A DNA stretch of 64,000 nt from positions 133,659-197,658 of the forward strand of contig JAFQQJ010000040.1 in NCBI GenBank assembly GCA_017411325.1, in the 5' to 3' direction. The position numbers and the translations under genes were made by a program. Under the pieces are notes generated by a model. That model did no database searches and had not been told where the DNA came from. It saw nothing but the letters and a program-made list of their open reading frames with translations. How positions within the stretch are numbered: position 1 is the stretch's first letter; every line of letters starts with the position of its first letter. Shown one piece after another: positions 1 through 64,000 of this stretch. This stretch comes from Clostridia bacterium (GTDB lineage: Bacteria > Bacillota > Clostridia > CAKSNL01 > HGM11501).

Positions 1-389
1 CTTCCGTACTCATAGTCAATTTTTTCAAGCATTGCTTCAAAAAATTTTCTTCTTTTGGCGGGGATTTTAATAACGTGCTCTCCTTCATTTAAGGAAAACT
101 CTTTCATAAATTCCGATTCAAACAGATGCGGAGGAATGTTGAGAAGCGCTCTTGAATAATAGCCTGCATCGTCTCCTATACTTCTGTGAATTGTGTTCGG
201 CGGTACAATAACAAGATCTCCCGCCTCCAAAGAGTATATGGCACTGTCAATGAAATATTTTCTGTTGCCTTCCAGAAGATAATAAAACTCATAGAAATTG
301 TGTAAGTGCAAAAATCCCATGCTTTTATGCTTGACATAATTACTGCGGTCTGCAGTAAATCTGTCAGATGAAGTCTGCTTTATATCCAT
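1..389 (-). CDS. AraC-family transcriptional regulator, N-terminal cupin/effector domain only (the rest lies left of the window)
   Basis: Not in the ORF track because no stop falls inside the window. A reverse-strand ATG at 387-389 lies just downstream of GGAGG. My translation MDIKQTSSDRFTADRSNYVKHKSMGFLHLHNFYEFYYLLEGNRKYFIDSAIYSLEAGDLVIVPPNTIHRS shows the AraC-type cupin pattern. Confidence 0.6.
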   Translation of the reverse strand, partial: MDIKQTSSDRFTADRSNYVKHKSMGFLHLHNFYEFYYLLEGNRKYFIDSAIYSLEAGDLVIVPPNTIHRSIGDDAGYYSRALLNIPPHLFESEFMKEFSLNEGEHVIKIPAKRRKFFEAMLEKIDYEYG

Positions 390-530
390 AAAATCCTCCG
401 AAAGTGCAATATTTTTGTTTTTTTAGAAAAAAATCACTATATTTTAATGGAAAAAACAAATTTATAGGTGTATTATATAAAAGAAGACAATGATTTGTCA
501 ATAATAAATTTCTTTAAGGAGGAAATTTTT

Positions 531-1841
531 ATGGAAAAGAAAAGATATGTACAGGTGGGCATCGGCGGAAGATCCAGAATGTGGTCAGGCGCACTTGCCA
601 CAACCTACAAAGACACCTGTGAGCTTACTGCACTTTGCGACATCAACAGAACAAGACTTGAGCTTGGCAGAAAAATTTTAATGGAAAACTTCGGTTATCA
701 CGATGTTAACCTTTACGGTGCAGATGAGTTTGAAAAGATGATTGAAACAGAAAAGCCCGATGTTGTTATCGTGACATCCATCGACAGAACGCATCACCGT
801 TACATCGTTAAGGCTATGGAAATGGGCTGCGACGTTATTTCCGAAAAGCCTATGACGGTTGACGACGATAAGTGCAACGAAATACTCGATGCCATTGAAA
901 GAACAGGCAAAAACTTAAGAGTTTCATTTAACTACCGTTATGCTCCCCATAACTCAAAGCTCCGTGAAATCATTGCAGAAGGAACAATCGGTGACGTTAA
1001 GCAGATTCATTTTGAGTGGCTCTTAAACACAGCTCACGGCGCAGACTATTTCAGACGCTGGCACAGAGACAAGAGAAACTCCGGCGGTCTTATGGTGCAT
1101 AAGGCAACCCACCACTTCGACCTTGTAAACTTCTGGATTAACTCCTACCCCGTAAAGGTTTATGCTCAGGGCGGACTTAAGTTCTACGGAAGAGAAAATG
1201 CGGAAGAACGCGGCATCACAAAGTTTTATACCCGCTGCCACGGCTCCGAAAACGCCAAGGGCGATCCCTTTGCAATAAATATGGAGGCAAGCCCCTATCT
1301 CCGCACCATGTATCTGGAGGCTGAAAAGGACGACGGTTATGTTCGTGACCAGAGCGTATTCGGCGACGGTATCAGCATTGAAGATACAATGAATGTGCTT
1401 GTTAACTATGCAAACGGTGCAATTATGAGCTACTCATTAAATGCGTTCTCTCCCTACGAAGGACTTAAGGTCTGCATCACCGGTACCAAGGGACGAGTTG
1501 AAATGAGAGTTGTTGAGGATATTTATATCAACGGTCAGGATGCTTCCGAAAAGGAAGGTCTTGTAAAGGGCAGAAGCATCGTTGTTTATCCTCAGTTCCA
1601 GCCCCCCTATGAGGTTGAGATCAAAAAAATAGAAGGCGGACACGGCGGCGGCGACCCCGTTATGCTTGACGATATCTTCAATCCCAATGCTCCTTACGAT
1701 CCTCTCCACAGAGCGGCAAGTCACATCGACGGTGCAATGAGTATTATGACAGGTATCTGTGCCAATAAGTCAATGGCATCAGGTATGCCCGTTAACGTAT
1801 TTGACTATGTAAACATTCCCAAGGATAAGCTTAAGAAATAA
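531..1841 (+). CDS. Gfo/Idh/MocA-family NAD(P)-dependent oxidoreductase
   Basis: ORF 468..1841. The ATG at 531 follows AAGGAGG, whereas the 468 start is GTG with no RBS. It has the Rossmann motif VQVGIGGRSRMW and the family EKP motif (ISEKPM). Confidence 0.8.
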   Translation: MEKKRYVQVGIGGRSRMWSGALATTYKDTCELTALCDINRTRLELGRKILMENFGYHDVNLYGADEFEKMIETEKPDVVIVTSIDRTHHRYIVKAMEMGCDVISEKPMTVDDDKCNEILDAIERTGKNLRVSFNYRYAPHNSKLREIIAEGTIGDVKQIHFEWLLNTAHGADYFRRWHRDKRNSGGLMVHKATHHFDLVNFWINSYPVKVYAQGGLKFYGRENAEERGITKFYTRCHGSENAKGDPFAINMEASPYLRTMYLEAEKDDGYVRDQSVFGDGISIEDTMNVLVNYANGAIMSYSLNAFSPYEGLKVCITGTKGRVEMRVVEDIYINGQDASEKEGLVKGRSIVVYPQFQPPYEVEIKKIEGGHGGGDPVMLDDIFNPNAPYDPLHRAASHIDGAMSIMTGICANKSMASGMPVNVFDYVNIPKDKLKK

Positions 1842-1846
1842 GTATT

Positions 1847-1880
1847 AAAGGTTCCGATTATTTTAATCGGAACCTTTTTA
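1847..1880 (+). terminator. intrinsic terminator
   Basis: The sequence is aaaggttccgatta-ttt-taatcggaaccttttt. Confidence 0.75.
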
Positions 1881-1934
1881 TTCACTTCTCCTTTAAGATA
1901 AACGGGAGGAGCAAGCCCCTCCCCTACATTTCAT

Positions 1935-1963
1935 TTGCATTTTCTATTTCTTTGTGCTATACT
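1935..1963 (+). promoter_or_regulatory. sigma-A-type promoter for the HAD gene
   Basis: TTGCAT, a 17-nt spacer, then TGcTATACT. Confidence 0.45.
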
Positions 1964-1980
1964 GCTTAAGAGGTGTTTAT

Positions 1981-2790
1981 ATGGATAAATTCACATTTTT
2001 TATAGATATTGACGGGACGCTGGCAAATGATGAAAAAACTGTGCCCGAAGAAAACATAAAAGCCATTGCCGAAGCAAGAGAAAAAGGACATATGGTTTTC
2101 ATAAACACAGGCCGCTCTGTAAGCCGCCTTCCTTTCCATCTTTCCTTTGATACCGGTGTTGACGGAGTTATAACAAGTCTCGGTGCCACAATTTTTCACG
2201 GGCGTGATGTGATTTTTGAAAATTACACATCCGTTTCCGAAACCGTTGAAATTTATGAAATATGCAAAAAGTGCGGCTGGCATTTTTATTTTGATACGGA
2301 ATTTCAGAAGTATGAGCTTAATGTTCCCGAAAACAACACTCACGTCCCCATAAGCGAACAAAATACGCAGAAAAGCAGGCTTCTTGCATTTTCCGAAAAG
2401 GATTTCATTATTACCGATGAAGCTTATATAAGAGAAAAAAACATCCGCTTATCCAAGATGATTGCCTTCCCCGAAGGCGATGATATGACGGAATTTATGC
2501 GCCTTTCAAAGTATTTTACAATACATAAGACTCTTGGCTATTTTGATTTATCCCTTAAAAGCAACGGAAAGGATAAGGCAATAGATTGGGTATGCAAGCA
2601 TTTTAACCTCCCCCTGTCAAAAACCGTAGCTATGGGCGACTCGGAAAATGATATCCCTATGCTTAACTTTGCCGCCTTTTCCGCAGTTCCGAAAAACGCC
2701 ACCGAGGGTGCAAAAAAGAATGCAAAATACATCTCACCTCTTACCAACAACGAAGCCTTCGTTGCCGGGGTTATAAGAAGGTTTATATAA
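1981..2790 (+). CDS. Cof-type HAD-IIB family phosphatase
   Basis: ORF 1954..2790. The ATG at 1981 follows AGAGGTG. HAD motif I is FIDIDGTL and motif IV is MGDSENDIPM. Confidence 0.8.
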   Translation: MDKFTFFIDIDGTLANDEKTVPEENIKAIAEAREKGHMVFINTGRSVSRLPFHLSFDTGVDGVITSLGATIFHGRDVIFENYTSVSETVEIYEICKKCGWHFYFDTEFQKYELNVPENNTHVPISEQNTQKSRLLAFSEKDFIITDEAYIREKNIRLSKMIAFPEGDDMTEFMRLSKYFTIHKTLGYFDLSLKSNGKDKAIDWVCKHFNLPLSKTVAMGDSENDIPMLNFAAFSAVPKNATEGAKKNAKYISPLTNNEAFVAGVIRRFI

Positions 2791-2826
2791 AAGATACTGC
2801 GGAAGCATTGCTTCCGCAGTATCTTT
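2791..2826. terminator. bidirectional intrinsic terminator
   Basis: The sequence aagatactgcggaagc-attg-cttccgcagtatctttt lies between convergent genes. Confidence 0.75.
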
Positions 2827-2828
2827 TA

Positions 2829-3809
2829 TTATTCAAACAAGTTCCAGTTAAAAACTTCGCACTGGCCATACATATTTTCTCCGATTGCCAAAACGCTTCC
2901 ATCTTCCTTTATACCAATTGCATGACGTGATCCTGCCTCAATCGCTACAATATCCTTCCACTTTTCCACTTCGCACTGACCATCATATCCATAGGCTCCG
3001 CCTTCCTTAAATTCAGTTGCCACAACAGTTCCGTCACTTTTAAGTCCAAGTGTATAATTATAGCCTGCCGAAATTGCCACAATGTCTTTCCATTTTTCCA
3101 CGTTGCACTGCCCGTTGACATTGTTCCCTGTTGCTACAACCGTCCCGTCACTTTTAAGCCCTACCGTATGATTACTGCCGACAGAAATCCCTGCAATATC
3201 CTCCCATTCATCAACATCGCACCGTCCGCTTCCGTTGCTGCCCGTTGCAACAACCTTTCCGTTGCTTTTTAATCCTACTGTATGTATCATCCCTGCCCCG
3301 ATATCAACAATATCCGTCCAGCTTTCCACATCACACTGTCCTTCATTATTATATCCCGTTGCCATCACTCCACCGTTTTCATCCAATCCCACGGTGTAAT
3401 CGCTGCCGGCAGAAACCACCTTGATATTTTTCCAGTCTCCCACATCGCTGCAACCATCATAATTTGATCCTGTTGCAACAACACTTCCGTCATCCCTGAG
3501 CCCGACAATATGAGCCGTTCCTGCCGAAACTGCAGTAATATCATCCCATAATGACACAGAAGTTATCTGCACCTGATAATCGCCAAGTGCGTAAGCTCCT
3601 GCCATATCCACCTTTCCTTCCGGATTTACCATTACGGTTTGTATCCCTCCTGCCGAAATGCTTTTGTTTATTTCGCGGGAAAGTGTATATTTTTCATTGA
3701 AATCTCTCTGCTTTTGCTTGTATAAATTCACTTTAACAGCAATACAGCCCACCGATATCACAAATGCAGCAATGCAAAGTATCATAACGATTCTTTTATA
3801 TGCTTTCAT
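2829..3809 (-). CDS. membrane-anchored RCC1-like repeat (beta-propeller) protein
   Basis: It has an N-terminal TM helix (IVMILCIAAFVISVGCIAV). This is followed by about 7 tandem repeats of roughly 38 aa with the pattern HTVGLKSDGTVVATGxNxxGQCxVxxWxDIVxISAG. Confidence 0.7.
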   Translation of the reverse strand: MKAYKRIVMILCIAAFVISVGCIAVKVNLYKQKQRDFNEKYTLSREINKSISAGGIQTVMVNPEGKVDMAGAYALGDYQVQITSVSLWDDITAVSAGTAHIVGLRDDGSVVATGSNYDGCSDVGDWKNIKVVSAGSDYTVGLDENGGVMATGYNNEGQCDVESWTDIVDIGAGMIHTVGLKSNGKVVATGSNGSGRCDVDEWEDIAGISVGSNHTVGLKSDGTVVATGNNVNGQCNVEKWKDIVAISAGYNYTLGLKSDGTVVATEFKEGGAYGYDGQCEVEKWKDIVAIEAGSRHAIGIKEDGSVLAIGENMYGQCEVFNWNLFE

Positions 3810-3835
3810 GCCGTTCGCTCTCCTTCCAACATCTT

Positions 3836-4663
3836 TTATCTTTTCCGAAGCTCCCAGAAGGCAACCGCTGATGCCGATGCCACATTAAGTGAATCAACGC
3901 CGTGCTGCATGGGAATTTTCACCGTGTATGTACTTTGTTCAATAGTTTCTCTTTTAAGCCCCGCGCCTTCAGTACCTAATATCACTGCAAGCTTATCCTC
4001 TTTCTTAAGACATTCATCATCAATTGAAACAGAGTTGTTCCAGAGTGCCATAGCACAGCTTGCAAATCCCCGTTCGTGAAGGAAGGTAAGACCTTTACCG
4101 GGCCAATCTGAGATATTCTCTCCAAGATATGTCCAGGGTACCTGAAAAACCGTACCCATACTTACCCTTACCGTTCTTCTGTTTAAGGGGTCTGAGCAGG
4201 AGGGCGTTAAAAGCACCGCATCAATTCCGAGAGCCGCCGCACTTCTGAATATTGCACCCACATTGGTGGTGTCGACAATATCTTCTAAAACTGCAATACG
4301 GCTTGCGCCCTCTAACATCTCTTCGGGCTTTTTTAAGGCGGGGCGCTTCATAGCACATAGGATTCCCCGTGTAAGAGGATATCCCGTCAGGCTTTCAAGC
4401 ATTTCGCTGTCCGCTGTATAAAGAGGAATATCCCCTGCCATTTTTATTATTTCTTTTCCGCTGCCCTCAATTCTTTTCCTTTCCATTAAAAGTGAAACAG
4501 GCTCATAGCCACGCTCAAGAGCATATTTTATAACATTCGGGCTTTCTGCGATAAAAAGCCCCTTTTCCCTGTCAAGCTTGTTTTTAAGCTGTGCTTCGGT
4601 CAGACGGCAGTAAACGTCAAGGCAGGGATTTTCAATATCAGTAATTTCAATTATATTTGCCAT
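3836..4663 (-). CDS. SpoU/TrmH-family RNA 2'-O-methyltransferase
   Basis: 275 aa. The C-terminal SpoU motifs are LEDIVDTTNVGAIFRSAAALG, VILGTEGAGL and IPMQHGVDSLNVASA. Confidence 0.8.
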   Translation of the reverse strand: MANIIEITDIENPCLDVYCRLTEAQLKNKLDREKGLFIAESPNVIKYALERGYEPVSLLMERKRIEGSGKEIIKMAGDIPLYTADSEMLESLTGYPLTRGILCAMKRPALKKPEEMLEGASRIAVLEDIVDTTNVGAIFRSAAALGIDAVLLTPSCSDPLNRRTVRVSMGTVFQVPWTYLGENISDWPGKGLTFLHERGFASCAMALWNNSVSIDDECLKKEDKLAVILGTEGAGLKRETIEQSTYTVKIPMQHGVDSLNVASASAVAFWELRKR

Positions 4664-4665
4664 AA

Positions 4666-5199
4666 TTATTCTCCGTATAAAAGCGTGTATAACTTTTTAT
4701 AAATTGCTATTTTTTTAATGTAGTTATCCGTTTCGGGAAACGGTGCACCCGTAAGGCTTTTTCCGTCGGGAGAATAAGCAGAATCCGAAAGCCATTCGTC
4801 CACATTTCCGCTTCCCGCATTGTATGCGGCAAGTGCGCTTGTTTCTTCTCCTCCGTATTTATCTAAAAGATAGCGAAGATAAAAACATCCGAGGCGGATA
4901 TTTACTTCCGGGTTTGTCACCTCTGCCGCAAGGTTTTTATCCCCCACTTTTTCAGCACACCAGAGGGCAGTATCCTCCGTCAGCTGCATAAGCCCCGATG
5001 CACCTTTTACAGACTCGGCATAAGGATCAAAGCCGCTTTCTGCCTTTATAAGGGCATAGACCAAGAAACGGTCAAGGGAATACTCTTCTGCTGTTTTGTC
5101 AATTTCTTCTTTATATTTAACCTCAATTTTCCCAAGGAGAAAGGAAAATGCCACCGCTATTATCAGAATAGCAATAAAAAGCCTTAAAACCTTTTTCAT
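4666..5199 (-). CDS. SLT-domain lytic transglycosylase (membrane anchored)
   Basis: It has an N-terminal TM segment and the catalytic region AESGFDPYAESVKGASGLMQL...AYNAGSGNV. Confidence 0.8.
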   Translation of the reverse strand: MKKVLRLFIAILIIAVAFSFLLGKIEVKYKEEIDKTAEEYSLDRFLVYALIKAESGFDPYAESVKGASGLMQLTEDTALWCAEKVGDKNLAAEVTNPEVNIRLGCFYLRYLLDKYGGEETSALAAYNAGSGNVDEWLSDSAYSPDGKSLTGAPFPETDNYIKKIAIYKKLYTLLYGE

Positions 5200-5789
5200 T
5201 TACCCAGAATATCCTTTCCGACGCACTCTGAAACTATATCAAGCACTTCTTTTTCAAGCCTTTCGGCATCTCCGTCATTTACTATCACAAAGTCGCACTT
5301 TTCCTTTATAGGTGCAAGATTCCGTGCATTGATTCTTAATCTTGCATCATCTATGCTTAAATTATCTCTCTTCATAATTCTTGCAAGGCGAAGTTCATCC
5401 TCCGCATCCACGAAAATAACCTTGTCGCAAAGCTTATCCTCACCTGCTTCAAAAAGGAGCGGTGCATCAAGAACTATGAGTCCGCTTGATGCTTCTATTT
5501 CTTCTTTGGTAAGCTTAATAATATATTTATGCGTAATTTTATTCAATATTAAAAGCTTTTCCTTATCTGAAAAAACTATTCTTCCAAGGGCTTTTCTGTC
5601 AAGCACACCATCTTTTATGACACCGGGAAAGGATTCATCAATTTCTGAAAGAGCAATTCCGCCCTCTTTTGTAATTTCACGGCTCAATTTATCCGCATCT
5701 ATTATCTTTGCACCCTTTTTTTGAAGTATTGCACTTATCAGGCTTTTTCCCGCACCGGTTCCTCCCGTTAATCCAAGTACATATCTCAT
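5196..5789 (-). CDS. coaE: dephospho-CoA kinase
   Basis: 197 aa with P-loop GLTGGTGAGKS at the N-terminus and CoaE-like length and layout. There are 4-nt overlaps with the neighbouring genes on both sides. Confidence 0.85.
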   Translation of the reverse strand: MRYVLGLTGGTGAGKSLISAILQKKGAKIIDADKLSREITKEGGIALSEIDESFPGVIKDGVLDRKALGRIVFSDKEKLLILNKITHKYIIKLTKEEIEASSGLIVLDAPLLFEAGEDKLCDKVIFVDAEDELRLARIMKRDNLSIDDARLRINARNLAPIKEKCDFVIVNDGDAERLEKEVLDIVSECVGKDILGK

Positions 5790-8383
5790 TTTGCATCATA
5801 CCAGGAAAAGCCGCGTCCCGCATCCGCCAGAAGCGGAACGGCAATTTTTGCGGCGTTTTCCATTTCCCTTACTAAAATTTCCTCAGCCTTGTCTGCTTCT
5901 TTCAGGGGCGCTGATACTATAAGTTCATCGTGCACCTGAAGTATAAGACGGCAGTTTTCCGTTTCCTCAGAAAGTGCCTTACTTACCCTTACCATAGCGA
6001 TTTTTATTATATCCGCCGCTGTTCCCTGAACGGGAGTGTTCATTGCCGCACGCTCACCGAAGGAGCGGGTGTTGAAGTTGCCCGACAAAATTTCGGGAAT
6101 ATAACGGCGACGACCAAACATTGTTTTGACAATTCCGTCCACCTTTGCCTCTGCCACAGTATTATCCATAAAGGCTTTTATCTTGGGATATGTCTCAAAA
6201 TACGCCTCCATATAGCGCTTTGCCTCGGCACGGGTAACGTGAATATCCTTGGCAAGACCAAATTCACTTATTCCGTAAACTATACCGAAGTTTACCGCCT
6301 TTGCACGGCGACGCATTGAGTCTGTCACCTCATCTTCCGGAACGCCGAAAATTTCCGAGGCACATCTTTTATGAACATCTGTTCCGTCAAGAAAGGCCTT
6401 CTGCATTGCCTCGTCCCCCGAAAGGTGTGAAAGCACACGAAGCTCAATCTGTGAATAGTCCGCATCAATTAAAATTTCGCCTTCGCTGTCTGCGGTAAAC
6501 ATTTTTCTGAGGCGTCTTCCCTCTTCCATTCTTACCGGAATGTTTTGCAAATTAGGCTCAGTCGAGCTTATTCTGCCCGTTGCGGTTACAGTCTGATTAA
6601 AGGTTGAATGAATTTTTCCGTCCTCCCCGATTAAAGGAAGCATACCGTCAACATAGGTGCCCTTTAATTTTGCCATTTGACGGTATTCAAGAATTGATTC
6701 AACAATGGGGAATTTCCCCGCAAGCTCCGATAAAACCTCCGCATCTGTGGAATAGCCGGTTTTTGTCTTTTTCACAACCGGAAGACTTAAATGCTCAAAA
6801 AGTACTGTTCCAAGCTGCTTTGGAGAGTTTATGTTAAACTCCTCGCCTGCCATAAAGTAAATGCTGTCTTCCAATGATTTTATGCGAAGGTCAAGCTCTT
6901 TTCCGTAATCTTCCAGCTTTGCCGCATCCACAGAAAAGCCCGTAATCTCCATATCTGCAAGAACTCTTATTAAGGGAAGCTCCACCTCATAAAGCAAAAA
7001 TTCCTGCTCGTTTTCCTTTATTTTGGCAAGGATGGTACTTCTTAAATCCTTTACCGACAAAGCTGCATCGGCAGCTATTTTAAGCTTGTTTTCGTTTTCT
7101 TTGACGGAAGGTGCTTTCTTATCTTCAAAATCCTCCGTAAGACGGGAAAGATATGCCATTGAAAGGCGTGAAAGCTTGTAGTCAGATGCTGTGGGATCCA
7201 AGATATATGCCCCTATTTCTGCATCAAAGGCATAGTTTTTATAGCCTATATACAGCTTATTTAATATTACAATATCTTCCTTTATGCCGTGGGAAACTTT
7301 TATAATATTTTCGTCCTCGAAAATATCTTTGAAGTTACGAAGGGATAATTCGGTATAATATACCTCATCATCCTTCAGGAAAGCGATTGCCTGAGGCATA
7401 CCTTCCTTTTTGAAGAGATAATAATAAAACTCCGTAATACCGCAAAGGACACCAATAAGTTCTTCAGTATCGGTTAATTCCTTTGCCAAAACCACTTCTC
7501 CCAAAGGTGCCGCCTCCACCTTGCAGCGCTCAATAAAGCTCTTGAATTCAAGGCGTGTAAAAAGGCTTAAAAGAGCCTCGTTGTTATATTCTGAAAGTGC
7601 GCAGTCATCTATTGTTTCATCAACGGGACTATTGACATCGATTGTAGCAAGCTCCTTGCTTAAGTAAGCCATATCCCTGCCGTCTTTAAGCTTCTGCTTT
7701 GCCGACGGCCCAAGCTTTGCAGTTTCCAAGTTTTCATACACAGCATCAATGCTTTTATATTCCCCTATAAGGGCAAAGGCTGTTTTCTCGCCGATTCCCG
7801 CAACGCCCGGAATGTTGTCAGAGGTATCTCCCATAAGGCCTTTAACATCAATAAACTCCTTCGGGGTAACACCGTACTTTGCATAAACCGCATCTTCATC
7901 GTAAATATCAGTTGTGGTCTGCCCTTTTGATGTTACGGTTAAGTAAACCTTTGTGGTTTTGCTTGCAAGCTGCAAATCGTCCTTATCGCCCGTTACAATG
8001 TCGCACTCGATGCCTGAATCCGCGCATCTTTTTGCCATTGTTCCGATTATGTCATCCGCCTCATAGCCTTCCTTTTCCAGGATGGCTATGTTCATTGCAG
8101 AAAGAACCTCTTTAATTACAGGCATCTGCATAAAAAGCTCCTCCGGCATCCCTTTTCGCTGAGCCTTATATTCCGCATAACGCTTATGGCGGAAGGTGGG
8201 AGCCTTAAGGTCAAAGGCAACGGCGATATAATCGGGATTTATAGCGTCCATATTTTTAAATAAAATATTTAAAAAGCCGTAAACCGCATTGGTATAAAGC
8301 CCCTCGGAATTTGTGAGAAGCTTTATGCCGTAAAAGGCGCGGTTCATTATACTGTTTCCGTCTACTATAAGGAATTTTTTCAT
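5786..8383 (-). CDS. polA: DNA polymerase I
   Basis: 865 aa. It has a 5'-nuclease N-terminus (LIVDGNSIMNRAFYG, GDTSDNIPGVAGIGEKTA). Family-A polymerase motifs are DYSQIELRVLSHLSGD, RRRAKAVNFGIVYG and QVHDELIV. Confidence 0.95.
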   Translation of the reverse strand: MKKFLIVDGNSIMNRAFYGIKLLTNSEGLYTNAVYGFLNILFKNMDAINPDYIAVAFDLKAPTFRHKRYAEYKAQRKGMPEELFMQMPVIKEVLSAMNIAILEKEGYEADDIIGTMAKRCADSGIECDIVTGDKDDLQLASKTTKVYLTVTSKGQTTTDIYDEDAVYAKYGVTPKEFIDVKGLMGDTSDNIPGVAGIGEKTAFALIGEYKSIDAVYENLETAKLGPSAKQKLKDGRDMAYLSKELATIDVNSPVDETIDDCALSEYNNEALLSLFTRLEFKSFIERCKVEAAPLGEVVLAKELTDTEELIGVLCGITEFYYYLFKKEGMPQAIAFLKDDEVYYTELSLRNFKDIFEDENIIKVSHGIKEDIVILNKLYIGYKNYAFDAEIGAYILDPTASDYKLSRLSMAYLSRLTEDFEDKKAPSVKENENKLKIAADAALSVKDLRSTILAKIKENEQEFLLYEVELPLIRVLADMEITGFSVDAAKLEDYGKELDLRIKSLEDSIYFMAGEEFNINSPKQLGTVLFEHLSLPVVKKTKTGYSTDAEVLSELAGKFPIVESILEYRQMAKLKGTYVDGMLPLIGEDGKIHSTFNQTVTATGRISSTEPNLQNIPVRMEEGRRLRKMFTADSEGEILIDADYSQIELRVLSHLSGDEAMQKAFLDGTDVHKRCASEIFGVPEDEVTDSMRRRAKAVNFGIVYGISEFGLAKDIHVTRAEAKRYMEAYFETYPKIKAFMDNTVAEAKVDGIVKTMFGRRRYIPEILSGNFNTRSFGERAAMNTPVQGTAADIIKIAMVRVSKALSEETENCRLILQVHDELIVSAPLKEADKAEEILVREMENAAKIAVPLLADAGRGFSWYDAK

Positions 8384-9237
8384 AACATTTCCTCTTTCAG
8401 ATTATATTTTATTGTATCTGTTTTATCCGAAGGCTTTACGCCGTATTTTTTCACATATGCTCTGTAAAAAGCCGAATAATCGCCAAATCCCGTACTTGAT
8501 GCCGCCTCAACGCTTCCCGTTCCGCCCAGTATCAGGTTTCTTGCGTTCATAAGTCTTTTTGCCGTAACATATTCCCACACCGAAGTGCCCGTTGCCTCTT
8601 TGAATTTTCTGTTAAGCTGTGTCCTGCTTATAAAAAATTTAGTACAAAGCTTATCTATCGACAACTCCCCGGTAAGATGGGAATTTATGTATTCAACAAT
8701 TTCTGATGTCTGTTTATTTCTGACAGAAGTGTCATCATACAGCTTTGCATCAAAAAGTGAATTAAGCTCAATAAGTACAGAAAAAAGAAGTGCCTTTACC
8801 TTTACTCCGTTGTCATAATTATTTCCCCTGCACTCATCCATTTTGTTAAAAAGTTCGTATATAGCAGTATTTGCCGTATTATGCCTTGAGTATACATTAT
8901 TCTTTCCCAGGGGCCTTTCAAAAAACGGTCTCAAAAGCTTTCTTTCAGGATCAAAGGAATCCACTATTTCCGGAAGAAAGTGTATTACAAAGCTTTCATA
9001 TATTTCCTGTTCCAGATGTGCCTTGTGAAACTCTCCCGGGCGCATCAAAATCAGTTTTCCTTTTTCAAGCTTATGCTCCGAGCCTTCGATTATATACCGT
9101 CCGCTCCCCTTGAAAACGCAATATATTTCACACATTTCGTGTGTATGAAGCCCGTCCCCGGAAAGCGGAGGCTCGGCCATATGGTGACCGAAAGCCACAT
9201 CGTCTATGTAGCAATGACCGAATTTTTTCACAATCAT
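8380..9237 (-). CDS. AraC-family transcriptional regulator
   Basis: 285 aa with an N-terminal cupin (HTHEMCEIYCVFKGSGRY) and a C-terminal HTH_AraC domain (LSIDKLCTKFFISRTQLNRKFK...FGDYSAFYRAYVKKYG). Its stop overlaps the polA ATG (ATGA). Confidence 0.85.
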   Translation of the reverse strand: MIVKKFGHCYIDDVAFGHHMAEPPLSGDGLHTHEMCEIYCVFKGSGRYIIEGSEHKLEKGKLILMRPGEFHKAHLEQEIYESFVIHFLPEIVDSFDPERKLLRPFFERPLGKNNVYSRHNTANTAIYELFNKMDECRGNNYDNGVKVKALLFSVLIELNSLFDAKLYDDTSVRNKQTSEIVEYINSHLTGELSIDKLCTKFFISRTQLNRKFKEATGTSVWEYVTAKRLMNARNLILGGTGSVEAASSTGFGDYSAFYRAYVKKYGVKPSDKTDTIKYNLKEEML

Positions 9238-9346
9238 CTTTATCTCCTCTTGACTTTCTTCAGGGATTTTTCCGACAACAATATATCATTTAATATCATA
9301 CCACAAAATGGCACAATTTGCAATATAAAAAAGAAACAATTTGCTA

Positions 9347-9375
9347 TTGACTTAAAAAAATCAATGATGTAATAT
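9347..9375 (+). promoter_or_regulatory. sigma-A-type promoter for the isomerase/oxidoreductase pair
   Basis: TTGACT, a 17-nt spacer, then TAATAT. Confidence 0.45.
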
Positions 9376-9405
9376 ACACTTGTAATAATTTAAGGAGGTA
9401 CTATT

Positions 9406-10194
9406 ATGCAAATAGGTGCACAGCTTTACACCTTGTTTCGTCAGACAAACACACTCGAAGGTTTTGAAACCTGCCTTAAGAAAGTTGCCGGAATGGGATA
9501 TAAGGTAGTTCAGGTTTCAGGAACCTGCGCTTATGAACCCGAGTGGCTTCGTGACAAGCTTGCGGAAAACAACTTAAAATGCGTTATCACCCACATCGAC
9601 ACTAAGAGGATTTCAGAGGAAACCGAAAAGGTTGTCTCTGAACACAGAATTTTCGGATGCAACCACATAGGCATCGGCGGTATGCCCAATGAAATGAGAG
9701 GAAGCCTTGAGGGATACAAAGAATTTAAGAAAATCTTTCTTCCTGCCGCCCTTAAAATGCGTGATATGGGCGCAAAGCTTATGTATCACAACCATTGGTT
9801 TGAATTTGATAAGCTCGACGGTCTTGATGTAATTGAGCGCCTTGCTGAAGACTTTCCCGAGGATGCTTTAGGCTTTACCTTAGATTTAGGATGGGCAGCT
9901 TTTGCCAAAAGCGATGTAGTTAAGCTTATATGCGACCTTAAGGGACGCCTTCCCATGATTCACTTAAAGGACTATAAAGATCTTCCCGAGGACGGAAGAT
10001 TCAATAACGTTCCCGTTTATCTTCGCCCCATATACGAAGGTATACTTGATTATGACGCGTACATAAACGCTCTTAAAGGGGCAGGATGCGAATATGCCCT
10101 TGTTGAGCAGGACTTCACCTATGACGAAGATCCATTTGATTGCCTTAAAAGAAGCTTTGACAATGTAACAAATAAATTCCCCGAAATGAAATAA
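9406..10194 (+). CDS. sugar phosphate isomerase/epimerase (xylose-isomerase-like TIM barrel)
   Basis: 262 aa. The ATG at 9406 follows AAGGAGG. The pattern is HNHWFEF...LDLGW...IHLKD...EQD. Confidence 0.7.
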   Translation: MQIGAQLYTLFRQTNTLEGFETCLKKVAGMGYKVVQVSGTCAYEPEWLRDKLAENNLKCVITHIDTKRISEETEKVVSEHRIFGCNHIGIGGMPNEMRGSLEGYKEFKKIFLPAALKMRDMGAKLMYHNHWFEFDKLDGLDVIERLAEDFPEDALGFTLDLGWAAFAKSDVVKLICDLKGRLPMIHLKDYKDLPEDGRFNNVPVYLRPIYEGILDYDAYINALKGAGCEYALVEQDFTYDEDPFDCLKRSFDNVTNKFPEMK

Positions 10195-10210
10195 GAAAAG
10201 GAGTATTTAT

Positions 10211-11281
10211 ATGAAAGTAATTAACTTAGCTATCGTTGGTATAGGAAGAATCGGCTGGCCTATGGCAAACGGAGAAATCAGCAAATATTATTCCGATAAG
10301 TATAAAATTGTTGCAGCCTGCGACCTTGTTGAAGAACGCCGGAACAGAATGGCAAACACCTTTGGATGTAAGACATATTCCGAATATGAAGAAATGCTCA
10401 AGCAGGATGACATTGATATAGTTTATGTCGCAACACGCTCCTGCGACCACCACAAGCACGCTCTTATGGCTCTTAAGGCAGGAAAGGATGTTCTTCTTGA
10501 AAAGCCCGCAACTATTTCCTATGAAGAAATTCTTGACTTATATAAGTATGCAAATAAAGAAGGAACTCCGAAGCTTTATGTTCATCAGCAGAGACGTTTT
10601 GAAGATGCATTCATGAAAGTTATGGACATAGTAAATTCAGGGAAGCTTGGAAAGATTTATGAAATCAACACCGAGCAGAATGACTTCCAGCACAGAGATG
10701 ACTGGCAGACAATTTCCGAGTTTGGTGGCGGACAGCTTCTTAACTGGGGCCCTCACATCATTGACCAGTCCCTTAAGCTTTTAGGCACATCCTCCTTTGA
10801 AATGCAGAGCTATCTTCATCACGTAGCAGCAGGCGGTGATTGCGAAGACCATTTGCGCATCCGTTTTATCGGTGACAATGACAGAGTTGTCAATATGTGC
10901 ATAAGCGGCGGTATGGCAATAAACCGCGGCAGATATTACCAGGTTTACGGTGACAGAGGTGCCGCTTTCTTCAATAACGAAAAAATCAGACTTCGTTATA
11001 TCGATCCTGCGCAGGAAGTTCCCGAAATAATTTCAAGCCCTGAAACTCCCGGTGCCGCTTTCGGAAAAACCGGAACTTACGAATCCTCATTCACCATCAA
11101 TTGGATAGAAGAAGAAATTGAGGCTGTTGCAGGCGGAACTACTATGGCAAGCTTCTGGCAGTATCTTTACGATTCTTATGTAAACGGTGATGAGTTCCCC
11201 ATTACCGACGAAGACATCTTATCTATTATGAGAACAATCAGCGCGGTTAAGGCACAGAATAAGCACATAATGAACCACTGA
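10211..11281 (+). CDS. Gfo/Idh/MocA-family oxidoreductase
   Basis: 356 aa with the Rossmann motif LAIVGIGRIG and the EKP motif (LLEKPA). It lies 17 nt after the preceding gene. Confidence 0.8.
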   Translation: MKVINLAIVGIGRIGWPMANGEISKYYSDKYKIVAACDLVEERRNRMANTFGCKTYSEYEEMLKQDDIDIVYVATRSCDHHKHALMALKAGKDVLLEKPATISYEEILDLYKYANKEGTPKLYVHQQRRFEDAFMKVMDIVNSGKLGKIYEINTEQNDFQHRDDWQTISEFGGGQLLNWGPHIIDQSLKLLGTSSFEMQSYLHHVAAGGDCEDHLRIRFIGDNDRVVNMCISGGMAINRGRYYQVYGDRGAAFFNNEKIRLRYIDPAQEVPEIISSPETPGAAFGKTGTYESSFTINWIEEEIEAVAGGTTMASFWQYLYDSYVNGDEFPITDEDILSIMRTISAVKAQNKHIMNH

Positions 11282-11295
11282 TTTTAAGACAAATA

Positions 11296-11323
11296 AAAAG
11301 TCAGGCAATGCCTGACTTTTTTA
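11296..11323. terminator. bidirectional intrinsic terminator
   Basis: The sequence is aaaaagtcaggc-aa-tgcctgactttttt. Confidence 0.75.
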
Positions 11324-12010
11324 TTCGTCTTTTAAGTTTACTTTAGGAAGGCTCCAGCGGTAGTACGTTGCAAGAAGCCTTATGGCAACAACCGCTGCTA
11401 TCGCAACTGTCGATGCCAGTGTGACGTTTATTCCCGAGAGGAAATAATACAAAAGTCCGCCTGCAATTGAAGCAAGGGCGTAAACGTGCTTTTTAAGCAC
11501 ATAGGGTGTGGTATCGGTTAATATGTCGCGGAAAATACCGCCGCCCACACCGGTTATCATACCAAGAAGCACCGGTATAAAGAAATTATCGGAATACCCT
11601 GCCGTAATGGCAACCTCTGCTCCCGTAACGGTAAAAGCCGCAAGACCTGCTGCATCAAATATGTTATTTATATGCTCTATCTTACCCTTTACGGAATCAA
11701 ATTTTTCGCGCATTATATAAGCAACCAGAAAAACCAGAAGAGACACCGCTATCGCAAGAGCTATCCACATAAGATTGGTAAACGCCGAGGGAGGAGTTTT
11801 CCCAAGAAGAATGTCCCTCAGTATTCCTCCGCCAACAGCGGTCACAGCTCCAATAAAAGTTACCCCGAAAAGGTCCAGTCCTGCACCTATTGCAACCAGA
11901 GCCCCCGACACCGCAAAGGCGACGGTCCCCGCAATTTCAAGTATATATCTTATCCACTCTGTCAAAGCTTTACTTCCTTTCTTCCAATCACAATAAAACC
12001 GTATAGACAA
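11321..12010 (-). CDS. trimeric intracellular cation channel (UPF0126/YadS-like) membrane protein
   Basis: It has two internal repeats with the glycine motifs VTAVGGGILRDILLG and ITGVGGGIFRDILTD. The true start may be the TTG at 11965, which follows AAAGGAAG and would remove the overlap with the GH32 gene. Confidence 0.7.
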   Translation of the reverse strand: MSIRFYCDWKKGSKALTEWIRYILEIAGTVAFAVSGALVAIGAGLDLFGVTFIGAVTAVGGGILRDILLGKTPPSAFTNLMWIALAIAVSLLVFLVAYIMREKFDSVKGKIEHINNIFDAAGLAAFTVTGAEVAITAGYSDNFFIPVLLGMITGVGGGIFRDILTDTTPYVLKKHVYALASIAGGLLYYFLSGINVTLASTVAIAAVVAIRLLATYYRWSLPKVNLKDE

Positions 12011-13094
12011 TTTCTCCGCCGTTTACGAAAACTTCCATTATGTATTCATCGCGGAGAATTTTAATATCGCTTACCTCACCTTTATGAACCACGCTTTCTC
12101 TTCCGGTTCTCCCAATTTCAAAGCCGTCATCGGTCATTTTAAGTAAAGGATCACTGTCTTTAAGCAAGTGATGCACTTCTTCTACGGGATAGCCGTATAT
12201 CTTGCCGTTTTTCGTGAACATCTCGCGTGGTACCGACATACAGCCCACATCTTTTTCGGCATAGCCCTGATAGTCCCATCCGGGAATCCAGGTTATAAGA
12301 AGGCTTCTCCCCTTATGGTCACGGAATATCTGACCTGCATACCGGTCGGGGCCCCTGTCCACGTTTCCGCTTAATTCTGCCTTGAATTTTCCCTTTTCAA
12401 GCTTTCCGTACATCACGTTGAAAAAGTGCTTCCAGTCAGTTTTGCACACCGATGCCGCAAGTAGTATGCACTCTCCCTCGTCAATCAGTGAAGGACATTC
12501 CGCATATACAGAATCATCCCATTCAGCAATTATTCCGCCATAATTCCAGTTAAATAAATCTTCGCTTTCGTATATAAGCAAACGGCCCTTTTTAGTTTCC
12601 TTATGTCCCGTTGCCATAACAAGGCGGTATTTTCCGTCTATAAAGCAAACAGCAGGATCCCTGAAGTCAGGGCCTCCGTCTTCGGGGTAGGTTTTGATAA
12701 CGGGATTTTTTTCATACTTTTCAAAATTGATTCCGTCCTTTGAATATGCAATGCTGACAGACTGAACCGTTCCCGTTGTCACGGATGCGTAAAAAAGATA
12801 AAGCGTATCATCCTTTACGATTGCCGTTCCCGACCAGCAGCCCTCATTGTCATAGGGCTTGTCGGGTGAAAGCGCGACGGGGAGCTCCTCCCAGGAGATA
12901 AAATCCTTTGTTCTTGCGTGCCCCCAATAAACAGCTTCTTTCTTTGGAACTTCAAAGTTAGGACAATGCTGATAGAAAACGTGATAATAGCCGTCAAAAT
13001 AAACAAGACCGTTGGGATCGTTTATCCAACCCTTCTCCGGCTTAAAATGATACTTAAGCTTTTCTGAATAGTTCATAAAATTCACCTTACTCAA
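11988..13094 (-). CDS. glycoside hydrolase family 32 (beta-fructofuranosidase / sucrose-6-phosphate hydrolase-like), compact form
   Basis: GH32 signature blocks are WINDPNGLVYFDGYYHVFYQ, FRDP and the ECP acid/base motif (YAECPSL). At 368 aa its C-terminal part is shorter than usual. Confidence 0.8.
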   Translation of the reverse strand: MSKVNFMNYSEKLKYHFKPEKGWINDPNGLVYFDGYYHVFYQHCPNFEVPKKEAVYWGHARTKDFISWEELPVALSPDKPYDNEGCWSGTAIVKDDTLYLFYASVTTGTVQSVSIAYSKDGINFEKYEKNPVIKTYPEDGGPDFRDPAVCFIDGKYRLVMATGHKETKKGRLLIYESEDLFNWNYGGIIAEWDDSVYAECPSLIDEGECILLAASVCKTDWKHFFNVMYGKLEKGKFKAELSGNVDRGPDRYAGQIFRDHKGRSLLITWIPGWDYQGYAEKDVGCMSVPREMFTKNGKIYGYPVEEVHHLLKDSDPLLKMTDDGFEIGRTGRESVVHKGEVSDIKILRDEYIMEVFVNGGEIVYTVLL

Positions 13095-14328
13095 AAAGAC
13101 CTATATTTTCCCATTCCTTTTTGGGAACCAGCTTTCCGCCTGTAAGCCATACAATATGTGTGGCGTTCCCGTAATTTTCTATATCCGTAAACATCTTCCC
13201 CACACCGCCGAGGGCAACAGATGAAGATGGCTCCGCTTTTATCCTTGAAGTTTTATATAAAAGCCTTGTCAGGCTAAGGCTGTGCTCATCATCTATTGTA
13301 AAGCAACCGTCAAGCATACCTTTCATAACATTATACGCAAGACGCGAAGGGCTTGAGCACGCCAGACCATCCGCAACAGTTCCTTTTCCGAGACCGATAT
13401 CGTATACGCTGACATCGCTCCGTCCCTTTGCCATAGCAAGTGCCATACAGGGCATCTGGGTAGGCTCACCGAAGCAGCAATATACATTGTCGCCAAAGGC
13501 TTTTTTAAGACCGAAGGTTATTCCCCCGGGGCCTCCGCCAACTCCGCAGGGCAGATACACAATTAAAGGATGAGTGCTGTCCACCTTGATTTTCTTCTCC
13601 TTAAGCTGTTTTATAAGGGTTTTATACGCCGTGGAATATCCCAAAAACAAGTCCTTTGAATCCTCATCGTCAATAAAGAAGGTTTCGTCGTCCTTTAAGG
13701 CTTCACTTCTTGCCGTTTTCAACGCGGAGGTGTAATCGCCCTTAAATTCCACAACATTAACCCCGGCTCTCATAAGCTTATCCTTTTTCCACTTTTTTGC
13801 TTCCTCGGACATATAAACCGTAACATCAAAGCCAAGCTTTTTACCGGAAAGCCCGATGCTCATACCGAGATTTCCCGTTGAGCCGACGGATATTTTATAA
13901 TGAGAATAAAATTCCCTGTAATAGAAGCTGTCTATCACGTTATAATTGTCGGTTGTCTTAAGCATACCGTTTTTCATAGCAAGCTCTTCGGCATACTTAA
14001 AAACCGTATATATGCCGCCACGCGCCTTTAATGACCCGCACACCGCCAAGGAATCGTCACGCTTTACATATAAATCGCCCGGTATTTTAACATTTTCTGC
14101 TTTTTCAAGTTCCGCCTTTGTATCTTTTACAAGCTGAAGAGAGGAGTCAATTATTCCCTTTGTTTTCTTTGTTTCGGGAAAAGCAGCACGAACATAGGCT
14201 GAGAAGCGGTTAAGTCTCTCCCACGCATCGTCAATATCCTCCTGGGTAAGAATTTCTTCACCGCTTATTTTGTTGCAGTTAAAAAGCACTTCTTTCGCTT
14301 TCCTCATATCGGATATTATTTTTTCCAT
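13087..14328 (-). CDS. dsdA: D-serine ammonia-lyase (D-serine dehydratase)
   Basis: 413 aa and collinear with E. coli DsdA from memory. Shared blocks are the PLP-lysine block GSLKARGGIY, SVGSTGNLGMSIG, FFIDDEDSKDLFLGYS and YLPCGVGGGPGGITFGLK. Confidence 0.9.
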   Translation of the reverse strand: MEKIISDMRKAKEVLFNCNKISGEEILTQEDIDDAWERLNRFSAYVRAAFPETKKTKGIIDSSLQLVKDTKAELEKAENVKIPGDLYVKRDDSLAVCGSLKARGGIYTVFKYAEELAMKNGMLKTTDNYNVIDSFYYREFYSHYKISVGSTGNLGMSIGLSGKKLGFDVTVYMSEEAKKWKKDKLMRAGVNVVEFKGDYTSALKTARSEALKDDETFFIDDEDSKDLFLGYSTAYKTLIKQLKEKKIKVDSTHPLIVYLPCGVGGGPGGITFGLKKAFGDNVYCCFGEPTQMPCMALAMAKGRSDVSVYDIGLGKGTVADGLACSSPSRLAYNVMKGMLDGCFTIDDEHSLSLTRLLYKTSRIKAEPSSSVALGGVGKMFTDIENYGNATHIVWLTGGKLVPKKEWENIGLFE

Positions 14329-14388
14329 GTAGTTTTCCCCTTTCTAAAATGCCGGACGAACCAGACCATATGCCGAGCTTTTGTAATT

Positions 14389-14443
14389 ATTGCGACACAT
14401 AAGGTTTAGATGCAAACCTTTTTGGTGTCAAGTTCGTGTCAAG
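14389..14443. repeat. 55-bp direct repeat, copy a (upstream of dsdA)
   Basis: The sequence is attgcgacacataaggtttagatgcaaacctttttggtgtcaagttcgtgtcaag. By hand alignment it matches 17678-17732 at 46 of 55 positions. Confidence 0.85.
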
Positions 14444-14538
14444 TTAATACCCAAAAAATTGTTAACCCATTACAAAAATCTTTTGCTTTATCAAGCATTA
14501 TACTTTCTGCCATCTTATCACATCTATTAATTTATTTC

Positions 14539-14730
14539 AGCTAAATTTTGAACTAAAGTTCAAAACTAAATTATCTCATTTCATTCAATAGCTAAATAAC
14601 TCCTTTGGAGTAGCTAAATTAAATTCGCTTTTGTAGCTGACCGCAAGGGCAATTTAGCTACGAAGTAATTTAGCTGAACTTGTTCAATTTAGCTCGCGGT
14701 AGCGAATTTAGCTGCGTTGCCTTGCAACGC
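14539..14730. repeat. word/mini-hairpin array 1 (AGCTAAAT x3, then AATTTAGCT x4)
   Basis: AGCTAAAT occurs at 14539, 14590 and 14612. Its reverse complement AATTTAGCT occurs at 14651, 14667, 14686 and 14705. Different small stem-loops separate the words: ttttgaac-taaa-gttcaaaa, actcc-ttt-ggagt, ac-gaa-gt, gaa-cttg-ttc, cgc-ggta-gcg and gcgttgc-ctt-gcaacgc. Confidence 0.8.
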
Positions 14731-14989
14731 TCGTGTCAAGCCTGGTGAACAGTGAATAATAAGAACCATCACGAAATATAACGAAATCAAAGATTTCTAT
14801 ATTTCGGAGAACCTTGTTATGCTAAAGCATAATATAGACCTACTATTTTTCCCTTAATTTTTCACTGGATTTTCCTTAACCACTTTTCCTTAGAACCCGC
14901 GAGAATACTGAATTTTCTCGCATCCGATAGCATATGTAAATATCAAAATCGGCAAACTATTCTTTTAAATTGTATGGAATTGACACGAG
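14730..14989. repeat. about 250-bp structured repeat element E, copy 1 (MITE-like, 10-bp terminal inverted repeat)
   Basis: It is bounded by ctcgtgtcaa (14730-14739) and ttgacacgag (14980-14989). The interior matches 16769-17072. It contains the nested hairpin cgaaatata-ac-gaaatc-aaa-gatttc-tatatttcg, the hairpins ttatgc/gcataa and gcgagaa/ttctcgc, AGAACC x3 and TTTTCCTTA x3. Confidence 0.75.
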
Positions 14990-14995
14990 TAAAAG

Positions 14996-15739
14996 TTAAT
15001 AATCATAGTGTCCAAACACGCCAATTATATCATAATATTCAAAATGTCGGTCAAAGTCTAAATATAATTCTTCGCCATTCTCCAACTCTGCTACTCCCAA
15101 GTATCCACCGCTTTTAGTAAAATATAATTCATCTGAAAATGTTGGATGTTGTATTCTGTTTAATAATTCTGAATCTGCATAAACAAAGTCCTCATTTTTC
15201 ATTTGTTCTTTAATTTTCTCATCTAAAAAATTACCGCTTGCTACTTCGGATAACCCATTCGTTTCCTGCATATTCATAGCATTATTGTTATAGACCGAAA
15301 TAGTTTCATATAGTCTGACTTTGTTTATTTTCTCCATATACTTTTTGTCGTTTTCAGCAGACCAGATACACATTTCTTCTTTTTTATTTACAAGCTGTAT
15401 TGACTCTATGTTTTCAAATTCATCTTCAATTGCAAAAGAGTATCCGCCATTTCTATTATTAAAACCAAATAGCAAATTTTGCTTTATTCCCAAATAAAGA
15501 ACATTGTCTTTTATTTCATATGTATATCCAATATATGCTGTTGCACTACTTGAAGTATTGCCTATTATATGTACCGTTTCATCAGTAACATAAACTGTTT
15601 CAACACATAAAACATTTGGGCTTTCACACATATCAAACCCCAAAATTTTCCAACCATATCTTGCTGTTAAAAAAATAGCTAACTGCAAAATTAACAGAAT
15701 TGATAAAATAATTACAACTATCTTAAATATTTTCTTCAT
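14996..15739 (-). CDS. hypothetical membrane-anchored protein (islet cassette P1)
   Basis: ORF 14996..15769. The ATG at 15739 (MKKIFKIVVIILSILLILQLAIF) follows GAAAGGAG. It has one N-terminal TM helix, I see no recognisable domain, and the coding sequence is AT-rich. Confidence 0.6.
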   Translation of the reverse strand: MKKIFKIVVIILSILLILQLAIFLTARYGWKILGFDMCESPNVLCVETVYVTDETVHIIGNTSSSATAYIGYTYEIKDNVLYLGIKQNLLFGFNNRNGGYSFAIEDEFENIESIQLVNKKEEMCIWSAENDKKYMEKINKVRLYETISVYNNNAMNMQETNGLSEVASGNFLDEKIKEQMKNEDFVYADSELLNRIQHPTFSDELYFTKSGGYLGVAELENGEELYLDFDRHFEYYDIIGVFGHYDY

Positions 15740-15767
15740 TTGCAATACTCCTTTCGCAATATTCGAC

Positions 15768-15794
15768 ATTGCGAGGCATAAGGTTTAGATGCAA
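15768..15794. repeat. partial copy (left 27 bp) of the 55-bp repeat
   Basis: The sequence is attgcgaggcataaggtttagatgcaa. It overlaps the last codons and stop of cassette P2. Confidence 0.75.
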
Positions 15795-16165
15795 TTAGTT
15801 TTTCGCTTTATAATTAAATGCTTAATTACAAATTCAATCATCATAATTACTAAATAACTAATGCCATAAACAACTGTTGTAATAAAATAAGTTAATTCTC
15901 CTTCCAAATCATACCATATCTGTTTATCGACCAAACTATGATAATATAATTGTCCGTTTATACACATTCCCATCGAAGAAGCTACCAGAATGAGCAAACA
16001 ACCTATCAAAAATTCTTTTCGACTATTGCTTAAAAACAAATTCAAAATTGATACAATAAAAGTCCATATCCAAATTGTTTTCATAAAATCTGTTCCTGCA
16101 CTTCCAAAAACCACACATGGAACTAATATTGAAATGTTTATAACACTTAATAATACTTTTCTCAT
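15785..16165 (-). CDS. hypothetical small polytopic membrane protein (islet cassette P2)
   Basis: ORF 15785..16195. The ATG at 16165 (MRKVLLSVINISILV) follows GAAAGGAG. It has about 4 hydrophobic helices and no recognisable domain. Confidence 0.55.
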   Translation of the reverse strand: MRKVLLSVINISILVPCVVFGSAGTDFMKTIWIWTFIVSILNLFLSNSRKEFLIGCLLILVASSMGMCINGQLYYHSLVDKQIWYDLEGELTYFITTVVYGISYLVIMMIEFVIKHLIIKRKTNCI

Positions 16166-16223
16166 ATCAGCACTCCTTTCGACAAATTTCTCCATATAGT
16201 TCGTGTCAATTCAGGACTAAAAA

Positions 16224-16712
16224 TTATCTATCTGTCAGATAACTCTTTATTTTTTCAGAAGAAACTTTCACAAAATTATTTTTTAATTCTTCATTAGTAA
16301 AATGTATTTCTAAAAATTCTATATCCCTTATTTCTTCTCCATTTCGATAAACAGTTATGGCTCCGCTGCCGGTTGTGCCTCTCCCGGCCGGATATGTACG
16401 AATATATAAAAATTCCTTGTTAAACTGTAAATTCCTTCCGTCCTGACACCATAAATATGTTTGTTTCTCACTATATATACCGTTACAAATAACAACCGTA
16501 TATTCGTTCCCATCATTAAATGCAATATCTATCAAGGGATAATCCAATTGCCCAATTGCTTCATCAATAGGAGTATCATCAACTATCGCATTTTTTTCTA
16601 ATCTAAATTCATATTCTTTTTTTGCATTCTCAAATCCCGTTTGATAAAAAATACCGCTTGCCACAACCGTACAAAACACACATAAAACTATTAAGATTAT
16701 AAATCTTTTCAT
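16224..16712 (-). CDS. hypothetical secreted or anchored protein (islet cassette P3)
   Basis: ORF 16224..16733. The ATG at 16712 (MKRFIILIVLCVFCTVVASG) follows GAAAGGAAAG. It has a signal-like N-terminus and no recognisable domain. Confidence 0.55.
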   Translation of the reverse strand: MKRFIILIVLCVFCTVVASGIFYQTGFENAKKEYEFRLEKNAIVDDTPIDEAIGQLDYPLIDIAFNDGNEYTVVICNGIYSEKQTYLWCQDGRNLQFNKEFLYIRTYPAGRGTTGSGAITVYRNGEEIRDIEFLEIHFTNEELKNNFVKVSSEKIKSYLTDR

Positions 16713-16751
16713 TTCGCACTTTCCTTTCGCCAAAATTCGAGAATCTTATTA

Positions 16752-17072
16752 TTCGTGTCAAATCAGGAGAACAGTGAATAATAAGAACCATCACGAAATA
16801 TAACGAAATCAAAGATTTCTATATTTCGGAGAACCTTGTTACTCCGTAATAAGAACCATCACCCAACACGAAATCAAAGATTTCTATATTTCGGAGAATC
16901 TTGTTATGCTAAAGCATAATATAGACCTACTATTTTTCCCTGATTTTTTCAACTATTTTTCCTTTAACACTTTTCTTAGAACCCTCGAGAATACTGAATT
17001 TTCTCGCATCCGATAGTGTATGTAAATATCAAAATCGGCAAACTAATGTATTAAATTTTATAGACTTGACAC
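16752..17072. repeat. structured repeat element E, copy 2 (with internal tandem duplication of about 60-68 bp)
   Basis: The first 73 nt from gaacagtgaataataagaacc are identical to copy 1, and the rest is similar by eye. The block taataagaaccatcac...cggagaaycttgtta occurs twice, at 16779-16846 and 16847 to about 16906. The element is bounded by ttcgtgtcaa (16752) and ttgacac (17066). Confidence 0.75.
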
Positions 17073-17090
17073 ACTGCATACTTTATCTTA

Positions 17091-17576
17091 TTACCATCCG
17101 CGCTCTCTTCTATCTTCCCAATACTGTTCCGCAAATTCTACTGCGCCTTTCATCGCACTTTCTCTATTTTTCTTTTCCATTATATCATCGACATACATAC
17201 CAAATCCTACCGAGAGATATGCCTTGCCTTTTATACATTCACAAAAAAATTCTATATCTTCCATAGAAATATCGATTCCAATTGAAAGCTTTCTCCTAAA
17301 TTCACTTGCTGGATTTAACTTTATATATATAGCTTCTAACACCTCATCATCGTAACCCTTATTTACAAGATATTCTATTTCACTTTTTTTTGCTCTTTTG
17401 AATACAAACCAAAACTTATGCTCTAACTCATATTCATTGCCACAAAAGTTAGAATTTACCAACTCCCAACCAAGCGCCCCTTCTTTATTTAAAATTCGTT
17501 GTAATTTCTCCATATCAGGTTCTTCATCTTTTGTGTTGTTTACTTCTACATATTTCGTTTTATATTCCCAATACAT
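17091..17576 (-). CDS. hypothetical cytoplasmic protein with a DUF4177-like N-terminus (islet cassette P4)
   Basis: 161 aa. The N-terminus MYWEYKTKYVE...LNKEGALGWELV resembles DUF4177 as I remember it. The C-terminal half is unassigned. Confidence 0.5.
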   Translation of the reverse strand: MYWEYKTKYVEVNNTKDEEPDMEKLQRILNKEGALGWELVNSNFCGNEYELEHKFWFVFKRAKKSEIEYLVNKGYDDEVLEAIYIKLNPASEFRRKLSIGIDISMEDIEFFCECIKGKAYLSVGFGMYVDDIMEKKNRESAMKGAVEFAEQYWEDRRERGW

Positions 17577-17677
17577 TATACAAAATCTCCTTAATAAATA
17601 TTTTTATAAGCATCTCTCGATATATCTTTCTTTTAAAAGTTCATCCTTGAATATTAGACTTTTAATTTTCGATACAA

Positions 17678-17732
17678 ATTGCGAAGCATAAGGTTTAGAT
17701 GCAACTTATTTTAGTAGCAAGTTCGTGTCAAG
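17678..17732. repeat. 55-bp direct repeat, copy c (upstream of cassette P4)
   Basis: The sequence is attgcgaagcataaggtttagatgcaacttattttagtagcaagttcgtgtcaag. It matches 14389-14443 at 46 of 55 positions and is in the same orientation. Confidence 0.85.
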
Positions 17733-17800
17733 ACTGGGCCAAAAATTCACCTTATTTTATTCTATCACAAAATACCTGCCTTTTCAATAGAAACCGCATC

Positions 17801-17835
17801 AAAAAATTCCCGGAATGCAACATTCCTGGAATTTT
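17801..17835 (-). terminator. intrinsic terminator of the MFS gene
   Basis: On the minus strand, the sequence aaaaattccaggaatg-ttg-cattccgggaatttttt lies directly after the stop codon. Confidence 0.6.
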
Positions 17836-19065
17836 TCACGCCTTCTTTTTTTCTTTCATAAAGCTTATAAATACAGGGATTGCCATAAGCGGGAAAAGCA
17901 TACCGATAAGCATTCCGCATCGCATTCCGAGCTGCTCTGCTTCAAGCCCCATTTTTGATGCAAAATCTACAAGTGTCTCATTTCCCATTACCTTATCCGT
18001 TACTATTCCAAGCACCTGAGGAACAACAGATGCGCCCAGGTCTCCGCCCGATGCCATCATAGCATACATAAACACTCCGCCATGGGGTATTCTTTCAGAT
18101 GCCGAAATCAGATTGCCCGGCCAGAGCATTGATGTACAGAAGCCTGTGAGTGCGCAGGCTATAAGTGTCAGTATCGGAAACGGCGAAATTGCCGCCGTAA
18201 AGTAGCAAAACGTTGCACCTATGGCGCACATAAGTAAAACCTTGTTAATATTCTTCCCTATTTTAGCATACAGGCTTCGTCCCAGGCCCAGCATAAGGGA
18301 AAAGAGCGCCATACCGAAAATGTCCCCGAAAACCTTGGGGATTTTTGTAACCTCTTCAAGATAGCCGGAGCACCACTGCGCCATAGTACATTCTGCCGCA
18401 CCGCCTAAAAAGATTGCAAAGACCGAGGTTAAAAGGGCCTTGTTTTTAAGCTGGCTCAAAGCGCCTGTTACTTTTTCCGGAGTTTCCATTTCGGGGATTT
18501 TTGCACCCGCAAATAAAACTGCAGCAAATACAGGAACAACCGTTAAAATAAGGGATAATATGTACCAGTTTTCAGCTCCGAAAAGAACCAGAAACGCCGT
18601 TGCGAAAATTACAACTCCCACCACGCCCCAGGCGTAGATTGAATGGAGCTTACTCATTTCGCGGTCGGGGTCATCTGCAGGAATTGCCGCAATTACAGGG
18701 CTTATCAAAACCTCGCAAAGCCCGCCCGATGCCGAAAACACAATAGTTCCCAAAACTATGCCGTAAAAGGCGGTTTCAGGGCTTATAATGGGCCAGATTG
18801 AATAAATTAAAAGACCGATTATCGTAATTACCGGCGTAAGCTTTACCGTTTTTGCAATATTAAATTTATGGGAGAAAAAGGAAAATATCAGGTCAATTGT
18901 AAGCTGAGTGCAAAAATTAATAAGTACCAAAAGACCAAGAAGCGAAAAGGATATTCCGTAAAGCTCCCTGAATGTAAGAAAAAGTATGGGCGAAATATTT
19001 CCTACCACAGACATTGAAATATTTGTTCCATAGCAACCAAGTTTAACTCTTTTATTGTTGTCCAT
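17836..19065 (-). CDS. MFS transporter
   Basis: ORF 17836..19113. The ATG at 19065 (MDNNKRVKLGCYG) follows GAGGTGA. It has about 12 hydrophobic helices in two halves. Confidence 0.75.
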   Translation of the reverse strand: MDNNKRVKLGCYGTNISMSVVGNISPILFLTFRELYGISFSLLGLLVLINFCTQLTIDLIFSFFSHKFNIAKTVKLTPVITIIGLLIYSIWPIISPETAFYGIVLGTIVFSASGGLCEVLISPVIAAIPADDPDREMSKLHSIYAWGVVGVVIFATAFLVLFGAENWYILSLILTVVPVFAAVLFAGAKIPEMETPEKVTGALSQLKNKALLTSVFAIFLGGAAECTMAQWCSGYLEEVTKIPKVFGDIFGMALFSLMLGLGRSLYAKIGKNINKVLLMCAIGATFCYFTAAISPFPILTLIACALTGFCTSMLWPGNLISASERIPHGGVFMYAMMASGGDLGASVVPQVLGIVTDKVMGNETLVDFASKMGLEAEQLGMRCGMLIGMLFPLMAIPVFISFMKEKKKA

Positions 19066-19123
19066 TTCTGTCACCTCGGAATGCAGTATAGCACAAGCAA
19101 AGAGATAAATCAAGAACTAAAAT

Positions 19124-19155
19124 AAAAAAAGACCGCTTTCAAAAAAGCCGTCTTT
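19124..19155 (-). terminator. possible intrinsic terminator (minus strand) insulating the MFS gene from the repeat region
   Basis: On the minus strand, the stem aaagacggc/gcggtcttt (one mismatch) is followed by a T7 run. Confidence 0.35.
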
Positions 19156-19225
19156 CTTCAGCCATAGCCTACTAATTTACATCTTCCGGAAGGAGCAAGC
19201 CCCTTCCCTACAAACTATATATGGT

Positions 19226-19493
19226 ATAAATCCACACGCCGCAGGCGTATTTCATATTGCGAAGCAATATTTCACGCCCGAAGGGTATTTCACAATAGAT
19301 GCAGGTTATTTTAGTGATATTCCAACTTCGTTAGAGTGATATTTTTACAGAGTAAAAGTGATATTATATTTGCCATTAAACTGTGCGAAGCACAATATCA
19401 CTCGGTGTAATCCGAATATAACTGTGCAGCAATATAAACTTGCCAAAGGCAAATATAACTGAAAAAAGACATCCGAAGATGTCTTTTTTCTGG
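19226..19493. repeat. 268-bp word/mini-hairpin array unit R, copy 1
   Basis: It differs from 19608-19875 at 4 positions by hand alignment. Words are TATTTCAC x3, GTGATAT x3, ATATCAC x1 and ATATAA x3, separated by at least 9 small stem-loops. It ends in the terminator at 19462-19489. Confidence 0.9.
19462..19489. terminator. bidirectional intrinsic terminator hairpin (end of unit R copy 1)
   Basis: The sequence is aaaaaa-gacatc-cgaa-gatgtc-tttttt. Confidence 0.6.
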
Positions 19494-19607
19494 CTTTCAC
19501 GTACATAATAGATGCAGTATATTTTTAGTGAAATATCAACTTCGTTGATGTGAAATAATTTCTGTCGAAATTGTGAAATAGAAACCTAACGGTTTCTGTG
19601 AAATGAA
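19494..19607. repeat. array module S (GTGAAATA x4) between the two R copies
   Basis: GTGAAAT(A/G) occurs at 19528, 19550, 19573 and 19598. The copies are separated by atcaac-ttc-gttgat, aatttc-tgtc-gaaatt and gaaacc-taac-ggtttc. The leader cataatagatgcagtatattttta is paralogous to 19290-19313. Confidence 0.85.
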
Positions 19608-19875
19608 ATAAATCCACACGCCACAGGCGTATTTCATATTGCGAAGCAATATTTCACGCCCGAAGGGTATTTCACAATAGATGCAGGTTATTTTAGTGAT
19701 ATTCCAACTTCGTTGGAGTGATATTTTCACAGAGTAAAAGTGATATTATATTTGCCATTAAACTGTGCGAAGCACAATATCACTCGGTGTAATCCGAATA
19801 TAACTGCGCAGCAATATAAACTTGCCAAAGGCAAATATAACTGAAAAAAGACATCCGAAGATGTCTTTTTTCTGG
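19608..19875. repeat. 268-bp word/mini-hairpin array unit R, copy 2 (abuts tRNA-Leu)
   Basis: See copy 1. The terminator at 19844-19871 lies 1 nt from the tRNA CCA end. Confidence 0.9.
19844..19871. terminator. bidirectional intrinsic terminator, terminates tRNA-Leu on the minus strand
   Basis: The sequence aaaaaa-gacatc-cgaa-gatgtc-tttttt lies immediately 3' of the tRNA. Confidence 0.7.
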
Positions 19876-19961
19876 TGCCCGAGACCGGAATCGAACCGGT
19901 ACGACTTTTAACGGTCGCAGGATTTTAAGTCCTGTGCGTCTGCCAGTTCCGCCACTCGGGC
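19873..19961 (-). tRNA. tRNA-Leu, anticodon UAA, CCA encoded
   Basis: The minus-strand read is GCCCGAG-TG-GCGGAACTGGCAGACGC-A-CAGGA-CTTAAAA-TCCTG-long variable arm-ACCGG-TTCGATT-CCGGT-CTCGGGC-A-CCA. It folds as a class II cloverleaf with the anticodon loop CU-UAA-AA. Confidence 0.9.
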
Positions 19962-19975
19962 TTACCACGAAAAAT

Positions 19976-20004
19976 AGAATACCATAAATTAAAGCATTTG
20001 TCAA
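19976..20004 (-). promoter_or_regulatory. sigma-A-type promoter for tRNA-Leu
   Basis: On the minus strand there is TTGACA, a 17-nt spacer, then TGgTATTCT (extended -10). It ends about 15 nt before the tRNA 5' end. Confidence 0.55.
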
Positions 20005-20054
20005 GAGTTATTTGCTTTTTTCGGGGCTTTTTTCTGAAAATATCAGATAAAAAA

Positions 20055-20092
20055 ACAAATCCGATTGCAAAGCAATCGGATTTGTAATAAGC
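20055..20092 (-). terminator. intrinsic terminator of the large ABC locus
   Basis: On the minus strand, acaaatccgattgc-ttt-gcaatcggatttgt is followed by a T7 run, just after the stop at 20096. Confidence 0.7.
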
Positions 20093-20095
20093 TTT

Positions 20096-21154
20096 TTAGC
20101 CCTTAATACCAACCTTATCCATACTCTCAATGAAGAATCTCTGTGCCACTGCGAATACCAAAAGCAAGGGCAGAATTATAAGTGCACAGGCTGCATTAAG
20201 AATGTATGTTGAGTTAACGTCACCCTCACCGAAGAGTGTAACACCAAGTGTTTTATACTCTGACATAAGTGTGAGTGTTAAAGGTCTCGGCTTGTTGGGA
20301 GCCGTATACATCATAGATACTGTGAAGTAGTCGTTCCAGTGCCATACCAGTGAGAACAAGAATACTACAAGTCCCGAAGATAAGGCGTTGGGAACCATGA
20401 TGCGAAGGAATGTCATAAAGGGGCCGCATCCGTCGATGTATGCTGCTTCTTCAAGCTCCTTACTCATACCTCTGAAGAACTGTCTGAAAATGTAGATGAA
20501 AAGACCGCCACGAAGACCTACACCAAGAATTGCGGGAATCCACATTGTCCAGGGAGTACCGATTAAGTTCCAGGTCATATCCTTGCCTGCGATAAGTCCT
20601 ACGATATCAAGTATACCGAAAAGGTCAAACTTTCTGTAGGTCATAAACATAGAAATAAGATATGTCTGAGGAGGAACTATCATAGTTAAGATAACCAGTG
20701 CGAAAAGTGCTCCTCTTCCCTTAAACTTAAATCTTGCAAAGCCGTAACCTACAAGTGCCGAAGATATTACCTGAAGAATTGAGCTTCCCAGCGCAACCTT
20801 TACGCTTGCCCAGAAAGAATCCCAATATTTAAGCAATGTTACTGCATAACTGAAGTTGTTCATACCAACGTTGTTGGGAATCCAGATACTGGTTGCCGAC
20901 TTTACATAATCTTCAGAAAATGCATTGCTGAGCATCTTGAATACAGGATAAAGTACTATGTAAGAAAGTCCGATAAGCAGAAATGCTCTGAAAACAGCAT
21001 ATATGAAATGTGCTACCTGCTTTTTGAAAAAGGCTGAGCCGAAACGCTTTAAGCCGATACTGTTTTCTTTGCCGCTGGATTTCATTTCCTCGTCACGGCG
21101 CTTCATTTCGTCTTTGAACTGCTTTTTATTAAGCTGTGATAACTCTGGTCTCAT
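20096..21154 (-). CDS. carbohydrate ABC transporter permease (MalG/LplC-like) with a charged N-terminal extension
   Basis: It has the EAA loop ELEEAAYIDGCGPFMTFLRIMVP and 6 TM helices. The first 45 aa or so are K/E/R-rich. Confidence 0.8.
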   Translation of the reverse strand: MRPELSQLNKKQFKDEMKRRDEEMKSSGKENSIGLKRFGSAFFKKQVAHFIYAVFRAFLLIGLSYIVLYPVFKMLSNAFSEDYVKSATSIWIPNNVGMNNFSYAVTLLKYWDSFWASVKVALGSSILQVISSALVGYGFARFKFKGRGALFALVILTMIVPPQTYLISMFMTYRKFDLFGILDIVGLIAGKDMTWNLIGTPWTMWIPAILGVGLRGGLFIYIFRQFFRGMSKELEEAAYIDGCGPFMTFLRIMVPNALSSGLVVFLFSLVWHWNDYFTVSMMYTAPNKPRPLTLTLMSEYKTLGVTLFGEGDVNSTYILNAACALIILPLLLVFAVAQRFFIESMDKVGIKG

Positions 21155-21166
21155 TCCGGCACCTCC

Positions 21167-22198
21167 TTACTCTTCAGTATATACAGTCTTAGCAAATACA
21201 AACTTTACAATAAGCACAAGTATAACCGCAATGATGATGAAGTATGTCCATGCCATTGCCGCCGCAATACCTGCATTACCTGTTGCAACGCCGTTTTTGT
21301 CGATAAGCTGCATAACCTTGTTCTGATAATATGTGAAGGAGTCAATAATTGTATATACAACACATACAAGAGTCATGGGTGATAAAAGAGGGAATGTAAT
21401 CTTCCAGTATTCTTCCCATGCTGTTGCACCTTCCATTGATGAAACCTCGTAATAGGATTTCGGAATACCCTGAAGAGCAGAAAGATATAAAAGAATCTGA
21501 ATACCGCTCTTCCAGGTGATGTCGAAGATGTTACCTACAAGACTCTTTAAGTAGTCGATAATAGCAGGGCTAAGACCGCTCTGATTAAGAATCTTTAAGA
21601 TAACTGATTCTTCCTGGAATGTAAAGATGTTTGATGATGCATTAAGTGAAACAGAAGTGCTCATACCGGTTTTTGAAAGGATTTCCAGAATAACACCGGA
21701 TGCGATGATTACGGGAAGGAAGAACATAACTCTCGCAACAGTTCTTCCCACGAACTTCTGATTCAATATCTGTGCGATAAACATACCGAAGAATGCTATA
21801 ATCGGCACCTGATAAAGCATATCCTTAAGGGAGTCAAGAAGTGCGGGAATAAAGTCGGGATCTTTTCTGAAGATATAGATATAGTTATCTATTCCCTGGA
21901 AGTCCAGCTTTATACCGCCGGCTCTTACACCAACTTCGCAGAAGGAATATATGAGTGACGTAATAACGGGAACCAGGAATAAGAATATTACGCCGACAAT
22001 CCAGGGAAGGATGAACCAGTAACCCGCTCTTGCCTGACGTTCAGAAAGAGCTGCTGCCGCTTTTCTCTGCCGCTTTGCGCGCTTTGCCGCTTCCTTAGCC
22101 GCTTTGATTTCTTCCTTGGTAGGTTTTCTTTCGCTGTCAAGTATAACTTCTTCCTTGACCTCGGTTGAAGCAGTATTTTCTTTCTTTGCCATTATCAC
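21167..22198 (-). CDS. ABC transporter permease (MalF/LplB-like) with a Lys/Ala/Glu-rich N-terminal extension
   Basis: It has polytopic TM topology and the EAA-like loop YEVSSMEGATAWEEYWKITFP. The N-terminal 60 aa include KEEIKAAKEAAKRAKRQRKAAAA. Confidence 0.7.
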   Translation of the reverse strand: MIMAKKENTASTEVKEEVILDSERKPTKEEIKAAKEAAKRAKRQRKAAAALSERQARAGYWFILPWIVGVIFLFLVPVITSLIYSFCEVGVRAGGIKLDFQGIDNYIYIFRKDPDFIPALLDSLKDMLYQVPIIAFFGMFIAQILNQKFVGRTVARVMFFLPVIIASGVILEILSKTGMSTSVSLNASSNIFTFQEESVILKILNQSGLSPAIIDYLKSLVGNIFDITWKSGIQILLYLSALQGIPKSYYEVSSMEGATAWEEYWKITFPLLSPMTLVCVVYTIIDSFTYYQNKVMQLIDKNGVATGNAGIAAAMAWTYFIIIAVILVLIVKFVFAKTVYTEE

Positions 22199-24558
22199 TC
22201 ACCCCTTTCTGCTGCGTAGCCTTTAGCTTCTACAACTGTACCGTTTTCTGTCTGATACTCATTTTCAGTATAGTTTACATAAACAGACACGCCGTTATTA
22301 TAAGTGGTTTTATAAATACCCTCTTCGATTTTTTCGTGATTATCAATATCGGTACCTTCAACCATCTTCATTACTTCGGCATATGCCTTGTAATCTTCTA
22401 TCATATCGTCCTTCCACTGTGAGTAGTTACAGCTGTAAAGATACTTAAGATAGGTTTCCTTAAGACCTGTTGTTTCGCCGGCAACCAAACTGTAAAGAAG
22501 GCTTGATCCGCTTTCAACAGCATTAAGGATAATGTTTTCCGGGGTACTTGACATATTTACTGTTTCAGTTGTATATGTCTTATAGCCTCTTACCGCTATC
22601 TGATAGAAGGGTACTGCCTCGTCGGCAATTTCAACATATGTATCCTTTGAAGGAATATCAACAAGTATATCGGAATACAAAATGGCATATTCGCTGGGTT
22701 CTGCAGAAAGAAGGTTGATTGATCTTTCCTTGTAGCCCATTAAAATTTCTTCAAACTGATTTGCACACTCGCCTCTTGTATGTCCGTTCTTGTTGGCACC
22801 GTCGGAATATACCGTTCCGCCGATATTTTCAATGGAAACTGCTGTGATATTTGCGCTTTCGCATTTATCTGCAAACTTAAGTGCAGCTTCCTTTACTAAA
22901 GGAGCTTTTAAGAGACACCATCTTGAGCCCATATTAATGTGAGCCGAAATACCGCTGGACTGATATGCAGGTGCCTGGCTTGTATACTTTACGGAATCAG
23001 AAAGACGGCTGTAGCCGTTGCCGGATTCTGAGAAGTTAACAAAGTCAATATTCATATAAATGCTCATATTTTTGGAATCAAGATAGCTCTTGGTTTTCTT
23101 ATAGCCGTTCTTTCCGCCGATGGAGCCTTCAAAGTTAGGCTTAACCTGAACCTTTTTACGTCCGGATTTCTTTATCCAGTCGTTATATCTGAAGATAACA
23201 TTATCTACTCCGGCTTCCGTCATATCGTCGGAAATATTTCTGATGTCTTCATAGGTTGTCATAACCTCGAACTTATTCCAGGGAATACCGAGTATGCTTG
23301 TCTTCTTCTCAACGCCGGCATACATATCAAGGAGAAGAGCGCCTTCTCTGTAATCGTCGGCCTTTTTCATACCCTTTTCTTCAACAAGGTACTTACGGTA
23401 GCGCTTAGCCATTCCGACATAGGAGGCATCGTCACCGCTTAAGCAATAATACTTAACCTTGTAATTCTTTTCAAGGTCGCGAAGCTCCTGGCTCATAGGC
23501 TGAGCAGTTCCTTCCTTATCAGCGCCCTTAATAATCTTATGAAGGTATGAAGAATATACCTTGTTATAAGCTGTTTCATATCCGCTTACTTCTGCATTTA
23601 TAAAGGAAACAGATGCGTTATCGGCAACCACACCCATAAGTGCGTGTCCGTCATCCTTTACAGTTCCGAATACGGGAAGCATATAACGGTCGGAAGCCTT
23701 TCTGTTGTAATCCTCGGACTTGCTTTCCTTATAGTTTCCGAATACGGGAGCCGCATAAGGCTGAGTTATGTTGGAGCGGCCGTTATTCATATAGATAAGT
23801 GCGCCGCTTCCGTCGGGAATGAACATATAGCCGGATTCATTATAGCTTGTTGCGCCCATTGCAGGAAGAAGCTTGATTTCTGTAATATTATAGTCAACTT
23901 CCTGTTCAACCGTTTCACCTAAGTGACCTACAGCGATTTTACCCATTCTTGAGTAGCTTAAAAGCGCTTCTTCATCGTTAAGAAGTACTTCTGCAACAAA
24001 GGCATCACCTTCAAGAGAGTATCTTACGGGAACTACAAATTCCACTTCTCTGAATTTGAAAACGAACTTTACGGAATCATCTTCAACCTTGCAGGAAACC
24101 TTGTCGGAGAGAACACTTTCATAGTACATATTGGCATCAAAATAGTTGTAGCCCTGTGTGAAGGATACCGCTATCTGAGATTTTGTTCTGTAGAAAGCAT
24201 GACCTGATGCCTGACCGATGATATCGGCATCGTTTCCTATAGGATTACTGCGCCATACATAGCCTGAAGCCTTATCAAGAACCGCAACTTCACCCATACG
24301 CTTTTCCGCATTATCAGTGATTGCGTAAAGAGCAAGGCTGTCATTTTCTGTGATAAGAGTGAACTGAGGTTCAATGCTCGAGTTATCGGGAGTTTTCCCC
24401 GCCATCTCCGCCTTGAAGGAATTTTTCATTGCCTCGGTTAATGTAATTGTAGCCGTTGATTCTGTAGTTGCTTCCCCTTCTGTTGCCATAGCTGAAAAGC
24501 CCGTAAGAAGAGATACAAGGAGAGTAAGTATTAATAATATTGAAGTATATTTTTTCAT
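22195..24558 (-). CDS. large secreted protein of unknown function (possibly glycan-processing, resembles what I recall as DUF5696)
   Basis: 787 aa with the signal peptide MKKYTSILLILTLLVSLLTGFSAMA. I read no catalytic motif with confidence. It is embedded between permease genes. Confidence 0.5.
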   Translation of the reverse strand: MKKYTSILLILTLLVSLLTGFSAMATEGEATTESTATITLTEAMKNSFKAEMAGKTPDNSSIEPQFTLITENDSLALYAITDNAEKRMGEVAVLDKASGYVWRSNPIGNDADIIGQASGHAFYRTKSQIAVSFTQGYNYFDANMYYESVLSDKVSCKVEDDSVKFVFKFREVEFVVPVRYSLEGDAFVAEVLLNDEEALLSYSRMGKIAVGHLGETVEQEVDYNITEIKLLPAMGATSYNESGYMFIPDGSGALIYMNNGRSNITQPYAAPVFGNYKESKSEDYNRKASDRYMLPVFGTVKDDGHALMGVVADNASVSFINAEVSGYETAYNKVYSSYLHKIIKGADKEGTAQPMSQELRDLEKNYKVKYYCLSGDDASYVGMAKRYRKYLVEEKGMKKADDYREGALLLDMYAGVEKKTSILGIPWNKFEVMTTYEDIRNISDDMTEAGVDNVIFRYNDWIKKSGRKKVQVKPNFEGSIGGKNGYKKTKSYLDSKNMSIYMNIDFVNFSESGNGYSRLSDSVKYTSQAPAYQSSGISAHINMGSRWCLLKAPLVKEAALKFADKCESANITAVSIENIGGTVYSDGANKNGHTRGECANQFEEILMGYKERSINLLSAEPSEYAILYSDILVDIPSKDTYVEIADEAVPFYQIAVRGYKTYTTETVNMSSTPENIILNAVESGSSLLYSLVAGETTGLKETYLKYLYSCNYSQWKDDMIEDYKAYAEVMKMVEGTDIDNHEKIEEGIYKTTYNNGVSVYVNYTENEYQTENGTVVEAKGYAAERGE

Positions 24559-24575
24559 AATTTATCTCTCCTTTC

Positions 24576-26687
24576 TTATATAGCGAGCTTGTAGAACAAT
24601 TCATACATGATTGTTGTAACGAAGGTGGATACCTGGCTGTATAAAACTATCAGAAGCATCATAAGGAATACTATAATAAGCATACCTACCGCTGTCAACA
24701 ATGTCATAAGAATTGCCTTCTTTGTTGTGAATGTGTGAACAGTCATCATACCCATGAAAAGAAGTATAGCAGTCCATGCATAGCCAACGAAAAGTATTGC
24801 CGTAACAAATACTGCTTCATTCTGTACCATTACCTGGCTGATGATTGTTACAATGAATGCTGCCACTGTAGTCGGAATAAGTGCATAAGAAGCATAAATG
24901 AATATGTTCTTAAAGGTACCTTTACCGTCAACAAGTGTTGTGATTGCCCAGTTTGCAATACATCCTACAAGAAGAATACCTATTGTGGTTGCAAAAATCA
25001 TAAAGACATTCAGGTTGTTGATATTTGTGTCATTGAAGATATAGTCTTCATACTGACGCATAATAACAGCTGATGCATACCAGAGGAATGCGAATAAAAT
25101 TGCAAGAGGAAGCGATTCCTTCTTATTGTAACGCATTTCGCTCATACCTACGCTGGGATGAAGCATATTGTAGAAGGGATATTTCCACTTTGCCATTCCT
25201 GCATAACCGGTTTCTTCAAGTGTCTTGTAACCTATCTTAGCATAAATCTTTTTCTTGTTTTTGCTTAAAACAACCAGTATAACAACTGCCGCTATAATAA
25301 TACCCATTATCATAGCAAAGTTGTCCATTATGTACTGGCCTCTGTACTTTTCTCTTGCTTCTGAATAGCCTTCTCTGTCGTATGCAGCATGATAATGCTC
25401 CATCGCAGCAAGGTATTCACCCTGCAGATACTCAGCTCTTGCAATACCTCTGTATGCAAGCTCGGAGTTTGTATTGAGTTTAAGAACCTCGTGCCAGGGT
25501 TCTAATGCCTTTTCATATTCACCGTGCTCGTACATATATGAGCCGAGCATAATCTGTGAGCCGTAGTATGTGGGCTCAAGAACAGTAAGGTTATTTTTGC
25601 TTCCGTCAAGGATTAAAACCTTATCCCCTATTGTTTCGATAGCTGTGGGGTTTGAATACTGACCCAAGGTCTGCTCGTTTCCGCCGAAGATCATAAGAAG
25701 TTCGTTATCCTGATTGTATACGAACACCTTACAGAAGTTTCTGTCGAGAGCGTAAACGAAACCTTTTTCACTTACGTTAACGTCGATGAATGCCGCCTGC
25801 TCATATCCTGAGCCACCGCCACCGATATAAGCCTCGCCGTATTCGTTTCCGGCAAAAAGGTTGTTTCCTGCAGGGTTAACCTTTCTTATCTGATCCTCGT
25901 TTCTTAAGAAAAGAGTTGCAGTATATAAGAAGTCACCGTCAAGATACATATTGTCGAAGGGAACGGGCTGAATGGACATCATTTTCTCAATCTGCTCGTC
26001 ACTCATAAAGCTTCTGTAGAAGATAAGCTGTATAATGTCTGCAGTTACCGTTACGGCGTCTGTAGCGAAGAATCCGCCAAATTCACCGTTTTCTGCAATA
26101 ATCATTGCACCGTCTACGATGTTGTCCGCAAGAACATACATATCACCGGTTGCGGTTACTTCGATTTTCTTGGGACGGAAGATGAGATCGGTAGATACAA
26201 GGTCTGATACGGGCTTTCCGTAGCTTCTTTCTATTTTACCGTTCTGATCTATTACGATAACCCTTGCATTTTCTGTGTCGCACACATAAATTTCACCGTC
26301 GGGAGTTACGCAGATACCCTGGGGATTTTTAAGTGTTGTGGGGTTACCGTTTTCATCTGTGAAAGTGTCAATTATCTTGCTTAATTCAAGCTCGGGTGTA
26401 AGGATTATAATACGTCCGTTACCTGTATCCAATATATAAAGGAAGTCATTTACATCCACATACATATCGGAGGGGTTTTTGAGATATCCGGTTCCCCATT
26501 CAAATCCGTTATATGCTTCTTTCGGAAGATATCCGTTGGGAGCCGAAGCCTCGCCGTAATAGTTGTAGTTATAACCATAGTAAGGATCTTCCGCATAAAC
26601 AAGTAAGGAAGACGCTAAAATTGCAACTATGAGCATAAGGCAGGAAAGAAGTTTTGCCGCCTTTTTGATTTTTTTGTTAACAGCCAT
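24576..26687 (-). CDS. membrane protein fusing an NHL-repeat beta-propeller, TPR repeats and a C-terminal Yip1-like polytopic domain
   Basis: It has a signal anchor and NHL-like repeats (PSDMYVDVNDFLYILDTGNGRIIIL, PQGICVTPDGEIYVCDTENARVIVID). The TPR-like part is ALEPWHEVLKLNTNSELAYRGIARAEYLQGEYLAAMEHY. The C-terminal 230 aa contain 5-6 TM helices. Confidence 0.6.
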   Translation of the reverse strand: MAVNKKIKKAAKLLSCLMLIVAILASSLLVYAEDPYYGYNYNYYGEASAPNGYLPKEAYNGFEWGTGYLKNPSDMYVDVNDFLYILDTGNGRIIILTPELELSKIIDTFTDENGNPTTLKNPQGICVTPDGEIYVCDTENARVIVIDQNGKIERSYGKPVSDLVSTDLIFRPKKIEVTATGDMYVLADNIVDGAMIIAENGEFGGFFATDAVTVTADIIQLIFYRSFMSDEQIEKMMSIQPVPFDNMYLDGDFLYTATLFLRNEDQIRKVNPAGNNLFAGNEYGEAYIGGGGSGYEQAAFIDVNVSEKGFVYALDRNFCKVFVYNQDNELLMIFGGNEQTLGQYSNPTAIETIGDKVLILDGSKNNLTVLEPTYYGSQIMLGSYMYEHGEYEKALEPWHEVLKLNTNSELAYRGIARAEYLQGEYLAAMEHYHAAYDREGYSEAREKYRGQYIMDNFAMIMGIIIAAVVILVVLSKNKKKIYAKIGYKTLEETGYAGMAKWKYPFYNMLHPSVGMSEMRYNKKESLPLAILFAFLWYASAVIMRQYEDYIFNDTNINNLNVFMIFATTIGILLVGCIANWAITTLVDGKGTFKNIFIYASYALIPTTVAAFIVTIISQVMVQNEAVFVTAILFVGYAWTAILLFMGMMTVHTFTTKKAILMTLLTAVGMLIIVFLMMLLIVLYSQVSTFVTTIMYELFYKLAI

Positions 26688-26702
26688 TTATCTTCCCTCC
26701 TA

Positions 26703-27671
26703 TCAGTCTTTCATACCGGAGAATGCCATTGTTTCGATGACATTACTCTGTGTGATTACAAAGAATATAATCGGCGGTATCATAAGAATTAATGCAACGG
26801 CAGCAGCCGCACCCTGACGGGCAACGTTACCTACACCTGTCGCAGCATCAGCCGCATAAATCTGATTGAGCGCCGTGGGAAGCATCTTGAGTTCTTCCGA
26901 ATAGATGAAGTTATTACCTGTTGCATTCCAGATACCCTGGAAGGAGAAGATTGAAAGTGTAAGCCATGCGGGCTTTACGTTGGGCATTACAAGTCTCCAG
27001 AAAATGGTAAGCTCGTTTGCACCGTCAATCTTGGCAGCTTCAAGCATTGAATCGGGAATACCTCTCATAAACTGCTTCATAAGGAAGAGACCTAAGCTTC
27101 CTCCTACTGCGGGAAGAATGAGTGCCCAGTAAGTATTAACAAGACCAAGGAGTGCCATTACTACGTACTGAGGAACTGCCATTGTACCGCCGGTGAAAAG
27201 AAGTGTAATCTGTACAAGCTGGAACATTCCCTTTGAACCGGGGAACTTTGCTTTCTCAAGAGGATATGCTGCCATGGATGCCAGTATAACGTGACCAACG
27301 GTAACAGTTATACTTACAAACAAGCTGTTGAATACGTATCTTGAGAAGGGTACCCAAAGATCTGATGCCAGGTCAAACACCTGCTTGAAGTTGGCAAGTG
27401 TGGGCTGTACAACATAAAATCTGGGCGGGAAAATGAAGAGCTCGTTCAAGGGCTTGAACGCGTTTATTATTGAATAGTAAAGCGGTACGCCCATAAAGAG
27501 TGCCATCAATATAAGGAAGAATATTACGAAGAAGTCACCGCCGAGTGAACGGTTGATTCTTTTCTTCTTAGCCCTCATTCTTTTCGGAGGAACGTGTTCT
27601 CTTAAATGCTCCGGAAGTTCATTCATATTAACTTCGGTATTGCCTGAAGACATTATTGTATCTGTTGACAT
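26703..27671 (-). CDS. carbohydrate ABC transporter permease (MalG/LplC-like)
   Basis: It has the EAA loop MLEAAKIDGANELTIFWRLVMP and 6 TM helices. Confidence 0.85.
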   Translation of the reverse strand: MSTDTIMSSGNTEVNMNELPEHLREHVPPKRMRAKKKRINRSLGGDFFVIFFLILMALFMGVPLYYSIINAFKPLNELFIFPPRFYVVQPTLANFKQVFDLASDLWVPFSRYVFNSLFVSITVTVGHVILASMAAYPLEKAKFPGSKGMFQLVQITLLFTGGTMAVPQYVVMALLGLVNTYWALILPAVGGSLGLFLMKQFMRGIPDSMLEAAKIDGANELTIFWRLVMPNVKPAWLTLSIFSFQGIWNATGNNFIYSEELKMLPTALNQIYAADAATGVGNVARQGAAAAVALILMIPPIIFFVITQSNVIETMAFSGMKD

Positions 27672-27688
27672 ATTTTGTTCCTCCTCTC

Positions 27689-28627
27689 TTAGTCGTCTAC
27701 TCTGATGAGCTTAGCCATCAGGTTTCTTGTTACTATCATCATTATACAAAGCAGGAATGCAATTGCCGATGCATAACCCATTTCATAACGTGTTGTACCG
27801 TAGTCGTAGATATGGGTTTCTATTGTACGGAGAGAATAGTCCGTACTGGGGAAACCGCCGAGGGTTCGGCATATAGCACCTACACCGAAGGATGATGCAA
27901 TCTGCATTACGGCACCGAACATCATCTGAGGTCTCATTTCAGGAATTGTTATGTAAATAAGCTCCTGGAAACGGTTCTTAATACCGTCGATGGCACCCGC
28001 TTCAAAATAGCTCTTATCAAGGGACTGGAAGCCCGCGATAAAGGAAAGGAACGAAGTACCAAGGCTGAGCCACAGCTGGATAACGATAATAATTGCAACG
28101 TTATAGCTTGTATTTGTGAAGAACTGAATGGGAGTATTTATCCATCCCCACTTCAGCATATAGGAGTTTACAAGACCTGTGGAGTCACCGCTAAAGATGT
28201 AAAGCCAGATAGTGTAAACCGATGAACAGATTGAAGGAGCGTAGAACAAAAGTGTCATAAACGCTCTGATTTTGGGCGGTAATTCATTTACCAGCCATGC
28301 AAAGAGGAAACAGAGCACATAGCTTGTAGGTCCTAAAATAAAGGCAAACATCAAGGTGTTTTTAAGACCTATCATAAATATGTCATCCTCCAGGAAAAGT
28401 CTCTGGTAGTTAAGCCAGCCTCTCCACTCGGGAAATTCAAGAAGGTTAAAGTATGTGAAGCTTAATACCATCGAAGATATTACGGGGATAACCGTAAATG
28501 TCAGGAAGATGAGCATATACGGCGCAACCAGAAGATAGTTTGATTTGTTCTTTTTGATTTCAAGCCAGGTATTTTTTACATTTTCGTTAGGAAGACGATC
28601 GTCTTTCTTTTTCTTCTTAAAAAACAT
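27689..28627 (-). CDS. sugar ABC transporter permease (LplB/YteP-like)
   Basis: The N-terminus is KKKKKDDRLP...NKSNYLLVAPYMLIFLTFTVIPV and the EAA loop is YFEAGAIDGIKNRFQELIYITIPE. Confidence 0.85.
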   Translation of the reverse strand: MFFKKKKKDDRLPNENVKNTWLEIKKNKSNYLLVAPYMLIFLTFTVIPVISSMVLSFTYFNLLEFPEWRGWLNYQRLFLEDDIFMIGLKNTLMFAFILGPTSYVLCFLFAWLVNELPPKIRAFMTLLFYAPSICSSVYTIWLYIFSGDSTGLVNSYMLKWGWINTPIQFFTNTSYNVAIIIVIQLWLSLGTSFLSFIAGFQSLDKSYFEAGAIDGIKNRFQELIYITIPEMRPQMMFGAVMQIASSFGVGAICRTLGGFPSTDYSLRTIETHIYDYGTTRYEMGYASAIAFLLCIMMIVTRNLMAKLIRVDD

Positions 28628-28643
28628 TACTCACCCCTCCTTA

Positions 28644-31600
28644 TCAATATAATCCGAATTCTTCGTATTTTCTTGCAATTTCTTCATCGAGATCCTCGGC
28701 TCTTTCGGAAAGTGCCTTATAGGGGTTCTCCATTTCGATATAAGCATCGTTGAATGCAAGAGTTACTGTTCTGCCTGTGAAATAGCTTCCGGGAACCTCG
28801 GGCACACCGGTGAGGGCTTCCATCTGCTCGCTCAAAAGCTTAGTCTGCTGTCTTGTCCATGCAAGAGACTTGAATGCTTCAATGTTTGCTGCTGCATAAC
28901 GGCCTGCAGAACCCATAACGGATTCAAGCTCTTCGCCGTAACGTGTCTGCATTTCGTTTCTGTTGTACCATTCCATAAATGCCCAAGCAGCATCCTTATC
29001 CTTTGTGTTCTGGAACATTATGCATCCTGCAGAAGATACGTTCTGTCCGTTATCGATTGTTCCGTCCTCCTTCAAAGTTCCGGGAACCTTTGTCATATCC
29101 CAGAGTCCCTGAATTTCGGGGGCTGCCGCATTTATCATATTGAACTGTGCGTAGGGCTGAATAGATATGGGCATTTCACCGCTTCTGAATCTTGTATAGA
29201 AGTTAAAGGTAAGCGGGAAGTCATACTTTGTGAAACAGTCCGCAACTGTGATAAATGCCTTCTGTGCCTCGGGTGTTGTAAGACCTGATGCATGCTTATC
29301 TGCTGTGTAGTAGCTTCCGCCGTACTGATAAAGAAGAATCTGATACATTGTGGCGGCAGGAACACCAACCTCCAAGTTGTTTCTTCTTACAACAGGAAGA
29401 AGTGCGAAGAAGTCATCCCATGTTTCGGGAACACCAAGACCAAGCTGTGCAAGGATGTCCTTTCTGTAGAACATCATATTAAATGTCTGTGTTTCGGGAA
29501 TTGCATAGTATGCATAATACTTCTTATAATTACATGTTGTGCAGATACCGGTTGTGTTAACCGTTGCGCAGTTTTCGCATGTCCATGTTTCGCCTTCCAA
29601 AGCTGCCTCTTCATCTTTATGCTCATTCATTTGGAATGCAAAGGCTTCAAAGTTCTGATGCTGATATCTTCCGAATACATCAGTGAATCCTCTTACCTCA
29701 TGGGTCTGAGTTTTTCCGTTTTCATCGGTCCACTCAATTGTTTCTCCCTCAAAATCCGAAAGGTCAACAAGAGCATTACGGATAGCATAGTTAACAGGCT
29801 GGTCAGCTGCAATCATAAGTGCAACGTCAGGACCCTTTTTAGCAAGAGTTGCCTCAATCATATTACCCTGTACAAGCTCAAGCTGCACGTTTATGCCTGT
29901 CTTGGGAGTAAATTCGTCGTTAACCATATTGTTGATAATATTAATCTGGTCACGACCGGTATTTACCCATACCTTAACCTTTCTGCCTTCTCCGGATACA
30001 GCACCGATAATATCATAGTCTTCAAAGAAGGATGCAAAGAAAGACTTTGTACCTGCCCAGAAGCCCTTGAAGAAGCCTGCAGATGCTTTGTCAAGCTTAA
30101 GATCTTCTCCGCCTAAAACAAAGTAGTCAATCTTTATGGGCTGCTTCTTATTATCGATAATCCACTGGCTGATGGAAGCTATATTATTCTTGAAGGATTC
30201 AAGCAACTTATTGAATTCGTCGGGATCTTCAATCAGCACATCAAGCTGAAGAACGAAAGTTTCAAGTGTTGCGGTCTGGCTGGAGCCTGTACCTGTAACG
30301 GCAAGAATCTCTTCCTTTATATTGTTAAGTTCCTCTCTTGCCCACTTAAGGTCGCCCATCAATGTAGGTATGTTTCTGTCGTAATAATAGTCTCTGTACT
30401 GGTCAGGTGTAGTAGAAGCAAGCATTACTATATCAGAGTATACCTTGTTAAGTCTGTATACCGCTGTTGTAAGTCTGTCCACGATGGAAGCCATCTCACC
30501 AAGACTTACAGTAAGCTGAAGCTCGTGCGTACCCTTTTCAAGATATATGTAGTAAGGTTCGCCGTTTTCATCCTGCGGTCTTAAGAACTGCCAGGATGAA
30601 TCATAACCGAATCTTAAGTACTTCATTTCAGCGAAGGGATATTCGCCGTCAATTTTAAGGCTTCTTGTGGCAAACATTCCGACATAGTCACTCTGCTCAA
30701 ACTTTATAGCAAGCTGATAAAGTCCTGATTCGGGAGCATCGAATGTCCACTTGAGCCAGCTTCTTGCGCTTCCCCAGTTTGAACCGCCGGCAGCATTGAT
30801 TCTTGTCTTGCTGGTGTGGCTGGGCTCCATCTGAGGATTATTTCTCTCAGAAAGAGGATAAAGCGAAGAGTGCGAAAATTCACTTGCGGTTTCTGCCTGA
30901 ATCTTTATCTGTCCCGAAACAGGCTTATAACCCTTTTCGGCATATTCAGCAGCCACTTCTTTATAGCTCTTCGGCTGAATAAACTGAGTTATCCTTATAT
31001 CCGACATATAGAAAGGTTCGCCGACTGTTTCAAAGCGGATTGTATTTACACCTTCATTGAAAAGGAAATACAAAGGATCGTCAATAAGACCTGCAGAGTC
31101 AACAATCCACTCATTTCTCCACTTTATATCCTTGATCTGCTTAGGTCTCAGGTCATTGCCTCTGTCCTGAAGAAATTCCGCAGTTCTGTTTCCTTCCTCG
31201 TCAACGATAACCTTAAAGCCTTCTTCGTCATTTTTGAATCCACGGAAAGCCTGAATGGTCATTGCTTCGTTATACTGATACTCCCCGTTAACCGAAACTC
31301 CGAATTCAATATCATTTTTGATGGATTCATGGCTGCGTACCATATAGGCCATATTATAAAGTCCGGCAACAGGCACCGTAACCTCATACTCAACCCACTG
31401 TACATCTTCTGAAAATTCAACAACATCATTCACTCCGTCAACGGATTCTCTTGCGAAAATTCCATCAGAGCTGTTTGCACTTACGAAGGAAGATGCTGAA
31501 ATCAGAATTTCTCCCTCCGGTTTTGCTACGTTTGCATGCTTTTCTATGAAGTTAGCATACACATTGTTTCTGTCGTAGTCAAAATCAAGTGCCTCAAATG

Positions 31601-31703
31601 TAGTGCTTGCGCTGGCCTGAACATCCTGCACTCCGATTGCGGTAAATCCCGTTGCCGCAATAAGCATCGCAAGTATCAGAGCCGTAACTTTTCTTGCAGT
31701 CAT
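28644..31703 (-). CDS. giant extracellular solute-binding protein (two CBM-like beta-sandwich modules, a helical linker and an SBP domain)
   Basis: ORF 28644..31763. The ATG at 31703 (MTARKVTALILAMLIAATG) follows ACAGGAGG. The C-terminal 500 aa or so have the SBP family-1 layout (KVKVWVNTGRDQINIINNMVNDEFTPKTGINVQLELV...). The N-terminal 520 aa are non-SBP. Confidence 0.7.
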   Translation of the reverse strand: MTARKVTALILAMLIAATGFTAIGVQDVQASASTTFEALDFDYDRNNVYANFIEKHANVAKPEGEILISASSFVSANSSDGIFARESVDGVNDVVEFSEDVQWVEYEVTVPVAGLYNMAYMVRSHESIKNDIEFGVSVNGEYQYNEAMTIQAFRGFKNDEEGFKVIVDEEGNRTAEFLQDRGNDLRPKQIKDIKWRNEWIVDSAGLIDDPLYFLFNEGVNTIRFETVGEPFYMSDIRITQFIQPKSYKEVAAEYAEKGYKPVSGQIKIQAETASEFSHSSLYPLSERNNPQMEPSHTSKTRINAAGGSNWGSARSWLKWTFDAPESGLYQLAIKFEQSDYVGMFATRSLKIDGEYPFAEMKYLRFGYDSSWQFLRPQDENGEPYYIYLEKGTHELQLTVSLGEMASIVDRLTTAVYRLNKVYSDIVMLASTTPDQYRDYYYDRNIPTLMGDLKWAREELNNIKEEILAVTGTGSSQTATLETFVLQLDVLIEDPDEFNKLLESFKNNIASISQWIIDNKKQPIKIDYFVLGGEDLKLDKASAGFFKGFWAGTKSFFASFFEDYDIIGAVSGEGRKVKVWVNTGRDQINIINNMVNDEFTPKTGINVQLELVQGNMIEATLAKKGPDVALMIAADQPVNYAIRNALVDLSDFEGETIEWTDENGKTQTHEVRGFTDVFGRYQHQNFEAFAFQMNEHKDEEAALEGETWTCENCATVNTTGICTTCNYKKYYAYYAIPETQTFNMMFYRKDILAQLGLGVPETWDDFFALLPVVRRNNLEVGVPAATMYQILLYQYGGSYYTADKHASGLTTPEAQKAFITVADCFTKYDFPLTFNFYTRFRSGEMPISIQPYAQFNMINAAAPEIQGLWDMTKVPGTLKEDGTIDNGQNVSSAGCIMFQNTKDKDAAWAFMEWYNRNEMQTRYGEELESVMGSAGRYAAANIEAFKSLAWTRQQTKLLSEQMEALTGVPEVPGSYFTGRTVTLAFNDAYIEMENPYKALSERAEDLDEEIARKYEEFGLY

Positions 31704-31986
31704 TTTAAAACCTCCTGTACATTTTGTATCGCGCAGCCCGCCCGTAAACCCCTCTTTTACCAAAAAATGGTAAATTTGTGAGTATTTTACAAGCGTAAAA
31801 AGGCGTATATCATATTATACACTATATTGCACAAAAAATCAACACAAATTTTAGCAAATTTTAATTTTTTTTGGTTGTTTATTCTAAATAATTCTCAAAC
31901 TCTTTGCACATAATCAACAAAAAGCCCAACTATCGGTTCTTAATCGGTTCTCAAATGTAAACTTTTTATTATTTATCAAAATTCCC

Positions 31987-32015
31987 TTGAAAATTTGTCT
32001 GCAATTTGATATAAT
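31987..32015 (+). promoter_or_regulatory. sigma-A-type promoter for the DUF1385-prmC operon
   Basis: TTGAAA, a 17-nt spacer, then TATAAT, about 36 nt upstream of the ATG at 32052. Confidence 0.5.
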
Positions 32016-32051
32016 GTACAGGCTATTAAAGCAGTATGAAAGGAATTTATT

Positions 32052-32996
32052 ATGGAACAGAAAAAAACTTCAATCGGCGGAAGCGCTCTCATGGAAGGTA
32101 TTATGATGCGCGGGCCTTCCAAAATGGGAATGGCCGTAAGAAAAAGTGACGGAGAAATCGAGCTTAAGGTTTCGGATATCACCATAAATAAAAGCATTTT
32201 CAAGAAAATTCCCATCATCCGCGGTATGGTCTCCTTTGTCGAATCTATGGTAACAAGTATGAAAGCTCTTATGTGGAGCGCTGAATTTATTGACATTGAA
32301 GAAGACAGCGGTGATGAATCAAAATTCGAAAAATGGCTCACAGCCAAATTCGGAGATAAGCTTAAGGATGTTGTTATATATTTCTCCGTTGTTCTGGCAA
32401 TACTGATGAGTGTGGGGCTTTTCTTTCTTGTTCCCATGCTTATAGGAGAAGGCTTTGCCTTTCTCTTAAGACATCTCGACTCCGATGCTTTAGCTTCTGT
32501 CAGAAGCATAGCCGAAAGCGTTTCCCGAATCTTAATCTTTGTGGGATACATTCTTTTATGTACACTTCAGAAGGATGTAAAACGTGTATTTATGTATCAC
32601 GGAGCCGAGCACAAGACCATCGCCTGCTACGAAAAGGGACTCCCCTTAACCGTTGAAAACTGCAGGGAACAGTGCCGGCTTCACCCCAGATGCGGAACCA
32701 GCTTTCTTGTGTTCGTCTTAATCATAAGCATTCTCGTCTTTATGTTTGTAAGAGTCGGCTTCGGATGGCAGAGAATACTTATAAAGCTTTTATGCCTCCC
32801 CTTTATCGCAGGAATTTCATTTGAAATAATCAAATGGGCAGGAAGAAGCGAAAATCCGATTGTAAAAGTTTTAAGCAAGCCCGGTCTCTGGCTTCAGCGG
32901 ATTACCACCAAAGAACCCGATGACGGGATGATTGAAGTTGCAATAGCCGCAATGAGTGCTGTTCTTCCCGAAGAAGGAGAAAATGATAAATGGTAA
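32052..32996 (+). CDS. DUF1385-family membrane protein (commonly precedes prmC)
   Basis: The N-terminus is SIGGSALMEGIMMRGP, with the conserved blocks YHGAEHKTI and HPRCGTSF. Its 3' end overlaps prmC. Confidence 0.75.
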   Translation: MEQKKTSIGGSALMEGIMMRGPSKMGMAVRKSDGEIELKVSDITINKSIFKKIPIIRGMVSFVESMVTSMKALMWSAEFIDIEEDSGDESKFEKWLTAKFGDKLKDVVIYFSVVLAILMSVGLFFLVPMLIGEGFAFLLRHLDSDALASVRSIAESVSRILIFVGYILLCTLQKDVKRVFMYHGAEHKTIACYEKGLPLTVENCREQCRLHPRCGTSFLVFVLIISILVFMFVRVGFGWQRILIKLLCLPFIAGISFEIIKWAGRSENPIVKVLSKPGLWLQRITTKEPDDGMIEVAIAAMSAVLPEEGENDKW

Positions 32997-33811
32997 TTAA
33001 AGAAGCTTTGATGATGGGAACTGCCCTCTTATCCGAGGTAAGCGAAACACCTTCACTTGATTCAAAAATTCTTTTAGAAAAAGCCTGTAACTGTGACAGG
33101 CTTTTTCTTTTAAGAAACAGAGACGAAGAAATCTCCGCCGATTCCCTCGAATTATACAAAACCTATCTTGAGCGCAGAAAATTAAAAGAACCTGTAGCTT
33201 ATATCACAAACGAAAAGGAATTTATGGGTTTGCCCTTTTACGTTGACAAAAATGTTTTAATCCCCCGTCCCGATACTGAAATCCTGGTTGAATATGCAAT
33301 TGATAACTGTCACGGAAATATCCTTGACATCGGAACGGGCAGCGGTGCCATTGCGGTAAGTATTGCAAAATACGGAAAAGACGTATCCGTTTACGCCTGC
33401 GATATAAGTAAAAAAGCCCTTGCTATAGCTGAAAAAAACGCATCATCCAATGATGCGCCGGTAAGTTTTTTCAATATAGATATCCTAAAAGATGACCTGA
33501 ACGGAAAATACGATGCCGTAATTTCAAACCCGCCTTATATCAGAAGCGATGTGGTTTTGACTCTTTCCGAAAACGTGAAGGATTATGAACCGTCTCTTGC
33601 CCTGAACGGCGGAGATGACGGGCTCATTTTCTACCGTACCATAACAGAAAAGGCCTGCAAAGTCTTAAATTCCGGAGGTATACTGGCATACGAAATCGGA
33701 TTTGACCAGGGAAAGGAAGTTTCCGACATTATGCAGCCGCTTTTCAAAGATATAAAAGTTTTGAAGGATTTTTCGGGAAACGACCGCGTGGTTACCGGAA
33801 TAAAAAAATAA
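32990..33811 (+). CDS. prmC: release-factor glutamine N5-methyltransferase
   Basis: It has the SAM motif ILDIGTGSGAIAV and the catalytic NPPY motif (VISNPPYI). Confidence 0.9.
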   Translation: MVIKEALMMGTALLSEVSETPSLDSKILLEKACNCDRLFLLRNRDEEISADSLELYKTYLERRKLKEPVAYITNEKEFMGLPFYVDKNVLIPRPDTEILVEYAIDNCHGNILDIGTGSGAIAVSIAKYGKDVSVYACDISKKALAIAEKNASSNDAPVSFFNIDILKDDLNGKYDAVISNPPYIRSDVVLTLSENVKDYEPSLALNGGDDGLIFYRTITEKACKVLNSGGILAYEIGFDQGKEVSDIMQPLFKDIKVLKDFSGNDRVVTGIKK

Positions 33812-33866
33812 ATTCATATATCTGTTAACATTTGTTGCCGGGCTTTTACGTAACCTGCATTTCACA

Positions 33867-33901
33867 AAATACCCTCTGTCATACGACAGAGGGTATTTTT
33901 T
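33867..33901. terminator. bidirectional intrinsic terminator
   Basis: The sequence aaaataccctctgtc-atac-gacagagggtatttttt lies between convergent genes. Confidence 0.7.
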
Positions 33902-34574
33902 ACTCTTCACAATCATGTTCAACAGGTAAAATTTCTTCAATGCTTTCTCTTACCGCATCAACGGTATATCCGTTTTCTCCGCGCAAACTCCTTGCAATTA
34001 TTATAGCATCAAGAAGATTTACCCTTCCGTCTCCGTTAATGTCTCCCGAAGCTCCGGGATCTGAAAAACCCTTCCAATCCGCCGTAGCCTTCGATATGTA
34101 TTCCATATCATCTTCATCGGTTTTTCCATCCCCGGTAACATCGCCGGGTGCAGCTTCTGCAACTTTTATGAATCCACCTGTCACCGTTACATCTTCACTT
34201 GCAGCCGTTATGAGGTAGCTTCCTGCTTTCGCGGCGTCAGTTATCATAAAGGTGATAACCGCAAGTGTACCGTTTCCGCTTCCGCCACCGGTCCAGCAAA
34301 GTCTGAAGCCTTCCGCCTCTTCACTGTAGCCGTGATATGCGCCTTCAAGAAGCTCCGCATCCTTAACCTCATACATTAAAAGTGCAGAATCATCATAGGA
34401 TAAATCAAGAGAAAGCGAATCAATGCCCGTATTTCCGGAAAGAGAAATTCTCAAATCCACAAGATTTCCTTTTTGTCCGCTCATACCAATTATATTTACC
34501 TTGCTTTCCCCTGCTGATACTGTCATTCCGAAAGCAAGAATCAAAGCTGCCGTGATGCATAAAAGTTTTTTCAT
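33900..34574 (-). CDS. secreted cohesin-domain plus dockerin-domain protein
   Basis: ORF 33900..34616. The ATG at 34574 (MKKLLCITAALILAFG) follows GAGGGGAAG. The cohesin-like block is LVDLRISLSGNTGIDSLSLDLSYDDSAL. The dockerin Ca-binding repeats are GDVTGDGKTDEDD and GDINGDGRVNLLDAIIIARSL. Confidence 0.7.
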   Translation of the reverse strand: MKKLLCITAALILAFGMTVSAGESKVNIIGMSGQKGNLVDLRISLSGNTGIDSLSLDLSYDDSALLMYEVKDAELLEGAYHGYSEEAEGFRLCWTGGGSGNGTLAVITFMITDAAKAGSYLITAASEDVTVTGGFIKVAEAAPGDVTGDGKTDEDDMEYISKATADWKGFSDPGASGDINGDGRVNLLDAIIIARSLRGENGYTVDAVRESIEEILPVEHDCEE

Positions 34575-34641
34575 ATTAATCTTCCCCTCATGCATTATTC
34601 CGAAAACGGGCTGCAATTGCTTCAGCCCGTTTTCATGTGCA

Positions 34642-37600
34642 TCATTTTACGGTAATTGTTACTTTCTGTGTTTCTTCTTCCCACGCAACAGTTGCGCCAA
34701 GCGCTTCTGCAACAAATCTTATAGGAGTATAGGTTCTGTCATTTTCAATGAATGCGGGGGAATCGAGTGTTACTTCCTCGCCCTTTACGGTAGCCTTATC
34801 CGAATCTATGGCAAGAACTATTACAAGTTCATCCTTTGTTATTGTAACCCTTCTTGCCTCTTCGTCCCATGTTACAGTTGCACCAAGTGCCTCTGCAACA
34901 AACCTTGCAGGAAGCATTGTTCTGTCGTTTCTGATTACGGGAGCAACATCGTTTGCCTTATTTTCTCCGAATACGGAAGCATTCACATCACCTATGGTAA
35001 GAACAATTTCCCTCTTGGCCTTTTCTGTCCAGCGTGCGTAGAGAGTAATGTTTCCCTTCACCTTGGATTCAGCAGTAACTTCTGTTGTAAATTCCTTATC
35101 AAGGAACCATCCGTCGAAGACATAGCCTTCCCTGGTGGGTGCGCTTATCTCACCCAATGCATCTCCGTATGCAATCTTAGCCGATGTAACTTCGCTTCCG
35201 CCTGCGGTATCAAACTTAACCGTGCAGTAGCTTGTTCCGCCACCACCGCCGCCACCGCCGCCGGAGCTCTTCTTTGTAAACTTGGCAGTAAGATTCTTAT
35301 CTTCGGTAAGCTCTATTGTTATAACCGAATCTCCCGACAGCTTCACGCCGTCAAGGTACCAGCCTGAGAACTTGTAGTTTTTGGGTGCAACTGCCTTAAG
35401 TGTAACCTCTGCGCCTAAAAGATATGTGCCGTCGCCTTCGATTTCACCCTTGTCTGCTGTAACGGCAACTGTCGCAATATTATTCTTCGCAACCGTTGCT
35501 TCGATAGCCTCTGTTGCAAAGCTGTAATTTGCCGCTTTTTCGCCTGTAAGCACGAAATTCTTAGCAACTACAACAGATGTGGATTCATCAATATCCTCGA
35601 CCATTTCAAGCTGAAGCTTATTGAAGTCTAACGCAACTTCATCGGAATCAACAACACCGGCAATCACAGCTGTCTTTTCTGTAAGATTTACCGATTCAAC
35701 CGAAAGCTCTTTTTTATTGACAATAACCTTCTGCGAGGCAATGCTTGCTGCATACTCATCGTTTCCGGGTTCTGTTACTTTGATTGTTGCTTCACCTGCC
35801 GCCTTTATTGTGATAACACCGTCTGTAATTGTGAGTACATCTTCGTTATCGGATTCGTAGGTGTATGCTTCAAGGTTTGCAGTTTCATCCTTTGTTACAG
35901 TAACTGCATAAGGAGCATCTCCGTAGGTAAGTGCAGGAATTTCCGCAAGAGTAATTGTCTGCACTGTCTTTTCGGTTATTTCAAAAGTGGCAGAAACAAA
36001 TGTAACATCATAATTCATGCCGTTTGTTATATCAAGCGTTCCTATATAAACAGGATATGTACCGATTGCTTCGCCCTCTTTTCTCGCAAGAGCACCGGTA
36101 ATTTCATCCCCTGTTGCAAGAGTTCCCTCATAGGTGTATGCAATTACGGGATCGTCGCTTCCCACCTTCTTTGTCTGACCGGGAGTTACGATAATCTTTA
36201 TTTCCTTCTTATTAACCTTAAGTGTCTGAGTAAGACTGAAATCTGCATAATCTTCATTTCCTGCTTTGGTTACGGAAATTTCAGTTTTGCCTGCATTCTT
36301 TATTGTGATATTGCCTTCCGCATCAATTGTTGCAACATCCTCATTGCTTGATGCAAAAACAATTTCAGACTCTGTAACCTTACTTCCCTCTTCTACATTT
36401 AACTTAAAGCCTTCGTCTCCGTAGGTCACTTCATCAAAGTCTTCAACCGTAATTTCCTGCGCAGGCTTTTCAAGAACAGTAATCTTACCGGAAACAAAAG
36501 TCATGGTATAGTTTGCACTCACCTTAAGTGTGCCCTTCGATATGCTGAATTCAGCTTCTTCAGAGGTTGTTGCACTTGTTGAAAGAGCACCTGTGATTTC
36601 GTCATCTCCGAAAAGTTCACCATCGGTAATAGTATATGTGAGAGCAGGCACTTCATCGCCAACTGTAAGTTCAAAGCTGTCTGCTGTAATTTCAATGGGT
36701 GCCTTTGTTATTTTAGCCTTCAAGCCTGTGGGCTGCTTTAATGTGTAGTTTCCTGCATCCTCACCTGTAAGGGTGATTTCATCAAGGCTGACAGCTATCG
36801 CTGTGCTCTTCACATTCACCTGGGCAAATGTTCCCTTTTCGGGATATACTGCTTCAACATCGTCATCCCCGATAACGCCTGAAAGTGTTCCTTCAACAAT
36901 CTCGGCATCCGCTGTCTTATCATAAGTCTTATCCATAACGGACATACCCTTTATTTCAAGCATTACGGGCTTTATTACGAGATCAGCTGAAAGATTAAGG
37001 GTATTGTAGCCCTTCTTTGTAACAATCGCCTTTGCTTTATATGTTCCCGCATCTGTTCCCTTATTGTCTTCGTAGTTTACCTCTGCGCCTTCGGGAAGAG
37101 TCCCTGTAACAAGGATTTCCTTTTCGCTGCCGTCATAGGTGTAGGTAGCTCCCTTTAAGGTTATGCCTGTCATTTCAAGCGCATTTACCTTAACATATCC
37201 GTCCGTCACTGCGAAAGGCACATTATCTTCTGCATGGTTAAGTACTTCAACCGCATCGATAGTTATATCATATGTCCCCGGCATGCAGTCTCCATTTATG
37301 TCAAAATTAAGTGTTACGAGCGTTCCGCTTGCCGTCTTATCACCTGCACCGGTGTACACAGTGAACATAAAGGGCTCCGCTTCAAGATTCCACTCAAACT
37401 CTCCTGTGAAAATTTCACCAAGAGCAGCTGTATTTAATGTAAGTGCCTCATCATCATAATTTACGTTAAATCCTATTATTGAAATTCCGGGGTTGTTGGG
37501 AATTGTTATTTCAACTGTAGCTTCGGTTGCACCATAGTCAACTTCTGCATTGCTTACAATAATATTCATCTCTCCCTCTGCCCCTACTGTGCAGATAAGA

Positions 37601-37668
37601 GAAAAGCACATTGCAATTGTGAGTAAAATACTTAATATTTTTTTCATTTCAATATTCCTTTCTTTCAT
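34642..37668 (-). CDS. large multi-domain cell-surface protein (cohesin-like N-terminus, MBG/Ig-like repeats, Listeria-Bacteroides-type repeats, poly-Gly linker, two copper-amine-oxidase-N-like stalk domains)
   Basis: 1008 aa. The start is probably the ATG at 37647 (MKKILSILLTIAMCF). The cohesin-like block is EITIPNNPGISIIGFNVNYDDEALTL. It has repeated ...YDG.EK... MBG-like modules and Big_2-like blocks (SNEDVATIDAEGNITIKNAGKTEISV). Other parts are GYVFDGWFLDKEF, SSGGGGGGGGTS and two copies of DRTMLPARFVAEALGATVTWDEE. Confidence 0.7.
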   Translation of the reverse strand: MKERNIEMKKILSILLTIAMCFSLICTVGAEGEMNIIVSNAEVDYGATEATVEITIPNNPGISIIGFNVNYDDEALTLNTAALGEIFTGEFEWNLEAEPFMFTVYTGAGDKTASGTLVTLNFDINGDCMPGTYDITIDAVEVLNHAEDNVPFAVTDGYVKVNALEMTGITLKGATYTYDGSEKEILVTGTLPEGAEVNYEDNKGTDAGTYKAKAIVTKKGYNTLNLSADLVIKPVMLEIKGMSVMDKTYDKTADAEIVEGTLSGVIGDDDVEAVYPEKGTFAQVNVKSTAIAVSLDEITLTGEDAGNYTLKQPTGLKAKITKAPIEITADSFELTVGDEVPALTYTITDGELFGDDEITGALSTSATTSEEAEFSISKGTLKVSANYTMTFVSGKITVLEKPAQEITVEDFDEVTYGDEGFKLNVEEGSKVTESEIVFASSNEDVATIDAEGNITIKNAGKTEISVTKAGNEDYADFSLTQTLKVNKKEIKIIVTPGQTKKVGSDDPVIAYTYEGTLATGDEITGALARKEGEAIGTYPVYIGTLDITNGMNYDVTFVSATFEITEKTVQTITLAEIPALTYGDAPYAVTVTKDETANLEAYTYESDNEDVLTITDGVITIKAAGEATIKVTEPGNDEYAASIASQKVIVNKKELSVESVNLTEKTAVIAGVVDSDEVALDFNKLQLEMVEDIDESTSVVVAKNFVLTGEKAANYSFATEAIEATVAKNNIATVAVTADKGEIEGDGTYLLGAEVTLKAVAPKNYKFSGWYLDGVKLSGDSVITIELTEDKNLTAKFTKKSSGGGGGGGGGTSYCTVKFDTAGGSEVTSAKIAYGDALGEISAPTREGYVFDGWFLDKEFTTEVTAESKVKGNITLYARWTEKAKREIVLTIGDVNASVFGENKANDVAPVIRNDRTMLPARFVAEALGATVTWDEEARRVTITKDELVIVLAIDSDKATVKGEEVTLDSPAFIENDRTYTPIRFVAEALGATVAWEEETQKVTITVK

Positions 37669-38342
37669 GCTCCAAGTTCTACGTCAAAACCTGAGAAATA
37701 CTTTGCAAGTCGTAAAAGATCAGCTCTTGTAACTTCGCCGTCACCATTTACATCAGATGCCGCCTCATCAATCTCATCCGCGAATCCGGAAAAATGCTTC
37801 GCAAGACGTAAAAGATCGCCTCTTGTAACTTCGCCGTCACCATTTACATCCCCGGGGATATAAGGCGGTGCCTCAACCACCGTAATCGTTCCCGCCGTTT
37901 CGGTATATGTAACAGAATTGAGATCTGTATCGTAGGCTTCCTTTACATCGATCACAACATCATAGTCTCTAAGTTCGGCATCTTCGGCGATTTGAAAGCT
38001 TAATGTTACAACTATTCCGTTAAAGCTGTAGTTTTCTTCAGCCAGAGGATTGAACCACGAAAGATAATATTCATCAGCAGAAAGATTATCGCTGTGTTTA
38101 TTTTCTCCCATCTTTCCGGCATCTTCCACCCTCGTAAGTGTAAGAGCCTCAGTATCATATTTCACGGTCATAACCGATGCAATACTTCCCGGGTTTTCGG
38201 ATACAACCACATCCAGTTTTACGGTTTTCCCGCCATAGCCTTCCGCATCCGTTACGGAAACTGCCCCGCCGACAGCAGAAGCGCCCACCGTAAGAGCAAA
38301 TATGATAATTGCCGTCATTAAAAGAACTGCAATTTTTTTCAT
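37665..38342 (-). CDS. secreted cohesin-domain plus dockerin-domain protein
   Basis: It has a signal peptide and the cohesin-like block VKLDVVVSENPGSIASVMTVKYDTEALTL. The two dockerin repeats are GDVNGDGEVTRGDLLRLAKHFSG and SDVNGDGEVTRADLLRLAKYFSG. Confidence 0.75.
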   Translation of the reverse strand: MKKIAVLLMTAIIIFALTVGASAVGGAVSVTDAEGYGGKTVKLDVVVSENPGSIASVMTVKYDTEALTLTRVEDAGKMGENKHSDNLSADEYYLSWFNPLAEENYSFNGIVVTLSFQIAEDAELRDYDVVIDVKEAYDTDLNSVTYTETAGTITVVEAPPYIPGDVNGDGEVTRGDLLRLAKHFSGFADEIDEAASDVNGDGEVTRADLLRLAKYFSGFDVELGA

Positions 38343-38457
38343 AGCACTTCATCCTCCTTGTATATAAAATTAAAATCTACCCATAATATACTTAATTATA
38401 ACACAAGCAAAAAAAACTGTCAACCTGAAAACCCAAATTCCAAAATCTTTTAAAATA

Positions 38458-38490
38458 AAAACAACCGCCCGAAGACGGTTGTTTTGTAAG
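38458..38490 (-). terminator. intrinsic terminator of the NhaC-family gene
   Basis: On the minus strand, aaaacaaccg-tcttcggg-cggttgtttt is followed by tatttt. Confidence 0.6.
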
Positions 38491-38496
38491 CTTCAA

Positions 38497-40332
38497 TTAC
38501 GCTTTTTTCTTTGTAACAGCCTTTATTACAAAAAGTGTTCCGATCATAAGAACGATACCTATGGGAAGTGCGATGTATGCGCTCTTTACAAGACCTGCTA
38601 TTATGTAGCATACGAAAGACACTGCAGCAACAGTTAAAGCATAAGGAAGCTGAGTTGTAACGTGGTTTATGTGGTTTGACTGGCTTCCTGCCGATGCCAT
38701 AATCGTCGTATCTGAAATGGGAGAGCAGTGGTCACCGCAAACAGCACCTGCCATACAAGCAGAGATAGCGATGATTTCAAGGTATGCATATTCAGCACCA
38801 ACTCCGCTGAAGATAGCGAGAACGATGGGAATAAGGATACCGAATGTTCCCCAGGAAGTACCTGTAGAGAAGGAAAGACCAACTGCGATTAAGAATACGA
38901 TTGCGGGAAGAAGAATTACTACTGCACCTGCATAGTTTCTTACGAATTCAGCAATGAATACCTTTGCACCGAGAGAATCGGTCATTGTCTTAAGCGTCCA
39001 GGCACAGGCAAGAATCATAATAGCGGGAACCATTGCCTTGAAGCCCTCGGGAAGAGATTCCATACACTGCTTGAAGTTAAGAACTCTTCTTAACAGGAAG
39101 TAGATAACGCTGAAGATAAGTCCGCCGAAGGAACCGTATACAAGACCAACGGAAGCATCTGCATTGGAGAACGCAACCACGAAATTGCGGAAGCCTTCAG
39201 CATCTGCTGTAAAGAAGCCACCGGAATAGATAAGTCCGAATATGCAGCCTACGATAAGTACAAGTACGGGAGCAACAAGATCCCATACGCTGCCCTTCTT
39301 ATTTTCGTCAGCATCTTCAAGAGCCTTGAACATTTCAGCATCTGCAGAAGAGAAAAGGTCACCGTTTTCAGCAGCTTCTTCGTGCTTCTTCATGGGGCCG
39401 AAGTCAAACTTCATAAGCGCAATTGTAATCATCATAATGATGGTAAGGATTGCATAGAAGTTCCAGGGAATAGCCTTTATAAAGAGTGCAAATCCTTCTC
39501 CTTCGGGAGCAAAGCCTGCAACTGCAGCTGCCCAGGAGGATACGGGTGCAATGATACATACGGGAGCCGCCGTAGCGTCGATTACATAAGCAAGCTTAGC
39601 TCTTGAAAGCTTGAACTTGTCGGATACGGGACGCATAACGGAACCTACTGTAAGACAGTTAAAGTAGTCGTCAACAAAGATAAGTACGCCGAGTGCAATT
39701 GTTGCAAGCTGCGCGCCAACCTTGGACTTGATGTGAGTGGATGCCCATCTTCCGAATGCAGCGCTTCCGCCGGACTTATTCATAAGAGATACTATAGCAC
39801 CGAGCACGATAAGGAAAATTATAATACCGATGTTATAGGAGTCTGCCACGGATGAAATGAATCCGTCCTGGAAAAGATGGTCAAGTGTTCCTGTGAAATT
39901 GAAGTTTGCATAAAGGAGCGCACCCGATGCAATACCGATGAAAAGAGAAGAATAAACTTCCTTTGTGATGAGTGCAAGTGCAATTGCGATGATGGGAGGA
40001 AGAAGAGAAAGCCATGTTGCATAAACAGGAATTTCTTCTTTAGCCACAGCAAGTGCCTTGCCAAGGTTTTCATCGAAGTTTTCGTCGCTTGTTACATTGT
40101 CGGAATATCCGTCAATATAACCCCACGCGTCGAAAGCCTCTTCTTCGGCAGCTTCTTCTGCTACCTCTACGACAGCTTCTTCTGCCGGAATTTCGGCTTC
40201 TGCAATTATTTCTGCATCTTCGCCGATCAATGCTTCTTCAGGTTCTGCCATAACTGTCATAAACATAGATGCCATAACAGTAAATATGAGCATAAGGCTG
40301 AAGAAAATCTTGAGATTTTTTGCCTTTTTCAT
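38497..40332 (-). CDS. NhaC-family (Na+/H+ antiporter superfamily) transporter, candidate lysine transporter, with an acidic N-terminal extension
   Basis: ORF 38497..40377. The ATG at 40332 (MKKAKNLKIFFSL) follows GGAGG. The polytopic core begins at LSLLPPIIAIALALITKEV. Residues 30-100 or so are E/A/D-rich. The gene is preceded by a lysine riboswitch. Confidence 0.75.
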   Translation of the reverse strand: MKKAKNLKIFFSLMLIFTVMASMFMTVMAEPEEALIGEDAEIIAEAEIPAEEAVVEVAEEAAEEEAFDAWGYIDGYSDNVTSDENFDENLGKALAVAKEEIPVYATWLSLLPPIIAIALALITKEVYSSLFIGIASGALLYANFNFTGTLDHLFQDGFISSVADSYNIGIIIFLIVLGAIVSLMNKSGGSAAFGRWASTHIKSKVGAQLATIALGVLIFVDDYFNCLTVGSVMRPVSDKFKLSRAKLAYVIDATAAPVCIIAPVSSWAAAVAGFAPEGEGFALFIKAIPWNFYAILTIIMMITIALMKFDFGPMKKHEEAAENGDLFSSADAEMFKALEDADENKKGSVWDLVAPVLVLIVGCIFGLIYSGGFFTADAEGFRNFVVAFSNADASVGLVYGSFGGLIFSVIYFLLRRVLNFKQCMESLPEGFKAMVPAIMILACAWTLKTMTDSLGAKVFIAEFVRNYAGAVVILLPAIVFLIAVGLSFSTGTSWGTFGILIPIVLAIFSGVGAEYAYLEIIAISACMAGAVCGDHCSPISDTTIMASAGSQSNHINHVTTQLPYALTVAAVSFVCYIIAGLVKSAYIALPIGIVLMIGTLFVIKAVTKKKA

Positions 40333-40379
40333 TTTACATACCTCCGTATTTTTAAAATAAATAAGCGGAAGAAGCATAG

Positions 40380-40566
40380 TTCATCCGCAGTAAAATTAAG
40401 TCATTCCCCGATAGCACTCCGCAGATGCGACAGTTCAATACATATTCTGCATTGACCCAGCAGAAAAAACGTGGCTATTTTCTCCGCTTCGGCAAAAGCC
40501 CCTTTCTTTCCCTCTTCTGCCCGAAGTTTTTACCGGAAATACTTATAGCTTTTGCGCCTCTATCTC
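40380..40566 (-). promoter_or_regulatory. lysine riboswitch (L-box) with expression platform
   Basis: The minus-strand read is AGATAGAGGCGCAAAAGCTATAAGTATTTCCGG...GGGAAAGAAAGGGGCTTTTGCCGAAGCGGAG...CTGCTGGGTCAATGCAGAATATGTATTGAACTGTCGCATCT. It contains the conserved L-box blocks GAGGCGC, AGTA, GAAAGG, GCCGAAG, CTGG, TTGAA and CTGTC. AGAT/ATCT can close P1. Confidence 0.8.
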
Positions 40567-40657
40567 TTATTTTTTTATAATTTTACCATAAACGCCATAT
40601 TTCGTCAAGTCTTTTCATCAAACTTTTTGCTTTCATATATTAAATTAACCTTTTTTC

Positions 40658-40686
40658 TTGCAATAAGCGATATATAATGCTATACT
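40658..40686 (+). promoter_or_regulatory. sigma-A-type promoter
   Basis: TTGCAA, a 17-nt spacer, then TATACT, upstream of the ATG at 40729. Confidence 0.45.
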
Positions 40687-40728
40687 GTAATTAAGGTGCA
40701 TATCTGCAAAGAAAGGATTGATTTAAAG

Positions 40729-41253
40729 ATGAAAAGAAGCTTCTTAAAAACAATGATAAAAACAGCTGTAATTACAGCCGGTCTGCTTCTTCTGATTGCC
40801 GGATCAGTAAATCCCGCCGTTTTCTTTTTAGGTCATGAGACCACCGCTTCCGTAGACTATATCTTAACCGAAGAGTCTGACGGCAACTACAGCACTAATG
40901 TTGATTATCATTATTACACATCTTCGGGAAAAGAATTTTCAGGAAACGCAACCTTAGCGGGAAAGCAGGATGAAGGCTTTCCATCAAAGCTTCACCCTGT
41001 GAAATACCTCCCCCTTATTCCCTCCTGCTCGGTTTTTCTCACAGGCTACACCCTTCCTTTCCGCAGCATTTTATTCATCGCATCCGGGCTGTTTTTTGTC
41101 ATAACAGGAATTTTTATAAAAACATATAAAAAAGAAAAGGCCACACCTGTTCAGGGTGAAATCGAATTTATCTGTCCCGCCTGCGAATGTGAAATTGACA
41201 AAGACAGTATTTTCTGCAACTATTGCGGTCAAAAAATAATAACGAAAGGTTGA
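40729..41253 (+). CDS. membrane protein with a C-terminal zinc-ribbon
   Basis: ORF 40696..41253. The ATG at 40729 begins MKRSFLKTMIKTAV. It has two TM segments flanking a beta-rich region and the C-terminal motif CPAC-x12-CNYC. Confidence 0.6.
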   Translation: MKRSFLKTMIKTAVITAGLLLLIAGSVNPAVFFLGHETTASVDYILTEESDGNYSTNVDYHYYTSSGKEFSGNATLAGKQDEGFPSKLHPVKYLPLIPSCSVFLTGYTLPFRSILFIASGLFFVITGIFIKTYKKEKATPVQGEIEFICPACECEIDKDSIFCNYCGQKIITKG

Positions 41254-41258
41254 TTTTT

Positions 41259-42581
41259 ATGTTTAACGTAAAGGACTTCGGCGCAAAAGGTGATGGTAAA
41301 ACACTTGATACAAAGGCAGTTCAGGCGGCAATTGATGCCTGCTACGAAAAAGGCGGCGGCAGAGTTTTAATTTCCGGCGGTAATTTTGTTTTAAGCACCG
41401 TCCACATAAGAAGCAATGTTGAAATACACATTGAAAAAGGTGCAACTGTATTGGGCAGCAAAAACCCCGATGATTTTGAGCCTTTGGAATCCGATGCGAC
41501 AAATACGGTTTATCAGGACAGAAGCCACAGTTACTTCCACCACAGCTTATTCCATGCCGATTCCGCTTCGGACATTGCTTTAACCGGACTTGGCAAGATA
41601 GATATGCAATCCATATGGGAGGTTCAGCCGGGCTGGAACAGAGGCTGCAAGATTGTGGCTTTCAAAAACTGTACCAATGTGGTAATCCGCGACCTTACTA
41701 TGAGAAATGCAACAGACCTTGCGGTTTACTTCGCAGGCTGTGAAAATGTAAGAGTTACAGGACTTGATCTTTTAGTTCACATTGACGGCATCAGCCCCGA
41801 TTCCTGTAAAAACGTGGTGATTTCAGACTGTATTATAGATGCCGGAGATGACGGCATCGTACCCAAGAGTTCCTTTACTCTCGGCAAATTCAAGGCCATG
41901 GAAAACCTCTCCATTTCAAACTGTGTGGTAAAAAGCCGCTGCAACGCCATAAAGTTTGGCACCGAGTCCAATACAGCATTTATAAACACTACCATCACAG
42001 GATGTACGATTTACGACACCCGCTATTCGGGCATCGCCCTTGAGTGCATTGACGGTGCTTTAATAGAAGGCTTTTCAGTTTCCAATATTTCTATGAGAAA
42101 CGTGGGAAATCCCTTTATGATTATCGTTATGGACCGTGCAAGGGGCCCCGAGGGCACAACGGTAGGTGAAATCAGAAACATTTCCTTCTCCAACATTACC
42201 GCAACAGGGCCCTATGTAGCCTGGGAAGGTCCCACCTGGAACAACGACTGCCATAACGCAAATGACGTTACTCAGATGCCTGTCACCACCCCTCCCCTCA
42301 TCATAGGACAAAAGGACAGCATCATTAAAAACATTTCCCTTTCAAATATTTTCCTCTCTCTTCCCGGCGGTGGAGAGGAATCCTGGAAGGAAAATCCCGT
42401 TCCGCAGGTACGCCAGGGCTATGCAGAAAGCATACGATACGGAAGAAGGCCACCCGCATTCGGACTTCTTGCAAGAGATGTTGATAACTTAAAGCTTATG
42501 AATGTTGAATTCGTAACCGAGAAGGAAGATGCAAGAGAAGCAATTTACTTAGAAAACGTAACACGATTCAAAAACATATAA
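41259..42581 (+). CDS. glycoside hydrolase family 28 (polygalacturonase-like, right-handed beta-helix)
   Basis: ORF 41223..42581, with the ATG at 41259. The N-terminus is NVKDFGAKGDGKTLDTKAVQAAID. The catalytic region is HIDGISPDS...DAGDDGIVPKS...NAIKFGTE. Confidence 0.8.
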   Translation: MFNVKDFGAKGDGKTLDTKAVQAAIDACYEKGGGRVLISGGNFVLSTVHIRSNVEIHIEKGATVLGSKNPDDFEPLESDATNTVYQDRSHSYFHHSLFHADSASDIALTGLGKIDMQSIWEVQPGWNRGCKIVAFKNCTNVVIRDLTMRNATDLAVYFAGCENVRVTGLDLLVHIDGISPDSCKNVVISDCIIDAGDDGIVPKSSFTLGKFKAMENLSISNCVVKSRCNAIKFGTESNTAFINTTITGCTIYDTRYSGIALECIDGALIEGFSVSNISMRNVGNPFMIIVMDRARGPEGTTVGEIRNISFSNITATGPYVAWEGPTWNNDCHNANDVTQMPVTTPPLIIGQKDSIIKNISLSNIFLSLPGGGEESWKENPVPQVRQGYAESIRYGRRPPAFGLLARDVDNLKLMNVEFVTEKEDAREAIYLENVTRFKNI

Positions 42582-42612
42582 AAAACTGCGGTGCAAAAGC
42601 ACCGCAGTTTTT
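42581..42612 (+). terminator. intrinsic terminator
   Basis: The sequence is aaaaactgcggtgc-aaaa-gcaccgcagtttttt. Confidence 0.75.
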
Positions 42613-42739
42613 TCACACATCTGCATACAAAGCAAACTGTTATAGAGCTTTGCCCGCATCATTCCGAAATCACAGGGCGATGTGGGTATCGCCCCCCTAC
42701 ATTTTTAATCCTGTGGATACATCTGCTTTAACAGCCTTT

Positions 42740-44836
42740 TCAATCGTTAAAATCAAATACTACCTTCTTTTCATTGTCCAGTTTAAGGTATGCATCGAAG
42801 CTTTTTCCGCTCTTCTTTGATACAAAGCCTTCTATTTTATAGGTTTTACCCGTTTCAAGAAGCTTTTTTATGTTGGCTATTGAAATGGTTTTTCCGCAGA
42901 TAGTTCCGCCTATCCTGAAAGTACACCCGTCCTTGTAACCGCGGCAGCCATAGCCGAATCTGTTTCGTATAACATCCTTTCCGCACACAGGGCAAATTCC
43001 TGCCACATCTCCGAAAAATCCGGTGTCGGAGCTTTTTTCGGGAGGTGCGGAATCTTTTTTGAACACTTCCGCGATTTCCGCCTTTGCTATTTCCACACTG
43101 TCGGAAATCTTTATTTCTCCCCTGTATACCTTTTTAAGAGCTTTACCGAGCTCACTGGTTTTGTACTTGTCCATACTGATGTTCATACCGGAAAGTGCTT
43201 CTATGAGAAACTCTCCGCCGGGAAGTATGGTGTAAACATCCTTTTTAAGGGCGATATAACCGCTCTTTTTTGCATTATCTATTATTCCCGTTCTTGTGGC
43301 TTCCGTTCCCAGCTCAAGACCTTCGAAAATTGCACGGTATTCCTCCGCATCGTCCTCTTCCTTAGCTTCCGCAAGATCTTCCTTAAAGGGATTTTTCAGG
43401 TAGTTGTTAAGGGTTTCTATGGTATAGTGCTTTGGCGGCGATGTTTCTTTCTCTGTAAGTATAAATTCCGTATTCACCTCATCGCCCTTCTCCAAAGGAG
43501 GCAGCGTTTTATCCTTTTTCCCGTAGTCGTCGTACTTTGTCCAGCCCGGCTCCTTCATTATAACACCCTTAAGTGTGAAATTTTCGATGTCACCCACCGC
43601 TATTGTAATTTCCGTCTTTTCCACCTTGCATTCGTCCTTGCAGAAAACTGCGGCAAAGCGACGCATAACCGTGCTGTAAACCTTATACTCAGATTCCGAG
43701 AGCTGATCCTTTTTGGGGATTTTATGGGTAGGTGTAAGTGCCGAATGGGATTCGATTTTAGAATCGTCAAATATAGTCTTTTTATCCTTGAATACCAGGT
43801 CATACCCAAGATTGCAGAATGCGGAAATGATGTTTTTAATCTTTCCCGCTTCCGCCTTTGCAAGGTATTCCGAGTTTGTTCTGGGGTAGGTTACATAGCC
43901 TTTTTCATAAAGCCCCTGGAGCACCTTAAGGCTTTCATCCATACTCATTTTATATTTTTTACCAAGGACATTCTGAAGCTTGGTAAGAGAATATAGCTTG
44001 CCCGGTGCAAGGGTGTCCTTTTTTGTTTTCTTTGCGGTAACTATTGCCTTTTCGGAATTAAGCTTATTACAATAGTCGGCACCCTCGGCAAGTTCGTCCT
44101 TCGAAAATTTCTTTTTGCTTAAAAGCTCAATCTCTTCCCCTTTGGTTTCGCACTTGGAAAGGGGGGCATAGTAAATTTCGGGCACAAAATTTTTAATTGC
44201 CATATCGCGGTCGTAAATTGCTTTTACTATGGGTACAATTACCCTTCCCACGCGGAGCAGTGTCCCTGTCTTAAGGGATGCGTAGCGTGTAAGATTCACG
44301 CCGTAAAGCCAGTCGATATAGGTTCTTGCATAGCCCTCAGATGCCAAAAACTCGTATTCAGTTTCGTCCTTCATGGTTTTTAGCCCTTCGGAAATTGTTT
44401 CCTCCGTCTGGTCGGGAAGCCAGAGTCTTTTGAATGCCTTTCCCGAAACGCCTGTTTTATCCACACATATTCTTACGATAATTTCACCCTCGCGGTCGGA
44501 GTCCCCCGCATTTACGATGGTGTCTACATCGCTTCGGTTGCAAAGCATTTTTATGGTTTCAAACTGACTTTTAACCCCGGAATCCACACTTCCTCCCTTA
44601 TCGTGCTTAAGCTTGAAATGGAATTTTTCAGGGAAGCAGGGGATATTTTCCATAGACCATCGTCCGCTTTCCGTAGGCGAATAGTATTCTATATCTGCAA
44701 GGGAAAACAAATGACCGAAAGCCCAGGTCACTATGTAGCCTGCGCCTTCGAAATATCCGCCCTTTTTATTCATTTTTCCGATTGCCGAAACTATGTTTCG
44801 GGCCAGACTCGGCTTTTCTGCAATAATTAATATCAT
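42740..44836 (-). CDS. topB: DNA topoisomerase III (type IA) with C-terminal zinc-ribbons
   Basis: It has the Toprim N-terminus MILIIAEKPSLARNI...WAFGHL and DSDREGE. The active-site region is GYVTYPRTNSEYL. The C-terminal zinc-ribbon region is CPVCGKDV...GCRGYKDGC. Confidence 0.85.
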   Translation of the reverse strand: MILIIAEKPSLARNIVSAIGKMNKKGGYFEGAGYIVTWAFGHLFSLADIEYYSPTESGRWSMENIPCFPEKFHFKLKHDKGGSVDSGVKSQFETIKMLCNRSDVDTIVNAGDSDREGEIIVRICVDKTGVSGKAFKRLWLPDQTEETISEGLKTMKDETEYEFLASEGYARTYIDWLYGVNLTRYASLKTGTLLRVGRVIVPIVKAIYDRDMAIKNFVPEIYYAPLSKCETKGEEIELLSKKKFSKDELAEGADYCNKLNSEKAIVTAKKTKKDTLAPGKLYSLTKLQNVLGKKYKMSMDESLKVLQGLYEKGYVTYPRTNSEYLAKAEAGKIKNIISAFCNLGYDLVFKDKKTIFDDSKIESHSALTPTHKIPKKDQLSESEYKVYSTVMRRFAAVFCKDECKVEKTEITIAVGDIENFTLKGVIMKEPGWTKYDDYGKKDKTLPPLEKGDEVNTEFILTEKETSPPKHYTIETLNNYLKNPFKEDLAEAKEEDDAEEYRAIFEGLELGTEATRTGIIDNAKKSGYIALKKDVYTILPGGEFLIEALSGMNISMDKYKTSELGKALKKVYRGEIKISDSVEIAKAEIAEVFKKDSAPPEKSSDTGFFGDVAGICPVCGKDVIRNRFGYGCRGYKDGCTFRIGGTICGKTISIANIKKLLETGKTYKIEGFVSKKSGKSFDAYLKLDNEKKVVFDFND

Positions 44837-44856
44837 ATTTTCACCGCATTTTTATA

Positions 44857-44886
44857 AAAAGGCTGCAAACATTGTTTACAGCCTTT
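44857..44886 (-). terminator. intrinsic terminator of the amino-acid ABC operon
   Basis: On the minus strand, aaaggctgtaaac-aatg-tttgcagccttt is followed by ttat. Confidence 0.5.
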
Positions 44887-44890
44887 ACTC

Positions 44891-45613
44891 TTAAAGTACC
44901 TTACTTAAAAACGATTTTGTTCTTTCATTTTTAGGATTTGAAAAAATTTCTTCAGGAGTTCCCTCTTCCATAACTACTCCCTCGTCGATGAATAAAACTC
45001 TGTCGGCAACTTCCTTTGCAAAGCCCATTTCGTGGGTAACAACAGCCATTGTCATACCTTCTTTTGCAAGCTCCTTCATAACCTGAAGTACCTCCCCTAC
45101 CATTTCGGGATCAAGAGCACTTGTGGGCTCGTCAAAAAGCATAACCTCGGGATTCATTGCAAGAGCACGGGCAATTGCAACTCTCTGCTGCTGTCCGCCT
45201 GAAAGCTGACCGGGGTATGCATCTGCCTTTTCGGGAAGACCAACCCTTTCAAGGAGGGCAATTGCTTTTTTCTCAGCTTCTGCCTCACTCATAAGCTTAA
45301 GCTTTACCGGAGCCAGCATAATATTTTTCTTTACAGACATATGGGGAAACAGATTGAACTGCTGGAAAACCATTCCCATTTTCTGACGAAGCTTATTAAT
45401 ATCGGTCTTCGGATTGGTGATATCCTCTTCCTTGAAGAAAATATTACCGTCTGTCGGCTGCTCAAGAAGATTTAAGCAACGTAAAAACGTAGATTTACCG
45501 CTTCCGGAGGGGCCTATTATACATACAACCTCGCCCTTTTTTATATGCTGGTCGATGCCGTTTAATACAACGTGGTCGCCGAAGGCTTTTTTAAGTCCTT
45601 TAACGTTTATCAC
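44891..45613 (-). CDS. amino-acid ABC transporter ATP-binding protein (GlnQ-like)
   Basis: ORF 44891..45634 begins at TTG. The GTG at 45613 lies 9 nt after AAAGGAGG. It has Walker [10 protein letters not shown], the signature LSGGQQQR and Walker [12 protein letters not shown]. Confidence 0.9.
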
Positions 45614-46382
45614 TCTGACGCAGCCTCCTTTCAAGAATTCCGAGAAGTTTGGTTAAAATAACAACCAATACAAGATATATAAGCGCAAGGCTTATATACG
45701 GAATTGTCGCAGTATATGTCTTACTAACAATTACCTGCGCCGCCTTGGTTACATCCTGCAGGGCAATAACCGTAACAAGCGATGTTTCCTTAAGAAGTGC
45801 AATAAGCTCATTTCCCAAAGCCGGAAGAATATTCTTAAATGCCTGAGGTATTATTATGTAGCACATTGTCTGCCAGTAATTAAGACCAAGGCTTCTTCCA
45901 GCCTCTGTCTGTCCCTGAGAGATAGACATGATACCGGAACGTGCAATTTCAGCAACATATGCACCTGAATTGATACCCAAGGTAATAACCGCACAGAGAT
46001 TTGTTTCAAAGTTGCCTTTGGGAACCATAATTACGAATCCCATGATAAGAAGCTGAACCATCAAAGGTGTACCTCTTAATACCGTGACATATATTTTACA
46101 TATTGAATTTAAAATACGGAGGAAAATATTAGGTTTTTTTCGCATGCTGTCGCATGAAGAACGTATGATTGCAACAATCATACCTATAATAACACCCAAT
46201 ATAAGTGCACCGATAGTTACAACAAAAGTTGTTACTAAACCGTCGGTGAAAAACTTCCAGCGGTTTTCATAAATAAAAACCTGATAAAACTGAAAGATTA
46301 TGCGCTGCAAATTTTCAGGCAGGGACAAAATCCATCCGGTTTCCATGCCTTCAATCCATTTTGCAAATGTAAGTACATTCAT
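45600..46382 (-). CDS. amino-acid ABC transporter permease (His/Glu/Gln/Arg family)
   Basis: 260 aa and polytopic, with the conserved loop [24 protein letters not shown]. Confidence 0.85.
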
Positions 46383-46476
46383 TTGCTATACTCCTTTCGG
46401 GCCTTTTTTACACTTTTAAGGGGACGATGCTTGATTAAACACCGTCCCCTATCAGGCTTAATTACATAAAGCCGAA

Positions 46477-47232
46477 TTATTCAGCCTTGATGTACTTTCC
46501 GATGATTGCATCGATTGTGCCGTCAGCCTGAAGCTCAGCTAAAGCTGCATTGAAAGCCTCGAGAAGCTCTGTGTTTTCCTTAGCGATTGCTGCAGCATAG
46601 TTTTCTGTGATGTACTCAGTTTCAAGAATCTTGAGACCTTCGTTAGCTTCAACGAATGCCTTTGCGGGCTCGTTGTCGATAACTACGCAGTCAACCTGTC
46701 CGTTCTGGAGAGCCTGAACAGCGATTGCACCGTTGTCATAGCGTGCGATAGCTTCTTCGCCATAGTCACCTGAGCAGTAGATGTCGCCTGTTGTACCGGT
46801 CTGAACACCGATCTTCTTGCCTGCAAGGTCTTCGATTGTTGCGATTTCAGAATCTTCTGTTACGATAACAACCTGGATACCTGTTGCATAGGACTCAGAG
46901 AAGTTAACAGCTTCCATTCTTTCTTCTGTTACAGTCATACCTGCAAGTACAACGTCAACTGCACCGGAAGATACTGCTGTGATAAGAGAATCGAAAGCCA
47001 TGTCCTTGATTTCAAGAGTCATGCCCATCTTTTCAGCAATTGCAGCTGCGATTTCAGCATCGATACCTATGATAGCGCCGTTTTCGTCAACCATTTCATA
47101 GGGAGGGAATGCTGCGTTTGTTCCCATTGTAAGAACCTTTACTTCTGTGTTTTCCTCTACTGCTTCTTCGCCGCATCCGCAGAATGCGAATACCATAAGA
47201 AGAGCAAGCATGAGTGCCAATAACTTTTTCAT
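46477..47232 (-). CDS. amino-acid ABC transporter substrate-binding lipoprotein (SBP family 3)
   Basis: ORF 46477..47247. The ATG at 47232 follows GGAGG. It has the lipobox LMVFAFCGC and the family-3 pattern TNAAFPPYE...DAEIAAAIA. Confidence 0.85.
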   Translation of the reverse strand: MKKLLALMLALLMVFAFCGCGEEAVEENTEVKVLTMGTNAAFPPYEMVDENGAIIGIDAEIAAAIAEKMGMTLEIKDMAFDSLITAVSSGAVDVVLAGMTVTEERMEAVNFSESYATGIQVVIVTEDSEIATIEDLAGKKIGVQTGTTGDIYCSGDYGEEAIARYDNGAIAVQALQNGQVDCVVIDNEPAKAFVEANEGLKILETEYITENYAAAIAKENTELLEAFNAALAELQADGTIDAIIGKYIKAE

Positions 47233-47378
47233 AAATATTACCTCCAATATTTTAATCGTCCTCTATTATACCACCGGATTTATTTTTATGCAAGCTTTTT
47301 TTATAAAAATAAATAAACAGATGGGAAATTATGTTCTTTTTGACCATCAAATCTGTATTTTCAATATTTTTTAGTGCA

Positions 47379-49184
47379 TTATGCCAAATTAATCCAAACT
47401 TTCATATCGCTTTTGCCTCTGTTTGCAAAGCAATTATAAGGAATGAATTCCATATCGATATCCTCTTTATTGAAGTTTAAAGGCGAATAAAGCTTTCCGT
47501 CTCCTGTTTTTCTTGCTCCTTTTGCCTTTATTCTGTAAAGACCGAAACCTTCATCATATTCTGTCTCAAACGAAGCGTCTGAATTTAGACTTAGCTCAAA
47601 TATATCTTTGTTGTCAATGCCTTCTATGCAGTAAACCAGAGGGCCCATGTTGAGTGCCGCTTTCCCGTAATTATCACGCACGCGAGGGTCTGCTCCAATT
47701 AAAACAGGCTTCATCTCCATGTTTATTTCAGCACATCCTCCGTCAAATACCGCATATCCCTTCTCTTCCTTAAAGGAAACATCGGAAGTAAAATTCGTGC
47801 ACCAGGAGGGAATTCTTACACAAAGCCTTTCGGCATTACTTTCTATTATGACCTTGCCGTCATTAGGATAATCGGTTTTCTGCTTCACCCAAAGACCGTT
47901 TTCTTCGCCGCGACTTTCGGCAAACTGATTTACATATAACGTGTCATTCTCATATCCGTAAATCATTCCTCCAATGGAAGCAAGAACTCTGTTAATGTTA
48001 GGCGGACAACAGGAACAGTCGAATATTTTCTTACGTTGTGTAATAGGAAGCCACTCTGCTTCCTTGACGGAAACATCTTTTCCGTGATGTGAAAGGTTTA
48101 TTTCAAGAGGATTTGTATAAAAGAAGTCATCTCCTCCTATGCCGAGCCCCGCCATCATTCCGTTATACAATGCACGTTCCGCCACATCGGCATATGAAGC
48201 ATCGTTTTTAAGTGCCGTCATACGGTTTGCAAAAAATGCAAAGCCAATTGATGCGCAGGTTTCCGCATAGGCACGCTCGTTTGGCAGGTCATAAGGTACC
48301 GTAAATGCTTCCCCCAGATGGCTTGATCCGATAGCTCCGGTTATATACATTTTCTTATTCACGATATCAGAAAAGAGTTTTTCGCAGGCAGCTTCAAGCT
48401 CTTCATCTCCGGCTATCTTTGCAACATCAGCCATTGCAGAATAGAGATATGTTGCCCTTACGGCATGGCCTTCCGCCGTATGTTGCTCCCTTACGGGAAT
48501 ATGGCTCTGGGAATAGAGTCCTACGCCAACGATGCCCCATCTGTCTCCGTAATCTTTTCTATCTGTGCCCCTTTTATCAAGGAAAAATCTTGCCATACGG
48601 AGATATTTTTCCTTCCCCGTGGTTTTATACATTTTCACAAGTGCAAGTTCTATCTCTTCGTGCCCCGGCGTTGCAAAGGCAGCACTTTCTTCTTTTATGA
48701 ATACCCTTTCTATAAGGTCGGCATAGCGTTCCATCGCTCTTAGAAATCTGTCTTTTCCTGTCGCTTCGTAATATGCACAGGCTGCCTCCATTAAGTGTCC
48801 CGCACAGTAAAGCTCATGCATGTTTCTGTCGGCAAAGCGTCCGCCGATTTTCCCGGGATACTGATAAAAAGAGTTAAAATATCCGTCTTCCATCTGATTA
48901 TTTACTATCCCGTCAACAAGATATTCCATCCGCTCCGTAAATTCATTATGTCCTTTCCCGATGAAATAAGATGCCGCTTCCATCCACTTTGCCACATCCG
49001 AATCCCAAAAGTGATGCACGGTAAAATTTTCGTCCACCTTGTAGTCAAAGGTGACAGCCTTAATTCTTCCGGTCTCCGAAAAGCGGTTCCACACCGCTTC
49101 CATTGTGATTTTCCGATTTACTTCTTCTTTGTTTTTCCAGTAGCCTCCCGCTAAATTAACATTTTTATTTTCCATAAACTTCAT
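47379..49184 (-). CDS. glycoside hydrolase family 127 (beta-L-arabinofuranosidase-like, DUF1680)
   Basis: The N-terminus is LAGGYWKNKEEVNRKITMEAVWNRFSETGRIKA. It carries the Zn/Cys catalytic motifs AETCASIG and CSCCPPN characteristic of GH127. Confidence 0.8.
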   Translation of the reverse strand: MKFMENKNVNLAGGYWKNKEEVNRKITMEAVWNRFSETGRIKAVTFDYKVDENFTVHHFWDSDVAKWMEAASYFIGKGHNEFTERMEYLVDGIVNNQMEDGYFNSFYQYPGKIGGRFADRNMHELYCAGHLMEAACAYYEATGKDRFLRAMERYADLIERVFIKEESAAFATPGHEEIELALVKMYKTTGKEKYLRMARFFLDKRGTDRKDYGDRWGIVGVGLYSQSHIPVREQHTAEGHAVRATYLYSAMADVAKIAGDEELEAACEKLFSDIVNKKMYITGAIGSSHLGEAFTVPYDLPNERAYAETCASIGFAFFANRMTALKNDASYADVAERALYNGMMAGLGIGGDDFFYTNPLEINLSHHGKDVSVKEAEWLPITQRKKIFDCSCCPPNINRVLASIGGMIYGYENDTLYVNQFAESRGEENGLWVKQKTDYPNDGKVIIESNAERLCVRIPSWCTNFTSDVSFKEEKGYAVFDGGCAEINMEMKPVLIGADPRVRDNYGKAALNMGPLVYCIEGIDNKDIFELSLNSDASFETEYDEGFGLYRIKAKGARKTGDGKLYSPLNFNKEDIDMEFIPYNCFANRGKSDMKVWINLA

Positions 49185-49286
49185 AGCAAATTCTCCTTGT
49201 TTGTTGACTTTCCACTGTTTTTATTATATAATCCTTTTGCAATCAAGGCAATATCCAAAAATCGAGAAAAGGTGTGAAAAAATGAC

Positions 49287-50033
49287 ATGAATTTCAAATA
49301 TATGGGGTTATTTGATTCTGAAGAAATCTGGATTCATCCCGAAAGAACAGAACCCACATATGAACTTATCTATAATTTGAAAAACGATATATTTTTAGAA
49401 GAAGACGGTGTTTTTCATACAATAAAAAAAGGCGAGGTAATTATACTGAAACCCGGAATAATGCATAGGGGATTTAAAAAATCTGTTTCTCCCGTATCCT
49501 TTTACTGGCTTCACTTCACGCTTGAAGAGGAAAAAGCGGACTTCCCGTTTTTTAATGAGAACTTTTCCTCTCCTCATCTGTTTCGCGAGCTTATGCATTA
49601 CAGCCTTGTCCCCGATGGCAATCAGAAACTGAAAAACGCTGTACTTTCTCACATTTTAGCCCTTATGACCTATGAAAACAGTGCAAATTTCATCCCCGGT
49701 GCAGCAAGAGAAGCCTTTTCTTATATAAGAGCAAATGCCTCAATCAACCTCACTGCATCAAAAGTTGCAGAGCATTTTTCATACAGCAGTGAGCATCTTT
49801 CCAGAATTATGAAAAAGCACTACGGGTGTTCTCTCAAAGCTCTGATTGACTCCGCCGTAATAAATGCCGCTAAAAGCCTTATTTCAAACACAAATATGTC
49901 TATCAAGGAAATTTCGGCACACCTTAAATTTCCCAACTCCAACGCTTTTATAAACTTTTTCAAATATCACGAAAAAATATCCCCTGCCGCATTCAGAAAG
50001 CAATTCACATATATACATATCAACAGTCGCTGA
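49287..50033 (+). CDS. AraC-family transcriptional regulator
   Basis: It has a cupin N-terminus and C-terminal HTH_AraC motifs (LTASKVAEHFSYSSEHLSRIMKK...FPNSNAFINFFKYHEKISP). It is divergent from the GH127 gene. Confidence 0.85.
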   Translation: MNFKYMGLFDSEEIWIHPERTEPTYELIYNLKNDIFLEEDGVFHTIKKGEVIILKPGIMHRGFKKSVSPVSFYWLHFTLEEEKADFPFFNENFSSPHLFRELMHYSLVPDGNQKLKNAVLSHILALMTYENSANFIPGAAREAFSYIRANASINLTASKVAEHFSYSSEHLSRIMKKHYGCSLKALIDSAVINAAKSLISNTNMSIKEISAHLKFPNSNAFINFFKYHEKISPAAFRKQFTYIHINSR

Positions 50034-50086
50034 AAGTTATATCAAAGACCATTTAACAATTATATTATTTTTATATAAAATAACTG

Positions 50087-50115
50087 TTTACAACTTTATT
50101 TTTTTTTGCTATAAT
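50087..50115 (+). promoter_or_regulatory. sigma-A-type promoter
   Basis: TTTACA, a 17-nt spacer, then TATAAT, upstream of the VanW-like gene. Confidence 0.5.
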
Positions 50116-50178
50116 ATAAGGTAGCAAAATTTAAGCTGACTATAATTATTTATATATCACGAAAGGGTTGAGCCACAT

Positions 50179-51981
50179 ATGTCATTATCAGCATCAGCAA
50201 AAAGCAGCAAAGGAATGCTTGCTCTGATTATATTTTCCGTTATACTGGTCGTGTTAGTCGCCGCAATTGCAGCAATAACCATTGTATCTTCAGGAAGTGA
50301 CACTATTTTAAACGGCGTTACGGTGGGAGGAATAGATCTTTCCGGTCTTACCGCAGATGAAGCTGAAGGCGTTCTTCTTTCCCGTATAAACGAAGTGAAG
50401 GACGAAAAAATAACAATTAAGGCAGGCTCTGATGTTTTGGAAGCTGCCTACTCCGAGTTCGGAGCCGATTATGATTGCCGTCTTTCAGCAGAAAACGCAT
50501 ACAGATACGGACACGAAGGCTTCTTTTCTTCAATAATTCCTTCCGTCAAATCATTTTTCGGTATTGAAGCAAAGCAGGATCTTGCCGTTTACATCAACAG
50601 CCGTGTTTTCGACGAAACAATGTCTTCTTTTACAGAATACGATAATTCCGTTCAGGCAACCTATGAGCTTACAGAGGACGCCATAATTGTTACCAACGGA
50701 AAAAGCGCACATACAATCAATCCTGTAACGGCACGCGAAACTCTTGCCGAAGCGATGAAGAATCTGGACTTTTCTTCCGTTACTTTTGAAATTGAATATA
50801 TCGATCCCATCCCCCTTGATATTGAGTTTCTCTCAGAAAAGTATTCGGAGGAAGCAGTTTCCGCAACCTACTACCGTGATTCCGAAGGAAACATCAAGGT
50901 AACAGACGGAAACGATAAGATAACCGTTGATTTAACCCGTGCGACGGAACTTATTGCACAGCACTCCGCTCCCGGAGAGACATTCAGAATTCCCGCAACG
51001 GTGGAATTTGCAAAATACACAAGGGATGAGCTTGAAGAAGCTCTCTTCCGCGATGTTCTGGGAACATATACCACAAGCTATTCATCAAGTAATGCCAACA
51101 GAAGCCACAATGTTGCTCTTGCCGCATCCAGCTGTAACGAAAAAATACTTCTTCCCGGCGAAATCTTCTCCTATAACGAGACTCTCGGAAGACGTACCGC
51201 AGAAGCAGGCTATAAAATGGCAGGTGCTTACCTTAACGGTGAAACCGTTCAGGAATACGGCGGCGGTATATGCCAGGTTTCTTCAACCCTTTATATCTCA
51301 GTTCTCAAAGCCAACCTTAAAATTGAGGAAAGACTTTGTCATATGTTCCGCGTTGCCTATGTTCCTATGGGACTTGACGCTACTGTTGACTACGGAACTG
51401 TTGACTTTAAGTTCTCCAACGACACAGACTTCCCCATTAAAGTTGTTGCATACACAACCCCCTCCAAGCAGGTTACATGTGAGATAGTTGGAACTAAAGC
51501 CGAAAACTTTGAGGTTTCATTTGAAACCACCGGCGTTTCCGCAGTTCCCTTCCCCACAGAAATAATCGAAGATCCCACTCTTCCCCTCGGCGAAGAGGTT
51601 ATTGAAGAAAAGGGCTCAGACGGTTCAAGATGCACAACCTACAGAATAGTCAAAGTAGACGGAGAAGTAAAATCAAGGACACAGGAATCTACAAGCTACT
51701 ATATGCCTCACAAGGAGGTTAAGCGCGTAGGAACAAATGCTGAACTTCTTCCTGCTGAAGGCACCGATCCCAACGCACCCGTAACAGAAGCACCCGAAGC
51801 GGGCACTCCCGCAGTAAGCACACCTTCGGCTGTAACTCCTGTCGCTCCCGAGGCAAGTACTCCCGCTGTTTCCGAAACACCCGCAGTTCCTGAAGCAAGC
51901 ACTCCCGCTGTTTCCGAAACACCCGCAGTTCCTGAGGTAAGTGCTCCTGTCACAGAAGCACCCCCGGTATCTGAATTATAA
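50179..51981 (+). CDS. VanW-family protein with a G5-like domain and a Pro/Thr/Ala-rich C-terminal tail
   Basis: It has an N-terminal TM segment and the VanW core (LLPGEIFSYNETLGRRTAEAGYKMAGAYLNG...GGGICQVSSTLY). The G5-like part is EEKGSDGSRCTTYRIVKVDGE. The tail carries EASTPAVSETPAVP twice. Confidence 0.75.
   Translation: MSLSASAKSSKGMLALIIFSVILVVLVAAIAAITIVSSGSDTILNGVTVGGIDLSGLTADEAEGVLLSRINEVKDEKITIKAGSDVLEAAYSEFGADYDCRLSAENAYRYGHEGFFSSIIPSVKSFFGIEAKQDLAVYINSRVFDETMSSFTEYDNSVQATYELTEDAIIVTNGKSAHTINPVTARETLAEAMKNLDFSSVTFEIEYIDPIPLDIEFLSEKYSEEAVSATYYRDSEGNIKVTDGNDKITVDLTRATELIAQHSAPGETFRIPATVEFAKYTRDELEEALFRDVLGTYTTSYSSSNANRSHNVALAASSCNEKILLPGEIFSYNETLGRRTAEAGYKMAGAYLNGETVQEYGGGICQVSSTLYISVLKANLKIEERLCHMFRVAYVPMGLDATVDYGTVDFKFSNDTDFPIKVVAYTTPSKQVTCEIVGTKAENFEVSFETTGVSAVPFPTEIIEDPTLPLGEEVIEEKGSDGSRCTTYRIVKVDGEVKSRTQESTSYYMPHKEVKRVGTNAELLPAEGTDPNAPVTEAPEAGTPAVSTPSAVTPVAPEASTPAVSETPAVPEASTPAVSETPAVPEVSAPVTEAPPVSEL
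51850..51933 (+). repeat. 42-bp in-frame tandem repeat x2 inside the VanW-like gene
   Basis: The unit ga(g/a)gcaag(t/c)actcccgctgtttccgaaacacccgcagttcct is repeated head to tail. Confidence 0.85.
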
Positions 51982-52052
51982 AACCAAGGGCGGATTTTAT
52001 CCGCCCGTTAAGCTTTTTATATCCCATAAAATTAACGAAAGAGGTATAAATT

Positions 52053-54050
52053 ATGTGTGCAAAAAACACCTATGATAACCAGGCCATCCAAAGCCTTAAG
52101 GGTGCCGAGAGAGTAAGATATAATCCCGGCAATATTTTGGGCTCCAACGGTCTGGAGGGCTGCGAACACACGTTTTTCGAAATTCTTTCCAACTCCATTG
52201 ACGAAGCCAGAGCCGGCTTCGGTAAGGTAATTGAGGTTACCCGTTTTTCCGACCATTCCATTCAGGTAAAGGACTACGGACGCGGAATCCCCCTTGATTA
52301 CAACGAAAAGGAAGAGCGCTATAACTGGGAGCTTGTATTCTGCGAGCTTTATGCCGGCGGTAAATACCACGGTAACGACTCAGACACCTATAAATACAGC
52401 CTGGGCTTAAACGGTCTTGGTGCCTGTGCAACCCAGTACTCCTCCGAATATATGGATGTTGAGGTATGCCGTGACAACTACATCTATTCCCTTCACTTTG
52501 AAAAGGGCGAAAATGTAGGCGGACTTTTGAAAATAGAAACCAACTCCAAGAAAACCTATACTATTCAGAAGTGGCGTCCCGACCTTGAGGTTTTCACGGA
52601 CATAAATATTCCCATCGAATTTTTCACAGAAACCTTAAAGCGTCAGGCAATAGTAAACGCCGGACTTACCTTTATCTTTTTTGACGAAACACCCGAGGGC
52701 ACACAGAAATATGAATTCTGCTATCCCGAAGGAATAAAGGGTCACGCCGAAGAGCTGGCAGGCGAAAACGCAGAAACCGCCATCCGCTATATCGAAGCGG
52801 AAAGAAGCGGCAGAGACCGCGCCGATAAGCCCGAATACAAGGTGAGAATGGAAGCGGCATTCTGCTTTACGCCCTCTGATCCTATGATAGAGTTTTATCA
52901 CAACTCAAGCTTTCTTGAATACGGCGGTGTGCACGATTCGGCAACAAAAACCGCTCTAGTTTATGCCATCGACCAGTATATCCGCCAGTCAAACAAGTAT
53001 CAGAAAAACGAATCCAAGATTACATTTAACGATATTGCGGACTGTCTTATTCTCATAATAAGCTCGTTTTCCACCATTGCAAGCTATGAACATCAGACAA
53101 AGAAGGCTGTAACCAACGCCTTTATAAAGGAAGCTTTAACTGATTTCTTAAAGCATAACTTAGAGGTTTACTTCATCGAAAACCGTGCCGAGGCTGATAA
53201 GATCGCAGAACGTGTTCTCTTAAACAAGAGAAGCCGTGAGACAGCCGAGCGTACAAGGGTAAACTTAAAGAGCAAGAAGATTTCATCTTCCCTTGACGTT
53301 ACAACAAAGATAAAGAAGTTTATCGACTGCAGAACAAAAGATGTTTCCCGTCGTGAGCTCTTTATCGTAGAGGGTGACTCTGCGGCAGGAAGCTGTAAGA
53401 TGAGCCGTGATGCTGAGTTTCAGGCAATTATGCCAATAAGAGGTAAAATCTTAAACTGCTTAAAGGCCGACTTTGATAAGATTTTCAAGAGCGACATAAT
53501 CTTAGACCTTATAAGAATTATGGGTTGCGGAATTGAAGCGAAGACCAAATTAAATAAGGAATTTTCAGACTTTGATATTAACGCACTTAACTACAGCAAA
53601 ATCATCATCTGTACCGATGCCGACTATGACGGCTTCCAGATAAGAACCCTTGTGTTAACAATGATTTACATTCTCACCCCCTCTTTAATTGAGGAAGGAA
53701 AGGTGTTTATTGCGGAAACTCCCCTCTTTGAAATCAACACTAAGGAGAAAAAGAGCAGAACCTTCTTTGCCTATGACGAGAATGAAAAGAATGAAATCTT
53801 AGCGCCCCTTGATGCCGAAGGTGTAAAGTATACCATTCAACGTTCAAAGGGACTTGGTGAAAACGAAGCTGAAATGATGTGGCTTACCACAATGTGTCCC
53901 GAATCCCGTCGTCTGATAAAGGTTATGCCTTCAGACGCCAAGGAAACCGCAGATATGTTCGAGCTTTTCTTAGGCTCCAACTTAGACGGAAGAAAGGACT
54001 ATATCGCAGAAAACGGAAACCAGTATATGGATATGCTTGATATAAGCTGA
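52053..54050 (+). CDS. type IIA DNA topoisomerase subunit B (GyrB/ParE family)
   Basis: GHKL motifs are EILSNSIDEA, DYGRGIP and GLNGLGA. Toprim motifs are ELFIVEGDSAAGS, PIRGKILN and CTDADYDGFQIRTL. No A-subunit gene follows within the window. Confidence 0.8.
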   Translation: MCAKNTYDNQAIQSLKGAERVRYNPGNILGSNGLEGCEHTFFEILSNSIDEARAGFGKVIEVTRFSDHSIQVKDYGRGIPLDYNEKEERYNWELVFCELYAGGKYHGNDSDTYKYSLGLNGLGACATQYSSEYMDVEVCRDNYIYSLHFEKGENVGGLLKIETNSKKTYTIQKWRPDLEVFTDINIPIEFFTETLKRQAIVNAGLTFIFFDETPEGTQKYEFCYPEGIKGHAEELAGENAETAIRYIEAERSGRDRADKPEYKVRMEAAFCFTPSDPMIEFYHNSSFLEYGGVHDSATKTALVYAIDQYIRQSNKYQKNESKITFNDIADCLILIISSFSTIASYEHQTKKAVTNAFIKEALTDFLKHNLEVYFIENRAEADKIAERVLLNKRSRETAERTRVNLKSKKISSSLDVTTKIKKFIDCRTKDVSRRELFIVEGDSAAGSCKMSRDAEFQAIMPIRGKILNCLKADFDKIFKSDIILDLIRIMGCGIEAKTKLNKEFSDFDINALNYSKIIICTDADYDGFQIRTLVLTMIYILTPSLIEEGKVFIAETPLFEINTKEKKSRTFFAYDENEKNEILAPLDAEGVKYTIQRSKGLGENEAEMMWLTTMCPESRRLIKVMPSDAKETADMFELFLGSNLDGRKDYIAENGNQYMDMLDIS

Positions 54051-54101
54051 TTGAATGTGCTATGTTTCAGATTCTTCGGTCATAAATTCCCTCAGAATGA
54101 C

Positions 54102-54136
54102 AAAAAAGATGGACGGAAAAGCGTCCATCTTTTTTC
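54102..54136. terminator. bidirectional intrinsic terminator
   Basis: The sequence aaaaaagatggacg-gaaaa-gcgtccatctttttt lies between convergent genes. Confidence 0.75.
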
Positions 54137-54149
54137 TTATAAGTAATAA

Positions 54150-55400
54150 TTACGCTCTCTTGGAAAGAACGTCCTTTTCGTATGCTACAACTTCGTCGTA
54201 CCAGGAAGCATCGCCCTTTACGCCGCAGCGCTCGCAGTATTCAGCCCAGATATCGCCGAAGGGAAGTGTTTTCATTTCTTCCTGCATAACAAGAAGCTCT
54301 GTAAGCTTGCCTTCGTCCTGAAGAGCCTTAAGCATTGCATTGGGTGTGCACATAGCCATAAGGAGTGCCTTCTGCCAGCTTCTGAGACCAACAGACCAGG
54401 CTGCAATACGGTTAATGGAAGCATCGAAATAGTCAAGAGCCATATAAACTCTGTCAAGAGCATCGTTTCTTACGATTTCCTTTGCCATCTCTCTTGTCTC
54501 GTCGTCGAAAAGCACAACGTGGTCAGAGTCCCATCTGATGGGTCTTGTGATGTGAAGTGCGATTTCGGGGAAGAATGCAAGGAGTGCGGGAATCTTGTCG
54601 GAAACAACCTCTGTGGGATGATAGTGACCGTTATCCATAAGAGGTAAGCATCCGTCGTGTGTTGCCGCAAATGTAAGAGAGAATTCAGCAGAGCCTGTTG
54701 TATAAGCTTCAACGCCGATACCGAATACCTTGGATTCAACACAGGGCTTAACAAGATTCTTGTCGAAGGGTTCAGCTAAGATTTCCTCGATGGATTCCTT
54801 ATAGCGAACTCTGGGACCCATTCTGTCAGCGGGGATATCCTTGAATCCGTCGCCTGTCCAGATGTTCATTACGCAGGGAACGCCTGTTTCCTTTGCGAAA
54901 TATTCAGAAATTCTGATACAAGCCTTACCGTGTTCGATCCAGAACTTTCTTACATTTTCGTCGGGGCTTGAAAGGGTAAGACCTGAGTCAGCCATGGGAT
55001 GAGAGAAGAATGTGGGGTTGAAGTCAAGTCCCATGCCATGCTTCTTTGCAAGTTCAACCCAGGGAGCAAAGTGCTTGGGTTCAAGCTTATCTCTGTCAAC
55101 AAACTCGCCATTGAAAATTGCATAGCAAGCGTGAACGTTTATCTTCTTCATACCGGGGCAAAGGCTCATAACCTTTTCCATATCAGCCATAAGCTCTTCG
55201 GGAGTTCTTGCCTTACCGGGATAGTTACCTGTTGTCTGAATACCGCCGGTTAAGGGGCCGTCGTGGTCGAAACCGATAACATCATCGCCCTGCCAGCAGT
55301 GAAGGGATACGGGAATTGTCTTAAGCTTTTCGATGACAGCATCTGTGTCAATGCCAAGCTTTGCATAGATTTCTTTTGCGTCCTGATATCTTTTAGTCAT
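54150..55400 (-). CDS. rhaA: L-rhamnose isomerase
   Basis: 416 aa. The block IPVSLHCWQGDDVIGF and the overall layout match RhaA. Confidence 0.85.
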   Translation of the reverse strand: MTKRYQDAKEIYAKLGIDTDAVIEKLKTIPVSLHCWQGDDVIGFDHDGPLTGGIQTTGNYPGKARTPEELMADMEKVMSLCPGMKKINVHACYAIFNGEFVDRDKLEPKHFAPWVELAKKHGMGLDFNPTFFSHPMADSGLTLSSPDENVRKFWIEHGKACIRISEYFAKETGVPCVMNIWTGDGFKDIPADRMGPRVRYKESIEEILAEPFDKNLVKPCVESKVFGIGVEAYTTGSAEFSLTFAATHDGCLPLMDNGHYHPTEVVSDKIPALLAFFPEIALHITRPIRWDSDHVVLFDDETREMAKEIVRNDALDRVYMALDYFDASINRIAAWSVGLRSWQKALLMAMCTPNAMLKALQDEGKLTELLVMQEEMKTLPFGDIWAEYCERCGVKGDASWYDEVVAYEKDVLSKRA

Positions 55401-55477
55401 AATTTTTACCTCCTAACATAGTTATCTATATTTTATTACAAAATCATCCAATAGTCAAGTGTTTTCATTTAAATAAA

Positions 55478-55502
55478 GGGAGAAATGCAGTGCATTTCTC
55501 CC
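55478..55502 (-). terminator. intrinsic terminator of the rnf operon
   Basis: On the minus strand, gggagaaatgc-act-gcatttctccc is followed by tttattt. Confidence 0.6.
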
Positions 55503-55512
55503 TCTTCGGTTT

Positions 55513-56298
55513 TTAAATTATGTACTTAATAATCTTCTTGGGGCAGGACTCAAGGCACTTTCCGCAGGCAATACACTTGTCATAATCAATCTGTGCCAGA
55601 TTATCCACTACCTTGATAGCTCCGTTGGTACAAACTCTTTCGCATTTTCCGCAACCGATACAGCCGTTGGGGCAGGTATTTCTCATTGCCGCGCCCTTAT
55701 CGTGAGAATTGCAGGAAACCGCAAGCTTTGCCTTTTCGGGAACTATTCTGATAAGTCCTCTCGGACAGGCTCTCATACAAGCTCCGCAGCCCGTGCACTT
55801 ATCTCTTTCTACATGGGGATTTCCGTCAACCATTGAAAGGGCAGCGGTGGGACAAACCTTTACGCAGTTACCGAGACCGATACATCCGTATGTACAGCTC
55901 TTGGGTCCGCCTGAAAGCTGCGCCGCATAAACACAGTCCTGCGCGCCTTCATACACATATCTGTCTGCCGCACCGTGCTCGCAACCCACAAAGGCAAACT
56001 TTTTTACAAATTCAGATTTTTCGCCCATTATTTCCGCAATGTAGGAAGCAACAGCCTCTCCTCCGACGGAGCAGAGGTCGCAATGTGCTTCGCCTGCGGC
56101 AACCGCTTCAGCATAAGCGGAGCATCCCGCATAACCGCATCCGCCGCAGTTTGCACCGGGAAGAGTTTCCTCAATCAAAGGAATTCTTTCATCTTTTTTC
56201 ACCTTGAAGATAATTCCCGCAACGGCAAGAAGTGCGCCAAAGAAAAGACCTATTCCGCCCACAATCAATGCAGGGGTTAAAATATCCATAAAATTCAT
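55513..56298 (-). CDS. rnfB: Rnf electron-transport complex subunit B
   Basis: It has an N-terminal TM helix, the CGGCGYAGC cluster and several ferredoxin-type CxxCxxCxxxCP motifs. Confidence 0.9.
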   Translation of the reverse strand: MNFMDILTPALIVGGIGLFFGALLAVAGIIFKVKKDERIPLIEETLPGANCGGCGYAGCSAYAEAVAAGEAHCDLCSVGGEAVASYIAEIMGEKSEFVKKFAFVGCEHGAADRYVYEGAQDCVYAAQLSGGPKSCTYGCIGLGNCVKVCPTAALSMVDGNPHVERDKCTGCGACMRACPRGLIRIVPEKAKLAVSCNSHDKGAAMRNTCPNGCIGCGKCERVCTNGAIKVVDNLAQIDYDKCIACGKCLESCPKKIIKYII

Positions 56299-56310
56299 AA
56301 TGCGCCCTCC

Positions 56311-56895
56311 TTAACCTACCGTAAAGCCCGAGAAGCCTAAGAACGCAATCGCCAGAAGCGATGCTGTAATAAGCGCTATCGGGAAGCCTCTTAAAGCCTT
56401 GGGGTATTTTTCATCGTCAAGTCTTTCTCTTATGCCTGCAAGGAGGAGTATCGCAAGAAGGAAGCCCACGCCTGCCATAGCACCCTGCCATACTGCAGTA
56501 ATCACGTTCTCTGAATCTTCTGCCGCAGTAATTGCAACACCCAATACTGCACAGTTTGTTGTTATAAGAGGAAGATAAATTCCAAGGGATGCGTAAAGCG
56601 TGGGAAGTGATTTCTGCAAAAACATTTCAACAAACTGAACAAGTGCCGCAATTATCAGAATAAACACTATCGTCTGCAGATACTCAAATCCGTATGCCTT
56701 AAGCACATACTTATCAACAATAAATGTAAGAAGGTTTGATATAGCCATTACGAAGGTAACGGCGATGCCCATACCAAGGGCTGTTTCGACCTTCTTGGAA
56801 ACTCCGAGGAAAGGACAGATTCCCATAAACTGCACCAATACGAAGTTTTCAACCAGTATTGCCGCAAGGCTTATTGCAAAAAGTTCTGCTATCAT
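56311..56895 (-). CDS. rnfA: Rnf complex subunit A
   Basis: 194-aa polytopic protein with the RnfA/RnfE family pattern (ILVENFVLVQFMGICPFLGVS). Operon position supports the call. Confidence 0.85.
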   Translation of the reverse strand: MIAELFAISLAAILVENFVLVQFMGICPFLGVSKKVETALGMGIAVTFVMAISNLLTFIVDKYVLKAYGFEYLQTIVFILIIAALVQFVEMFLQKSLPTLYASLGIYLPLITTNCAVLGVAITAAEDSENVITAVWQGAMAGVGFLLAILLLAGIRERLDDEKYPKALRGFPIALITASLLAIAFLGFSGFTVG

Positions 56896-57461
56896 TTATC
56901 CTTACCTCCTTTATTGCTGAGTACGCCGAATGCGGCAAGAAGAAGTCCCAGCACTAAAAAGCCTCCGGGAGGAAGGGTGAAGAATCCGATATTTAATACC
57001 GAACCCAAAACCTGTCTTATTGCCGATATGAGCGTTAATGAAACCGTAAATCCGAGTCCCATTCCAAGTCCGTCAAGAAGGGATGAAAAGGGGCCGTTCT
57101 TTGATGCAAAAGCCTCGGCTCTTGCAAGGATTATACAGTTTACAACTATCAGGGGAATGAAAATTCCGAGGCTCTTATATAAATCAGGGAAATATGCCTG
57201 AAGGAGCATCTGAACTATTGTTACAAAGCTTGCAATAACAACTATGTACGCCGCAATTCTTACCTTCTGGGGAATGAATTTACGAAGAAGTGAAATAAAG
57301 AAGTTTGAAAGCATTAATACAACTGTTGCAGAAAGTCCCATACCGATACCGTTTGCCACGGTGGTTGTAACAGCCAGTGTGGGACACATACCAAGCACCA
57401 GTACAAAGGTGGGATTTTCAGTTATTATACCTCTTTTAAGGCTGTCTTTTAAAAGCTTCAT
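56892..57461 (-). CDS. rnfE: Rnf complex subunit E
   Basis: 189 aa with NPTFVLVLGMCPTLAVTT. Operon position supports the call. Confidence 0.85.
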   Translation of the reverse strand: MKLLKDSLKRGIITENPTFVLVLGMCPTLAVTTTVANGIGMGLSATVVLMLSNFFISLLRKFIPQKVRIAAYIVVIASFVTIVQMLLQAYFPDLYKSLGIFIPLIVVNCIILARAEAFASKNGPFSSLLDGLGMGLGFTVSLTLISAIRQVLGSVLNIGFFTLPPGGFLVLGLLLAAFGVLSNKGGKDK

Positions 57462-58030
57462 TCAATCCACTCCTTTGCAAAATATTCCGAGGCGGCCGCC
57501 ACTGCCTTATTTACACCGTTGTCAATTATTCCTTTTGTGGTCTTTGTCGCACCGGTTATGGCAACGATTTCGCCGCCGTCCTTTTCGGTTTTAAGCGGAG
57601 CCACCTTTCCCCTGAACTGCTCCGTAAAGTTTTCGCTGTCAGCCAGAGCGCCAAGTCCCGGAGTTTCAGAATGCTCCAGTACCTTTATACCTGTAACGGT
57701 TACCCCGTCTCTTGCAACGCCTGTCATAAGCACAAGACCTGAGTTATAACCCTTTATGCTCTGCTTTATGGAAATACCCATCACAAAGCCCTGCGCATCA
57801 TAGGACAGAGCCGCCTCAGCACCGGGAAGATAAGCTGAAAAGTCAATAACCTCAGTTTTGTCTGCACCGGGAAGAACATATTCACAGCCCTCCGCGAAAA
57901 CCTTTTTGCTGTTTTCCTCAATAATATCCTTCGTAAGGGTATTTACAAACGCCAGGATAAGTGTTGACACAAAGCAGATTATGAAAAGCTTTAAGGCAAC
58001 AGAAATTATGCCTGTTTTTTCTTTTTCCAT
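57458..58030 (-). CDS. rnfG: Rnf complex subunit G (FMN-binding)
   Basis: ORF 57458..58063. The likely start is M12 at 58030 (MEKEKTGIIS). It has the FMN_bind motif VAITGATKTTKG. Confidence 0.85.
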   Translation of the reverse strand: MEKEKTGIISVALKLFIICFVSTLILAFVNTLTKDIIEENSKKVFAEGCEYVLPGADKTEVIDFSAYLPGAEAALSYDAQGFVMGISIKQSIKGYNSGLVLMTGVARDGVTVTGIKVLEHSETPGLGALADSENFTEQFRGKVAPLKTEKDGGEIVAITGATKTTKGIIDNGVNKAVAAASEYFAKEWIE

Positions 58031-58986
58031 GCAGACACCTCCCCGAATCTTTTCTGACGGCAAGCCTTATCAATCAAAGGTGTTGCCGCATTCATAAGTA
58101 AAATCGAATAGCTTACGCCCTCAGGATATCCGCCGTAAACTCTTATTGCTACGGTAAGAATACCGCAAAGGATACCGCCGACCACCCTTCCCTTTCCTGT
58201 TATGGGGCTTGTTACATAGTCAGTTGCCATAAAGAAAGCACCGAGCATAAGACCGCCGGAAAGAAGATATTTAAGCGTCAGTGTAAAATCAAAGCTTGTT
58301 GCAAAAAGGGTAAGTACGAATACTGTTCCGATATAGCTTAAGGGCATATGTATTCTTATAATACCTGCCGCAATTAAGTAAATGCCGCCCAAAATAAGTA
58401 AAAGAGCACTTGTTTCACCTATGCATCCGCCGGTATTTCCGAAGAATAAATCTGAAAGGGATGCTGCATTTCCTTCTGATGCAAGAGCAAGGGGTGTTGC
58501 ACCCGTAACCGCATCTGCCGCGCTAAAGCTCTTATCAAAAGGAACTGCCCAGGAGGTCATATTTCCCGCAAAGGATGCCATTAAGAATGCTCTGCCTGCC
58601 AGAGCGGGATTCATAAAGTTACAGCCAAGGCCGCCGAAGAGCTGTTTAACAACGATTATTGCAAAAACACATCCGAGCGCCACCTGCCAGTAGGGCATTA
58701 ACGATGATACGTTCATTGCGATAAGCATTCCGGTAACCAGTGCACTTCCGTCAGAAACGGTATTTTTCCTTTTCATTATCTTGTTGTAAACCGTTTCTGA
58801 TAAAAGGCTTGCTGCAATTGATACCAAAATCATAATTGCCGCTCTCGGCCCGAAAACATATACTCCGTAAAATGCCGCAGGGCAAAGAGCAAGAAACACC
58901 TTAAGCATTATATTCTGTGTTTTCTTATAGCTTCGTAAATGCGGTGTTTCGGAAACTATCAAGCTTTTTTCGTCAAAATTTTCCAT
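58006..58986 (-). CDS. rnfD: Rnf complex subunit D
   Basis: 326 aa and polytopic. The flavinylation region is VTGATPL...FMATDYVTSP. Confidence 0.85.
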   Translation of the reverse strand: MENFDEKSLIVSETPHLRSYKKTQNIMLKVFLALCPAAFYGVYVFGPRAAIMILVSIAASLLSETVYNKIMKRKNTVSDGSALVTGMLIAMNVSSLMPYWQVALGCVFAIIVVKQLFGGLGCNFMNPALAGRAFLMASFAGNMTSWAVPFDKSFSAADAVTGATPLALASEGNAASLSDLFFGNTGGCIGETSALLLILGGIYLIAAGIIRIHMPLSYIGTVFVLTLFATSFDFTLTLKYLLSGGLMLGAFFMATDYVTSPITGKGRVVGGILCGILTVAIRVYGGYPEGVSYSILLMNAATPLIDKACRQKRFGEVSAWKKKKQA

Positions 58987-58996
58987 TTATTCCGCC

Positions 58997-60295
58997 TCAC
59001 TTTCCGCTGCGGATTGCATTTTTACCGCGGCGAATTACCGCCACGGGATTTCTGTCCGATGGACAGGTGTATGCACAGCATCCGCATTCTATACAGGACA
59101 TAAGTCCCGACTTTTTAGCCTGTTCCCAGTCCTTTTCTCTTATGCACTTGGTAAGGGCAACCGGCATAAGTCCCATCGGGCACGCCTCAACACATCTTCC
59201 GCATCTGATGCAGGGAACTTCATCCTTTGTACCAAGCTCCTCCTCCGTAAGTGCTAAAATTCCCGAATTGGTTTTTGTAAAGGGGATTTTAAGCGAGTAA
59301 ATGGCACCGCCCATCATAGGCCCGCCTGTTATGAGCTTTGCGGGCTTTTCTGTAAATCCTCCTGCCGCCTCGAAAATTTCTTCAAAGCTCATACCTATTC
59401 TGACGAAATAGTTTCCGGGCTCTTTAACAGCCTTACCCGAAATCGTAACGGTTCTTCTTGTTATGGGAAGTCCCCGTCTTATGGCACGGCTTATTGATGC
59501 CATAGTATCAACGTTAAGCACTAAAACACCCACATCTGCAGGAAGTCCGCCCTCGGGAACTATTCTTCCGGTTACTGCATAAATAAGCTGCTTTTCACTG
59601 CCCTGAGGATATTTGGTTTTAAGAACCTTGATTTTCATTGAGCTTTTAAGCTTTTTGGTAAGTGACGGAACAACGTCCTTTTTATTATCCTCAATTGCTA
59701 TTATGCCGTTTTTTACACCGTAAGCATGAATAACTATGTCAAGTCCGTCAATCATTGCCTCGGGCTTTTCAACCAGTACACGGTAGTCGCTGGTAAGATA
59801 GGGCTCGCATTCAGAGCCGTTTACAATAATTGTATCTATCTTTTTATCCGTTGCAAGCTTGACGTGTGTGGGGAAGCCTGCGCCTCCCATTCCCACAATA
59901 CCTGCCCTGCGGACTTCTTTAATAAGCTCCTCCTTGGTAACATAGCCTTCGGGACGGATGGGATGAAGCTCAACCGATTCTTCGGCAAAGTCATTTCTTA
60001 CGATAATGGCATCCGCCATATCGCCCTTCTGGGTGATTACCTTTTCGATTTTTTCAACCGTGCCCGATACACTGGCGTGAATGGGTGCTGAAACAAACTC
60101 TTTACTGTCTGCAATCATCTGCCCCTTTAACACCCTGTCTCCCTTTTGTACTAAAGGCGTGCATCCTCTTCCGCCCTGGCTTAAAACATATGTAAGTATT
60201 TCACCGGGCTTTATTTTCTTAACCGCCACATTTTTTGTCTGTTCCTTGTGGTCATTGGGATGTATACCGCCTCTGAAGGTTTCGGAAAACATCAA
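58997..60295 (-). CDS. rnfC: Rnf complex subunit C
   Basis: It has the NADH/FMN region GMGGAGFPTHVKL and two 4Fe-4S motifs, CIRCGRCVEACP and CIECGCCAYTCP. Confidence 0.9.
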   Translation of the reverse strand: MMFSETFRGGIHPNDHKEQTKNVAVKKIKPGEILTYVLSQGGRGCTPLVQKGDRVLKGQMIADSKEFVSAPIHASVSGTVEKIEKVITQKGDMADAIIVRNDFAEESVELHPIRPEGYVTKEELIKEVRRAGIVGMGGAGFPTHVKLATDKKIDTIIVNGSECEPYLTSDYRVLVEKPEAMIDGLDIVIHAYGVKNGIIAIEDNKKDVVPSLTKKLKSSMKIKVLKTKYPQGSEKQLIYAVTGRIVPEGGLPADVGVLVLNVDTMASISRAIRRGLPITRRTVTISGKAVKEPGNYFVRIGMSFEEIFEAAGGFTEKPAKLITGGPMMGGAIYSLKIPFTKTNSGILALTEEELGTKDEVPCIRCGRCVEACPMGLMPVALTKCIREKDWEQAKKSGLMSCIECGCCAYTCPSDRNPVAVIRRGKNAIRSGK

Positions 60296-60312
60296 AATCC
60301 CTCCTTTAGATT

Positions 60313-62466
60313 TTATTCAACGAAAAACGTTGCCGAAAGCTCACTGTCCGATGAGTCGTGTGCAACAAACACCAGAAATTCGCCTTCTTCCACTACCTTT
60401 TTCATTTCATCATTTGTAAATGCAAGATCCTTTGCCTTAAGCTTAATTGTAACGGTTTTCTTTTCGCCCTTTTCAAGGTAAAGCTTCTTATAGCCCTTAA
60501 GCTCCTTGACCGGTCTTACTCTGCTTCCGATTAAGTCTCTTATGTAAAGCTGAACAACATCGGCACCGCCATATTCACCTACGTTTTCAACATCAACGCT
60601 TACTTCAATCTGTCCCTTCTTATCCATCTTATCGGATGAGAGCCTTAAATTGGAATATGCAAACTCGGTATAGCTCTTGCCATAGCCGAAGGGATAAAGC
60701 GCACCGATTTCAACGTCCTGATATTTAGCCTCAAAGCGACGCTTGTTATACGCAGGCTTACCTGTCGCAAGGTAGTTATAGTATACGGGAATCTGTCCTG
60801 TGCTTCTGGGGAAGCTTACGGGAAGATGTCCCGAAGGATTGTGTGCGCCTGTAAGCACGTCGGCAACAGCGTGACCTGTTTCTGTTCCTAAATGCCACAT
60901 ATAAACAATTGCAGCTGCTCTGTCTTTATATTCAGAAAGAATCAGAGGTCTTCCTGCACCAACCAGGAGCACCACGGGCTTTCCTGTTTCAAGAAGTTCT
61001 TCGATCAATTCCTTCTGATGGCCGGGTATCTCAATCGAAGAACGGCTTCTTGCTTCGCCTGACATATCACGGTTTTCACCTACGCAGGCAATTACGATAT
61101 CACTCTTTTTTGCCTTTGCCACAGCGCTCTTTATTTCCTTCTTCCAGTCGCCTTCGTCTTCTTCGTCGCCGTATCCGCATCCCTTAGATACGGTGACGCT
61201 TCCCTCATAAAGCTCCTTAAGTCCCTTTTCGATTGTAACGGTTTTATCCTTATCATAAAGACAGGTCCATGTTCCGAGCACCGCAATATTGTCAGATGCA
61301 AGAGGCCCTACGAGGGCAACCTTTTTGCCTTTACTGAGAGGAAGTACGCCGTTGTTTTCCAAAAGCACAATGCAGTTTTTAGCGCATTCTCTTGCCGCTT
61401 CCAGATGTTCCGGAGCAAAGAAACAGCCTTCTCCGTCAGGATCAACATAGGGCTCTTCAAAAAGACCGAGCATATATTTAAGAGTAAGAATTGTAAGAAC
61501 GGAATCGTCCACAAGCTTGGGATCAATTTTACCCTCGTTAATTAACGCGGGAATATTGTCGTTGTAAAGGTCTCCCGCCATAAGCATATCAACACCGCCG
61601 CCGAAGGCAAGACGCGCCGCATCCTTACCGTCCTTTGCATAACCGTGAGGAATTAATTCCATAACAGAGTTTGCATCACTTACAACAAAGCCTGAGAAGC
61701 CAAGCTTTTTACGGAGTACATCACGAAGGAGATATTTGTTTCCTGAGCAGGGAACGCCGTTTACATCGTTGAATGATGCCATAACAGTTGCCGCACCCGC
61801 ATCAATTCCTGCCTTAAAGGGAGGAAGATATACGTCAAAAAGCGTCTGCATAGACATATCAACACTGTCATAGTCACGTCCGCCGACGCATGCACCGTAG
61901 GCAACATAGTGCTTCATGCAGGCAAGAACGTGATCCTTCTGACCTATGTAGTCGCCCTGATAGCCGGCAACTGCCGCACGGGCGAAGTCAGAGCAAAGAT
62001 ATGTATCCTCTCCGTAGCCCTCTGCTATTCTTCCCCATCTGGGATCGCGGGCTATGTCAACCATGGGAGAAAATGTCCACTTGATACCTGCGGCGTAGCA
62101 TTCCTTTGCCGCAATCTCACAGCTTTTTTTGGTAAGCTCAGGCTCCCAGGTTGCCGCCTGAGCAAGCGGGATGGGTGCTGTTGTTCTGTAGCCGTGAATT
62201 ACATCCTCTGCAAAAAGTGCCGGAATCTTAAGTCTTGTGATGGATAAAAGAAGCTCCTGAATTCTGTTGGTCTTCTCTGCACCCTTTATTGTAAGGTAGG
62301 AGCCGACCTTGCCTTCCGCAAAGTGATCCTCAAATACCTGCTCGTCGTTTGTGTAAATAGAGGTACCGAACTGGGAAAGCTGACCGATTTTTTCTGTCAG
62401 ATTCATTTTAGCGAGCATTTCTTCCGCTCTTTTTCTTGATTCTGCATAATGTTTTTTAACGTCCAT
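60313..62466 (-). CDS. glycoside hydrolase family 3 beta-glucosidase-like enzyme
   Basis: ORF 60313..62565. The ATG at 62466 (MDVKKHYAES) lies 7 nt after GGAG. The GH3 blocks are LTEKIGQLSQ and GFSGFVVSDANSV, and there is a C-terminal FnIII-like domain. Confidence 0.85.
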   Translation of the reverse strand: MDVKKHYAESRKRAEEMLAKMNLTEKIGQLSQFGTSIYTNDEQVFEDHFAEGKVGSYLTIKGAEKTNRIQELLLSITRLKIPALFAEDVIHGYRTTAPIPLAQAATWEPELTKKSCEIAAKECYAAGIKWTFSPMVDIARDPRWGRIAEGYGEDTYLCSDFARAAVAGYQGDYIGQKDHVLACMKHYVAYGACVGGRDYDSVDMSMQTLFDVYLPPFKAGIDAGAATVMASFNDVNGVPCSGNKYLLRDVLRKKLGFSGFVVSDANSVMELIPHGYAKDGKDAARLAFGGGVDMLMAGDLYNDNIPALINEGKIDPKLVDDSVLTILTLKYMLGLFEEPYVDPDGEGCFFAPEHLEAARECAKNCIVLLENNGVLPLSKGKKVALVGPLASDNIAVLGTWTCLYDKDKTVTIEKGLKELYEGSVTVSKGCGYGDEEDEGDWKKEIKSAVAKAKKSDIVIACVGENRDMSGEARSRSSIEIPGHQKELIEELLETGKPVVLLVGAGRPLILSEYKDRAAAIVYMWHLGTETGHAVADVLTGAHNPSGHLPVSFPRSTGQIPVYYNYLATGKPAYNKRRFEAKYQDVEIGALYPFGYGKSYTEFAYSNLRLSSDKMDKKGQIEVSVDVENVGEYGGADVVQLYIRDLIGSRVRPVKELKGYKKLYLEKGEKKTVTIKLKAKDLAFTNDEMKKVVEEGEFLVFVAHDSSDSELSATFFVE

Positions 62467-62468
62467 TT

Positions 62469-63314
62469 TCATTCTCCTTCTTTTATTATCTTTTTTATCA
62501 GGTATGGTGCTATGGCGGTTACGGCAAAGCCGAATGTTCCATAGTCCAGAAGTCTTACATACCACGTTTCAAGGGGAATAAGGGAAAACAAAAGCTTTAT
62601 CGCTCCGATTGTTATAATCCCCGTTACTCCTGCGATTATTTTATGTTTTATTTTTTCGGGGACACGGTAAGAAATGTATTTTTCGTCTATCATATATCCC
62701 GTAACCGCCCCGAAGGAAAGCCCCGTCATTGTAACAAGGTCCTTGTAAAAACCCGAGGCAATCATTCCCGCAGCACTTACAATCGTAATTATGTGAAGCA
62801 GCACGGGCTTTTTATTTTTATCGGCATAATCCGTAAGTGCCGCAATTGCCGGGGTTATGATAAGCCCGAGTAAAACGCCAACTGTAACATCCAGAGGCGT
62901 GTGCATTCCAAGATACATTCTGCTTGATGTTACAGCAAGTATCAGTAAAATTCCAAGGATTATACCTAATACTTTTTTCTTCACCGCACTTACAGTGAAA
63001 TAAGCAAATGTTCCCGCCTGCTGTGAGTGACCCGAAGGGAAGGAAAATCCGTCGGTGTCGTCCATTCTTTTTATCCCGTCATTCACATTGAAGGGGCGTG
63101 GAACGCGGAACAAAAGCTTAAGTGCCGTATTAACCGTAACCGCCGAAATAATTGAAAGCGCCAGCGCTATTCCCTTTTTCTTATTTATGCACCAGTAAAT
63201 TATAACTGCAATTACGGAAAGGGGAATCGGTGCAATTATGTCTGACACAAGGCTGAAAAATCCCGTAAGAAAGGGATTTTCAAAGCCCTGCAGCCATATT
63301 AAAAAATCATACAT
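62469..63314 (-). CDS. PAP2-family phosphatase (membrane)
   Basis: The PAP2 motifs are KLLFRVPRP, PSGHS and SRMYLGMHTPLD. There are extra C-terminal TM helices. Confidence 0.8.
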   Translation of the reverse strand: MYDFLIWLQGFENPFLTGFFSLVSDIIAPIPLSVIAVIIYWCINKKKGIALALSIISAVTVNTALKLLFRVPRPFNVNDGIKRMDDTDGFSFPSGHSQQAGTFAYFTVSAVKKKVLGIILGILLILAVTSSRMYLGMHTPLDVTVGVLLGLIITPAIAALTDYADKNKKPVLLHIITIVSAAGMIASGFYKDLVTMTGLSFGAVTGYMIDEKYISYRVPEKIKHKIIAGVTGIITIGAIKLLFSLIPLETWYVRLLDYGTFGFAVTAIAPYLIKKIIKEGE

Positions 63315-63325
63315 TTCATTATTCC

Positions 63326-64000
63326 CTATCTTCTTTTATAAAGCATAAGCCACTTTGAAAACTTTTCTCTGTCAATTCCCATAAGCTGTTCCTTTGTCAC
63401 ACGGTATTCCCAGTTCCCAAAGGCTTTACCCGGCGTGTTAAGCCTTGTATCAGCACCGTAGCAAAGCAAATCCTGTACGGGGAATATCACAAGGTCGGAA
63501 TGGCTCTGAAGCATAGTACGGAGTACTTCGTCATAGCCCTTGTCCCAGTCGGGCTCAAGATAGCCCACATAATCAAAAAGTCTTCTGCGGTTTTCGTCCG
63601 AAAGCTCCCACACATAGCCAAGGAGTGTGTTATTGTCGTGAGTTCCCGTATATGCCACCGTATTTTTCTCATAGTTATGCGGAAGATGTATGTTATCGTC
63701 ATCCCCCAAAAAGCCGAACTGCAGAACTCTCATTCCGGGAAAAGTGCTGTATTTAACAAGCTCATAAACATCCTCTGTGATGTCGCCTAAATCCTCGGCT
63801 ATGATAAGCTTACCATCGCAAACTTCCTTCACCGCATTGATAAAGGCTTTGCCGGGCCCCTTTACCCATTTGCCGTTTCTTGCGGTTTCTTCGCCGTAAG
63901 GAATGCTGTAGTAGGATGAAAGCCCTCTGAAATGGTCAATTCTCACCCCGTCGAAAAGCTCCGTCATATAGGAAAGCCGGTCTCTCCACCAAGAGAAGTT
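63326..64000 (-). CDS. malQ: 4-alpha-glucanotransferase (amylomaltase, GH77), C-terminal part; the gene continues beyond the right edge
   Basis: The reading frame stays open upstream of the tracked Met (NFSWWRDRLSYMTELFDGVRIDHFRG). The blocks RIDHFRG and YTGTHDNNT are typical of MalQ. Confidence 0.85.
   Translation of the reverse strand, partial: NFSWWRDRLSYMTELFDGVRIDHFRGLSSYYSIPYGEETARNGKWVKGPGKAFINAVKEVCDGKLIIAEDLGDITEDVYELVKYSTFPGMRVLQFGFLGDDDNIHLPHNYEKNTVAYTGTHDNNTLLGYVWELSDENRRRLFDYVGYLEPDWDKGYDEVLRTMLQSHSDLVIFPVQDLLCYGADTRLNTPGKAFGNWEYRVTKEQLMGIDREKFSKWLMLYKRR

Follow-up and report, generated by a model that had tools for sequence, protein, structure and literature searches.

An array of Gut-1 family elements behind a tRNA-Leu gene in Clostridia, and the two-part unit of which Gut-1 is one half

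The REP/BIME elements of Enterobacteria are extragenic repeats at operon ends, in which a short conserved head lies beside a palindrome and alternating modules, parted by short linkers, occur in variable number; supercoiling, gyrase binding, and mRNA 3' ends have been proposed as their roles. REP palindromes are imperfect and about 35 bp long, carry a GTAG head, are associated with a RAYT transposase, and within any one genome belong to a single sequence class or to a few; hundreds of dispersed copies per genome are typical. The attC sites of integrons (e.g., the VCR of Vibrio), which were first noticed as enigmatic intergenic repeats, are palindromes of conserved structure and variable sequence that lie between small cassettes and are recognized as folded single strands. 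Among RNAs, the CsrB/RsmZ sponges and the TRAP-binding trp leader are multivalent protein binders. The Gut-1 motif (Weinberg et al. 2010, Genome Biol 11:R31; PMC2864571) consists of three short hairpins parted by GUGAAAU, was found in gut metagenomes only, and was rated "Y" for RNA on covariation. The sole remark on it in that study is that its detection was limited to human gut sequences; tRNA linkage, a closing helix, a bidirectional terminator, and a PF05635 neighbor are not mentioned for it (PMC2864571). Since 2010, Gut-1 has remained an orphan motif, and the locus described here, together with its relatives, supplies a context for it.

We conclude with high confidence that a repeat region in the 64,000-nt stretch of Clostridia DNA analyzed here (the window) is a Gut-1 family array whose 382-bp repeat is polymorphic in origin. 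The initial annotation had presented the region as an undescribed ncRNA or repeat, to be given up if Rfam held a matching family; cmscan against Rfam returned Gut-1 (RF01706) twice above the gathering score of 50, on the minus strand, and by that measure the novelty is refuted. Five more matches, distributed over both strands, fall below the gathering score (Table 1). In the cmscan alignments (model positions 1 to 77), the window modules show the Gut-1 layout of three hairpins parted by the GUGAAAU linker. Gut-1 matches were likewise recovered in 17 of 17 related element loci and not at all in the element-free orthologous locus L249. The 77-nt Rfam model spans just one half, the one nearer the tRNA, of a two-part unit. 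This larger unit is joined, next to the CCA of many different tRNAs, to a terminator that works in both directions; one of the Rfam seed sequences (BAAZ01025322) itself follows closely on a tRNA and a terminator and runs on into reversed AUAUCAC words.

A repeat search of the window delimited a direct repeat of 273 nt with 98% identity and a spacing of 382. Most of what had been described from the letters alone proved accurate: a near-identical repeat with a 382-bp period, hairpins of differing sequence between identical words (all those listed were found in the sequence), bidirectional terminators, and adjacency to a tRNA. A base-by-base recount confirmed the four differences within 19226-19493 (19241 G/A, 19333 A/G, 19346 T/C, and 19425 T/C), with two further ones at the left edge of the 273-bp repeat (19224-19225). 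Both terminator-like hairpins were recovered by a terminator scan, each with 13 pairs, an A-run in front, and a T-run behind, and the second adjoins the CCA of tRNA-Leu(UAA). Nor is there a credible ORF, since the region is covered only by minus-strand ORFs of 53 to 74 aa that overlap the tRNA or the hairpins; small ORFs running through the words were also rejected because the distances between words are not divisible by three. The window contains GTGAAAT 29 times, where 12.9 ± 3.2 would be expected, and 8 of these occurrences fall in the repeat region; one copy holds nine perfect hairpins of at least 5 bp (mean 1.4 and maximum 7 in 500 shuffles). Folding of the 382-nt period gave z = -8.8 with DNA parameters for the plus strand and z = -7.4 as RNA for the minus strand, no shuffle being equally stable in either case. 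The view that did not stand is that a 268-bp tandem duplicate is the unit: each block comprises 2.5 modules, which alternate in orientation, and a fourth module makes up the 109-bp spacer between the blocks. The whole is an array of a modular element of hairpins and heptamers, present 3.5 times and placed between the tRNA terminator and the promoter-like site of an MFS transporter gene.

Table 1. Features of the repeat region and its flanks, in window coordinates
Feature	Position	Strand	Evidence or remarks
MFS transporter gene	19065-17836	-	Pfam MFS_1
Promoter-like site of the downstream MFS transporter gene	19085-19113	-	TTGATT-17-TATACT with TG
Repeat block copy 1	19221-19493		Closest to the relatives' single block, 98.2-99.6% identity
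Truncated A-type E half, distal copy	19224-19295	-	Gut-1 55.1 bits, above gathering; no O half after it, as in relatives L246/L247
T-type O half, distal copy	19302-19369	+	Gut-1 24.8 bits; C.A mismatch gttaga (difference at 19333)
Closing helix, distal T-type E half	19364-19377 / 19445-19458		Inverted repeat
T-type E half, distal copy	19390-19461	-	Gut-1 32.2 bits
T1, distal copy	19461-19490	both	Inverted repeat, terminator scan; identical to the proximal copy; followed by ctgg, as is the proximal copy where it runs into the tRNA
A-type O half	19526-19609	+	Gut-1 47.1 bits; GTGAAAT x4 (19528, 19550, 19573, 19598); hairpins atcaac-ttc-gttgat, aatttc-tgtc-gaaatt, agaaacc-taac-ggtttct; sits in the 109-bp spacer, missing from L246/L247
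Repeat block copy 2	19603-19875		96.7-98.2% identity to the relatives' block
A-type E half, truncated and fused to the next unit	19606-19677	-	Gut-1 55.7 bits, above gathering; + strand words ATTTCAC/ATTTCAT; hairpins acgcc-aca-ggcgt, attgc-gaa-gcaat, gccc-gaa-gggt
T-type O half, proximal copy	19694-19768	+	Gut-1 26.3 bits; GTGATAT x3; hairpins tccaac-ttc-gttgga, ttttc-acagag-taaaa
Closing helix, proximal T-type E half	19747-19756 / 19830-19839		TATATTTGCC / GGCAAATATA
Inverted repeat holding the proximal closing helix	19746-19759 / 19827-19840		
T-type E half, proximal copy	19772-19843	-	Gut-1 35.6 bits; + strand words ATATCAC / ATATAA; hairpins tgtgc-gaa-gcaca, tcgg-tgtaat-ccga, ttgcc-aaa-ggcaa
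T1, proximal copy	19843-19872	both	Terminator scan, inverted repeat; perfect 13-bp palindrome GAAAAAAGACATC-TTCG-GATGTCTTTTTTC, bidirectional intrinsic terminator
tRNA-Leu(UAA) gene, CCA encoded	19873-19961	-	ARAGORN; Rfam tRNA 57.4 bits
Promoter-like site of tRNA-Leu	20004-19976	-	TTGACA-17-TATTCT; promoter scan

The natural unit is a two-part element of roughly 150 to 190 bp. Read toward the tRNA, a complete unit begins with an O half, in which four GTGAWAT words alternate with three hairpins of 5 to 7 bp, and continues through an AT-rich junction into an E half, the terminator T1, and the CCA of the tRNA gene. The E half has one hairpin followed by three ATWTCAC words alternating with mini-hairpins of 3 to 5 bp and is closed by a covarying long-range helix of 10 to 12 bp, which is separated by 3 to 4 nt from T1, a perfect palindrome of A-run, stem, and T-run. 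The resulting word pattern "+++(+)---(-)" recurs across dozens of MAGs of Clostridia. Relatives come from the guts of ruminants (the source of many of the related MAGs), humans, rabbits, and chickens. Pairing is nearly perfect throughout: 345 distinct hairpins, evaluated on word-anchored segments, contain 1486 Watson-Crick pairs, 7 G.T, and 21 A.C, and T1 keeps its design in 33 distinct related loci with 532 Watson-Crick pairs and one G.T. In 42 E halves, the perfect complement of the closing helix averages 10.6 nt (7.0 nt in unmatched pairs), with at least six covarying sequence variants. The hairpin E3 and the closing helix are both conserved and mutually exclusive. Compared with the complete unit at L140, the A-type E half at 19606-19677 lacks the last hairpin, the 3' strand of the closing helix, and a terminator of its own. 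The word type is uniform inside each unit, with two types adjacent in this genome and a third, ATGAAAT/ATTTCAT, in relatives. The predicted minimum-energy fold is a ladder in which O and E words pair to form four-way junctions, and it would account for this uniformity. We set it aside as unsupported, since such a ladder and the well-covarying closing helix exclude each other topologically; for ATGAAAT/ATTTCAT, there is no nested register for such pairing, and a 1-bp extension of each hairpin is the simpler reading.

These elements are like REP/BIME in being extragenic and at the ends of operons, in combining a head with a palindrome, and in their alternating orientation and variable module number; however, their palindromes are perfect, 9 to 18 bp long, and position specific, their head is a 7-mer, and no RAYT/Y1 transposase was seen near them, nor does any transposase family recur among the 587 neighboring ORFs. 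The tandem array-gene units at two loci (L273 and L270) recall attC, which is one long imperfect hairpin, whereas these elements consist of words and many mini-hairpins; no R'/R'' core sites (GTTRRRY) were seen in the inspected element sequences, and no integrase recurs among the neighbors. With the CsrB/RsmZ sponges and the TRAP leader they would share many copies of a short single-stranded motif between or on hairpins for an oligomeric protein, but motif, organisms, and genomic context differ, and the halves of the element lie on opposite strands.

The orthologous loci in two close relatives (L246 and L247) contain a single 273-bp block, and that of a more distant relative contains no element, which makes the duplication a recent polymorphism. 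The 382-bp repeat is a strain-level rearrangement between repeated modules, produced, we infer, either by duplication here or by deletion in the relatives through recombination between two blocks. T1 arrives together with the element in the presence/absence comparison. Between genomes, the block is 98.2 to 99.6% identical, as opposed to 83 to 85% for the MFS gene, 93% for an ABC permease, and 89% and 95.5% for the spacers; it is better conserved than every flanking segment except the tRNA, and four of the five differences in L246 fall within one hairpin, with a compensatory pair among them. By this measure, the element, which keeps a fixed orthologous position, is under purifying selection. 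The initial annotation had kept a neutral, recently expanded satellite as a fallback, and the variation in copy number between close relatives and the truncation of one window unit would suit such a functionless repeat. We consider it very improbable, given the conservation of the block relative to its flanks and the retention of architecture, position-specific hairpins, and closing helix across many Clostridia families and host species.

Across about 150 related loci, the element lies behind many different tRNAs, with a tRNA within about 130 nt in 12 to 13 of 60 genome loci. Its only specific recurrent neighbor is a gene for a PF05635 four-helix-bundle protein: in an all-against-all comparison of the 587 neighboring ORFs, only this family and a generic ABC-ATPase cluster recur in more than two loci. 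At least four exact words occur within 330 nt upstream in 39 of 62 relatives of the PF05635 gene, and 17 further relatives have one forward and one reverse exact word upstream, six of which, when inspected, showed the identical architecture with ATGAAAT/ATTTCAT words; in one clade of these genes, about 90% lie directly behind an element. A tRNA ends upstream in 34 of 41 PF05635 loci, with at least 12 different terminal tRNAs. A unit of T1, E half, O half, promoter, and PF05635 gene recurs behind at least 12 different tRNAs. Homology between such units extends from 25 to 40 nt past the tRNA to the PF05635 stop codon, the last word adjoins the -35 of the downstream promoter, and the gene that follows PF05635 overlaps it and is variable. 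Units at different tRNAs are 20 to 30% diverged; L273 has three successive array-gene units, and L270 has five tandem arrays. Conversely, a genome scan found a PF05635 gene at just about 12% of element loci, no homologue is encoded in the window, and PADLOC returned no defense-system match for the protein. PF05635 genes also occur inside intervening sequences of 23S rRNA, which have been described as selfish elements (PMC4990558). Our literature search found nothing tying Gut-1, PF05635, and tRNA ends together, and this context gives a handle on two unexplained families at once, Gut-1 and the stand-alone PF05635 proteins.

The loops differ sharply between the strands. On the strand reading ATTTCAC, triloops are GNA in 69 of 99 cases and TNC in 3, tetraloops are GNNA in 37 of 64, with UNCG complements in 2, the loop-closing pair is C-G in 148 of 158, and wobble-compatible pairs stand at 21:7 (p = 0.0125). 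Thus, loop and wobble statistics favor the complement of the GUGAAAU strand annotated in Rfam. They also resemble the rules for DNA mini-hairpins: GCGNAGC cores recur with stems of 3 to 4 bp (E-half hairpins hold GCGAAGC, GCGTAGC, or GCGCAGC), and tetraloops of the GNRA and GNYA kinds number 17 and 20. A class of mini-hairpin DNA, GCGNAGC / GCGNNAGC, is described in PMC13037366, and the stability of such hairpins depends on the closing pair (PMC3201870). GNA and GNNA loops with a C-G closing pair, as found here, match the stability rule published in these sources. This class is physicochemical and not a genetic element. Since the T1 terminators, which surely act as RNA, are equally perfect (532:1), the scarcity of G.U cannot separate DNA from RNA; perfect pairing is expected if both strands must fold. 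A promoter scan assigned no promoter to either array strand, promoter-like sites occurring at chance frequency.

We tentatively favor, as the leading one among several possible readings, a single-stranded hairpin-and-heptamer scaffold for a multimeric partner. The element would act in single-stranded form, with stable mini-hairpins (C-G closing pair and GNA/GNNA loop) keeping the ATTTCAC or ATATCAC heptamers unpaired side by side; the display of heptamers would be independent of hairpin length and so offer a multivalent platform, and the two halves would present them on opposite strands, diverging from the junction. A word spacing that ranges from 16 to 25 bp, a poor fit to phasing on B-DNA, and the 1486 Watson-Crick pairs support the single-stranded form. 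We narrowly prefer DNA hairpins, extruded or exposed in the interval that separates a highly transcribed tRNA gene from the following promoter, with short RNAs ending at the flanking terminators nearly as likely. The best candidate for the partner would be the PF05635 (Avd-like) protein encoded behind the element in many genomes. Against the scaffold, the window and most element loci of the genome scan have no PF05635 gene, and an intrinsic terminator follows the T1-side half on the ATTTCAC strand always and the O half in some loci (L134, L169, L174, and L186), and a half followed by an intrinsic terminator is the usual layout of small RNA genes. Nor does the scaffold model offer an account of why the A-type unit of the window is truncated yet conserved. 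That the products are structured small RNAs, as Rfam classes Gut-1, serving as a protein sponge or scaffold through repeated single-stranded heptamers, is thus a serious possibility, though short of probable. The Rfam matches and the "Y" rating favor it, as does the A-run to which T1 owes its bidirectionality: all 33 distinct T1s have it, and it is needed only if transcription comes from the element side. Also in line with RNA are the short gap between closing helix and T1, the unidirectional terminators straight after the O half at L169 and L186, the T-type junction with TGaTATTAT and TATAAT on opposite strands as a possible divergent -10, the exclusive alternatives of E3 and closing helix, which resemble an RNA switch, and the z score as RNA. 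Yet no consistent promoter is seen, the commoner A-type junction has no acceptable -10, triloops on stems of 3 to 4 bp (GCGNAGC) would be marginal structures in RNA, GNYA matches GNRA in frequency among the tetraloops, and any single transcript over the unit would read one half in the "wrong" sense. For a transcript running toward the tRNA (the Rfam strand), by read-through of T1, there is no promoter space between T1 and the E half, and loops and wobbles indicate the other strand. A better fit to the data would be short RNAs read on the ATTTCAC strand, with the E half transcribed toward the tRNA and ending at the shared bidirectional terminator and the O half transcribed oppositely, ending at the second terminator or entering the next gene.

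Two further readings would make the element a cis-acting DNA site. Rather than an ordinary small RNA, Gut-1 could be half of a tRNA-end element whose working form is a folded DNA single strand, complementary to the one annotated in Rfam, and a cis site of an unrecognized cassette system in gut Clostridia; we regard this as unlikely. The site would be one of recombination or a boundary, read like an integron attC, or could be a binding platform for a pentameric Avd-like protein; cassettes would consist of the PF05635 gene and a variable second gene behind tRNA operons, with the window copy a gene-less remnant expanded by recombination. Such a system would park PF05635 genes and their variable partner behind tRNA and rRNA operons and would parallel the intervening sequences of 23S rRNA in which PF05635 genes lie. 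It would suit the recurrence of the bounded unit behind different tRNAs, the successive units at L273 and L270, the presence, absence, and copy-number polymorphism at the window locus, T1 included, the duplicated unit at L186, which includes T1 and has one copy away from any tRNA, and the selfish intervening sequences that carry PF05635. Against this, no recombinase, transposase, or integrase recurs among the neighboring ORFs, neither a target-site duplication nor a direct repeat derived from a tRNA was found, the divergence of units at different tRNAs gives no sign of recent transposition, plasmid matches are none and phage matches almost none, and the element is under purifying selection in a fixed position. 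An array of iterons or operators, bound as duplex DNA by a GTGAWAT-recognizing transcription factor or nucleoid protein, in which the palindromes would be incidental or sites of a second dimeric protein and the array would regulate or insulate the neighboring promoter, is improbable in our view. The words do lie in both orientations around a dyad, most arrays sit between a terminator and a co-directional promoter, the last word adjoins the -35 at PF05635 loci, and ATATCAC fits WATCACW, the heptad bound by the omega repressors of inc18 plasmids. A duplex site would not require a loop composition that is strongly strand specific and coupled to word orientation, and the variable word spacing, the hairpin potential kept by compensatory changes in inter-word segments of differing sequence, and the uniform word type per unit despite two neighboring types in this genome also speak against such sites.

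Other candidates were rejected. CRISPR arrays have identical repeats of at least 23 nt, unique nonpalindromic spacers, and cas genes; here the repeat is only a 7-mer, the "spacers" are conserved position-specific palindromes, and there are no cas-like neighbors. The contrast with CRISPR drawn initially, identical words between differing hairpins, is fair, but the hairpins are not arbitrary, as the hairpin at each position is homologous across genomes. The repeats of type III toxin-antitoxin RNAs (ToxI-like) form a direct tandem array just in front of the gene for a ToxN-family toxin, whereas the modules here alternate in orientation and the neighbors are tRNA-Leu and an MFS transporter. For a phage or plasmid origin, true elements made up only 3 of 120 hits in an IMG/VR pattern scan, the others being AT-rich chance matches; PLSDB gave no match, and phage-metagenome records gave one partial match. 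An att site of an integrative element is contradicted by the lack of an integrase near the window locus and of a tRNA-derived direct repeat beyond CCAG; a template/variable repeat pair of a DGR is contradicted by the four copy differences, which are plain transitions with no adenine-specific pattern. By eye, DnaA, Rex, cre, and Spo0A boxes show half-site or one-off resemblances only.

For annotation, the message is that tRNA-adjacent "satellites" in Clostridia MAGs are Gut-1 arrays, the copy number of which shifts by recombination. Their density is about one element locus per 64 to 100 kb, with one locus in the window and, over 472 kb of DNA selected because it contained a site, 76 sites.

The array beside the tRNA-Leu gene was compared with Rfam 15 by using cmscan, and two matches above the gathering score of the Gut-1 RNA (RF01706; 50 bits) were recovered together with weaker ones. 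The feature, which the initial annotation did not recognize as a described noncoding RNA or repeat family, is real and belongs to a known family. Weinberg et al. (2010; PMC2864571) described Gut-1 from 43 representatives and report it only from human gut sequences, not from any sequenced organism. In one of its seeds, the 3' end of a tRNA and a terminator are followed by GUGAUAU-hairpin repeats and, after these, by AUAUCAC repeats in reverse. The Rfam model represents only one part of the element (the E half, with ATWTCAC words, as read on the tRNA strand) and matches 17 of 17 element loci tested (52 to 79.5 bits). What makes this already known motif worth following up is its newly uncovered genomic context.

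Base-by-base comparison and a repeat search bore out the tandem duplication reported initially (4 substitutions per 268 bp, 382-bp period): the direct repeat spans 273 nt at 98% identity with a spacing of 382, and its copies differ at 19241, 19333, 19346, and 19425 and at two further positions at the left edge. Likewise confirmed was a terminator closing each copy (T1), the second at the tRNA-Leu CCA; both are perfect 13-bp palindromes preceded by an A-run and followed by a T-run. The hairpin and word structure is far above chance, as seen from perfect hairpins of at least 5 bp (9 per block versus 1.4 expected), the fold z-scores (-8.8 as DNA, + strand; -7.4 as RNA, - strand), and the excess of GTGAAAT (29 in the window versus 12.9 expected, with 8 of the 29 inside the repeat region). 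The 268-bp block is, nevertheless, not the unit: reading outward from the tRNA, it cuts across unit borders, and the 109-bp "spacer" forms a module of its own.

Features of the array at tRNA-Leu (W in the words is A in A-type and T in T-type units; O half, GTGAWAT words)
Feature	Position	Strand	Evidence or remark
tRNA-Leu(taa)	19873-19961	-	
T1, proximal	19843-19872		terminator scan; touches CCA
T1, distal	19461-19490		terminator scan
Direct repeat	19221-19493 / 19603-19875		repeat search
T-type unit	E 19843-19772; O 19768-19694		nearest tRNA after T1
A-type unit	E 19677-19606; O 19609-19526		E half truncated on terminator side
About 30 nt ending CCAG			between A-type O half and second T1
Second T1, second T-type unit, second truncated A-type E half			distal part of array
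Gut-1 RNA (RF01706)	19606-19677	-	55.7 bits, above gathering
Gut-1 RNA (RF01706)	19224-19295	-	55.1 bits, above gathering
Gut-1, weaker match	19526-19609	+	47.1 bits
Gut-1, weaker match	19772-19843	-	35.6 bits
Gut-1, weaker match	19390-19461	-	32.2 bits
Gut-1, weaker match	19694-19768	+	26.3 bits
Gut-1, weaker match	19302-19369	+	24.8 bits

Gut-1 belongs to a larger conserved unit that is linked with the ends of tRNA operons and, in many genomes, also with PF05635 genes. A family scan for three GTGAWAT words, with one genome per species, gave 120 loci, 73 of which hold word-hairpin-word units, nearly all in gut Clostridia metagenome-assembled genomes (MAGs; Oscillospiraceae, Acutalibacteraceae, Ruminococcus, and Christensenellaceae, from ruminants, humans, rabbit, and chicken). 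They share a single architecture, which, read toward the terminator, consists of an O half (four GTGAWAT words and three hairpins of 5 to 7 bp), a junction, an E half (one hairpin, then three ATWTCAC words with mini-hairpins of 3 to 5 bp), a degenerate fourth word, and the terminal T1 palindrome of A-run, stem, and T-run. Word type is uniform inside a cluster (76 A-type, 48 T-type, and 9 mixed), and a third type, ATGAAAT/ATTTCAT, was also seen. Among 42 distinct E halves, selected by gene orientation without use of complementarity, a long-range helix closes the half, its matched strands averaging 10.6 nt of perfect complement (minimum, 7) against 7.0 nt for unmatched pairs. This helix covaries through at least six sequence variants (among them AAATAAATCC, AAATTCGTTCC, AAATTTGCCC, ATATTCGCC, and TAAATCCACCC). 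Its 3' strand can alternatively form the last hairpin of the half (E3), so two competing, mutually exclusive helices are conserved.

In 12 to 13 of 60 genome loci, the element has the end of a tRNA gene no more than about 130 nt away, always on the T1/E side and usually with one base between CCA and A-run; among the isotypes are Arg, Trp, Leu, Val, Tyr, Thr, Gly, Asn, Gln, and Lys. In one locus (L243:2046-2853), the element stands behind the end of a 23S-5S-tRNA(Lys, Glu, Asn) operon, linking it to stable-RNA operons generally, beyond lone tRNA genes. When 587 neighboring open reading frames were compared all against all, just two clusters were shared by more than two loci: one of generic ABC-ATPases and one of a protein of ~115 aa matching PF05635/TIGR02436 ("four helix bundle protein," the 23S rRNA-intervening-sequence family), a family that also includes the Avd proteins of diversity-generating retroelements. 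The order T1-E-O-promoter-PF05635 gene is invariant; the gene lies directly behind a composite element in L140, L152, L155, L177, L196, L197, L239, and L242, and among L251 to L330. Stronger than this neighbor scan is the reverse test, begun from 80 metagenome loci with close relatives of the PF05635 protein, 62 of which had 260 nt or more of upstream sequence. In 39 of the 62, the 330 nt before the gene hold four or more exact words; a further 17 have a single exact word in each direction (the 6 inspected share the architecture, with words of the third type). The element, usually plus a tRNA, stands upstream of about 90% of one PF05635 clade, a link for which we found no literature.

The end of a tRNA or tRNA cluster, with at least 12 different terminal tRNAs, was found upstream in 34 of 41 PF05635 loci scanned, mostly 226 to 270 nt before the start codon. 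Units at different tRNAs are 68 to 81% identical from 25 to 40 nt past the tRNA to the PF05635 stop codon, where the homology ends; from locus to locus a different gene follows, overlapping that stop codon. The layout is that of a two-gene cassette in which the first gene is conserved and the second varies. The second gene, seen in L266, L270, L273, and L285 (from ~2845, locus coordinates), encodes, for example, a 165-aa protein starting MKIRIIGCSGSGKTYF, a 110-aa protein, or proteins of 148 to 150 aa. Five composite elements stand in tandem over ~850 bp after one PF05635 operon (L270:3442-4283), and three array-gene units succeed one another in L273:286-2908. The window itself has no PF05635 homolog.

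Orthologous loci were found through homologs of the adjoining MFS transporter. Two relatives (L246 and L247; MFS 90 to 92% identical) keep the ABC permease/tRNA-Leu/MFS synteny with one 273-bp block only and without the 109-bp module; the 382-bp tandem repeat is a recent polymorphism, either a strain-level gain or a loss in the relatives through recombination between blocks. A third (L249; MFS 76%) shares the synteny but lacks the element; its CCA is followed by another, plain terminator, and the Gut-1 model finds no match there, indicating that T1 is gained or lost together with the element. Its tRNA-Leu/MFS spacer (L249:3219-3500) retains ctgcagctattatgta, which resembles ctgcatctattatgta flanking the window O halves (19497-19520 and, partly, 19296-19310) and may be a remnant or shared leader. 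Upstream of the two ABC permease genes preceding the tRNA lie genes for a DUF5696 protein (787 aa) and a Yip1/NHL-repeat protein (703 aa; 22195-26687, - strand), in synteny kept in L246 and L249; farther along, a lysine riboswitch aptamer (RF00168; 112.3 bits) occupies 40404-40570 (-).

The element is under constraint. When the window is compared with its two close relatives, identity is 98.2 to 99.6% for the distal and 96.7 to 98.2% for the proximal block, compared with 83 to 85% for the MFS gene, 93% for the ABC permease gene, 89% for the ABC-tRNA spacer, 95.5% for the element-MFS spacer, and 99 to 100% for the tRNA. In L246, four of five differences fall in one 11-nt hairpin (acccttcgggc to gcactttgtgc), a compensatory pair included. 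These identities and this clustered change rule out the neutral, recently expanded satellite kept in reserve by the initial annotation, barring recent transfer of the locus, and neutral DNA is a most improbable account. The hairpin was exchanged whole in an otherwise nearly identical block (L246:3250-3345 versus window 19224-19295), and its replacement equals the hairpin at the equivalent position in L142 and L188, pointing to conversion by a paralogous copy.

The structure is also strand specific. Across 345 distinct hairpins anchored between consecutive words, there are 1,486 Watson-Crick, 7 G.T, 21 A.C, and 15 other pairs on the GTGAAAT strand, so wobbles are rare and biased 21:7 toward the ATTTCAC strand (P = 0.0125). 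On that strand, triloops are GNA in 69 of 99 cases and TNC in 3, tetraloops are GNNA in 37 of 64 (17 GNRA and 20 GNYA; UNCG complements only 2), and a C-G pair closes the loop in 148 of 158 cases. ATTTCAC is therefore the favored strand, opposite that annotated in Rfam, and, because word orientation is opposite in the two halves, their favored strands differ and diverge from the junction.

The reading that we tentatively favor is that the element would act as a single-stranded scaffold of extruded or exposed DNA, in which stable mini-hairpins would display the repeated heptamers to a multimeric partner. It draws on GNA/GNNA loops without purine preference, C-G closing, and GCGNAGC cores on 3- to 4-bp stems, which fit the published rules for extraordinarily stable DNA mini-hairpins (PMC13037366 and PMC3201870) better than RNA tetraloop preferences. 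The T1 hairpins are, however, as poor in G.U as the array hairpins (532:1 in 33 distinct hairpins), a scarcity expected wherever both strands must fold, which limits the weight of the DNA-like features. Short RNAs ending at shared terminators are a possibility that we hold with comparable reserve: as in small RNA genes, each half ends in an intrinsic terminator on its favored strand (T1 always; a second in L134, L169, L174, and L186). A promoter scan assigned no promoter to the array, promoter-like sites being at chance frequency, with a good symmetric -10 at the T-type junction only. A cassette or recombination site is an unlikely explanation, and duplex operators are still harder to credit, with variable word spacing (16 to 25 bp) and compensatory changes speaking against a plain operator array.

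Besides these units, Clostridia MAGs contain word-plus-hairpin arrays of different layout (L139:3300-3900, L136:5700-5960, and L128:4700-4900); in some of them, four GTGAAAT words lead into GTGAAGG and a long hairpin, and the reversed half is missing; in L139, hairpins alternate with a second word, CATCAT. The family of such arrays may thus be broader than Gut-1. An unannotated "Bacteriophage sp." contig from human feces (MT835815.1:5074-5179) is 81% identical over 109 nt of the T-type unit, and true elements are present in three IMG/VR loci (L023, L051, and L078); either host DNA has entered the viral bins or phages occasionally carry the element, both being possibilities.

Follow-up and report, generated by a model that had tools for sequence, protein, structure and literature searches.

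A motif that joins TTATTTTAG to the octamer TAGATGCA marks the place where a hairpin-and-word repeat module stops and a conserved 26-base junction unit starts. The motif recurs in a 64,000-nt stretch of Clostridia bacterium DNA (contig JAFQQJ010000040.1), hereafter called the window. It is a composite: TTATTTTAG corresponds to the array's own CTAAAA tail, read backwards, plus a weakly conserved junction arm, and with TAGATGCA the next element begins. The arrays themselves are cassettes, with the 55-bp repeat as the junction unit beside them. We hold this structural reading, of an array end followed by a head and a unit, with high confidence. On balance, and with less assurance, we also favor the view that a cassette system bears the motif as its boundary signature and that the head may be read by a trans-acting docking machinery.

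Occurrence of the motif and anatomy of array ends

A scan of the window placed TAGATGCA at 14407, 15786, 17696, 19296, 19509, and 19678, all on the plus strand. Extended forms were located at 19294 and 19676 (aaTAGATGCAGgTTATTTTAGTgatat), at 19507 (aaTAGATGCAGtatATTTTTAGTgaaat), and, within a 55-bp repeat, at 17694 (tTTAGATGCAActTATTTTAGTagcaag), and thus every motif position claimed by the initial annotation was borne out. The six octamers were divided equally between the 55-bp repeats (at 14389, 15768, and 17678) and an array block at 19221-19875, against 1.97 expected in the window, and a count of six was reached in 2 of 100 shuffles. The copies at 19294 and 19676 are both carried by a 273-bp direct repeat of 98% identity, and thus they are not independent and were counted once.

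The octamer was also counted throughout the 2.94-Mb genome, 5.2% of which lies outside long open reading frames (ORFs). Of 107 occurrences, 20 were outside and 87 inside long ORFs, compared to averages of 4.1 and 85.7, respectively, for 8-mers of the same composition. The octamer was therefore not equally frequent in coding and intergenic DNA but was enriched approximately 4- to 5-fold outside long ORFs, where its count ranked 10th among 1,680 same-composition 8-mers, while its count within ORFs was that of the background. When the contexts were read, about 24 of the 107 matches proved to be junction repeats or array ends and the others were ordinary coding DNA. Moreover, the extended motif was not confined to one locus, as the 20-mer TAGATGCANNTTATTTTAGT gave six genomic matches with at most two mismatches, compared to none for the reversed control, and three of the six were on other contigs (C36, C10, and C14). 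Among 401 genomes of the class, exact matches to the extended motif were found in only six, and most of the matches with one mismatch looked random.

The arrays of the window belong to Gut-1 (RF01706), for which a covariance model match of at least 50 bits was taken as membership. The published description treats Gut-1 as an orphan motif and states neither neighbors nor a function (Weinberg et al. 2010, PMC2864571). On the minus strand, the model scored 55.7 bits at 19606-19677 and 55.1 bits at 19224-19295, both above the gathering score, and on the plus strand it scored 47.1 bits at 19526-19609. The best Gut-1 matches of the genome were all ordered tRNA, terminator, and array on one strand, and we define the strand of that order, which is also the strand of the islet cassette genes, as gene-sense; in the window, gene-sense is the minus strand. 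Like the entries of the Rfam family, the arrays that the motif flanks match the model, but the motif itself, although it adjoins Gut-1 matches, lies outside the model. A lysine riboswitch at 40404-40570 (minus strand, 112 bits) is unrelated to the cassette finding.

Read in gene-sense, a complete array consists of a hairpin or terminator, three or four words split by mini-hairpins, the reverse-complement words, and a last word followed by CTAAAA. On its 3′ side, the array is followed either by a four-helix-bundle gene, six of which (PF05635) are found in this genome, or, 4 to 10 bases on, by (T/G)GCATCTA. The head is absent from about half of all arrays, which have a four-helix-bundle gene or nothing at their end.

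Where present, (T/G)GCATCTA forms the head, that is, the first 8 bases, of a 26-nt cassette-end unit, the remaining 18 bases of which are of several types. Only these 7 to 8 bases are common to all types. The type J unit, with the tail AACCTTATGCCTCGCAAT, is the invariant core of the near-invariant 55-bp junction repeat; type ii has the tail AACCATTCGGCTCTTCCA; type iii has the tail TTWTGTA...GAAAGCCA, with its window copy at 19491-19516; and types v and vi are rarer. Units other than J sit behind tRNA-docked arrays, and most of them end in CCA or CA before the next terminator, in the manner in which a tRNA meets the first terminator. In 11 of 17 such cases, the A-run of the next terminator begins exactly 18 nt past the head. 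The next cassette or terminator usually begins at the first base past the unit, and past the J unit the sequences differ immediately, continuing as a gene leader, as an array hairpin, or as host DNA. The orientation of the head relative to the array was identical in every case. The bases just 5′ of the head covary with the type of the 18-nt tail, and thus the units look inherited whole; no hybrids were seen among the units compared. Variant heads (TCATCTA, TGCATCA, and TGCATCCA) and decayed heads (TGCACCTG at C14 and TGCAGCTA in genome G003) also occur.

Cassette stacks in the window and in other genomes

The gene for tRNA-Leu(TAA) (19873-19961, minus strand) is followed by a stack of cassettes, all on the same strand, that starts at the base after its CCA. 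The first, cassette X (382 nt, 19491-19872), is made up of a terminator, a GTTATAT array, a core, an GTGAAATA array, and the 26-nt type iii unit TGCATCTATTATGTACGTGAAAGCCA (19491-19516, core at 19509-19516), whose final CCA immediately precedes the next terminator. Beyond it lies an older, distally truncated copy of cassette X (19221-19490), which is the sole copy in genomes G006 and G010. A type iv anchor, ACTAAAATAACC-TGCATCTA-TT, is found on the minus strand at 19294-19315 (core at 19296-19303) and again, in copy 2 of the 273-bp repeat, at 19676-19697 (core at 19678-19685). Internally, type iv joins a complete GTTATAT/ATATCAC array to a head-less GTGAAATA array, and from its sequence it looks like a type iii unit that lost everything past TGCATCTATT and became fused to the array that follows. 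Units of type iii were also found elsewhere in this genome, at C30 and C14, as well as in G006, G048, G002, and G009.

The orthologous interval between the tRNA-Leu gene and an MFS gene in G006 and G010 contains one cassette, with the type iv joint and a matching distal truncation. The type iv joint is thus inherited. The window carries 382 bases more than either G006 or G010, and if the extra bases are placed behind the CCA of the tRNA, they form a clean cassette composed of a terminator, two arrays, and unit iii. The 273-bp repeat makes other placements equally valid, and therefore the 382-bp difference fits docking at the CCA but does not prove it. In the orthologous interval of G003 there are no arrays, and a different terminator is followed by ATTCACTAAAAC and, 75 nt on, by TGCAGCTATTATGTAATCG, which look like decayed forms of an array end and of unit iii, respectively. 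Alignment of the orthologous arrays (window 19640-19670 versus L032 of G006 and L034 of G010) indicated that the words were kept while one mini-hairpin was swapped wholesale, ACCCTTCGGGC in the window for GCACTTTGTGC in G006, an example of "ever-changing hairpins."

In the islet, the junction repeat ATTGCGnnnCATAAGGTTTAGATGCAA lies between co-oriented small genes in three copies, all on the minus strand: J1 at 14389-14443 (unit at 14389-14414, core at 14407-14414), J2 at 15768-15802 (unit at 15768-15793, core at 15786-15793), and the 55-bp J3 at 17678-17732 (unit at 17678-17703, core at 17696-17703). The arms of J1, AAGGTTT and AAACCTT, form a hairpin around the core. The junction 13-mer GGTTTAGATGCAA gave 16 matches in the genome, and more than 100 copies of the junction repeat were counted in other metagenome-assembled genomes (MAGs). 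Array 1 (14521-14731, minus strand) is built of AGCTAAAT words and opens with the hairpin GCGTTGCAAGGCAACGC, as do junction-type array cassettes, and in another species (L092) an array of AGCTAAAT words adjoins a real junction core.

One border proposed by the initial annotation fared differently. The octamer CATCTATT is indeed present at 14521-14528, where it had been taken for the motif bordering array 1, but its orientation relative to the array is wrong and the remnant of a four-helix-bundle ORF start lies behind it; the octamer is located just upstream of a short ORF that starts with MAES, the usual start of four-helix-bundle proteins. Because of the wrong orientation, and because AATAGATG occurs nine times in the window, coding DNA included, CATCTATT at this position is probably due to chance and is neither a copy of the core nor an anchor. 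A short ORF that follows array 1 (14442-14513, minus strand), reading MAESIMLDKAKDFCNGLTIFWVLT up to its stop, looks like an N-terminal four-helix-bundle stump cut by the variable arm of the junction repeat. A noncoding "element E" of about 250 bp (window 14730-14989 and 16752-17072) also occurs after the junction repeat in other species, at L037 and L109 in the form ...GTGTCAAGTC.GG.GAACAGTGAATAATAAGAACCATCACGAAA, and thus represents another noncoding cassette type of the same system.

Arrays and junction repeats were also found side by side beyond the window. The full junction repeat adjoins GCGATATA arrays at C6 (twice), C10, and C36 of this genome, and a pair of junction repeats, 237 nt apart, encloses one of the C6 arrays. 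A scan of species-representative genomes recovered 94 distinct true junction copies, mostly in MAGs of uncultured gut Clostridia from animals, and the J unit was near-invariant across many uncultured Clostridia MAGs. About 12 of the 94, from other species, directly adjoin arrays built of at least five different words (TCGATAT, GCGATAT, GTGAAGT, ATGAATT, and AGCTAAAT), and cassettes of approximately 230 nt with the order junction, hairpin, array, and junction recur. In other species, about one quarter of the junction copies precede a conserved block of two hairpins (GGCTCCCTTGTGTAAAGGGAGC, TGTCAGCGTAGCTGACTGAGGGATTGT; seen at L038, L043, L046, L054, L055, L060, L064, L067, L074, L086, and others), which leads into a small ORF with a DUF559-like endonuclease domain (identified by eye), the commonest cassette neighbor.

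A set of 45 arrays from other genomes was assembled by means of the Rfam model alone. In their 3′ flanks, GCATCTA was present nine times in the sense orientation and once in the antisense orientation, with approximately one match expected, and all nine sense matches were located right after the last word. The nine arrays come from seven genomes and at least five families and are built of five words. Genomes G012, G048, and G049 do not have the 13-mer GGTTTAGATGCAA, and arrays there still end in GCATCTA, indicating that the head is a general property of array ends rather than something that comes with the J repeat. The initial annotation had proposed that the arrays form one family of related noncoding modules together with the 55-bp repeats and the islet. 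We find that all three do belong to one system, as junctions adjoin arrays, but that the arrays and the 55-bp repeat are not homologous modules. We conclude that arrays are one type of cassette and that they share their stacks with the small AT-rich islet genes.

Two further loci bear on where units and modules occur. Behind a tRNA-Asn (G000:C4:90157-94963), a degenerate array ends in a unit of type vi, past which come about 4 kb with three ORFs (273, 461, and 343 amino acids) and then two more GCATCTA units, the last of which is of type ii and precedes a terminator; units are thus not confined to array ends. At L004 (G011:C10:49518-50156), three Gut-1 modules in tandem, spaced at a period of 230 nt and each followed by ...CACTAAAGGAGAAGAGATAAGAATGAGG..., are without the GCATCTA head, and tandem stacking therefore occurs without the unit too.

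The head as a candidate docking core

Judged from the sequence, the most likely, if unproven, role of the head is that of a docking or recombination core. A single docking machinery acting in trans, most likely a site-specific recombinase or a transposase whose gene lies elsewhere, would recognize the shared head of the junction, and the 18 variable bases would fit the unit to its type of stack, either behind a tRNA CCA or between gene cassettes. We tentatively entertain, at lower confidence, the more specific proposal of an undescribed docking system of gut Clostridia, with no integrase in or beside the cassette. In such a system, small cassettes (hairpin arrays, four-helix-bundle genes, and small AT-rich genes) would be inserted one behind another, with tRNA CCA ends and junction repeats as the points of insertion, and 26-nt ends headed by GCATCTA would re-create the docking site at each insertion. 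In the J type the layout is AAGGTT-TGCATCTA-AACCTT, and a head between such inverted arms would resemble the core site of a recombinase. The variable arm pairs with the invariant arm over at least 5 bp around the head in 37 of the 94 junction copies, compared to 0 of 94 controls, and such arms are found in the J type only, the other unit types being without them.

Candidates for the machinery and its intermediates were sought in several places. All-against-all clustering of 510 ORFs from 76 junction loci revealed no recombinase near junctions; no protein family was present in more than 5 of the 76 loci, and none of the recurrent families was a recombinase. For the Y1 (IS200-like) transposase, this genome gave one truncated match (profile positions 46 to 121) and one marginal match. 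Neither a circular intermediate nor a clean empty site was found. Among 2.9 million viral contigs there was one true junction copy and no unit iii, and a metagenome scan by the 3′ end of the tRNA-Leu, an end that is common to unrelated bacteria, recovered no arrays.

The main rival of a docking core is a role at the RNA level, in which GCAUCUA and the tail would serve as a processing, stabilizing, or antitermination signal in a cotranscript with the tRNA or the upstream gene. The four-helix-bundle genes at L006 and L159 follow an array with a ribosome-binding site but no promoter, and thus the array must be transcribed in gene-sense. Moreover, the unit is always on the gene-sense strand, ahead of the next leader, and types ii and iii end in a tRNA-like CCA. 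Despite this support, we consider an RNA role unlikely, as only J folds among the three types that were folded, types ii and iii having no consistent fold; no Rfam family matches the unit; a position weight matrix built from tRNA 3′ ends scores it negatively; and near-invariance without covariation is unusual for RNA structure.

Alternatively, the unit types could share descent only, all deriving from one ancestral cassette end, with the head as its slowest-decaying, functionless remnant. Units that look inherited whole, with 5′ flanks that covary with the tail type, would be expected under such descent, as would a type iv joint that is one event common to three species and the existence of decayed heads such as those at C14 and in G003. 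We nonetheless regard descent without function as quite improbable, given that 7 bases are identical across several families while the 18-nt tails have diverged past recognition and that neither the orientation nor the distance to the next terminator varies.

That the motif is a promoter or a terminator hairpin, serving either the arrays or the next gene, is very improbable. A sigma-70-like sequence that matches at 9 of 12 positions (TTCACG-16-TATATT) overlaps unit iii on the plus strand, but the region contains 23 promoter-like sites compared to 21.5 expected from shuffles, the candidate hexamers are not kept in relatives, and four-helix-bundle genes that have clear promoters are without the head. 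Likewise, a T-run follows the J hairpin on the plus strand, but the J stem is AT-rich, with two G-C pairs, and was not called by the terminator scan; real terminators lie beside the unit and not in it. Finally, a chance likeness between unrelated AT-rich repeats, which might be read from the shuffles that reached six matches, from the recent duplication behind two of the six copies, and from the many random-looking one-mismatch matches to the extended motif across the class, is effectively refuted by position- and strand-specific recurrence in independent genomes.

Some further identities were considered for the unit and rejected. As a mimic of tRNA 3′ ends, it gave log-odds of at most 0 throughout against a position weight matrix of 38 tRNA ends, and only the terminal CCA agreed; with the last 4 nt omitted, comparison to tRNA ends gave P values of 0.007 to 0.3, and the best identities, 13 to 15 of 26, were marginal. 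Sigma-54, sporulation sigma factor, and dif-like readings, checked by eye, misfit in spacing or arms.

Relation to known systems and implications

The stacks resemble integrons and integrase-less clusters of attC sites (CALINs) in several respects. Cassettes are stacked in one direction, most have no evident promoter, and the junction sites differ over most of their length around a short common core, as do attI and attC around GTTRRRY. The J type, with paired arms in 37 of 94 copies, looks like an imperfect palindrome such as attC, while types ii and iii gave no consistent fold. In contrast to integrons, the core is GCATCTA, and the unit, which reads GGTTTAGATGCAA / TTGCATCTAAACC, contains no GTTRRRY, the R′ core that attC sites conserve along with the inverse core RYYYAAC. 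Also unlike integrons, no intI-like gene was found nearby at the 76 junction loci, one junction arm is nearly invariant across species, each genome has many small stacks, some of which start from tRNA CCA ends, and noncoding hairpin arrays act as cassettes.

Three other classes of mobile or recombining sequence offer partial parallels. The core sites of tyrosine recombinases (dif/pdif modules, lox, and FRT) consist of two inverted arms around a 6- to 8-bp spacer, and the J type likewise has inverted arms of 6 to 9 bp and an asymmetric spacer of 6 to 8 bp that gives direction, whereas types ii, iii, v, and vi are without inverted arms. Moreover, pdif sites alternate in orientation, whereas the units described here are all direct. 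As with integrative elements of tRNA 3′ ends, insertions lie at the 3′ ends of tRNAs and are stacked in tandem, and the element end restores a target-like ...CCA followed by a terminator; they differ in that insertion is after the last base and not within the tRNA, the unit does not copy the end of the local tRNA, and the cassettes are 230 to 700 nt long and have no integrase. REP/BIME clusters and REPINs, which are mobilized by RAYT transposases, resemble the arrays as small hairpin clusters behind terminators, with many copies per genome and, putatively, movement in trans, but here the hairpins vary and the linkers are constant, and for a Y1 transposase gene the genome gave just the truncated match, read as a fragment, and the marginal one.

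The searchable literature yielded nothing on the junction repeat, and Gut-1 is described there only as an orphan motif, in 2010. New here are the fixed 26-nt unit, its shared head, and the recognition of arrays as junction-bounded cassettes, and the stacked gene-cassette system is apparently undescribed. A later paper on RNA structure prediction reportedly mentions Gut-1.

Two unexplained repeat families of uncultured gut Clostridia, the orphan Gut-1 hairpin arrays and the near-invariant junction repeat between exchangeable small genes, were formerly separate puzzles and are here reduced to one system, as both share one boundary element and the arrays occur as cassettes between junction repeats. 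Experiments on binding, cleavage, recombination, or RNA processing have an obvious target in the 7- to 8-base head. Should that head prove to be a recombination core, the system would amount to integron-like collecting of genes in a phylum that has few integrons.

Follow-up and report, generated by a model that had tools for sequence, protein, structure and literature searches.

Inverted word blocks beside a tRNA-Leu gene of a Clostridia bacterium are opposed Gut-1 (RF01706) arrays of a conserved composite in which a long-range helix covaries

In a 64,000-nt stretch of DNA from a Clostridia bacterium (referred to here, at its full length, as the window), the word GTGAAAT occurs on the + strand at 19528, 19550, 19573 and 19598, and is followed by a block of its reverse complement. 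What is this flip, and are the words selected to match one another? A sequence-only reading had counted three exact complement copies after the four words and proposed that the two blocks pair word by word, giving a stack of junctions flanked by local hairpins. Two of the complement copies are indeed exact (19651–19657 and 19669–19675), but the third (19631–19637) is the one-base variant TATTTCAT.

Both words are enriched. GTGAAAT is found 29 times in the window against an expectation of 12.9 ± 3.2, a count reached by 0 of 100 shuffles, and 8 of the 29 copies lie inside 19269–19675. GTGATAT is found 23 times against 6.5 expected, with 8 copies inside 19314–19783. The region 19221–19875 resolves into seven Gut-1 arrays of alternating orientation, built on three word types (GTGAAAT, GTGATAT and GTTATAT), and is the single locus of the element in the window. 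Within an array, short hairpins of variable sequence and nearly perfect Watson-Crick pairing follow one another, with an invariant 7-nt word between them. The features are as follows.

19221–19493, no strand assigned: module copy 1, 273 nt, comprising units 1–3 and a terminator; a direct duplication with 19603–19875 (98% identity).
19224–19295, − strand: unit 1, Gut-1 array (55.1 bits); (G/A)TGAAAT plus hairpin three times on the − strand, hairpin plus TATTTCA(C/T) on the + strand.
19291–19312, + strand: leader CACAATAGATGCAGGTTATTTT, 5′ of the GTGATAT arm; further copies at 19504–19525 (86%) and 19673–19694.
19302–19369, + strand: unit 2, GTGATAT plus hairpin array with words at 19314, 19336 and 19358; weak Gut-1 match (24.8 bits).
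19364–19377, + strand: centre of the GTGATAT-type composite, TTATATTTGCCATT; pairs with 19445–19458 and corresponds to the 5′ strand of helix P1.
19390–19461, − strand: unit 3, degenerate arm (32.2 bits); on the + strand hairpin plus ATATCAC, ATATAAC, ATATAAA and ATATAAC; contains the local hairpin ttgcc-aaa-ggcaa and the 3′ arm GGCAAATATAA (19445–19458).
19461–19490, no strand assigned: terminator-like hairpin with A-run and T-run flanks, GAAAAAAGACATC-cgaa-GATGTCTTTTTTC, 13-bp stem; duplicated copy of the tRNA terminator.
19496–19523, + strand: promoter-like site TTCACG-16-TATATT, a consensus match only, absent as a conserved feature in homologues; the start would be at about the first GTGAAAT.
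19526–19609, + strand: unit 4, long sense arm and first word block, GTGAAAT plus hairpin, with the four words given above (47.1 bits).
19603–19615, + strand: centre GAAATAAATCC; in homologues it pairs with trailing GGATTTATTTC (helix P1).
19606–19677, − strand: unit 5, short arm and second word block (55.7 bits); on the + strand hairpins with C-GNA-G loops, each followed by TATTTCA(C).
19694–19768, + strand: unit 6, GTGATAT array, copy of unit 2 (26.3 bits).
19772–19843, − strand: unit 7, degenerate arm, copy of unit 3 (35.6 bits); its 3′ arm 19827–19840 pairs with 19746–19759.
19843–19872, no strand assigned: terminator hairpin abutting the CCA end of tRNA-Leu; called on the − strand.
19873–19961, − strand: tRNA-Leu(UAA), with a promoter-like site at 20004–19976.

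The flip is the junction of two Gut-1 (RF01706) arrays in opposite orientation. The Rfam covariance model has a gathering score of 50 bits, and two window units exceed it: 19606–19677 (−) with 55.7 bits and 19224–19295 (−) with 55.1 bits. The first word block itself, 19526–19609 (+), scores slightly under that threshold, at 47.1 bits (E = 6e-8), and the four word-variant units (GTGATAT, GTTATAT) score 24.8 to 35.6 bits. The three variable hairpins split by UGAAAU words are present, with compensatory pairing kept, and related loci contain 26 matches at or above the gathering score in 18 loci. Gut-1 has been in Rfam since 2010 as a single 77-nt motif from the “human gut only”, without function, context or partner (Weinberg et al., 2010; PMC2864571), and our search of a literature library returned nothing beyond that paper.

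The earlier reading also held that the same logic recurs with GTGATAT and ATATCAC. The recurrence is seen, but it is partly trivial, as it partly derives from the duplication of the 273-nt module. The duplication likewise provides a second copy of a 14-nt pair that is 93% complementary (19364–19377 with 19445–19458, and 19746–19759 with 19827–19840). The leader CACAATAGATGCAGGTTATTTT is species-specific; among the fetched loci it occurs on same-strain contigs only.

As an architecture, the complement word blocks are real and conserved. The arrangement of a long sense arm followed by a centre and a short antisense arm recurs in more than 30 gut Clostridia assemblies, often in multiple copies, and we collected 31 non-redundant composites with the same grammar from other genomes. 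They form a pseudo-twofold element of about 150–250 nt in gut Oscillospirales and Christensenellales. The arms are nearly matched in their number of words and are separated by about 27 nt without a terminator, and a symmetric hairpin flanked by an A-run and a T-run closes the composite. In GTGATAT-type composites the sense block is perfect and the other arm is degenerate on its own strand. The words CGAGATT and ATGATGC were met as further word families.

Besides the local hairpins, one long-range helix, joining the centre and the trailing arm, is under selection. This helix, P1, pairs a partial sense word and a variable segment X in the centre with X′ and a degenerate antisense word in the trailing arm. 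A local hairpin, hp7, uses a second copy of X, and the two are mutually exclusive. In homologues P1 is 97.5% paired, with seven pairs changed on both sides, and hp7 is 92% paired, all of its pairs (6 of 6) being compensatory; for either helix, 0 of 500 shuffles reached the covariation score or the percentage paired. Read on the long sense arm's strand, P1 contains a U-G wobble. The proposal that tatatttgcc pairs with ggcaaatata in competition with the local hairpin ttgcc-aaa-ggcaa is borne out here, as this is the window's version of P1 and hp7, with TATATTCGCC/GGCGAATATA and TTTATTCGC/GCGAATAAA as the homologous pairs to the pairing of centre TTATATTTGCCATT. For the GTGAAAT composite, the trailing GGATTTATTTC that would pair with GAAATAAATCC is absent from the window.

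The composite lies preferentially directly behind the intrinsic terminator of a tRNA gene. In 19 of 19 cases the array closest to a tRNA lay downstream of that gene and shared its strand, and the neighbouring tRNAs have at least 17 different anticodons. The junction tRNA-CCA-G-AAAAAA looks cDNA-like; we rejected tRNA-primed retro-insertion because an orthologous tRNA-Leu site without arrays (L248) has the same junction and, at the equivalent place, a terminator of its own. We also rejected an att remnant and integrase arm-type sites, with no integrase nearby and both word orientations on one side of the tRNA. The symmetric A-run and T-run of the terminator at 19843–19872 suggest that it works in both directions. 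A terminator scan puts the 19461–19490 hairpin on the − strand; because its T-run is symmetric, it probably ends + strand transcripts as well. Relative to upstream protein genes the arrays showed no orientation bias (50 co-directional, 37 divergent). Sense arrays were found between structural genes of a phage in L299, immediately behind stop codons in L393 and L448, and ahead of terminators in L005, L118 and L411. When viral contigs were scanned, true hairpin arrays made up about 11 of 120 cases for GTGAAAT and 2 loci of 120 for GTGATAT, most pattern matches being unrelated repeats.

The reading that we prefer, and to which we give about an even chance, is a dispersed REP/BIME-like structured element that would act as RNA, its single-stranded words serving as fixed recognition sites. 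The element would act in read-through, 3′-UTR or intergenic transcripts, or in transcripts of its own that end at a terminator. Its hairpins may provide stable support or may block exonucleases and read-through, and on this scaffold the words would be presented as multivalent sites to a factor acting in trans (an RNase or an RNA-binding protein). A 3′ domain, closed by the long-range helix, would be formed by the second, inverted arm. Complementarity of the word blocks would then be a consequence of the inverted arrangement and not a selected feature, permitting an alternative junction-stack fold; as the GTGAAAT composite of the window has lost its long-range partner, this alternative fold is the in-silico optimum there. 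That the element works at the RNA level, on the sense strand, is indicated by the arrays in transcribed contexts, the degenerate opposite arm and the closing symmetric hairpin. That the words are fixed sites is indicated by Akkermansia, which has the same word set in purely direct arrays without complement blocks, and by the partnerless majority of arrays: in a regular-expression count of hairpin-validated arrays, 63 were without an inverted partner of recognisable words and 33 had one, so that about two thirds stand alone.

Several observations count against this reading. No promoter was found at a conserved position upstream of the first word among the homologues, and locus L032 shows none at all. 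The stems contain almost no G-U pairs, and their C-GNA-G or GNRA loops are on the strand opposite to Rfam's. No candidate binding protein or mobilising enzyme was identified, and clustering of the flank proteins gave no conserved protein-coding neighbour, apart from a PF05635 four-helix-bundle gene in 5 loci. The multi-copy dispersal, detailed below and also among the grounds for the RNA reading, fits a selfish repeat at the DNA level equally well.

Such a repeat is an unlikely alternative. It would be MITE- or REPIN-like, with hairpins forming in ssDNA, inverted words acting as binding or cleavage sites of a transposase (e.g., of the HUH/RAYT type) and effects on RNA being incidental. It would account for copies that are dispersed and break assemblies. 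Two copies in L032 are 95.5% identical over 247 nt, the JAZTZP01 assembly has copies on at least 6 contigs that bracket ordinary operons, about 30 of roughly 113 arrays (counted by reading) are at true contig ends, and the window strain's own short-read contigs break at 19214. The missing conserved promoter, the pseudo-twofold architecture and the inverted terminal hairpins of the L053 and JAZTZP01 subfamily would fit as well. The variable stems point the same way, with 623 Watson-Crick pairs against 17 G-T or A-C pairs (about 97% Watson-Crick). The mismatches, 6 G-U and 11 A-C in 640 pairs, show no strand bias and are uninformative for strand. The loops are dominantly C-GNA-G triloops, otherwise GNRA, on the strand that reads ATTTCAC. 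C-GNA-G triloops form unusually stable DNA mini-hairpins, for example d(GCGAAGC), a sequence that is present literally at several places in 19250–19810. On the other hand, transposase, RAYT and integrase genes were absent from every 8-kb flank examined, and L053, with flanks gaatac and atataa, has no visible target-site duplication. Hairpin sequences vary within one element, unlike those of REP copies, and the nucleotides flanking consecutive words covary (A..T, G..C, C..G, T..A). A position-specific grammar and compensatory changes are kept across families, which indicates long-term purifying selection and not decay. The strand-asymmetric word conservation of the GTGATAT type and the single direct arrays in transcribed contexts also speak against such a repeat.

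Pairing of the words themselves, as a selected ladder, we consider distinctly unlikely. On one strand, as RNA or ssDNA, sense words would pair with antisense words and four-way junctions would stack, perhaps as one of two states of a switch, the other being the centre-to-trailing helix. Folding of the window as RNA and as DNA, on both strands, did return the predicted word-word helices: w1:a3 and w2:a2 are contained in the minimum-free-energy structure and the ensemble (z −5.8 to −8.8), and nested word-word pairing is predicted with probabilities of 0.5–1.0 in most homologues. The nearly equal word numbers of the arms are consistent with a ladder, as is locus L025, in which the words are altered on both arms together (GATGAAATC with GATTTCATC). 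The covariation of P1 and hp7 indicates that alternative conformers are under selection. Selection on the rungs was nevertheless not seen: the words vary so little that the rungs contain no compensatory change and cannot be told from shuffles. In P1, moreover, the sense word nearest the centre pairs with the antisense word farthest from it; the helix therefore encloses the other antisense words (a1–a3), excluding the nested ladder in the same conformer. Changes confined to one block, which the sequence-only reading had named as evidence against itself, do occur. The complement block of the GTGATAT family drifts (ATATCAC, ATATAAC and ATATAAA in the window; ATACCAC and ATAGAAC in L420) while its sense block stays perfect, and uncompensated word changes are seen in L112, where ATGAAATC faces ATTTCAC, and in L068, where GTGATAT faces ATTTCAC. 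The partner arrays of L001 and L005 carry unrelated words, and an inverted duplication would give complementarity trivially. The suggestion that words are selected to match each other is not supported either: most arrays are without a complement block and those of Akkermansia are purely direct, and the words are therefore conserved in their own right. What stands of the pairing model is thus the complement blocks, the predicted folds and the competing helix pair, but not selection on word-word pairing.

These parts can be assembled into a two-state device, which we regard as doubtful. In one state P1 would close a multi-hairpin domain and leave the GUGAAAU words free; in the other hp7 would form and the words would zip into the four-way-junction stack, all hidden. 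A multivalent binding platform would thereby be turned on and off cooperatively; to this we likewise assign a small chance. As pure speculation, the displayed words might then be read by tRNA anticodon loops.

We also think it improbable that the composite is two independent, converging small RNA genes, with each Gut-1 block functional on its own strand only. Rfam does model Gut-1 as a stand-alone sRNA and both arms score, on opposite strands; for each arm the closing pairs, A-U and U-G, are as expected on its sense strand. L005 offers a converging case, in which a single hairpin with T-rich flanks is shared by an array of GTGAAAT and, facing it, one of ATGATGC. However, the short interval between the composite arms holds no terminator, the outer edges leave no room for promoters, the GTGATAT-type arms are degenerate on their own strand and P1 is a same-strand link from the centre to the distal end of the other arm. 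Very improbable indeed is a multivalent tRNA-binding RNA whose linker GU-GAA-AU would show a Glu codon within a context that can pair with six anticodon-loop bases of tRNA-Glu(UUC) (GUGAAA exactly complements UUUCAC of the loop CUUUCAC in these organisms), with the variants GAU and UAU addressing tRNA-Asp and tRNA-Tyr: GAA is the sole unpaired triplet in the Rfam structure, the word variants differ there and the elements adjoin tRNA genes, but the at least 17 neighbouring tRNA kinds show no preference for Glu, Asp or Tyr, the families CGAGATT and ATGATGC fall outside the scheme, and, with many candidate motifs to choose from, a chance match to a single 7-mer is to be expected.

Further identities were tried and rejected. 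A MITE identity fits neither the canonical type of the element, which has no terminal inverted repeats beyond the words, nor L053, as described above. A Type III toxin-antitoxin antitoxin (ToxI-like) was rejected on units that differ in sequence, no conserved downstream ORF, and neighbouring window ORFs without a Pfam toxin match. CRISPR-like arrays do not fit. For Tn7/Mu-like ends or an autonomous parent, no arm pair flanks transposase genes; between the arrays are thiamine, glycoside-hydrolase and pckA operons. The half-site GTGAAATA resembles both parS and the Noc-binding site; such half-sites are never juxtaposed as a palindrome, and we therefore treat the resemblance to ParB/Noc sites as chance. 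By inspection, we found no consistent fit to CRP, cre, Fur or IHF sites, −10/−35 boxes, K-turns, C/D-box motifs or mini-ORFs (GUG AAA UAA).

Taken together, Gut-1 is now seen as an arm of a larger, often multi-copy element with order-level conservation among bacteria, a fixed grammar, two covarying and mutually exclusive helices, a strict polarity behind tRNA genes and a small word repertoire common to several phyla. This makes an abundant element of the gut microbiome testable, with the words as baits for a binding protein or nuclease and the alternative helices open to probing. Should it prove to act as REP/BIME elements do, it would be the first system of this kind to be reported from gut Clostridia.

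Among known systems, riboswitch expression platforms and attenuators share with it one 3′ arm that pairs with either of two copies of an upstream segment, with covariation of both pairings. Here, however, the shared arm is outside the terminator stem, and neither a downstream gene nor a recognisable ligand-binding domain is present. sRNAs of the CsrB/RsmZ type resemble it in repeating a short conserved single-stranded motif on a hairpin scaffold closed by an intrinsic terminator. Their motif is in the hairpin loops, whereas the one described here is in the linkers, and the present element is multi-copy, often paired with an inverted arm and has no identified promoter. REP/BIME/REPIN elements of Proteobacteria likewise combine short hairpin units with a conserved short word beside the stem, and occur, as the present element does in some assemblies, in multiple copies, in alternating or inverted clusters, extragenic at operon ends and near terminators. 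Their word is GTAG, in contrast to GTGAAAT, GTGATAT or GTTATAT, and the REP copies of one genome share the same palindrome, whereas the hairpins here differ within one element; the combination of a common palindrome with GTAG was not found. Neither the clustered flank proteins nor the flanking ORFs, scanned with Pfam, included a RAYT (Y1 transposase) gene. The hosts here are Firmicutes and Verrucomicrobia, and a covarying long-range helix is present. The anatomy is that of Gut-1 itself, with its (G)UGAAAU words between three hairpins and its habitat in gut Clostridia. Beyond the published motif, the element has an inverted two-arm composite, a covarying centre-to-trailing helix with a competing hairpin, a location behind tRNA terminators, dispersal in multiple copies and the word variants GTGATAT and GTTATAT, and it is present in ruminant and other animal guts and in Akkermansia.

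The array region occupies a 759-nt intergenic gap between an MFS transporter gene and a tRNA-Leu(UAA) gene, with the following borders and words:

17836-19065, - strand: MFS transporter gene
19528, 19550, 19573 and 19598, + strand: GTGAAAT words
19631-19637: TATTTCAT, a one-base variant of the complement word
19651-19657 and 19669-19675: reverse complement of GTGAAAT
19873-19961, - strand: tRNA-Leu(UAA) gene

The sequence-only reading had described four GTGAAAT words flipping into three exact complements; the four words and the complement block are there, but the third complement copy is the one-base variant. GTGAAAT occurs 29 times in the window against 12.9 expected, a count reached in 0 of 100 shuffles, and GTGATAT is clustered likewise (23 against 6.5 expected). 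Part of the recurrence noted from the sequence stems from a tandem duplication of recent date, as 19221-19493 is 98% identical to 19603-19875. Three GTGAAAT words within 200 nt at 40999-41195 (+), in or beside an ORF (40696-41253), are probably a coding-sequence coincidence. A lysine riboswitch (RF00168, 112 bits) lies at 40404-40570 (-), upstream of the same-strand ORF 38497-40377.

Both ATTTCAC blocks match Gut-1 (Rfam RF01706), a gut-bacterial motif of variable hairpins separated by 7-nt words, on the - strand with 55.1 and 55.7 bits (gathering score 50 bits). The GTGAAAT block matches on the + strand with 47.1 bits, under the gathering score, and four more units with GTGATAT or GTTATAT words are weaker matches. 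The blocks belong to this known, uncharacterised family. In the Rfam structure the word is divided as GU-GAA-AU, the two outer bases on each side lengthening the flanking stems by A-U and U-G pairs. Altogether, 19221-19875 holds seven arrays of alternating orientation, three copies of a species-specific leader and two terminator hairpins with symmetric A-run/T-run flanks, both placed on the - strand by the scan.

A homologue scan for three spaced GTGAAAT words, using one genome per species, gave at least 120 matches. Among the matches listed, most are from gut Clostridia, Oscillospiraceae, Ruminococcaceae, Acutalibacteraceae and Christensenellaceae assemblies and from Akkermansia; 31 non-redundant cases have a + array with a - array ∼27 nt further on. 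Once oriented, these 31 composites follow one common grammar:

Long arm: four GTGAAAT words and three hairpins
Centre: GAAAT, then a variable segment X
Short arm: three hairpins, ATTTCAC after each
After the short arm: a second X, a loop and X', the complement of X
Degenerate word: ATTTCGTTG or ATTTCAC
Closing hairpin: GC-rich, with A-run/T-run flanks
Far end: very often CTGG, then a tRNA gene on the opposite strand

This shows that two inverted Gut-1 arrays make one conserved, dispersed composite. The window segment 19526-19677 is such a composite save for the missing trailing X', where the leader and a composite of the GTGATAT type stand instead. The latter has its own centre/trailing pair, tatatttgcc/ggcaaatata, whose complementarity, already pointed out from the sequence, is real. 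At one related locus (L095, 1700-2170) the composite arms lie ∼490 nt apart with tandem ttatcgctactttcttctgcg-like units between them, and the centre can thus accept insertions.

Pairing of the centre with the trailing arm over 13–19 bp is found in ∼24 of the 31 composites and involves six or more different X sequences. Across 26 aligned sequences the helix is 97.5% paired, and 7 of its pairs differ on both sides; 0 of 500 shuffles match its covariation score or percentage paired, and it collapses when the partner is slid along. The local hairpin that competes with it, between an X copy and X', shows 92% pairing, and 6 of 6 pairs are compensatory. The two helices exclude each other and have one 3' arm in common, and both are therefore under selection. 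The variable stems contain 429 Watson-Crick, 4 G-T and 8 A-C pairs in the long arm and 194, 2 and 3, respectively, in the short arm, and hence carry no strand signal. The loops are strand-asymmetric, with GAA, GCA, GCAA or GTAA on the strand reading ATTTCAC and the complements on the other. We conclude that the local hairpins and the toggling helix pair are under selection. Within 19250-19810, several hairpins contain literal GCGAAGC or GCGCAGC heptamers (e.g., attGCGAAGCaat, gtGCGAAGCac, ctGCGCAGCaa), heptamers of the kind that forms DNA mini-hairpins of unusual stability.

The sequence-only reading had proposed that the words pair with each other in a stack of junctions. The region it singled out, 19494-19875, does fold far more stably than shuffles, as RNA and DNA and on both strands (z -7.2 to -8.8), and the 157-nt core gives z = -5.8 (+ strand) and -6.0 (- strand). 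With the sense words numbered w1–w4 and the antisense words a1–a3, the minimum-free-energy structure of the core (+ strand) contains w1:a3 and w2:a2 helices, and word-word helices are predicted in homologue ensembles too; for the full-length canonical element, the fold favours the centre-to-trailing helix. Such predicted helices are expected from complementary words and are no evidence of selection. The innermost rung, w4:a1, is 96.6% complementary with 0 compensatory changes, equal to shuffles, and therefore speaks neither for nor against word-word pairing. The covarying helix joins the last sense word to the last antisense word and encloses the remaining antisense words, so that a nested ladder cannot coexist with it. 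As a selected feature the junction stack is unsupported; as a fold it is possible, most of all in the window with its lost long-range partner.

A word and its complement sometimes change together, as at the homologous locus L025 (GATGAAATC opposite GATTTCATC), but often they do not: changes are uncompensated in L112 (ATGAAATC opposite ATTTCAC) and L068 (GTGATAT opposite ATTTCAC). In composites of the GTGATAT type the sense words stay perfect and the opposite arm drifts, its words being:

Window: ATATCAC, ATATAAC, ATATAAA, ATATAAC
L434: ATATCAC twice, ATATAAC twice
L420: ATATCAC, ATACCAC, ATAGAAC
L379: ATATCAC throughout, the only such case among those compared

Some partner arrays bear unrelated words (e.g., ATGATGC, TGATGATATA), and the inverted partner is absent in about two thirds of hairpin-validated arrays (63 without vs. 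33 with, by regular-expression count). In Akkermansia the arrays are direct and lie in tandem 439-nt modules, with GTGAAAT, GTGCAAT, GTTATAT and CGAGATT as their words. These observations indicate that the words are conserved in their own right, independently of any complement, and not selected to match each other as had been suggested. In one Akkermansia sp. assembly (L003; array loci at 2000-3310 and 5745-5811), each of three tandem 439-nt modules combines, on a single strand, a CGAGATT-hairpin array, a GC-rich stretch of ∼200 nt and a GTGAAAT/GTGCAAT-hairpin array, and a separate GTTATAT-hairpin array lies nearby. The word repertoire is thus shared with another phylum.

Where a tRNA gene lies within 130 nt of an array, the nearest array is downstream of it on the same strand (GTGAAAT-hairpin sense) in 19 of 19 cases, covering at least 17 different anticodons, which shows a strict polarity behind tRNA genes. 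The best Rfam Gut-1 matches are the tRNA-proximal arm. In a relative with an 81% identical permease, the orthologous tRNA-Leu(UAA) has CCAG and its own terminator and the arrays are absent. Since this site keeps the terminator, the terminator is the tRNA's own and the arrays are an addition. Sequence downstream of the ABC operon differs in each relative examined. In L248 (5060-5240; 81% identical relative), compared with 19843-20095 of the window, tRNA-Leu(UAA), together with its promoter, faces the other way with respect to the ABC-transporter operon, which points to rearrangement at this tRNA. The stretch 14000-18000 adjoining the arrays has a GC content of 0.32–0.33 vs. ∼0.42 elsewhere and may be an acquired island; its small ORFs 14996-15769, 15785-16195 and 16224-16733 gave no Pfam match, and ORF 17091-17576 gave one weak DUF4177 match.

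Near the arrays we found no transposase, integrase or other conserved neighbour, with one exception: five unrelated loci (L006, 4811-5170; L040; L068; L241; L245) have a divergent four-helix-bundle gene (PF05635/TIGR02436) ∼50 nt from the first word. The family is that of the 23S rRNA intervening-sequence proteins, and DGR Avd proteins are among its relatives. No promoter upstream of the first word keeps its position across the homologues compared; in the window, TTCACG-16-TATATT at 19496-19523 is promoter-like. Other settings of sense arrays are the gaps between phage structural genes and sites directly after stop codons or before terminators.

Several copies of the element occur within one genome. 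At L032 there are two, with 95.5% identity across 247 nt, and only one of them is beside a tRNA. In assembly JAZTZP01 at least six contigs end in arrays, and copies bracket thiamine and glycoside-hydrolase operons. By our reading of the matches listed, ∼30 of ∼113 arrays lie at true contig ends, and the window's own strain has short-read contigs that break off at 19214. In an Acutalibacteraceae assembly and a viral contig (L053, 122-148; L299), the last hairpin of sense arrays is succeeded by GTTTCGGGACCTGCGGTCGGCATTATA; the viral contig has its arrays between phage structural genes, and another contig (L072) ends in the first seven bases, gtttcgg. Beside an array of hairpins followed by TATATCATCA words at L001 (4900-5050), there are two copies of a REP-like unit, GTAGGGGTCG...CGACGACCCGTTAT.

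We infer that the element would act in transcripts as a REP/BIME-like structured module displaying single-stranded words as multivalent recognition sites. On a DNA-level reading it would be a hairpin repeat of ssDNA that an enzyme mobilises; the Watson-Crick-only stems, the C-GNA-G loops and the copy number keep this reading a serious rival. Within the literature searched, we found nothing on Gut-1 beyond the 2010 discovery paper (PMC2864571), which reported 43 sequences as "human gut only" and gave no function. To that published description the present analysis adds the composite architecture, the alternative helices, the tRNA polarity, the dispersal and the word repertoire, all absent from it.
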